Shown here: positions 1-39,605 of the stretch, piece after piece
Layout: each line of letters opens with the position of its first letter
How positions within the stretch are numbered: position 1 is the first letter of the stretch
Assembly: GCA_032718475.1 (NCBI GenBank)
Contig: JAUCBJ010007737.1
Coordinates: 1 to 39,605 of the forward strand
Source: Nemertoderma westbladi
Taxonomy: Eukaryota > Animalia > Xenacoelomorpha
Length of the DNA stretch: 39,605 nucleotides
Reading direction: 5' to 3'
Translations under genes and position numbers: made by a program
The notes under the pieces: model-generated
The model's input: the letters and a program-made list of their open reading frames with translations, nothing else
The model's database searches: none
Told to the model about the DNA's origin: nothing

Positions 1-223
1 AGGGGCGGGTTAAAGTGACGGTGTTTTCTAGCCAAAACAATAAGCAAAGTTAATTTCACTTGCGGTCAATTTGCGCGACTACCCCCCCCCCCCCCCCCCC
101 CCCCGCTGTAGTGTTACGCATTGCTATGCTACTTTAAATGTTCCAATATTGTTCCTAATTCATTATTGTGGTATATGCATCGTGTTCCTCTAGTTGTCCT
201 ATAGTGCGTGTCGTGTTTGATTT

Positions 224-2935
224 GTGTGATTGGGTACGAATGTTCCTATAGTGATTGTGTACGAATGTTCCTATAGTGATTGGGTACATGTTCCGGTAGT
301 GATTGGGTACATGTTCCGGTAGTGATTGGGTACATGTTCCGAATATGTTTGTGTTATGCTCCTTAGTGATTGTGTACATGTTCTGGTAGTGATTGGGTAC
401 ATGTTCCGAAGGTGTTTGTGTTATGTTCCTATAGTGATTGTGTACATGTTCCGGTAGTGATTGGGTACATGTTCCGGTAGTGATTGGGTACATGTTCCTA
501 TAGTGATTGGGTACATGTTCCTATAGTGATTGTGTACATGTTCCGGTAGTGATTGGGTACATGTTCCTATAGTGATTGTGTACATGTTCCGGTAGTGATT
601 GGGTACATGTTCCTATAGTGATTGGGTACATGTTCCTATAGTGATTGTGTACATGTTCCGGTAGTGATTGGGTACATGTTCCTATAGTGATTGTGTACAT
701 GTTCCTAGTTCCTATAGTGATTGTGTACATGTTCCGAAGGTGTTTGTGTTATGTTCCTATAGTGATTGTGTACATGTTCCGGTAGTGATTGTGTACATGT
801 TCCTATAGTGATTGTGTACATGTTCCGGTAGTGATTGGGTACATGTTCCTATAGTGATTGGGTACATGTTCCGATAGTGATTGTGTACATGTTCCTATAG
901 TGATTGTGTACATGTTCCGGTAGTGATTGGGTACATGTTCCTATAGTGATTGGGTACATGTTCCTATAGTGATTGTGTACATGTTCCGGTAGTGATTGGG
1001 TACATGTTCCTATAGTGATTGTGTACATGTTCCGGTAGTGATTGGGTACATGTTCCGATAGTGATTGTGTACATGTTCCGATAGTGATTGTGTACATGTT
1101 CCTATAGTGATTGTGTACATGTTCCTATGGTGATTGGGTACGAATGTTCCTATAGTGATTGTGTACGAATGTTCCTATAGTGATTGTGTACATGTTCCGG
1201 TAGTGATTGGGTACATGTTCCTATAGTGATTGGGTACATGTTCCGGTAGTGATTGGGTACATGTTCCGATAGTGATTGTGTACATGTTCCGATAGTGATT
1301 GTGTACATGTTCCTATAGTGATTGTGTACATGTTCCTATGGTGATTGGGTACGAATGTTCCTATAGTGATTGTGTACATGTTCCGGTAGTGATTGGGTAC
1401 ATGTTCCGATAGTGATTGTGTACATGTTCCGATAGTGATTGTGTACATGTTCCTATAGTGATTGTGTACATGTTCCTATGGTGATTGGGTACGAATGTTC
1501 CTATAGTGATTGTGTACATGTTCCGGTAGTGATTGTGTACGAATGTTCCTATAGTGATTGTGTACATGTTCCGGTAGTGATTGGGTACATGTTCCTATAG
1601 TGATTGGGTACATGTTCCTATAGTGATTGGGTACATGTTCCTATAGTGATTGTGTACATGTTCCGGTAGTGATTGGGTACATGTTCCGATAGTGATTGTG
1701 TACATGTTCCGATAGTGATTGTGTACATGTTCCTATAGTGATTGTGTACATGTTCCTATGGTGATTGGGTACGAATGTTCCTATAGTGATTGTGTACATG
1801 TTCCGGTAGTGATTGTGTACGAATGTTCCTATAGTGATTGGGTACATGTTCCGGTAGTGATTGGGTACATGTTCCGAACGTGTTTGTGTTATGTTCCTAT
1901 AGTGATTGTGTACATGTTCCGGTAGTGATTGTGTACATGTTCCTATAGAGATTGTGTACATGTTCCGATAGTGATTGTGTACATGTTCCGATAGTGATTG
2001 TGTACGAATGTTCCTATAGTGATTGTGTACATGTTCCTAGTTCCTATAGTGATTGTGTACATGTTCCGAAGGTGTTTGTGTTATGTTCCTATAGTGATTG
2101 TGTACATGTTCCGGTAGTGATTGGGTACATGTTCCTATAGAGATTGTGTACATGTTCCGATAGTGATTGTGTACATGTTCCGATAGTGATTGTGTACGAA
2201 TGTTCCTATAGTGATTGTGTACATGTTCCTATAGTGATTGTGTACGAATGTTCCTATAGTGATTGGGTACATGTTCCGGTAGTGATTGGGTACATGTTCC
2301 GAAGGTGTTTGTGTTATGTTCCTATAGTGATTGTGTACATGTTCCGGTAGTGATTGTGTACATGTTCCGGTAGTGATTGGGTACATGTTCCGGTAGTGAT
2401 TGGGTACATGTTCCGAAGGTGTTTGTGTTATGTTCCTATAGTGATTGTGTACATGTTCCGGTAGTGATTGTGTACATGTTCCGGTAGTGATTGGGTACAT
2501 GTTCCGATAGTGATTGTGTACATGTTCCGATAGTGATTGTGTACATGTTCCTATAGTGATTGTGTACATGTTCCTATGGTGATTGTGTACATGTTCCCGA
2601 AGGTGTTTGTGTTATGTTCCTATAGTGATTGTGTACATGTTCCTATAGAGATTGTGTACATGTTCCGGTAGTGATTGGGTACATGTTCCTATAGAGATTG
2701 TGTACATGTACCGATAGTGATTGTGTACATGTTCCGATAGTGATTGTGTACGAATGTTCCTATAGTGATTGTGTACATGTTCCTATAGTGATTGTGTACA
2801 TGTTCCGATAGTGATTGTGTACGAATGTTCCTATAGTGATTGTGTACATGTTCCGATAGTGATTGTGTACATGTTCCGGTAGTGATTGTGTACATGTTCC
2901 GATAGTGATTGTGTACATGTTCCGATAGTGATTTT
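224..2935. repeat. 23-bp minisatellite array (~115 copies), consensus CTATAGTGATTGTGTACATGTTC
   Basis: Direct tandem repetition with interspersed variants (CTA/CGG/CGA at unit start, TGT/GGT, AC/ACGA) and an occasional CGAAGGTGTTTGTGTTATGTTC unit. The overlapping short ORFs are translations of the repeat. Confidence 0.97.
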
Positions 2936-3374
2936 GTGTTATGGTGCCTATTACGTACCCCTACCTATTCTATTCGTAATGTTCTTTAATATTTTTATGC
3001 CTCTTACAATATTAATTTTATATAATCGTGCTTTACAGATACAATAGGAAGACTACATTTTATTGCCTACATAATTATTATATTATATACTATAGTCGCG
3101 GTGCTGTTATATTATACAAATTACCTACCGTTATATTATAAACGATTATTAGTGAGTGTTGATCAAATATAAAGATGTCGTTTTTGTAATTACATTCATT
3201 TTGAAAACCGAATTAAAATATCTTCAAAATTTTCCTCCTGAAACTTGCCTGTTGCTTGTAATCTCAGACCTTTTTGGTGTTTAATCCTAGTCTACTTGTG
3301 TGATAGAAATTATTCCGATGTCGATATGTTAACTTATTCACAGATCACTTCAAGGGTGTTTTTATAAAATTATA

Positions 3375-3955
3375 CAAGATCACGTTGGTGTTAAAAAACA
3401 CTTGGGCATTAGAACTTAATTTTGGGTAATAGAACTTACCCCAGATACCACTACTTGGTATTATTATAACATAATCCCAGACCGCTTGGTGTTATTTGAG
3501 AACTTAACCCCAGACACAACATGGTATTATTAGAACTTAAGAGACCATTTGGGTAATATAACTCAACCCTAGACACCACTTGGTGTTATTAGAACCTCCC
3601 CAGACACCACTTGGTATTATTATAACATAATCCCAGACCGCTTGATGTTATTTGAGAACTTAACCCCAGACACAACATGGTATTATTAGAACTTAGAGAC
3701 CATTTGGGTAATATAACTCAACCCTAGACACCACTTGGTGTTATTAGAACTTAACCAAACCACTTTGTGGTAGAACTTAATCCCAGACTATTTGAGTAAT
3801 AGAACTTATCCCAGACTATTTGGGTAATAGAACTTATCCCAGACCACTTGGTATTATTAGAACTTAAACCCAGACCACTTGGTGGTAGAACTTAATTCCA
3901 ACAAATATAACTTATCCCATATTTCTATAGTTTATAGTTTACAAATTTATTCCAG
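3375..3955. repeat. Degenerate ~30-bp tandem repeat (AGAACTTAATCCCAGACCACTTGGT core) including a ~155-bp block duplication
   Basis: Core motif recurs many times; ~3440-3595 is nearly identical to ~3598-3750. Confidence 0.85.
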
Positions 3956-4227
3956 ACTAAAAGCCTGTGGACCTTCGGGCCACAGCTTTCTAGTGCATGA
4001 GCGAGCAGATGATATTGAATATGTTAGGAGAAGTGTGTAACAGATAGGAGAAATGCATACGGAACATACCGTCATAAAATAAAACGCCGCCCCCATAGGA
4101 GATACCGTAACTCAAGTTTCAACTTAAGCGGATTGCAAATACAACATTTCGAGAAAATGTTCACTTTCAGACATTTCGCTCTCTAGCGGTAAACAGGGGA
4201 ACTGTAGACGACTATGCCACTATTTAA

Positions 4228-6838
4228 CCCTTTGAGGACCGCAAGGGTACCAGAAGTGCCACATTTGATTCAAGTGAATATTTGGGGTCAAGACCCATAT
4301 AAAAACATAAAAACAAAAGGACTTTGAAAAATTTCAATGCCTTCATAGAAATCTGAGCCGGGATCCTGGAGTCCCTATGGTCCTTAAGGTGAACCTGGGC
4401 ATTTTTCAATAAAATCAACGAAAAGGTAGAAATTGTTGGAAATTATGATGAACTGGTCAGTCCAAAATAGTTGGCAGTAATTTGTACACAAAAACGTGCC
4501 AAGAAGAAGGTCCAAGGTTTTAGGAATTCCTGGAAATTCTGAAAAACAGCAGAAATTTCTGAAAAAAAATTAAAAAAAATTAACGATTGCGAAAATAGCT
4601 AAAATTATTATTAACTGGAAAGTGGAAATGCAAGCTAGAGTAGGGCCATTATATTATATATCAAAGTAACAACTATTTTTAGTTAAACTAAATTTAGCAC
4701 AGGTAGGCCGATAAACAATATAGGCTACTGAAAAAATTACAAAATAATGAAATTATGAAAATTATTTATAACTGGAAATTCCCACTAAGAACTATTATAT
4801 ACAGGTACCGCCGGGTACCAATGTAACAATTATTGCACATTATAATAGTAGAATCAATCTAGGCCCTATATAGTATAGATCTATATAGAAACCTATATAA
4901 TCAAATTAGGCCTATACAACAGTTAAAGTTTAGACTAATTATGGTACTCTTCGAAGCAATTGCGAGCATTGATTCCGGGATTAACGTGTTTGGGGGCTCC
5001 ACGTAATACAGCAAAACTGTCAGGCTGTTAGCCTAATATATAAGTAACACACGTCATACTGTAAACCAATTGAGGGAAAGGAGCAAGTTACAGAGGCAGG
5101 CTTTTCTAACCAAAACAATAAACGGCCACTTTTTGACTTTACCACAGTCTGACAGTACCGTTACAGTACGTGGAGGCCCTGCAACACGTTAGTCCTGCGA
5201 TTCCAGATATAGAGATACACTGCAAAAATGTACTTGACAGGCTTTACATCTAATATTATCGATCTTCTGCTTAGCACACTGGGCACATCTGCCTCGCCCA
5301 TCATCTAGCTGAGGCATGTGGGCATTCAGAGCATAAGAAACAATTGGTGGAAGAATCTTCTTGCGGTAATTGGTGGGAGCTTCCCTAGTACGGCTGCAGA
5401 AGTTTCCAATAGACACTGTTCGAGATTAAGTTTATAATCTAGCAGTCGGGACTTTTCACTGGTTAGTTGTTCCTGGACTCGGAAGGAATTAACAACACTG
5501 ACATCCAATAGATCAAATATTAATCGTAAATAAAACCGGAACCTGGACTTTCGATACAACTCGTAGCTGGCCTTCATCTGATCACAGAGTTCTACCCCAC
5601 TCACGACTTGGTTGTAGACTTGGACTGATTTTGGACAATAAGGACAGCTTATCAGAAGTCCCAGCTTGGTGCTTGGCGCCTCTTTACAACTACAGTTTCT
5701 CTAGGGTTGATGAAATTATCCACCATATAAACAGAACGATTATCAACCCACTTGGTGGCGACGAGTGATCCTAAGCAACGCCAATCAATATCTCCTCTCT
5801 TAATTTCCTTTATCATCTTTGAGCATATCAACAGGAAATTGTATACGGTTTACTCGACAAGTACCCACTTGATTACAAGTTAATTTCAGTTAATTTTTGG
5901 ACAAGATTAGGACTAGTGAATAATTTATCAGAGCCAGAGGCAATGTAATGTAATGAATACCAGTAGTATAGCCTAGGCTGCTAACCTATGTCCTGTATGA
6001 ATAGAATATCTGAACATAGGCCTATATAACATTAAGTTACTAATAGTTGGGCCAAATTATTACCTACAGCCTGCCCGGCCCTACTTAGCAGCCCTGGTTA
6101 GGCTGTTTAGCTACTAACACTGTAACAAGTAGCTAATTCCAGAATTCAGTAGGCCTAATTGAATTCCGTCCGCAATAGGCCTGACTGCCAGACAGCTGAT
6201 ACAGTGACCGGTAAAGATGATTGAGAAAACGAACCACCTTAAATGAACGGGTAGGCTAGATTTGTAGACAATGAATGTATCTGTAAGGGCCATTAAACGC
6301 AGCCAATCATCGCCGATACCTTGAAAACACTGTCCAGTGTTCAGACAGGCATGTGCATTGAACAACAAGATGATGCAACCAAGCACATCCTGACTTTGGA
6401 GAACAAGGTACTGATGGCGACAGAAGTCCTGTTATTTCAGCTCATTTGATTAAAAAGTTACTTACGGACAGCGGGACTCCCAGATCCCGCAAACGGAAAC
6501 AGCTGGCATTTTTTCCCTGTAATATGTATAAAAATTTTGTTTGTTGTTTTGAATAAAGGGAAGGTGTGTCTATTTAATTTCAGTAATTACTGCACGTAAT
6601 GACTTTTTGTATCAGAACTACAGTTCTCCAAACATTGTCAAAGTAAAAAAAATATTATTCAAATTTGAGATTATACAAAAACTTAACAAATAATAAAATT
6701 TGTGAAATTTCGCTGGGATGAGTTGCTCTCATCTATAATTAGTCCACTAAAACAAATATTTCGTCCGATGTGCGAAAATCAACTTCAGGAGCTTAGCTTT
6801 TGTGTTTGGGACTCCGGAGTCCCGCAGTCCTCAAAGGG
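4228..6838 (-). mobile_element. piggyBac-family DNA transposon, internally deleted/degenerate
   Basis: TTAA target duplications at 4224-4227 and 6839-6842; terminal inverted repeats CCCTTTGAGGAC(C/T)GC; transposase remnants inside. Confidence 0.93.
5189..5935 (-). pseudogene. piggyBac (PGBD-type) transposase C-terminal remnant
   Basis: Frameshifted motifs in the expected order: SDKLFTSP (DNxFTS), VGTCRVNR, TKWVDNRSVY, SGVELCDQMKASY..RKSR..LIFDLLDVSVVNS, then a Cys-rich tail RGRCAQC..CKACQVHFC. No N-terminal half recognised. Confidence 0.88.
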
Positions 6839-7346
6839 TTAAAGAAACAGCCTATGCCATAGTAGTCACCAAGTTTCAGTCTAAATGGATTGTAATAAAT
6901 AACAAAGTTGGAGAAGATGTTCGCTTTCAGACATTTCCCCCTCTAGCGGAAGACTGGAGAACTGTATTTGACTCAACGTACCCGTAAAGATTGAGCCTCT
7001 GCTGTAGTAAACACCTGCCAGGTTTCAACTCAAAAGGATTAAAAACAACCAAATGAGTTCAGGTTTTCTCTATCAGACAATTAGCCCTCTAGCGGAAGAC
7101 GGGGAACTGTAGACAACTCTGCGACTCCGTAAAGATACAGCCTATGCTGTAGTAGATAGCTACCAAAGCATTAAAAACAACCAAATGAGATCAGTTTTCA
7201 CTATCGGACTATTCGCCCTCTAGCGGCGGACGGGGGAACTTCAGACGGCTCTTGAGTATTACGTTGCAACGAGTTTGGGCGAGACCTTTCTAACAAGCTA
7301 TAATAATCAAGATTTCATGGAGATGGGTTTGATTGTATAGCCGATG

Positions 7347-7716
7347 GAGACAGGGGGGGGGGGGGGGGGGGGGACTGGACGCAAATCCCATCTTGGCGAA
7401 TTAATGTCCCGCCTCAATGTTAAATTCTCAATTAAGGGAAAGGAGCAGGTTACAGTGGCACGTTATTTTAACCAAAACAATTCCATTCGACGCAAATAAC
7501 AGATGATTACTCTCAAAAATAAAACTGTAACCTGTTCTATTGTGTTTATTTTATTGTTTTGGTTAAAATATCGTGTCACTGTAACCTGCTCCTTTCCCTA
7601 AATTGGGAATTTAACATTGAGGCGGGGTATTAATTCGCCAAGGCGGGTTTTGCGTCGAGTCCCCCCCCCCCCCTGTCTCTATTTTTGAGAGTAACCAGCT
7701 GTTATTTGCGTCGAAT
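7347..7716. repeat. Inverted repeat with ~130-bp arms bounded by poly-G/poly-C
   Basis: 7347-7481 is the reverse complement of ~7553-7680, and 7485-7521 is the reverse complement of 7680-7716. The AGGGAAAGGAGCAGGTTACAG..AACCAAAACAAT part also occurs at ~5073-5120 and 1-41. Confidence 0.85.
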
Positions 7717-8440
7717 TTCCCCTGGAGAGGGATGCATTTTTATTGCGTCGAAAGTCACCCCTATCTGAGCCGATGACAAACACACACACAGACCAGACAG
7801 ATAATAATTGATATTTATATTTATTAGATTTTAGATGTATGTATAATATTAGATAAAATAATAATACAGTAAGAAGGCCTACATAAATCATCACTTTACT
7901 ACAGTAAAACAATAAAATAGCTAAATTGTTATAAACCTCTCCTTCCATGCAGCCATTGATTGAGAAAGCAGAATTAGTCTTGGACAGTTCCCAACAGACA
8001 ACCCACCCCAATCAACACTCCAGCCTGGCTTGCTCCTTATCTGTGCCCAGCTAGCTGCGAGTTCAATAATTACCTTAACGTTGCTATGATACAGAAAAAA
8101 ATCCTTTCCTATTCACTAACAATAGGCCAATTCGATCGTGCTTGGCGAATATGACATATTTATACACTATTTGATTTTTAATCAATAAATAATCATACAT
8201 ATTTATATTAAACACTCGAATAAAATAAAAACTTTGTGAGAATGGGACACGGCGAATCTACCCATGTTAATTTTATACCAGATGGGATAAATGTTAGCCC
8301 TCTAAATCATTAATTACCGATAGAAGAACCAAATATTATTCGATAAATTTCGCCCGAACGAACACAAAATACGCATTCACGCAAGCAAACGCGTAAAAAA
8401 ATGTCTTTAAAAAAACGTGACGTCATTTATGGATGGCCCC

Positions 8441-8560
8441 TTATTATAACTTAATCCCAGACCACTTGGTAGTAGAACTTAAGCCCGGACACCACTTGGT
8501 ACTTGGTGTTATCCCAGACCATTTCAGTGAGTGATGAGAAAGTTATCCCAGACCACTTGG
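8441..8560. repeat. Second patch of the degenerate ~30-bp CCCAGACCACTTGGT repeat
   Basis: Same core motif and orientation as 3375-3955. Confidence 0.75.
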
Positions 8561-8870
8561 ATGTTCAAACACCCCGACATTCTGAAATGCCTCAATGTCG
8601 ATTTGATTGCAATATCAAAAAATATAAATAATATTTGCGTAACAAACAACCTAATCAGCCAATCTCATGCGAAAGATTCCTTTATTGAAATTGAATGTTA
8701 TGAAAAATTCATTATTAAATAAACATACAATGAACACATTAAGGTCAAAATGAATCTACCGATACAATATTTATGTACAATAAATCGATTAATATGTTCG
8801 ATCAATAAACAATATTTATCGAACAGTTACAGCGACAGTAATTGCACTGGTTGGTTGGTGTATAAGCCAG

Positions 8871-9375
8871 CTAGTTACTGAGGTTGGCCATTATGTTAGC
8901 CGTAGCGATCTCTTTATCGCTGAAGGAACCGCTGGGTAGGTTGAGCGAACTGTCCGATGGTTGGTCCTCTAACGCATCATCGATAACGTTTACAGGAGTG
9001 GTTACTATCGTCTCTTCCAAAGATTCTTCCTTATTGTTAACCTCTCTGGCTTCTAGTCCGTCCTCTAGTCTATCTGTAACGCCGTTGTACCCACCAACGC
9101 CGACATTAACCTCAGCAGGGTCTCCTGTGTGCGGATGTTCCACAATCCCGTCAACATCCACGGTCTCGGATTGCGCCTCCGGTTTTACCAGCGGCGCCGC
9201 CGACACTGACGGTGGTTGGCGACGTTCGTTGCTATGTGGTTTCTGTTCCTCCGAGAGTCTACGGGGCCGTTTCGTAGGAATGGAAGGCGCTACTGAAACT
9301 CCTTTGGAAGAACTTCGACTCTCAGCCAGAGTTATATCGAATTCTTTACGCTTCAATGCGTTCTTAATCTGAGCC
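8871..9375 (-). CDS. BAP18: BAP18/C17orf49-like protein, exon 3 (last coding exon)
   Basis: Acceptor TTTCAG at 9381-9376. The phase-2 join gives ..RTV|AQIKNALKRKEFD, matching the BAP18 RTVAQIK..KRK motif. Continues in ORF 8871..9356 to TAG; includes an ETVDVDG motif. Confidence 0.88.
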
Positions 9376-9474
9376 CTGAAAATAAATTAAATCTATACAA
9401 CAAGCTGATAAGCCTTGGTGGTTCACGTTCTCTGTCATTGAGTGATCCTGTGTACAAAAATAGTCCTTTATCGC

Positions 9475-9547
9475 AAACGGGGGTCGAACCTGCAACATTG
9501 GCATTACGGTTATGAGTATGGCCGCTCTTCGGAATAAGCTATTGAGC
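9475..9547 (-). other. tRNA-derived (Met-like) SINE head or tRNA pseudogene in BAP18 intron 2
   Basis: Minus strand GCTCAATAGCTTA..AGAGCGGC..CTCATAA..GCAGGTTCGACCCCC shows A-box/B-box-like motifs and a CTCATAA loop; stems are degenerate. Confidence 0.4.
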
Positions 9548-9742
9548 GTGAGAATCATTAGTGCAGAAAGTTTCATCTAATTCCATCACGTATGATGGCT
9601 GAGAGATCGCAATATACATACATAATAATAGATCAGAAACAGGAGTTACTTTGTCAAAGTCCGTTAACAAACAGGTTGTCTAATACCGTGAACCAACACT
9701 TTGTCAAAGACATTGAACCATCACTTTGATAATGACCATCAA

Positions 9743-12700
9743 GCTATACTCTAACACTGTCCAAGTAAGTGTCGGATATACTAACACTGTCCAAGTAAGT
9801 GTCGGATATACTAACACTGTCCAAGTAAGTGTCGGCTATACTAACACTGTCCAAGTAAGTGTCGGCTACTCTAACACTGTCCAAGTAAGTGTCGGCTATA
9901 CTAACACTGTCCAAGTAAGTGTCGGCTATACTAACACTGTCCAAGTAAGTGTCTGCTATACTAACACTGTCCAAGTAAGTGTCGGCTATACTAACATTGT
10001 CCAAGTAAGTGTCGGCTATACTAACACTGTCCAAGTAAGTGTCGGCTATACTAACACTGTCCAAGTAAGTGTCGGCTATACTAACACTGTCCAAGTAAGT
10101 GTCGGCTATACTAACACTGTCCAAGTAAGTGTCGGCTATACTAACACTGTCCGAGTAAGTGTCGGCTATACTAACATTGTCCAAGTAAGTGTCGGCTATA
10201 CTAACACTGTCCAAGTAAGTGTCGGCTATACTAACACTGTCCAAGTAAGTGTCGGCTATACTAACACTGTCCAAGTAAGTGTCGGCTATACTAACATTGT
10301 CCAAGTAAGTGTCGGCTATACTAACACTGTCCAAGTAAGTGTCGGCTATACTAACACTGTCCAAGTAAGTGTCGGCTATACTAACACTGTCCAAATAAGT
10401 GTCGGCTATACTAACACTGTCCAAGTAAGTGTCGGCTATACTAACACTGTCCAAGTAAGTGTCGGCTATACTAACATTGTCCAAGTAAGTGTCGGCTATA
10501 CTAACACTGTCCAAGTAAGTGTCGGCTACTCTAACACTGTCCAAAGTGTCGGCTATACTAACACTGTCCAAGTAAGTGTCGGCTACTCTAACACTGTCCA
10601 AGTAAGTGTCGGCTATACTAACACTGTCCAAGTAAGTGTCGGCTATACTAACACTGTCCAAGTAAGTGTCGGCTATACTAACACTGTCCAAGTAAGTGTC
10701 GGCTATACTAACACTGTCCAAGTAAGTGTCGGCTATACTAACATTGTCCAAGTAAGTGTCGGCTATACTAACACTCTCCAAGTAAGTGTCGGCTACTCTA
10801 ACATTGTCCAAGTAAGTGTCGGCTACCCTACATTGTCCAAGTAAGTGTCGGCTATACTAACACTGTCCAAGTAAGTATCGGCTATATTAACACTGTCCAA
10901 GTAAGTGTCGGCTATACTAACACTGTCCAAGTAAGTGTCGGCTATACTAACACTGTCCAAGTAAGTGTCGGCTATACTAACACTGTCCAAGTAAGTGTCG
11001 GCTATACTAACACTGTCCAAGTAAGTGTCTGCTATACTAACACTGTCCAAATAAGTGTCGGCTATACTAACACTGTCCAAGTAAGTGTCGGCTATACTAA
11101 CACTGTCCAAGTAAGTGTCGGCTATACTAACACTGTCCAAGTAAGTGTCTGCTATACTAACACTGTCCAAGTAAGTGTCGGATATACTAACACTGTCCAA
11201 GTAAGTGTCGGATATACTAACACTGTCCAAGTAAGTGTCGGCTATACTAACACTGTCCAAGTAAGTGTCGGCTATACTAACACTGTCCAAGTAAGTGTCG
11301 GCAATACTAACACTGTCCAAGTAAGTGTCGGCTATACTAACACTGTCCAAGTAAGTGTCGGCTACTCTAACATTGTCCAAGTAAGTGTCGGCTATACTAA
11401 CACTGTCCAAGTAAGTGTCGGCTATACTAACACTGTCCAAGTAAGTGTCGGATATACTAACACTGTCCAAGTAAGTGTCGGCTATACTAACACTGTCCGA
11501 GTAAGTGTCGGCTATATTAACACTGTCCAAGTAAGTGTCGGCTATACTAACACTGTCCAAGTAAGTGTCGGCTATACTAACACTGTCCGAGTAAGTGTCG
11601 GCTATATTAACACTGTCCAAGTAAGTGTCGGATATACTAACACTGTCCAAGTAAGTGTCGGCTATACTAACACTGTCCGAGTAAGTGTCGGCTATATTAA
11701 CACTGTCCAAGTAAGTGTCGGCTATACTAACACTGTCCAAGTAAGTGTCGGCTATACTAACACTGTCCAAGTAAGTGTCGGCTATACTAACACTGTCCAA
11801 GTAAGTGTCGGCTATACTAACACTGTCCAAGTAAGTGTCGGCTATACTAACACTGTCCAAGTAAGTGTCGGCTATACTAACACTGTCCAAGTAAGTGTCG
11901 GCTATACTAACACTGTCCAAGTAAGTGTCGGCTATACTAACACTGTCCAAGTAAGTGTCGGCTATACTAACACTGTCCAAGTAAGTGTCGGCTATACTAA
12001 CACTGTCCAAGTAAGTGTCGGCTATACTAACACTGTCCAAGTAAGTGTCGGATATACTAACACTGTCCAAGTAAGTGTCGGCTATACTAACACTGTCCGA
12101 GTAAGTGTCGGCTATATTAACACTGTCCAAGTAAGTGTCGGCTATACTAACACTGTCCAAGTAAGTGTCGGCTATACTAACACTGTCCGAGTAAGTGTCG
12201 GCTATATTAACACTGTCCAAGTAAGTGTCGGATATACTAACACTGTCCAAGTAAGTGTCGGCTATACTAACACTGTCCGAGTAAGTGTCGGCTATATTAA
12301 CACTGTCCAAGTAAGTGTCGGCTATACTAACACTGTCCAAGTAAGTGTCGGCTATACTAACACTGTCCAAGTAAGTGTCGGCTATACTAACACTGTCCAA
12401 GTAAGTGTCGGCTATACTAACACTGTCCAAGTAAGTGTCGGCTATACTAACACTGTCCAAGTAAGTGTCGGCTATACTAACACTGTCCAAGTAAGTGTCG
12501 GCTATACTAACACTGTCCAAGTAAGTGTCGGCTATACTAACACTGTCCAAGTAAGTGTCGGCTATACTAACACTGTCCAAGTAAGTGTCGGATATACTAA
12601 CACTGTCCAAGTAAGTGTCGGCTATACTAACACTGTCCAAGTAAGTGTCGGCTATACTAACACTGTCCAAGTAAGTATCGGCTATACTAACACTAACACT

Positions 12701-14244
12701 GTCCAAGTAAGTGTCGGCTATACTAACACTGTCCAAGTAAGTGTCGGCTATACTAACATTGTCCAAGTAAGTGTCGGCTATACTAACACTGTCCAAGTAA
12801 GTGTCGGCTATACTAACACTGTCCAAGTAAGTGTCGGATATACTAACACTGTCCAAGTAAGTGTCGGCTATACTAACACTGTCCGAGTAAGTGTCGGCTA
12901 TACTAACACTGTCCGAGTAAGTGTCGGCTATATTAACACTGTCCAAGTAAGTGTCGGCTATACTAACACTGTCCAAGTAAGTGTCGGCTATACTAACACT
13001 GTCCAAGTAAGTGTCGGCTATACTAACACTGTCCAAGTAAGTGTCGGCTATACTAACACTGTCCAAGTAATTGTCGGCTATACTAACACTGTCCAAGTAA
13101 GTGTCGGCTATACTAACACTGTCCAAGTAAGTGTCGGCTATACTAACACTGTCCAAGTAAGTGTCGGCTATACTAACACTGTCCAAGTAAGTGTCGGCTA
13201 TACTAACACTGTCCAAGTAAGTGTCGGCTATACTAACACTGTCCAAGTAAGTGTCGGCTATACTAACACTGTCCAAGTAAGTGTCGGATATACTAACACT
13301 GTCCAAGTAAGTGTCGGCTATACTAACACTGTCCGAGTAAGTGTCGGCTATATTAACACTGTCCAAGTAAGTGTCGGCTATACTAACACTGTCCAAGTAA
13401 GTGTCGGCTATACTAACACTGTCCGAGTAAGTGTCGGCTATATTAACACTGTCCAAGTAAGTGTCGGATATACTAACACTGTCCAAGTAAGTGTCGGCTA
13501 TACTAACACTGTCCAAGTAAGTGTCGGATATACTAACACTGTCCAAGTAAGTGTCGGCTATACTAACACTGTCCAAGTAAGTGTCGGCTATACTAACACT
13601 GTCCAAGTAAGTATCGGCTATACTAACACTAACACTGTCCAAGTAAGTGTCGGCTATACTAACACTGTCCAAGTAAGTGTCGGCTATACTAACATTGTCC
13701 AAGTAAGTGTCGGCTATACTAACACTGTCCGAGTAAGTGTCGGCTATATTAACACTGTCCAAGTAAGTGTCGGCTATACTAACACTGTCCAAGTAAGTGT
13801 CGGCTATACTAACACTGTCCGAGTAAGTGTCGGCTATACTAACACTGTCCAAGTAAGTGTCGGATATACTAACACTGTCCAAGTAAGTGTCGGATATACT
13901 AACACTGTCCAAGTAAGTGTCGGCTATACTAACACTGTCCAAGTAAGTGTCGGATATACTAACACTGTCCAAGTAAGTGTCGGCTATACTAACACTGTCC
14001 AAGTAAGTGTCGGCTATACTAACACTGTCCGAGTAAGTGTCGGCTATATTAACACTGTCCAAGTAAGTGTCGGATATACTAACACTGTCCAAGTAAGTGT
14101 CGGCTATACTAACACTGTCCAAGTAAGTGTCGGATATACTAACACTGTCCAAGTAAGTGTCGGCTATACTAACACTGTCCAAGTAAGTGTCGGCTATACT
14201 AACACTGTCCGAGTAAGTGTCGGCTATACTAACACTGTCCGAGT
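9743..14244. repeat. 30-bp minisatellite (~150 copies) filling BAP18 intron 2; unit = last 11 nt of exon 2 + first 19 nt of intron 2
   Basis: Plus-strand unit AACACTGTCCAAGTAAGTGTCGGCTATACT; sense unit ACT(T/C)GGACAGT|GTTAGTATAGCCGACACTT. The array ends inside exon 2 at 14244. Confidence 0.98.
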
Positions 14245-14436
14245 TTTTATCGTTTCGGATATCCTGTTTATATCGTCACCGAATCTTTTCACAGCTGTTC
14301 GCAGCTGTTCCGTTTCCCCCGTTGTCCATTTCTTACTGATTGTCTGCTGGTTGGAATCACTCAACGGATGAAGTTGCATCGTCAACTCGCCCAGTTTAGC
14401 GAACGCCTCCCCGGCTGCTGTAAAGATCTCCGCGAC
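14234..14436 (-). CDS. BAP18: BAP18/C17orf49-like protein, exon 2 (SANT/Myb-like domain)
   Basis: Translates to VAEIFTAAGEAFAKLGELTMQLHPLSDSNQQTISKKWTTGETEQLRTAVKRFGDDINRISETIKTRT(V), closely matching the recalled human BAP18 N-terminus (KVGEIFSAAGAAFTKLGELTMQLHP..KWT..LR.AVKRFGDD). AG acceptor at 14438-14437, GTTAGT donor at 14233-14228. Missed by the ORF track. Confidence 0.95.
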
Positions 14437-14746
14437 CTTTAAAAGGTAATAACATAGTGACGCGGCAAATATTTAGTAAAACGAAAGAATTGAAGCTAAC
14501 TAAAGGGATATAGATCTTACTTTATCAATTATAATCTAAAAATGGATACTTTATATAGATAACAGTAATTATGGATAGGTGAGCCTTATCTGACAAACCA
14601 ACCGCAACCACCCCAATCAAACTGAGCAAACCTACATAAACAACAAACTAGAATACAGATTCTTTCAGTTATATTTTATTTTAATTTTACTTTATTGACG
14701 GCACAAACTTCATATTTCTTACCACAAACATCTGCTATCCGCTTAC

Positions 14747-14788
14747 CTTCGCCGATGGACTGGATGAAGTTGTTGCTTCGTTACTCAT
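14747..14788 (-). CDS. BAP18: BAP18/C17orf49-like protein, exon 1 (MSNEATTSSSPSAK); spliced CDS 750 nt, 249 aa
   Basis: ATG at 14788 (an alternative in-frame ATG at 14794), strong AAG|GTAAGC donor; the phase-0 join gives SAK|VAEIF, equivalent to human STK-VGEIF. Confidence 0.85.
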
Positions 14789-16529
14789 TATCATTCGTTG
14801 TCACATAAAACAATAAAGTCAGAATTAATATGTTGTTGATGACCGTTGAGTCGAAGCAGTGGCGTAATGTACAATATTTATTTAAAATTCAACATAAAAA
14901 GATTCAATGTATGTAATATAATATTAATTCAGGTACCAGCAATACATCACTGACCACTAACTAACCAGTCCAGTATATGTAGGCTTACAGGCTTAGAACT
15001 TACAATTAAACTAGTTATAGTGTGACCGTACCATCTTAGCGTCGGTAAAACCCACGTACCGGTACCTATTTAAAATATTAACATATACCCAAGGCGTATT
15101 ACATTCAGTATGTAGGGCGTAGGCCTTGTGCCTAAGAACTACTGGTATGTTAAGTAAGAGTTAAACTGCAGAACAGAACTAGCAAGTGGTAGGCCTAACA
15201 ATAATATGCTCCAAAGCTGCATAGCATAGCATAAGTCAGTCAGTCAGTATACTGTGTTAACAGTAAATTCAACTTTAAGCCTAACATTTTTGAATTTCCC
15301 GCCGATGAATAAACAAATCCCACTTCTACCGGTGGTACTGCGATAGGCTACTGATGTATCTGTATTCTTAGGACTGTCAGACTGTAGGACAACTGAATCA
15401 ATAATCCAGCCAATAAGATAACCTTCACCATCCATTAGACCCTGACACCACACCAGTCTGCCTCTGCCAGTACAACCACTCTGTTCTTCTCGTTCATCGT
15501 CCTCTGGCTCTGACTGTTAATGCCACATTCAACCACAACACTAACCTGTCAGCCTGTTAATACTACTGACTATGAACGGATGAATGCGGAATGATAACCA
15601 AAATTTAACTCATACGGTACCTAACCTATCACGCATCCTTGTTGGTTTCAGCTGCTTTGAAAATCGCTTACAGGCTTGAAATACCAGTTTCTTAAAAGTT
15701 GAACTAGTTTGTACGGAGATACGACAGTACGAATACCGACGCAGTGTACCGTCCATCGCTAAACATAACTACCGGTAGTCCGGTAGCTAGGTAACGAACG
15801 CTATTTACCTTACACCTTACCGCCTTATTTTAAGCATTTAAGTAAGTAATGTGTTTAGTAATGCAGTGTAGTGTATTAAAGGTATGATGTGCTGTCATGG
15901 TGTACCGAATGTGTAGCAGTCAAAAGAAATGGAAACATACAGATTTCTATACAGTCGGTTTATCTGTCCTGGTTTAGTAAGGTAGCCTACCGGTACTATT
16001 TCTTGATTTAGACTAAATGGTACTGCAGTAAATCTGTACATTGAACACGTATTTTCGTCCGTGGAACTCGTTTAATATGTTCCCTATATAATATTGTACG
16101 TATTCCCTCCACAACATACTAAACATGATAACAATGGATAGGCCTGTAATAACCTAGACACACAACTGCATCAGTGTACCGGTATGGAGTTTACGGATAG
16201 TGCAGTAAGATGCCTAAGTTATAGAATTAGCAATGTAAATTTGCTTGCTGTACAAATAGCATTTCAAAACAAAACTGCGAAACTGAAAGTGAAACAACCA
16301 CTAATCAGGCCTGCAGGACTGCTATCACTTTTTGCTTTATTTACTATCGTAGTAAGTAAAGTTGTAAGTTGCATTGTAATTAGGGCATTTTTCAAATAAT
16401 GAAGGGCGTTATGATAAAATTAACGGAATGTAATTTTACTTTCAGCTCGAAATAATATTGCTCAAATTTTGTGTGGATTTCGTTAGCAACGTTAATGTAA
16501 ATAATGTACTGGGGTGTATATAACAGCTT

Positions 16530-16885
16530 GTTATTCGGATGGGCGATCGACGAAAGTAGACATGCGATTCACATAAGGGTACCGCTGTTTCCCTGTTTCA
16601 ACCGTCGCCTGTCGGTCGGTCGGTCTGTCTGTCGGTCTGTATGTCGTTTATCGACAAATATTTCAAGGCTAACATATCAATCATCGGTGAAATTAAACCA
16701 AACTGGTACACATATCGTCTGTCAAAATAGGAAATATACAGTAAATTGCATGGAGAGGGGGGGGGGGGGGGGGGGGGGGCTCAGCAGTTATCCAGTCACT
16801 CGCTAGATGACGACAATGCAACGTTTGGAATAGTAATATAGGTACCCATATGCTAAGCTTGCTTACTTTCATAAGCAATCTTTAT
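16530..16885. mobile_element. Helentron/DINE-1-like non-autonomous element
   Basis: Sub-terminal inverted repeat CATAAGGGTACC (16572-16583) / GGTACCCATATG (16841-16852), (GTCG/GTCT)n microsatellite at ~16610-16645, and terminal stem-loop TTGCTTA..TAAGCAA (16859-16878). Confidence 0.6.
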
Positions 16886-17084
16886 TAACGCTGTATATAA
16901 TATTGACTCCCTCGGTCTTTTTGTTTGCTCTATTGTTATTCTTTCGCACACATCTACTGTAGATGAAATCTCGCTACTGTACCTCGTTAGAAAAGTCTCG
17001 CTCTAACTCGTTTCAATGTAATGCACAGCGTCGAATACAGTTCCACAGTCTGCCGCTAGAGGGCGAAATGTCTCATACATCGTG

Positions 17085-17600
17085 ACAAGAGCATCACCGC
17101 GAATCCAGCCAGGCACCTAACTGATATAGAGATTGCTGATGACTTATGAGTACTCGCAGAATCACCAGAGGGAGCCCAATGGCTCCTCGGCTCATTAGAA
17201 CAGGCTGCTTCTAGTTTTGGCCTTTTTTTTAACTCCAAGAGGACCAAACTTTTGAGAGTTAACTTCGTCAGTCCTCATGAAATGTCTGATCGTTTGAGCA
17301 TAAGCTCTAAGGAATGTGTGCTTGAGCATATGGATGAGTGTATGGTTTTAGGCCTACCTGGGAACATATACGCAAGTCTGGTGAGGATGTTGTCTGTGGA
17401 AGTTACATACATAGAATACGCAGGAAACTTACGTTGGTTCAATCATTTAGAGCAGCAGTAGAACCAGTACTCCTTTATCGGAGTACTGTATACGTGTATA
17501 TGGGAGTTGTTCACTTAGGTTGTGAAATTAAATGTCCGCTCAGCATCTTTGGAAGAAGTTAACAATTTTGATATCAGGGGATAAACTCCTCAGAGGAAAA
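17085..17600 (+). mobile_element. Degenerate RTE-like non-LTR retrotransposon reverse transcriptase fragment
   Basis: HLTDIEIADDL*VLAESPEGAQWLLGSLEQAASSFGLFF/NSKRTKLL (xADD catalytic motif region) and later SFRAAVEPVLLY; stops and frameshifts present. Confidence 0.8.
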
Positions 17601-17997
17601 ATCCCTTACTGTAGGCCTACACAAACAATAGGCGATAAAATAGGTATGGTAAGGGTAACTTCCATTTCAATAAGTTTTATATAATTATTTACTGTCAAAT
17701 ATAAACAGCTGTTTACTCTGCCATAGTAATATTGCCATATACTGGGGATAGGATATACTTACAAGTTGCTAGCATTTTAATTTTCGTGTTAAATCTGTTT
17801 CATTATTTCCGTTGCTGTGGTACATGTAACTGATATTTTTCCCGGACATACCGCTACAATATCGAATAACGGCGGCCTATTGTTACCAACATTCTATGCA
17901 AATTTCAAGAGATTTTATGGGGCGGTTTTGTCTTCACTGAATAATAATGTCGATATTATTGTGGTGTGCGGTAGTAAGTTTGTAGAAAAGACTCATT

Positions 17998-18227
17998 GCA
18001 TGTATCCGTGGAACCCATCGGGAGGTCATCCGGGTATCCATCCGCATATCACCCGGCGCCCCACAGATCCATATGCATTCCCGTGGATCACTCTGATAGT
18101 CCCTCCTGTGATCCCTTAGTGGAGGGATCCGTGGATCTTCCTGTGGATCCATCCGCAGATTCAATGTGTATCAATCCGCGGTTTCCTTTGTTGATCCCTT
18201 TGTTGTTCTTCCATCCGCGGATCCACA
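17998..18227. repeat. Degenerate ATCCGCGGATCC/GATCC-rich low-complexity repeat
   Basis: Many irregularly spaced ATCC(G/C)/GGATCC motifs in about 230 bp. Confidence 0.55.
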
Positions 18228-18280
18228 CTATGATATATTGATATCGTACAGTATAATGCTATCGAAGTTATACTGTAAGA

Positions 18281-19418
18281 TATGGTGGACCTGAGCCTCC
18301 AATTTTTGTAATCTTTTTGTTTGTTCCCCCGAATTTTGCAAACTCGTTCGAACGACTTTACAAAACTCAGGGAAACACATCTAATTGGTTGGAGTGGTTT
18401 CTATACCAACAAACACCTAATCAAGTTTGTTTCCTCGACTTTTGCAGTAGATGCAATTGTCTTAGAGGCACTGGTTGGTAGATAAAAGGAAAGTGATCGG
18501 CAAACGTGTGAAACACCGAACGCAACCCAAAGGCTCCTCGGTCTTGGCTGTAACGTATATCGCAGGGAGGGCGCCACAATAACTCCCAAGGTTGAACACA
18601 CCGTAAACATCCAACCCTTTTTCTTTACTCCCCTAACATAAACATAATTTAATTGATATAAGCTCGGCATGGGATCGAAACCGCAACCACCTAGCAAGTA
18701 GCAAATCGAGTAACTACACTATCACCAAGTTGGCAGATAAGTACAACAATGGCATCTGTGGATTGTCATGGTTTGGGAATAGGACAGGAGGGTACCAGGT
18801 GTCTTTATTTGTATTTCCTTTTATTTATCTTTTAGTGTGAGCGAATAACACCAAACCAATAAAAGACATAATTAAGGGAGTAGCAACAGTGGATGTAATA
18901 TTGGCTACCGATTCGATAAAAAAAGGTTATCAAAGAGACTGCAGCTTCAGTCTGATTGGCTAAATTATGGAAACAAACTTGATTGGATGTCAGTTGATAT
19001 AGAAACCATTCCAGCCAATTAGATTTGTTTCCTCGGGTTTTGTAAAGTCGTTCGAACGTGTTTACAAAAAAAGTTGGGGAAGCAAACTTGATTGGATGTC
19101 AGTTGATATAGAAACCACTCCAGCCAATTAGATTTGTTTCCCCGAGTTTTGTAAAGTCGTTCGAACGAGTTTGCAAAAGTCGGGAGAACAAAAAAAAGAT
19201 TACAAAAAACAAATTTTTGTTTTGCTGAGTTTTGTAAAGTCATTCGAACGAGTTTGCAAAAGTCGGGGAAGCAAACTTGATTGGGTGTTTGTTGGCATAG
19301 AAACCACTCCAGCCAATTCGATTTGTTTCCCCGAGTTTTGTAAAGTCGTTCGAACGAGTTTGCAAAAGTCGGGGGAACAAAAAAAAGATTACAAAACTGG
19401 CCGCTCAGGGCCACCATA
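18281..19418. mobile_element. Foldback-type non-autonomous DNA transposon, IS3EU-like termini
   Basis: Ends TATGGTGGACCTGAGC / GCTCAGGGCCACCATA; flanks GTAAGA / GTAAGT (6-bp TSD, 5/6 match). The left arm (~165 bp) is inverted relative to a right arm (~18970-19418) made of internally duplicated modules. Confidence 0.8.
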
Positions 19419-19644
19419 GTAAGTAGGAATCCTTTATGGGAGCCTCTGCTTGGCCTTTTCTGGAGAAGACACCATATCCCTAAATATATTTTCGGTCCGC
19501 TTCACTGTCATTGTGTAGCGCGTTGATATATAAGACGGCGAAGTACATTAGTACAAGTACGAAGTACAAGTACATTATGACGTAAATTGCGAACACACCG
19601 TGCAAGTTATCCCGTTGTATTTCCAGGTTTACCTTTTAAATGAT

Positions 19645-19712
19645 CGCTATCGGAATGGTAAGACAGGCAGACTTCCAACCCGGAGGTCACCAGTTCGATC
19701 CCACTTGGACGT
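19645..19712 (+). other. tRNA-like SINE head/pseudo-tRNA
   Basis: ..GAATGGTAAGACAGGCAGACTTCCAACCCGGAGGTCACCAGTTCGATCCCAC has A-box-like and B-box (GTTCGATCC) motifs at tRNA spacing; no intact cloverleaf. Confidence 0.4.
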
Positions 19713-20211
19713 CAATACCGATTTGCTAAGCTGTGAATACCAAAAATTATAATAATATGAAATCAGTCATTCACTCAAAATACTAATAATAACTATAAGC
19801 AAAGCATACCATTATGTCACTAAGCACTAACTATAGCCCATCCACTCAAACGTAAAAATAGTTCTTAATAACAAATGAATCACCCCCCCACCCGTCCTAC
19901 AATGAAATTATGTCGTTATAACAATACAGTATATCACAATCGAAGTGGTGGTATATACTGTACTTAATGGAAGTGGTGGTGTACAGTTCAGTATTATTTC
20001 ATGTGCAGAATGGCCTTATACTGTAAACAGACCAGTGCAGTGTCGCAGATGGTTGCGCTTCACAGCTCCAACAAATTCTATATAGCCACTAAATCTAATA
20101 ATAACAATACGAAATTATAGTGGTGATATTATTATTTAATTACAGTAATAATAATGCTGATATATTGTTATTTAATTTATTATTTATTGTGCATGAGATC
20201 TACTTGTTAAC

Positions 20212-21853
20212 ATGAGAGCCATTCGATTGTTTAAATTGCTATTGGTTCCATTTATCATCGTTTATGTAATATTTATTTTGATTATAATAATTAATGTGGC
20301 AACCAATGTTAGAGTGAGAGACGAAATTAAGTTGTTCAAATATTCATCTCGTGAGCGAATTAATGATGTTTTTCCTGCAGACAATAGCAAATCAGGATCT
20401 TATTCCTCGAAAAATATTCAATCAGATCATGAAAAAACAATAAAAAATATCAGCAAATTAAATCTAAACTTTAAGAAATATACCAAAGGTAACTTACATG
20501 AGAATTTAGCCTCAGAATCTAGAACAAGTAAGGCTGGGCTTGTTCTATTCTCTCCGATGGTTAGTGAATTTGTGGTAGCCGGCCCCGGGGAGATGGGAGC
20601 TGCGGTCACACTAAACTCTAGCGAATCACACCTCAGTAAATCCCGATGGAAAGAGAACCAGTTTAACATCGTAGCCAATGAGAAGATGCGGTTAGTCCGA
20701 ACGTTGGGCGACTACCGGGACCCGTTGTGTCGAGGCCGGTCCTATCCGGCGGATCTGCCGACCGCGTCGTTGGTAATTGGTTTCTATAACGAGGGTTTAT
20801 TCCCGTTGCTTCGCACGGCGCAGAGTTGCTGGATGCGAGCCCCGATCGAGATGCTGCGCGAGGTGATCCTAGTGGACGACGGGAGTGAACGTAGCGAACT
20901 CAAAGATAAACTCAATCGATTTGCAGCCATTCTATTCCCCGGAAAAGTAAAAGTAATACATCTCGCAGAGCGGGTTGGACTTATGGGCGCGCGGACCGTG
21001 GGAGCCGATGCGTCATCGAGTGACGTCATCGTATTCCTAGACTCACACTGCGAGTGCGACCACGGTTGGTTGGAACCGCTTCTAGAACGTATTTATTATA
21101 ATTATAAGACCATAGCGGTGCCTATTATCGATGTTATTGACGACGATAGTATGGCTTACAATCCGAAGGGTATTAAGCTTTATTACGGAGAATTCACATG
21201 GACTCTAATGTTCACGTGGAAAGGTATTCCTTCGCGGATTAGCGCTGCTAGGAAGTCGCCAATAGAGCCGATAGAGACACCGACAATGCCCGGAGGTCTG
21301 TTCGCGATCCATCGGAAGTGGTGGACCGAGATTGGTAAGTACGATCCGGGTTTGAGGTTCTGGGGGGCGGAGAATCTCGAGATGAGCTTTAAGACGTGGT
21401 TGTGCGGTGGGGCTTTGGAGTTCGTACCGTGTTCTAGAATAGGTCACATATTCAGGAGGAAGTCCCCTTATACTGGCGGAGGTCAGTACAATAACGCTAG
21501 AAGGGTGGCCGAGACCTGGTTGGATGAATATAAGACATTGTATTACGAAGCTATTAACTTAACCCCGTCCAAAAACGTGTCAATAGATGTAGCCGATCGG
21601 TTGATTATTAAAGGGAATCTCGGTTGCAGACCTTTTAGTTGGTATATAAATAAATTCTTTGGTCATTGGAAGATTTCTCGTTTATCAATAGCTTACAAGG
21701 ATTTACAAACAGCCTCCGGCATGTGTGTTGCTAAGGATAACAGACTGCTTATAATATCCGAGTGTAGCCAATCGAATCCCTCCATTAGTTTGACCACGGA
21801 CGGTTGGTTGAAGATAGACTCCTCAATGTGCTTAAAGGGTGACATCAAGAGAG
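20212..21853 (+). CDS. Polypeptide N-acetylgalactosaminyltransferase (GALNT/ppGalNAc-T, GT27), exon 1
   Basis: Type II membrane anchor, stem, GPGEMG, ENQFN, EVILVDD, FLDSHCE (DxH), TPTMPGGLFAI, WGAENLEMS, CSRIGHIFR, start of the ricin-type lectin domain; donor G|GTGAGT at 21854. Paralogue not assignable by eye. Confidence 0.96.
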
Positions 21854-22083
21854 GTGAGTGTGTATTGATTATTTATATTTTCGGCAGTTAGTTCTACTAA
21901 GTAACAGTATAAAGGTTCATATTCTATAATTATTTTTCATGATTTTTCACCGCTTTTAAATAAAGTAAAAAATAAGATTAAGATTTATTATGCATGGGTT
22001 TATTATAATTTTTTAATCGAATATACTTCCTTATTATGTTCACTTATTTTAATTGATGACAATCCGGTATAACTTTACTCTAG

Positions 22084-22274
22084 GTTACAACGTTGTCCCT
22101 TCACGATGTGATGCAGACCCTTACCAACAATGGAACTACAACGCAACTACCGGCTTTTTAGTCAATACAAAGACCGAATTATGTCTGGGGGTGTCGGGAT
22201 TGCTGTCCACGTTAAGTTTGGACAGATGTACTAAATACTCAGACAAATGGAAATTTATGGTCAACTACATATAG
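22084..22274 (+). CDS. GALNT exon 2 (rest of ricin-type beta-trefoil lectin domain); spliced protein 610 aa
   Basis: Acceptor TTTACTCTAG at 22074-22083; the phase-1 join is in frame: GYNVVPSRCDADPYQQWNY..LCL..LDRC..KWKF (CD..QxW repeats). Confidence 0.9.
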
Positions 22275-22381
22275 TTTTGTAACTTAAACTAATCTAAACC
22301 AACAGGCGACATTTCTATGGCATCATATCTGGCTCAAAATTCAATATTTGATTTGGGGTTGCAATATTTAAAAAAATTTCA

Positions 22382-23052
22382 AAATATTGACACAGTTCAG
22401 TTTAAATATTGACACAGTACAGTATAATATTGACACAGTACAATATATAATATTGACACAGTACAATATAATATTGACACAGTACAATATAATATTGACA
22501 CAGTACAGTTTAAATATTGACACAGTACAGTTTAAATATTGACACAGTTCAGTTTAAATATTGACACAGTACAATATAATATTGACACAGTACAATATAA
22601 TATTGACACAGTACAGTTTAAATATTGACACAGTACAATATAATATTGACACAGTACAATATAATATTGACACAGTACAGTTTAAATATTGACACAGTAC
22701 AATATATAATATTGACACAGTACAATATAATATTGACACAGTACAATATAATATTGACACAGTACAGTTGAAATATTGACACAGTACAGTTTAAATATTG
22801 ACACAGTACAGTTTAAATATTGACACAGTACAGTATAAATATTGACACAGTACAGTATAATATTGACACAGTACAATATATAATATTGACACAGTACAAT
22901 ATAATATTGACACAGTACAATATAATATTGACACAGTACAGTTTAAATATTGACACAGTACAGTTTAAATATTGACACAGTTCAGTTTAAATATTGACAC
23001 AGTACAGTTTAAATATTGACACAGTACAGTTTTAATATTGACACAGTACAAT
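22382..23052. repeat. 21-23-bp tandem repeat in the left arm of the foldback element
   Basis: TAAATATTGACACAGTACAGTT / TAATATTGACACAGTACAATA units; inverted copies at ~23457-23585. Confidence 0.95.
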
Positions 23053-23118
23053 ATGAAATGACAATTCAAATTTCCCTCTCCATACATAGGCCTACATACT
23101 ATGTGATTGGAGTTAATC

Positions 23119-23151
23119 CAAGGCGTTCTTAACTTAGTTAAGAACGCCTTG
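23119..23151. mobile_element. 33-bp palindromic micro-insertion with 8-bp TSD (P-superfamily-like CA..TG ends)
   Basis: CAAGGCGTTCTTAACT-T-AGTTAAGAACGCCTTG flanked by AGTTAATC on both sides (23111-23118, 23152-23159). Confidence 0.75.
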
Positions 23152-23255
23152 AGTTAATCCAATGTACCGTACCTCACCAGTACACAGATGTCAGTGCCCT
23201 ACACCATTCCTTATCCTTACTGCCTTAATATAGCAGTAGGCCTATAGTGCCGTAC

Positions 23256-23322
23256 CATGGCCTACTATATTATAATATAGTATATAGTAAGTATAAAAGT
23301 AACTATAATATAGTAGGCCATG
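23256..23322. mobile_element. 67-bp micro-MITE with 19-bp TIRs and 7-bp TSD (CA..TG ends)
   Basis: CATGGCCTACTATATTATA .. TATAATATAGTAGGCCATG flanked by GCCGTAC (23249-23255, 23323-23329). Confidence 0.75.
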
Positions 23323-23657
23323 GCCGTACTAAGGCATACTACAGTGGAGTACAGTGATTTAGTTACAGCAATACTGCTGTACAAGTACAATTCCACTTTA
23401 TATCCAATCAAATGGGATGTGTGTGGGTAGAGGGAATTTGAATTGTCATTTCATATTGTACTGCGTCAATATTATACTGTACTGTGTCAATATAATACTG
23501 TACTGTGTCAATATTATATTGTACTGTGTCAATATTATATTGTGCCGTGCTGTGTCAATATTTAAACTGAACTGTGTCAATATTTTGCAGTATTTTTAAA
23601 TATTGCAACCCCACTTCAAATATTGAATTTTGAGCCAGATATGATGCCATACATTTC

Positions 23658-24297
23658 GGGCTACGAAATGTAACAAATGAGCCCAACCACATAGTCAGGG
23701 AGCAGCAGGTGGTCGATGGCGGATGTTGGTCTCCCGTGCCGGTGCGACTTGGGGGTTCGGGGGGTCCTTCTTCAGGTAGACTCAGGCGTTGTTCGACATG
23801 AAGGTGATAAACCTGCCGGGTTCTATGCCAACCGCTCCCCGAAGCAAATTCTGTAGTCGGCGGAGAACGACAAGAAACTGCCATACGGGCCGTTACAGCA
23901 CGGTGGGCTGACTTTTCCCCGTTCATCGCGTCATGCGATGGTGTGCTTGCCCCACAGGCCAACAAACTGCTCCGTGTGATCGCGTCCACATAGTGTTGTA
24001 ATGGGTTGGGTGAGGCCGGGTCAGCTCCAACTATTGCGTGACGCATCCCATTGCGTTCGTGGGTCGCGGACCAAATAGGGGAGCGGTTTAGGTTTGGATG
24101 ACGGCGCTGCTGGGCTGCCATAAACCGTAACTAACGGACATACCATCTTGTGCTTTATTATTCCACCTAATAAATTAATTGATTTAAATATTAATGTCTT
24201 AAAATTTATTTTAGTTTCAAGTCTCTTATTTTAATTAATAGCGTTTGTATTATTAAATTGATGTTGCATCTAAACCAATAATAATAATAATAATAAT
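23658..24297 (+). mobile_element. 3' fragment of a CRE-like non-LTR retrotransposon (restriction-like endonuclease region, 3' UTR, (AAT)n tail)
   Basis: Frameshifted motifs VTNEP, RCDLGVRG, QALFDMKVIN, FSPFIASCDGVLAPQANKLLRVIA, VMGWVR, CVRGSRTK*..GLDDGAAGLP*, then an AT-rich UTR ending in (AAT)7. Confidence 0.75.
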
Positions 24298-24366
24298 ATA
24301 CTAACTTAAATCCTTTTCGTATTAATTCTAGATGAATTGCAAAACATTGCTAATATATTGTGGCTT

Positions 24367-27300
24367 GTTAGTTAGTTATACTGTAGTTGTTCACTTCACA
24401 GAATGAGTCCCGCCAACTCGGATGTTAGTTAGTTATACTGTAGCACAGAATGAGTCCCGCCAACTCGAATGTTAGTTAGTTATACTGTAGTTGTTCACTT
24501 CACAGAATGAGTCCCGCCAACTCGGATGTTAGTTAGTTATACTATAGTTGTTCACTTCACAGAATGAGTCCCGCCAACTCGGATGTTAGTTAGTTATACT
24601 GTAATTGTTCACTTCACAGAATGAGTCCCGCCAACTCGGATGTTAGTTAGTTATACTGTAGTTGTTCACTTCACAGAATGAGTCCCGCCAACTCGGATGT
24701 TAGTTGGTTATACTGTAGTTGTTCACTTCACAGAATGAGAAACGCCAACTCGGATGTTAGTTAGTTATACTATAGTTGTTCACTTCACAGAATGAGTCCC
24801 GCCAACTCGGATGTTAGTTAGTTATACTGTAGTTGTTCACTTCACAGAATGAGTCCCGCCAACTCGGATGTTAGCTAGTTATACTGCAGTTGTTCACTTC
24901 ACAGAATGAGTCCCGCCAACTCGGATGTTAGTTAGTTATACTGTAGTTGTTCACTTCACAGAATGAGTCCCGCCAACTCGGATGTTAGTTAGTTATACTG
25001 TAGTTGTTCACTTCACAGAATGAGTCCCGCCAACTCGGATGTTAGTTAGTTATACTGTAGTTGTTCACTTCACAGAATGAGTCCCGCCAACTCGGATGTT
25101 AGTTAGTTATACTGTAGTTGTTCACTTCACAGAATGAGTCCCGCCAACTCGGATGTTAGTTAGTTATACTGTAGTTGTTCACTTCACAGAATGAGTCCCG
25201 CCACCTCGGATGTTAGTTAGTTATACTGTAGTTGTTCACTTCACAGAATGAGTCCCGCCAACTCGGATGTTAGTTAGTTATACTGTAATTGTTCACTTCA
25301 CAGAATGAGAAACGCCAACTCGGATGTTAGTTAGTTATACTATAGTTGTTCACTTCACAGAATGAGTCCCGCCAACTCGGATGTTAGTTAGTTATACTGT
25401 AGTTGTTCACTTCACATAATGAGTCCCGCCAACTCGGATGTTAGTTAGTTATACTGTAATTGTTCACTTCACAGAATGAGTCCCGCCAACTCGGATGTTA
25501 GTTAGTTTATACTGTAGTTGTTCACTTCACAGAATGAGTCCCGCCAACTCGGATGTTAGTTAGTTATACTGTAGTTGTTCACTTCACATAATGAGTCCCG
25601 CCAACTCGGATGTTAGTTAGTTATACTGTAGCACAGAATGAGTCCCGCCAACTCGGATGTTAGTTAGTTATACTGTAGTTGTTCACTTCACAGAATGAGT
25701 CCCGCCAACTCGGATGTTAGTTAGTTATACTGTAGTTGTTCACTTCACAGAATGAGTCCCGCCAACTCGGATGTTAGTTAGTTAGTTATACTGTAGTTGT
25801 TCACTTCACAGAATGAGTCCCGCCAACTCGGATGTTAGTTCGTTATACTATAGTTGTTCACTTCACAGAATGAGTCCCGCCAACTCGGATGTTAGTTAGT
25901 TATACAGTAATTGTTCACTTCACAGAATGAGAAACGCCAACTCGGATGTTAGTTAGTTATACTGTAGTTGTTCACTTCACAGAATGAGTCCCGCCAACTC
26001 GGATGTTAGTTAGTTATACTGTAGTTGTTCACTTCACAGAATGAGTCCCGCCAACTCGGATGTTAGCTAGTTATACTGTAGTTGTTCACTTTACAGAATG
26101 AGTCCCGCCAACTCGGATGTTAGTTAGTTATACTGTAGTTGTTCACTTTACAGAATGAGTCCCGCCAACTCGGATGTTAGTTAGTTATACTGTAGTTGTT
26201 CACTTCACAGAATGAGTCCCGCCAACTCTGATGTTAGTTAGTTATACTGTAGTTGTTCACTTCACAGAATGAGTCCCGCCAACTCGGATGTTAGTTAGTT
26301 AAAATACTGTAGTTGTTTACTTCACAGAATGAGTCCCGCCAACTCGGATGTTGGCTAGTTATACTGTAGTTGTTCACTTCACAGAATGAGTCCCGCCAAC
26401 TCTGATGTTATAGTTAGTTATACTGTAGTTGTTCACTTCACAGAATGAGTCCCGCCACCTCGGATGTTAGTTAGTTATACTGTAGTTGTTCACTTTACAG
26501 AATGAGTCCCGCCAACTCGGATGTTAGTTAGTTATACTGTAGTTGTTCACTTCACAGAATGAGTCCCGCCAACTCGGATGTTAGTTAGTTATACTATAGT
26601 TGTTCACTTCACAGAATGAGTCCCGCCACCTCGGATGTTAGTTAGTTATACTGTAGTTGTTCACTTTACAGAATGAGTCCCGCCAACTCGGATGTTAGTT
26701 AGTTATACTGTAGTTGTTCACTTCACAGAATGAGTCCCGCCAACTCGGATGTTAGTTAGTTATACTATAGTTGTTCACTTCACAGAATGAGTCCCGCCAA
26801 CTCGAATGTTAGTTAGTTATACTGTAGTTGTTCACTTCACAGAATGAGTCCCGCCAACTCATACACACTAGGATTGTGGCTTGTTAGTTAGTTATACTGT
26901 AATTGTTCACTTCACAGAATGAGTCCCGCCAACTCGGATGTTAGTTAGTTATACTGTAGTTGTTCACTTCACAGAATGAGTCCCGCCAACTCGGATGTTA
27001 GTTAGTTATACTGTAGTTGTTCACTTCACAGAATGAGTCCCGCCAACTCGGATGTTAGCTAGTTATACTGCAGTTGTTCACTTCACAGAATGAGTCCCGC
27101 CAACTCGGATGTTAGTTAGTTATACTGTAGTTGTTCACTTCACAGAATGAGTCCCGCCAACTCGGATGTTAGCTAGTTATACTGTAGTTGTTCACTTCAC
27201 AGAATGAGTCCCGCCAACTCGGATGTTAGTTAGTTATACTGTAGTTGTTCACTTCACAGAATGAGTCCCGCCAACTCGGATGTTAGTTAGTTATACTGTA

Positions 27301-27773
27301 GTTGTTCACTTCACAGAATGAGAACCGCCAACTCGGATGTTAGTTAGTTATACTGTAGTTGTTCACTTCACATAATGAGTCCCGCCAACTCGGATGTTAG
27401 TTAGTTATACTGTAGTTGTTCACTTCACAGAATGAGTCCCGCCAACTCGGATGTTAGTTAGTTATACTGTAGCACAGAATGAGTCCCGCCAACTCGGATG
27501 TTAGTTAGTTATACTGTAGCACAGAATGAGTCCCGCCAACTCGGATGTTAGTTAGTTATACTGTAGTTGTTCACTTCACAGAATGAATCCCGCCAACTCG
27601 GATGTTAGCTAGTTATACTGTAGTTGTTCACTTCACAGAATGAGTCCCGCCAACTCGGATGTTAGTTAGTTATACTGTAGTTGTTCACTTCACAGAATGA
27701 GTCCCGCAAACTCGGATGTTAGTTAGTTATACTGTAGTTGTTCACTTCACAGAATGAGTCCCGCCGACTCGGA
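24367..27773. repeat. 57-bp minisatellite (~60 copies)
   Basis: Unit GTTAGTTAGTTATACTGTAGTTGTTCACTTCACAGAATGAGTCCCGCCAACTCGGAT; recurrent 47-bp deletion variant lacking TTGTTCACTT. Confidence 0.98.
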
Positions 27774-27975
27774 CACACTAGGACAGCCAAGGATGCAGTT
27801 AAGGCTGCATCTAGATCCCTTAACAGGCAGTACTCAGATAATATGAAGGAGCTTATCAATATACAGTTTTATGCCATCAACAATGCCGATGATAGCAGGC
27901 AATCAGACCAATAATCGATGCAATCGATAAACCTGCTAACTGGGAGGAAAAGCTATGAGGAACAGCTAAGAGTTG
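27752..27975 (+). mobile_element. Possible RTE-like LINE fragment (linker region between endonuclease and RT)
   Basis: Reads AKDAVKAASRSLNRQYSDNMKELINIQFYAINNADDSRQSDQ*SMQSINLLTGRKS, resembling the recalled L..Y..I..I.NA..QS..W..IN..TGRK segment of invertebrate RTE-type ORFs; short and degenerate. Confidence 0.45.
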
Positions 27976-28954
27976 AGAGAGGGAGAGACTGCATCTGTTC
28001 CGTCGGGTTGGGTCATACCAATAATGTGAGAGGGCGATTAGAGAGGGAGAGACTGCATCTGTTCCGCCGGGTCATACCAATAATGTGAGAGGGCGATTAG
28101 AGAGGGAGAGACTGCATCTGTTCCGTCGGGTCATACCAATAATGTGAGTTGGAGAGACTGCATCTGTTCCGTCGGGTCTTACCAATAATGTGAGAGGGCG
28201 ATTAGAGAGGGAGAGACTGCATCTGTTCCGTCGGGTCATACCAATAATGTGAGAGGGAGAGACTGCATCTGTTCCGTCGGGTCATACCAATAATGTGAGA
28301 GGGCGATTAGAGAGGGAGAGACTGCATCTGTTCCGTCGGGTCATACCAATAATGTGAGAGGGCGATTAGAGAGGGAGAGACTGCATCTGTTCCGTCGTGT
28401 CATACCAATAATGTGAGAGGGAGAGACTGCATCTGTTCCGTCGGGTCATACCAATAATGTGAGAGGGCGATTAGAGAGGGAGAAACTGCATCTGTTCCGT
28501 CGGGTCATACCAATAATGTGAGAGGGAGAGACTGCATCTGTTCCGTCGGGTCATACCAATAATGTGAGAGGGCGATTAGAGAGGGAGAGACTGCATCTGT
28601 TCCGTCGGGTCATACCAATAATGTGAGAGGGAGAGACTGCATCTGTTCCGTCGGGTCATACCAATAATGTGAGAGGGCGATTAGAGAGGGAGAAACTGCA
28701 TCTGTTCCGTCGGGTCATACCAATAATGTGAGAGGGAGAGACTGCATCTGTTCCGTCGGGTCATACCAATAATGTGAGAGGGCGATTAGAGAGGGAGAGA
28801 CTGCATCTGTTCCGTCGGGTCATACCAATAATGTGAGAGGGCGATTAGAGAGGGAGAGACTGCATCTGTTCCGTCGGGTCATACCAATAATGTGAGAGGG
28901 AGAGACTGCATCTGTTCCGTCGGGTCATACCAATAATGTGAGAGGGCGATTAGA
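27975..28954. repeat. 46/59-bp dimorphic minisatellite (~18 copies)
   Basis: Core GAGAGGGAGAGACTGCATCTGTTCCGTCGGGTCATACCAATAATGT with or without a 13-bp GAGAGGGCGATTA module. Confidence 0.97.
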
Positions 28955-29895
28955 CACCTCCCGTTAAGAGTTCGGTGAAGTGGACTGTATATATACTGTA
29001 GGAAGGGAAGTTGAGATGAAAACAAGTATAAATCGATGTGAACTGCCGGAACTATTATATTATATCATTAGAATCAGTTATTATTAAGTAGGCTACTGTA
29101 CATATAGTTGATATATTACAGAAATTGCAGAAATACAGAAATACTATTTATTCCAAAATTGTAACATTACTCAACGCCGTTAGTATTAACAGCGAGTTGT
29201 TATTTAGCACTTTACAACTTTAGAGGACATTACAGCATTGTATTGGCCTGTACATTTAGTATTGTATTTGGTGTTATTGTTTACGTGGTAACCCATGACA
29301 ACGTTAAGTAATGTACACTAAGGGGACATTACTTAACGCCGTCATTGGATACCACGTAAACAATAGGTTGAAATTTGCCTGACAGCCAGATAGGCCTACT
29401 ACTGCATTACCTACCGGTAGGCGGGGTATAGCTGTTAATAACCAGTAGGGCCTAGCTATATTATTATAACATGGCTCCAAACGCCACCATAAAAATAAGC
29501 TAAACTTATTTATAACATAATTTATGTCATTTTTACATTTATTTATACAGCAACTAATATAATTTGTGCAGTTTCTATCAATTATAATGTATATGTACAA
29601 TCATTTCGTAATGTTAAAATTTTGGAATAAAACTACATACATACTTGTTGCAAAGTACTTTACAGTAGTGTTCTGATCCTCGTGGCTTTATTTTCACTCT
29701 CTCACTAACGTTCGTTCGTGTAACAAAATCACTCGGATCATCACACTTTAAAGTGCTACTTTACACACAACTATGTAAATAGTTATTGCAACATATGTAG
29801 TTATTACAGATAAAAATGCCGCTAATAATATAAAAACTTTTACTGTTGTAAAAGTCAGGGGCTTCTGGATGCTGGGTATTATTTACCGCTAGCCC

Positions 29896-31002
29896 GGAGG
29901 GTTGGGGCCAGAAAGTAGGGACTGTCTGGAGGGTTGGGGACCGAAAGTAGGGACTGTCTGGAGGGTTGGGGACCGAAAGTAGGGACTGCCTGGAGGGTTG
30001 GAGCCCGAAAGTAGGGACTGCCTGGAGGGTTGGGTACCGAAAGTAGGGACTGCCTGGAGGGTTGTGGCACGAAAGTAGGGACTGTCTGGAGGGTTGGGGC
30101 CCGAGAGTAGGGACTGTCTGGAGGGTTGGGGCCCGAAAGTAGGGACTGTCTGGAGTGGTGGGGCCCGAAAGTAGGGACTGTCTGGAGGGTTGGGGTCAGA
30201 AAGTAGGGACTGTCTAGAGGGTTGGGGCCCGAAAGTAGGGACTGTCTGGAGGGTTGGGGTCCGAGAGTAGGGACTGTCTGGAGGGTTGGGGCCCGAAAGT
30301 AGGGACTCTCTGGAGGGTTGGGCCCCGAAAGTAGGGACTGTCTGGAGGGTTGGGGCCCGAAAGTAGGGACTGTCTGGAGGGTTGGGGCCCGATAGTAGGG
30401 ACTGTCTGGAGGGTTGGGGCCCGAAAGTAGGGACTGTCTGGAGGGTTGGGGCCCGAAAGTAGGGACTGTCTGGAGGGTTGGGGCCCGAAAGTAGGGACTG
30501 CCTGGAGGGTTGGGGCCCGAAAGTAGGGACTGTCTGGAGGGTTGGGGCCCAAAAGTAGGGACTGTCTGGAGGGTTGGGGCCCTAAAGTAGGGACTGCCTG
30601 GAGGGTTGGGGCCCGAAAGTAGGGACTGTCTGGAGGGTTGGGGCCCGAGAGTAGGGACTGTCTGGAGGGTTGGAGCCCGAAAGTAGGGACTGTCTGGAGG
30701 GTTGGGGCCAGAAAGTAGGGACTGCCTGGAGGGTTGGGGCCCGAGAGTAGGGACTGTCTGGAGGGTTGGGGCCCGAAAGTAGGGACTGCCTGGAGGGTTG
30801 GGGCCCGAAAGTAGGGACTGTCTGGAGGGTTGGGGCCCGAAAGTAGGGACTGCCTGGAGGGTTGGGGCCCGAAAGTAGGGACTGTCTGGAGGGTTGGGGC
30901 CCGAAAGTAGGGACTGCCTGGAGGGTTGGGGCCCGAAAGTAGGGACTGTCTGGAGGGTTGGGGCCCGAAAGTAGGGACTGTCTGGAGGGTTGGGGCCCGA
31001 AA
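29896..31002. repeat. 32-bp G-rich minisatellite (~34 copies)
   Basis: Unit GGAGGGTTGGGGCCCGAAAGTAGGGACTGTCT. Confidence 0.98.
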
Positions 31003-33044
31003 ATCCTTAATCCGTCGTTGTGACGACGACGACAGACGGTCCACTAATGATGTCGCTACGTAACGGCTCATCTAGGCGGCTCGCACTGGCTCAGCTTTAC
31101 TTTCAGTAACGAATTAAGGACTACTTTACTGCACATGAGTAGGCTATTTTACAATGAAACCGAACACTTGAAATTGCTCTTGAATGGTCTCCAAATCATC
31201 CCCAAACAATCCCTTTCGCTTACATTATTAATTAAATTAAATACTAGCTAACTCGAGCTAGCAACTGCAAACGCTAAAATATTCTATAGTTAAATTAAAT
31301 TTTCTAATTGGAGTTTCAAATTTTTGTTACTTTTTCAAACTTCCTTTCTTTGCTCTACCGTTAGTAATAGGCCTACCCTCCATACCTTTTATAAAATAAT
31401 TGAGAAGTTCCACCAAAAATCTTAATCTATTTTGTAACAACTAAGTCTATTATCATGTTTTTGTTCAGGTTTTTTTTTCGAAATGTTACAATTTTGAAAT
31501 AAAACTACATTAGGCTTACATACACACTTGTTGCTAATTGTAATAATCTGATATTGGCTTCCGACACACAAACACACTGACCACGGCTGACTGTCACACA
31601 CAGACTTTTGGAAAACGGCCATAGTATAATTATATCAAATTATACTCTATGAAATGAAACTATTTATACCACCATTTGTAATAATAGGCCTAACTGTATG
31701 TTATTATAAACGCACACCAACAACGTGTAAGAAACTGACATGTGAATTAACTTATTGTAGCTGGTATCAATTCCCTCTGACTAGACCAGCCTTCACACGA
31801 TCTTGGGTAGTTGCAATTTTCTAAATTGTTTAAATCTCATATGTTCAAAGACCCTTTGAATTTATAAAATAATATGATTTGTACCGCGGTCGCTGTACCG
31901 ATCGGTACCGAGTTCTGTGCGTTTATATGAACATTCAGTGATCACTCCGTTGTTGGTTCTTTTTGGAAAGTTAAATGATTTAATAAAATTAAATCTATCA
32001 TCATATCAATCTCTTGTCATCAAGTATAGCTTTAACTGGTTAACAACTGAATTAAAAATCGCTCCAAACTGTCGCAAACTCTCCCAGAAGCTGCCTTGAG
32101 CCAAAAAAATATTGACCAAAGCTCACCAGAATCTCCCATCACAAACATATGACAGTTTATTGCGTTATGTACAGATTTAATTCAATGTATTTGAAACTGA
32201 CGTGTCATTCGTTTAAGTATCTTCTGATTAGGTTTCATGGTTGAATACGCAAGGGATGGTCGTTGCGCCCTCAGCAGATTTCAATCAAACCGAATCTCAG
32301 ATTCACCTTTATTTGGCTACACAATGAGGCTATTGATACTAGTGGAGGTGCCCCCAGCGGTGCAGCTCTACCTCCCTACTCATCTCATCCAAACCTATTC
32401 AGAATATCCCGGATACATCATCAATACCTCATTCCATCCTGACTGTGTTGACAACCAAATCCCTCTTGTTATGACCAATTTTATTATCCAAAACACGGCT
32501 TTCCAGAAAAATAGAATTATCTCGTTTCCCTCCAAAAGTTCATTCCACGTACCATTGTTTTGTTTCGGAAGATTACAGTGCTAGGAGCTTGTATAACAAC
32601 TTTCTGTGTTGGAAAATGTTATATGGAACCAACACTCATTCGAACTTGGTCGAGGTGCCACTATTACTACACCCAATCGAGGTGGAGGGGATGATAATAT
32701 AGGACGGGGTTAAACTAACGGGATATAAACTAGGGTTCGGTTATATAAAGGGGCCAAAACCAGCTATTTATCTTGATAATTTTGGATTTGATTTCCATGG
32801 TAATATATAATATATTGCGGATTGGATTCAACACAGACTATGATGTTGTAGGTATGTAATGTTGGACAACCACGACAATCTTATTGTCTACCAGAGTCTA
32901 CGTTGTATGTTACTGAGTGATAGTGATGTACAACAAGTATAAATCGTTTCACAACCTATTGCTTCTCTGTAACGATAACATAACAATATTGCTTGCTTCA
33001 TGATATGTTCACCTTTGGCTTAGTCTGTAAATCATCAGGGTAAT

Positions 33045-35135
33045 TGTAGTATAAATAGTTCGTGGGAGTAAGTAAGGGAACTAGATGGCTCGCCCCAATG
33101 GAGAATGGGGGAGAGAATGGGCAGACTGGACCGGTAAGCGAGGGCAGACTGGTGATGGGTTGTGGGGAGGATTTACCGGTTGGACTATGCTCTATTGTTT
33201 TGTTAACTTTGCGATCATACCGTAATGAGTTGTACGTTTTGTTGAGTTATTGAATAATATAATAATATCGGTGGTGCACTAAGCTAACCGGGCGTTAACT
33301 AAAGTATGGCACCGAAGCTATCGGACTATGTTAAAAATTATGTTGGATCCATTGAGCCGTGCGCTTGGCTACAAACATTTGAAGATACTTGAGTTCTTGA
33401 AGTTGAATCGAACCTAAAACCTGAATCTAAGGCCACGTATTTGAGACTGTCGTTAGAAGGGCCAGCCTACACGGTAGTATCGCAACTCCCGGAGGAATCA
33501 ACGGGAAATTACGATGAAGTAAAGAAGGCTCTCATTGTAGCATTCGATATAAACGCATACTCCGCTTACGAACAACCCGGTGAAACCCGGTGAAGCCATT
33601 GATACATTCTTGGCCGACTTGAAACGGTTGCTATTCCTAATAATGGAGGGTGATGCTGATGACATCAGTGGAAATTATGCCCAGTCTATGCTGGCGGCTC
33701 AGTTTGTTAGTGGACTGCCAGAGTCAATCCAGGGGGAAACGAAGGCCCTTGCTGGATCACTAAACCTCGATGAGCTACTATCACAATCAAGACGACTTAT
33801 CTCCGAGAGTGCAGGAAAAATGAACAGCTGGGATAGCAAGGTGGGCGCGAGCAGTTCGGTGCTGCCGGATTCGGATTCCACCACCCTAGAAATCGAGACC
33901 GACAGAATCGAGGTGGATTCTCTAGTGGGCGAGGTGGAAGAGGGATTCCTCCGTCGGGATTCAGGGAGAACGAGTATGGACACTGATGAAGAGGCGAAGC
34001 GAGTGGCGACGATGTAGACGGGAGCGACCTTTGCGCCAGTGGACGTTCCCCAAACTATAGCTCTGGCGACTTACCGAATATTCAAATAAACTGCGGTGGG
34101 AAAATTGTCCAGTCACTTGTAGACTCAGGCTGCACGAAGATCATTATGAGCTCTAAATTTATTAGTAATATATCGGGTTCATTTGTTTTTATTGGGGCTC
34201 CTAAAGAGATAATAATGTTAGATGGGACTCGTACAGTAGATATGGGTAGGCAATTTAAAACTACTATACTGTTGAACTGGATTCAGGGCACAAAATTCAA
34301 TGGGTCTTTTCCATTGTACAAAAACTTGTGGGCGGACAGGATGTGATTTTTGGTTGGGACTTGATTAAAAGGGTTGTGGGAATATCATTATGTCAATTAG
34401 ATTACGGAAAATTCGAAGCTTTATTAATAGAAAAGGGTAGGCATACCGGTAATTTACAAAAAATTGCAGCAACAGGCACTAACCCAGAAAACCTAACTGC
34501 CCCAGAAACTCCAAACATTAAAATTGAAAAAACAGACTATTCAGCAAAATTTAATGGTACTTACTGGGAAGCTGAATATAAATTTGAAAAGGGAATTGGT
34601 CCCACGAGACTGACCAATCAAGTAACAGAATACAATATTCCAGACCACTTAAAAAGTAAACATGCCAAGGCCATGAAGGAATGGGTGGAACAAGGTTGGC
34701 TGGTAAAATATAGTGGGGTTGTAAAAGGACTGATTCCGCTCATGGGGAAGCACGAACCTCGTAAAGACAGGTTTCGCCCCATCATGGATTTTCGCGAACT
34801 CAATGAATACATAATTAAGCAGCCAGGTAATGAGGTGGCTGCGAGCAATGATAAACTGCGTAACTATATTCGTATGGGGAACAAAACTGCGATAATTGAC
34901 TTGAAATGGTCCTATATGCAAATCAGAATTGCTGGTGGACTGCATCCATACCAAACAGTAATATATAATGGAAAAAGATATTTAATGACTCGATTGACCT
35001 AAGATTCTTGATGATATTGTTGACGAGACCTGCCGACAAAATAAATGGATTAAAGATGCAACAAGTACGTTCAGGGATGACATTTATGTCGATCTTTCAA
35101 CTGGAGTTACTGTAGATGAGGTTCGCGACCACTTT
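33045..35135 (+). mobile_element. Truncated, degenerate Ty3/gypsy LTR retrotransposon (gag-protease-partial RT)
   Basis: gag from ATG 33306 (AWLQTFE, LRLSLEGPAYTV, YDEVKKAL, PGEAIDTFLADLKRL, QFVSGLP); aspartic protease SLVDSGCT (~34112); RT LIPLM..KDRFRPIMDFRELNEY, IDLKWSYMQI, YQTVIYNGKRY and FRDDIYV (~35070). No RNase H, integrase or 3' LTR. The 5' LTR (33045-~33269, then TGGTGC) is tentative. Confidence 0.9.
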
Positions 35136-35372
35136 TGTTCGCGCTTTCAGACCTTTGGCACAGTAGGCTTGACCGCAAATAAATTTAAGCCCACGAATCC
35201 AGTCTCCCGGTGTTATAAACGGGTCATTTGGACGCGCATGGACTGGCTTCGGCTAATGTTTTTGGTTTGTTTTGTATTAAATCTTATCATCTTACAAAAG
35301 GCAGATTATCAATAAAGACATATAAATTTCGGCAGGTTAAACTGCTGAAGGTCTATAAAAGCGCGTACAATA
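35133..35372. mobile_element. MITE-like element truncating the gypsy
   Basis: TGTTCGCGCTTTCAGACCTTTGGCA at 35136 has a degenerate inverted partner at ~35325-35371 and an identical direct copy at 36096-36120 (preceded by CAG). Confidence 0.5.
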
Positions 35373-35382
35373 GGTATACAAT

Positions 35383-35630
35383 AGGCGAATATTCGACCCA
35401 GTGCACTAAGGGTAATTCGCAAGTGGTCGTCTGGTCGGTTTAGATATACCATATACAGGCACAGGGGTGGTCGGAAGATTTGAATTGGTCGGCAAATTCG
35501 GCTCCATCTATAGTCTACATATAAACTTTTGCGACTTTTAGCGACCCTCCATATAGTCCTTGTAGACCTATGATGATGTAAGCCGACTACTTGCGACTTA
35601 CTCTCAGTTCACTGGGTCGAATAGTCGCCT
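35383..35630. repeat. ~48-bp imperfect inverted repeat enclosing ~150 bp (MITE-like)
   Basis: AGGCGAATATTCGACCCAGTGCACT..CGCAAGTGGTCG versus CGACTACTTGCG..AGTTCACTGGGTCGAATAGTCGCCT. Confidence 0.6.
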
Positions 35631-38600
35631 TTATACATGACCCAAGAGTGGTTGGAACTTGGCCTAACCTAAATACTCCATATGTAAACTAGCCGACTTC
35701 TAGCGATCCTCCATAGGTCACCTGAGTTAGGCTGGTCGGCTTTCATATATAAAGTTAACACATACACAATAATTCAAATAGACATTAAATATATAATTAA
35801 TAGTAAATAGTAATAACTGGCCAACTATTATATTTAGTACGTAGTATACCAATTATCCAATCAAATGCTGTACATGATAAGGAGGGACAGTAATTAGGGT
35901 AGACGCATTGTTATTGGATTGATATAGCCGACCATTGCGTCGATTTCCCCCTGGAGAGGATACAATTTTTCTTACGTCGAAAGTCCCCCCCCCCCCCCTA
36001 TCTGTGTTATGCATATGCAATATCATTGGGTAATGGGAACCAATCGCCTGCATCCTGCCTGCTATACAGTTAATTGATAGTTAGCCAATAAACAGTGTTC
36101 GCGCTTTCAGACCTTTGGCAGTTTAACCCGCCAAATTAGGATGTCTGTTAGATAATAAATCACTTTAGCCGATGACATTTATTTGATTCACTACACTAGT
36201 CGAAACCAATCTGTGCGCGATCATTCACCCGCTGGATAATTCCCGGGAGATTGGGTTCGACGGCTTAATTTTATTGCTATGTAAGCTTAATGTATTATTC
36301 GACTGACAGTATTATATAATCTCTGACAATATTATTCACTTTCGGGGAATATTAACAGTTCCTTTAGGACGTGGCGCTCTATCTATATAAACAGAGTTAT
36401 GACTTAAACTACTCACAACGATATGGCTTAGTTATAATTTACATATATGGCGCATTCTTTAGGAAATGCTTCGTTATCAGTCTCACTCATACACAATGCT
36501 GCACAATACTGCACACTGATCTGCCGATCTTCACTGATTTTAGTTACATATAAAAGGAACACGGACTGACTCATGTAGGGTCTATCAAATAACATTAAAT
36601 TCACTGCAAACCACTTTAACATAAGTCACAATCGTTATCTGTAACCCTTCTCTCTTACCTTCAGTATATCAAGAATATTGGGTTTTCGGGGTTATTTGTC
36701 GTTATTCCAAATATAATAATTCATCAACCATATTATGAAGTACAGACAGCAAATAGCAGTATAACAATATAAAGTATGCACAGTGTTACACAGTATACAG
36801 TGTATGCAGTACTGCAGTATGCATTGATTGCATTGAGTTAGGTTAGTCAAGATAACGGATATATGTCCTTATGATTAAGCCTACTAGTGTACGGCTAAAA
36901 CAGTAAAGCACAAAATACTTCCAAGCCGTTCTTTCTTTGGCTCAGGACTGAATGTAAACACTGCACATAGGCATTGCGTCATTTCTCGGAAATTTTCTGT
37001 ACAAGGAGCCACAAAAACGCTCTAATTGGCTGACTGAACTGAGAGACGCCGTAGAACAAAGGAAATCAACACGTATGAATGTCAGCTGTTAACCGTAGTC
37101 ATAGTAACTACTGTTCAAGAGTAGCTATCACCCCTTTGCGTCACGAATTGCCATAGAATCATAAAATATGCCTTTCACAGTACACATACGGAGGAAATAG
37201 GTCTTAGATCCTCTAAAAACACCGATACAGCAATAATACGGTCTCTTACACTTATTAAATCAACTACAGAGTATTTTAATGTAAAAGATAATAAAAATAA
37301 CGGGGCAATTCAGCAAAGGCTTTTACACCGCTCCCAGAAAATGGGATTTTCAGTCTATAAAATATAAAAATCACAGTTTCTAAAACCTAAAGATACTCTA
37401 AACAGTTAGTCTTTCTTGCGCGGACGGCGTTTACGCAGTTTTTTAAAGCTAGCAAGAGTCCTTTTCTCTTTGGGGGGAACCACTTTACTAGGAGGGCCAT
37501 AACTCCTGGGTGAAGGGTGCAATATGATTGCATTAGAAGGTTTGGGTTTACTGTCGGTGTCTCGTCCATTTCGATATGCTTCTCCTCGAGCTGATTTTCC
37601 TCCGCTTGTCATGGGATATGTTCGTCCAAAACTCTCGCAGAGAATAGGGTTTTCTAAGCTTGATATCTTCTTAGAGATTCGAGATTTCCCAATCGAACCG
37701 AGATAAGGCCAATTCGTTTATCGATTGGACTTACTGTTATAACTTACGTTTATCTGAACAAACGCAGGTTTCCTTTTTGATCTTTATAGAATCACGTTTA
37801 ACTCGTTTCGTACAAAACTCTCCTTCACCTTGATGAAGGGTTGTATCGCGTTAAACGGGGACGACCATACGGTAGGATAGTGATATTAGGTGTCCGCATC
37901 ACAATCCGGCTAGGTAAGATGGGCGGCTAGCTAGAAATCACTGTCGGAGTGTTACCGATTAATTGTTAGGGTAGCACTAGATCTTTGAACAGTGAATACA
38001 GTCCACGAGGATCCGCGACACCACCAGGATCGCAGGTCTGAGGTCCAACTAAGGAATGAGGAGGTTTGATCGAGTATTCCGGGACTCTGATCGTAGGTTT
38101 ACTCCAGGATCGTTCGAGCCGAGTGAGCATAGGTGGTACGTCAAACAAGTTTCGCTCGAAACTCCAGTAAATATAACGAGCACAACTGTGTTTAACACAA
38201 CGTTTCCGTGGATGTTTATGTCTTTCCGTTTATTGGCTGGATCTAGGGCATTTATCGTAATAATACCAAAGACGCACGTCTGGTAGGGGTAACGCGGATG
38301 ATATTTATTTGTTGTTACAATGCTTCTATCAAGAATTCCCAATATATGTTGGAGTTACCGCGTTTATTTGTTTCTTTAATGTCTTTTCTTTCGAGCCGAT
38401 TTCGAATAGAATTTTCGCATTCGAATTTCAGTTTATGGTTCCGACTCCGCTGGGCAGGATATATAGTCGACATAGTCCGTATTGTGTAAATTGATAGAAT
38501 GACCAGTAGTTAAGAAGCCCATATACGTACCATTACGGCTTGTAAAAGTAGAGTATATCGCTCCCCGATACCAAGACCATCTTCTATCAACTCCGTCATT

Positions 38601-39605
38601 TCTGCTATATATGAGTTTATCCACATTATAAGGAGTTTATATTTAGGCGAGCGGGCGTCGCTGCCTACCCCAATCAACCCCCGGACAGGACGAGATCCTC
38701 AGCGCCGATGTGTCGTCGCCGCCGTACTTTCGCCAACGACGTAGCCGCACAACGACAACGACAACTGGCACAAGTCACTCGACTGTCCGTCCCAAAGGCT
38801 TAGATGTACTTCAGGTATTCCTTGGAGAGTTAGGTTACTTTACGATTGCGACTGGCTACTGTAAACACACCTTAGCAGTAACATTCACCTATAAACTCAC
38901 AAATACCACACACACAACTTGTCACAAATTACACACATTCGGGCCATTTGTCCGTTAGTCAATACCTTCCAGAATGTCACTGTATTATTATGTATCCTTG
39001 GATACTAGTAGTGCGCTATTTATTCCCTATGCTATTCAATGGGACAAGCTTTCTATTGTTCTTTTAACTCAATTCTAATTCTAGCGTGGTTGTTGCTATG
39101 GTGACATTATGCAAAGCTAGCGGTAGAATTAGAGTAATTCCAATGCATACAGATCTGGGATGTTATTTAATAGTATTCTTTAATAGTCAATGTTCTGTTT
39201 TATACATGACTTTATGAATTTTATCGGCTATTGACTATGTTTGGGAGACTTTCACACTCTCATACGCATGATAATATAAATCTCCGCTCCCTTGATCTAT
39301 TAATTAATGGAATTTTGGGAATGTTATAAATTGCGTAAAAATGGCAATTTATTAAATTCATTAAAAGGCATGAATTTAAATTTATTCCCTGAAATTTTAT
39401 TATTTGATAATTAAATTGACATATTTTGATTCTAGAACATGTCTAGGGACACAAGATCCTTAATTCTAAGAAAATTGTCTCTTTAAGAATATCGGTAAAT
39501 GCTACGATATCTTAATTGACTAGAATTGTTGAAGGATCTGAATTTTACAGATTTTGACTTATTTGATTTGTAAATATTAACTAATTAATATTTGAGATGG
39601 GCAGC

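What the first reader, a model, noticed from the sequence alone, without database searches (positions are those of the whole stretch)
9743..14244. An intron built from ~150 tandem copies of its own 5' splice site (BAP18 intron 2)
Seen: exon 2 ends ..AAAACTCGGACAGT|GTTAGTATAGCCGACACTT, and the 30-bp unit is exactly the last 11 exonic plus first 19 intronic bases. About 4.5 of the 4.86 kb intron are copies of the exon/intron junction, most with an identical -6..+6 context. In the BAP18 frame, read-through gives GTG TTA GTA TAG, so use of any donor but the first yields a protein truncated at ~84 aa within the SANT domain. From the third donor on, the stop is >55 nt upstream of the junction, the usual NMD rule. 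Established: duplicated donors normally compete and the intron-proximal (downstream) one is often preferred. Inference: the organism either selects the first of ~150 equivalent donors (exon definition, co-transcriptional commitment, or stepwise re-splicing back to donor 1), or array length tunes productive versus NMD-bound BAP18 mRNA. This could be a genome-wide splice-junction-amplification mode of intron growth.
Basis: partly seen in the sequence, partly recalled or inferred. Interest (0 to 1): 0.85.

Follow-up and report, generated by a model that had tools for sequence, protein, structure and literature searches.

The report
Splice-donor minisatellite fills BAP18 intron
In an invertebrate animal's BAP18 chromatin gene, the end of exon 2 with its splice signal is repeated 150 times and fills 92% of the next intron, a large example of a repeat type already described in human, lancelet and chicken genes, and likely harmless because splicing is predicted to use the first copy.

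Summary
Observation confirmed. BAP18 (minus strand, three exons, 249 aa) carries 150 tandem copies of a 30-bp unit that begins as the last 11 bases of exon 2 plus the first 19 of intron 2. They fill 4,491 of 4,858 intronic bases; 123 of 150 keep the same -6..+6 donor context. The donor is ancient: 30 of 36 assessable homologous loci have an intron at the same codon position, and none of the 30 has an array. Any later copy gives an 84-aa truncation. This is a known kind: human F7/CBS/IFI6 junction minisatellites, lancelet 'mirages', chicken 'exon stuttering'. In F7 minigenes the first donor wins regardless of copy number. Precise re-splicing back to donor 1 is excluded: the array has no AG|GT or AG|GC. 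No RNA run was listed, so first-donor use here is inferred, and the NMD-tuning idea is untested. The scan's earlier, unchecked notes describe the same thing in 20 other genes of this genome (up to about 2,100 copies) and in other genomes. This locus is an ordinary member; the open question is why junctions in this genome seed such arrays so often.

The parts
14747..14788 (-). BAP18 coding exon 1 (14 codons from the ATG at 14788; an in-frame ATG lies two codons upstream; 5' UTR not determined), phase-0 GT donor
   Evidence: model from sequence and homology, no RNA
14234..14436 (-). BAP18 exon 2, 203 nt: conserved N-terminal segment and most of the SANT/Myb domain; ends two bases into a Val codon (phase 2)
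   Evidence: 22 BAP18-like hits, best E 1e-17; PF00249 E 4e-4, below the curated cut-off
14228..14236 (-). Authentic intron-2 donor AGT|GTTAGT (donor 1); weak, 5 of 9 matches to the U1 consensus
   Evidence: same phase-2 position in 30 of 36 assessable homologous loci, two with the same +1..+6
14215..14244 (-). First 30-bp monomer: 11 exonic plus 19 intronic bases; carries an in-frame TAG ending 10 nt past each donor
9743..14244 (-). Minisatellite of 150 donor-bearing copies (149 full units in 18 variants plus a last partial one), with repeated blocks of variants (20 units at copies 56 and 76; 13 units at 26 and 67)
9990..13696 (-). Seven scattered variant copies (AAT|GTTAGT; first intronic base at 13693, 12757, 10742, 10475, 10295, 10175, 9995) that match U1 slightly better than donor 1
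9376..9742 (-). Non-array remainder of intron 2 (367 nt) with a T-rich tract and CAG acceptor
8871..9375 (-). BAP18 exon 3 coding part: rest of the last SANT helix, then a diverged acidic tail; stop ends at 8871
   Evidence: no real relative of the tail among 1.84 billion representatives

Best explanation
A 30-bp stretch straddling the old exon 2/intron 2 border of BAP18 is repeated 150 times into the intron; it likely grew by ordinary slippage and unequal exchange, and it is likely tolerated because the spliceosome is predicted to use the first, exon-adjacent donor and remove all later copies with the intron. Shown: the anatomy; the local origin of the unit (its exonic part encodes conserved BAP18 residues, and no other copy lies in the window); the age of the donor; the truncation that later donors would give. 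Inferred: growth by block duplication (from repeated runs of variants); first-donor choice by exon definition or 5'-to-3' first-come selection (from the F7 experiments, and because donor n would make exon 2 longer by 30 nt per copy: 203, 233, 263 up to 4,681 nt); and a small leak to donors 2-3 or to stronger variant copies that is degraded or harmless, as in IFI6 and CBS.
For: The donor position is conserved in 30 of 36 assessable homologous loci, and 0 of those 30 show a repeated junction, so the array is a lineage-specific addition to an old intron. The three exons join into an intact 249-aa frame only through donor 1. Variant blocks recur in order. 36% of the window (14,423 of 39,605 nt) is tandem array, and the other arrays touch none of the other five modelled junctions, so minisatellite growth is general here. 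F7 minigenes use only the most upstream donor, unaffected by 1-12 monomers or by downstream sites with consensus values up to 91 (PMC1557585). Lancelet mirages are reported not to disturb splicing. Predicted folding leaves donor 1 a little more open than later donors in co-transcriptional snapshots (0.30-0.37 against 0.15-0.19 unpaired from 20 nt past the donor).
Against: There is no RNA evidence from this locus, so first-donor use is borrowed from other genes and species. Donor 1 is weak, and 7 of 150 copies match U1 better. IFI6 and CBS use two downstream pseudo-sites as well (PMC1557585 introduction). An unchecked note on GALNS in this genome reports splicing from a variant copy at similar depth. 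The folding advantage of donor 1 over donor 2 disappears with wider folding windows, and donor 2 is the more open one 10 nt after it is made. The F7 work is in mammalian cells with at most 12 copies.
Confidence: 0.75

Rival explanations
1. The copies compete for real: a substantial share of transcripts use donors 2-3 or the seven stronger variant copies, and the resulting stop-containing mRNAs are degraded, so array content lowers or tunes BAP18 output.
For: Weak donor 1 and 7 better-matching copies; donors 2-5 all give the 84-aa stop; two pseudo-sites are used in IFI6 and CBS; an unchecked note on GALNS in this genome reports use of an internal variant copy.
Against: In F7, monomer number did not change site choice and use fell with distance from the exon; the nearest stronger copy is number 19, 540 nt downstream; nothing like the array is conserved in 30 homologous loci, so no sign of a selected switch; the 50-55 nt rule may not apply, as introns are not needed to define premature stops in Drosophila or C. 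elegans (PMC4770240).
Confidence: 0.15
2. The intron is removed stepwise: a downstream donor is used first and the product is re-spliced back to donor 1.
For: Each unit holds three AG dinucleotides and several GT/GC dinucleotides.
Against: There is no AGGT or AGGC in the array; none of the 12 donor/AG combinations of the common unit removes a multiple of 30 nt; and after splicing a later donor to exon 3 the bases before exon 3 read AGT, not AG, so no acceptor is regenerated at the right place. The unit has no pyrimidine tract. The only in-frame rescue tested (a GT two bases upstream with an AG seven bases into exon 3) deletes three conserved residues and matches U1 at 2 of 9 positions.
Confidence: 0.03
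3. The array, or most of its length, is an assembly artefact.
For: Near-identical tandem repeats are error-prone in assemblies; no raw reads could be examined.
Against: 18 unit variants recur in ordered blocks and change along the array, which random read error would not produce; both ends join unique sequence cleanly; similar arrays were verified by raw nanopore reads in chicken. The exact tandem 20-unit block (copies 56-95) could still be a false duplication.
Confidence: 0.04
4. This BAP18 copy is a dead or dying gene, so nothing constrains donor choice.
For: The C-terminal tail is long and has no detectable relatives.
Against: Intact frame, canonical splice sites, 53-67% identity of exon 2 to homologues matched over its full length, and conserved residues continuing into exon 3; the tail is poorly conserved among homologues generally.
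Confidence: 0.03

Closest known systems
Human F7 intron 7 37-bp VNTR, with IFI6 (6-16) intron 2, CBS intron 13, LMNB2 and PDGF intron 4 minisatellites (Borensztajn et al. 2006, PMC1557585; main text read, parts 1-5 of 6; the other four genes only as cited there)
   Same: The first monomer spans the exon/intron border; identical donors are reiterated downstream; similar unit size and a modest donor.
   Different: 150 copies against 5-9 (F7), 15-20 (CBS) and 25 (IFI6); 92% of the intron; an invertebrate; every later donor tested gives a stop, whereas two F7 pseudo-sites do not; donor choice not measured here.
Lancelet 'mirage' minisatellites (Adh3, globins BflGb6/BflGb9, troponin C, PGBD5; PMC3087553 and PMC3902484, passages read)
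   Same: Locally derived tandem copies of an exon-intron border in a marine invertebrate, 10-160 bp units, reported not to disturb splicing.
   Different: The copy numbers seen in those passages are 3-6; here 150 at 96% identity. Length polymorphism, shown there, was not testable here.
Chicken dot-chromosome 'exon stuttering' (Hron et al. 2026, PMC12954441; abstract, Results section 7, Discussion and passages read)
   Same: Genome-scale growth of introns by local repeats; over 90% of exon-derived repeats start within 1 base of the exon border and copy the splice site.
   Different: 1-44 copies (median 4), imperfect and GC-rich there; here near-perfect, about 43% GC, 150 copies. [quoted passage not shown]
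Recursive splicing (ratchet AG|GT sites; recalled, no call)
   Different: The required AG|GT junction is absent from the array.

Membership tests
Junction-spanning minisatellite (F7 type / mirage / exon stuttering) | First monomer spans a genuine exon-intron boundary | tested here: met
   donor position conserved in 30 of 36 assessable homologous loci
Junction-spanning minisatellite (F7 type / mirage / exon stuttering) | Head-to-tail copies reiterate the splice signal inside the adjacent intron | tested here: met
   150 copies, 123 with identical -6..+6
Junction-spanning minisatellite (F7 type / mirage / exon stuttering) | Local origin: unit derived from this gene, not a dispersed family | tested here: met
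   Exonic part encodes conserved BAP18 residues; no copy elsewhere in the window; the rest of the genome was not available
Junction-spanning minisatellite (F7 type / mirage / exon stuttering) | Coding exon itself left intact | tested here: met
   249-aa open frame through donor 1
Junction-spanning minisatellite (F7 type / mirage / exon stuttering) | Mature mRNA uses the exon-adjacent site, wholly or mostly | not testable with these tools
   No RNA run was listed and no protein from this organism was found
Junction-spanning minisatellite (F7 type / mirage / exon stuttering) | Copy-number polymorphism between alleles | not testable with these tools
   One haplotype only; repeated variant blocks imply past length change
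Recursive-splicing ladder | AG|GT (or AG|GC) sites that regenerate a donor with no residue | tested here: not met
   0 AGGT and 0 AGGC in the array; no donor/AG pair of the common unit removes a multiple of 30 nt
BAP18 (C17orf49) family, host gene | Conserved N-terminal segment followed by a SANT/Myb domain | tested here: met
Regulated unproductive splicing (AS-NMD switch) | Conserved, used alternative site giving an NMD-sensitive isoform | tested here: inconclusive
   Stop geometry fits from donor 4; no conservation in 30 homologous loci; use and NMD sensitivity not measurable

The most novel reading that the evidence does not exclude
This animal has a junction-directed mutational process, for example a splicing- or transcription-coupled lesion at exon edges, that seeds tandem duplications on splice sites and grows introns by amplifying their own donors and acceptors. 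BAP18 intron 2 went from about 0.4 kb to 4.9 kb this way, and the genome's many giant arrays are a natural assay of how a spliceosome picks one site among hundreds of identical ones.
Probability: 0.25. Interest if true: 0.7.

Novelty: new member of a known kind. Interest (0 to 1): 0.3.

Why it matters
Alone, the locus adds a large invertebrate example to a described class. Its value is as a test case: a weak donor followed by 149 near-identical decoys, seven of them slightly stronger and all predicted to truncate the protein, would test whether first-come donor selection, shown for at most 12 copies in mammalian cells, holds at 150 copies in a distant animal. If junction arrays are truly enriched across this genome, it would make the origin of mirage/exon-stuttering repeats, which both describing papers call unclear or speculative, directly testable. 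It also warns annotators that such arrays can create false exons.

Tried and rejected
No genome is held for this window, so no genome-wide test. No RNA run was listed for 8780-9740; this is no evidence on expression, and no reads were laid. The repeat unit had 0 exact matches in metagenome contigs. No protein of this organism or a close relative turned up (best identity over the full exon 2 query 67%); the only hit for the exon 3 tail was an unrelated low-complexity repeat protein. Structural masking as a designed feature: tandem units fold no better than tandem shuffled units (z -1.1 to +0.3). Shared core with the 57-bp array at 24.4-27.8 kb: 6% of 2,000 shuffles score as well, not significant. 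An older decayed layer in the 25-bp repeat at 9648-9728: at least 12% of shuffles and 14% of control windows score as well in every setting. A coding role for the long open frames across the array (1,150 and 1,189 aa): 2 of 6 frames of a 30-bp unit are open, no more than chance, and the unit has no Met in them. Alternative donor two bases upstream: poor U1 match and loss of three conserved residues. Other arrays as junction copies of unseen genes: 91 of 103 stop-to-stop segments of 58 aa or more were scanned (7 more; 5 overlapping BAP18 left out), and one search found only the GALNT lectin exon. A multi-term search for invertebrate junction-minisatellite papers found none; passages of two acoel genome papers did not mention such arrays; passages of PMC10078293 were not informative.

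Full report
Observation. On the minus strand the window holds a three-exon gene: 14788-14747, 14436-14234 and 9375-8871, giving 249 aa. Exon 2 finds 22 BAP18-like proteins among 52 candidates (best E 1e-17; named hits include annelid, sea cucumber, cnidarian and platypus) and a weak Myb/SANT match. The alignments show the conserved last helix running across the exon 2/exon 3 join. [quoted passage not shown] TRF reports a 30-bp array at 9751-14244. I count 150 donor-bearing copies: 149 full units in 18 variants and a last partial one; 123 of 150 share the -6..+6 context of the first. The array takes 4,491 of 4,858 intronic bases. The first unit is the last 11 exonic and first 19 intronic bases, as stated, but only 16 of 150 copies keep the exon's exact 11-mer; 120 have C>T at -8.

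Is the donor real? A metagenome scan gave 62 BAP18 loci. A helix motif could be located in 36 of 62. In 30 of these 36 the frame breaks at the same phase-2 position with a GT donor, and 6 continue in frame as transcript-like or intronless records. The 30 represent 25 distinct junction sequences, two have the same GTTAGT, the next exon was found in 22 of 30 (introns 72-2,292 nt), and 0 of 30 show a repeated junction or a tandem repeat over the donor (several contigs end within 600 nt of the donor). So the intron is old, and the array is a later local addition whose exonic part comes from conserved coding sequence. No other copy of the unit lies in the window.

How it grew. Variants recur in ordered blocks: a 20-unit block at copies 56 and 76, 13 units at 26 and 67, 7 units at 3 and 23. 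This fits slippage and unequal exchange, and argues against read noise, though exact copy number is unverified. Tandem arrays cover 36% of the window. Of six modelled junctions (four in BAP18, two in a neighbouring GALNT gene) only this one is reiterated, and a rough placement estimate gives about 0.13 for one such overlap. One window therefore cannot show enrichment.

How it is likely spliced. Donor 1 is weak (5 of 9 consensus matches) and seven later copies match slightly better, the nearest being copy 19. Re-splicing back to donor 1 cannot be precise: the array has no AGGT or AGGC, none of 12 donor/AG pairs of the common unit removes a multiple of 30 nt, and a later donor joined to exon 3 regenerates no AG at the join. 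Folding gives no special stability (z -1.1 to +0.3). Donor 1 is somewhat more open than later donors in co-transcriptional snapshots, but not more than donor 2 with wide windows, so this is a weak hint at most. No RNA could be examined, so donor choice is inferred from precedent.

Precedent. PMC1557585 (main text read) describes the human F7 intron 7 VNTR, whose first 37-bp monomer spans the exon border. Only the most upstream donor is used; knocking it out shifts splicing to the next; 1 to 12 monomers make no difference; downstream sites compete only at a perfect consensus. Its introduction lists IFI6 (25 pseudo-sites) and CBS (15-20), each using two pseudo-sites as well, and LMNB2 and PDGF, using only the first. 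Lancelet 'mirages' are the same arrangement and are reported not to disturb splicing (passages of PMC3087553 and PMC3902484). Chicken 'exon stuttering' shows it at genome scale: 236 introns, 1-44 copies, over 90% starting at the exon border, mechanism speculative (PMC12954441). The supplements of these papers (gene lists, repeat alignments) were not opened and may hold larger copy numbers. Passages of an NMD review state that introns are not needed to define premature stops in Drosophila or C. elegans (PMC4770240), so the 50-55 nt rule may not apply to this animal.

Earlier scan notes. These are unchecked AI notes, used as leads only. Searches showed 20 distinct notes on junction arrays in other genes of this genome, with up to about 2,100 copies; most of those reporting RNA say the exon-adjacent site is used, and one (GALNS) reports a variant internal copy used at similar depth. 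One search showed the same kind in other genomes. The notes led me to the mirage and exon-stuttering papers, which I then read; I found the F7 paper before opening them. One note calls the organism a likely acoel; I did not establish this (the GALNT search gave diverse animal hits below 50% identity). No note concerns this locus.

Verdict. Most likely (0.75) it is a tolerated minisatellite with first-donor splicing; meaningful leak or tuning 0.15; re-splicing 0.03; artefact 0.04; dead gene 0.03. Interest 0.3. The bolder reading, a junction-directed mutational process across this genome, stays open at about 0.25 and needs the genome-wide test I could not run.

Noticed in passing
window 20197-22271 (+): Two-exon polypeptide GalNAc-transferase gene: a long first exon (glycosyl transferase 2, E 4e-25), a 230-nt intron at 21854-22083 and a short exon with part of the lectin domain. 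Its junctions carry no arrays.
   Followed up: partly
window 14234-14436 against L010-L062: Most homologous genomic loci match only residues 1-23/38 or 33-67 of exon 2 in one piece, suggesting an extra intron there that this gene lacks; likely intron loss in this lineage.
   Followed up: no
window 226-2937, 3449-3894, 22382-23059, 24366-27773, 27976-28954, 29896-31002: Six further unrelated minisatellites (units of about 23, 31, 22, 57, 46/59 and 32 bp); with the BAP18 array and small repeats they cover 36% of the window.
   Followed up: partly
window 24366-27773 (+): The 57-bp unit holds an acceptor-like CAG and a donor-like GTTAGT 22 nt apart, and shares a short word with the BAP18 unit; the likeness is not significant and no host exon was found. 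The flank at 27738-27975 looked by eye like a decayed LINE fragment (no Pfam hit).
   Followed up: partly
window 22320-22400 and 23430-23660: The flank and unit of the 22-bp array appear to recur in inverted orientation about 1 kb downstream (seen by eye).
   Followed up: no
window 5329-5700 (-) and 33300-35300 (+): Decayed transposons: a DDE_Tnp_1_7 (piggyBac-like) fragment, and a gag/protease/RT-like LTR-retrotransposon remnant (weak protease hit, E 0.06).
   Followed up: partly
window 9717-14371, both strands: One frame on each strand stays open through the array (up to 1,189 aa), shifted at a single 29-bp unit near 10830; expected by chance for a 30-bp unit.
   Followed up: yes
window 37390-37717 (-): Two overlapping basic, proline-rich open frames with no Pfam match.
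   Followed up: no
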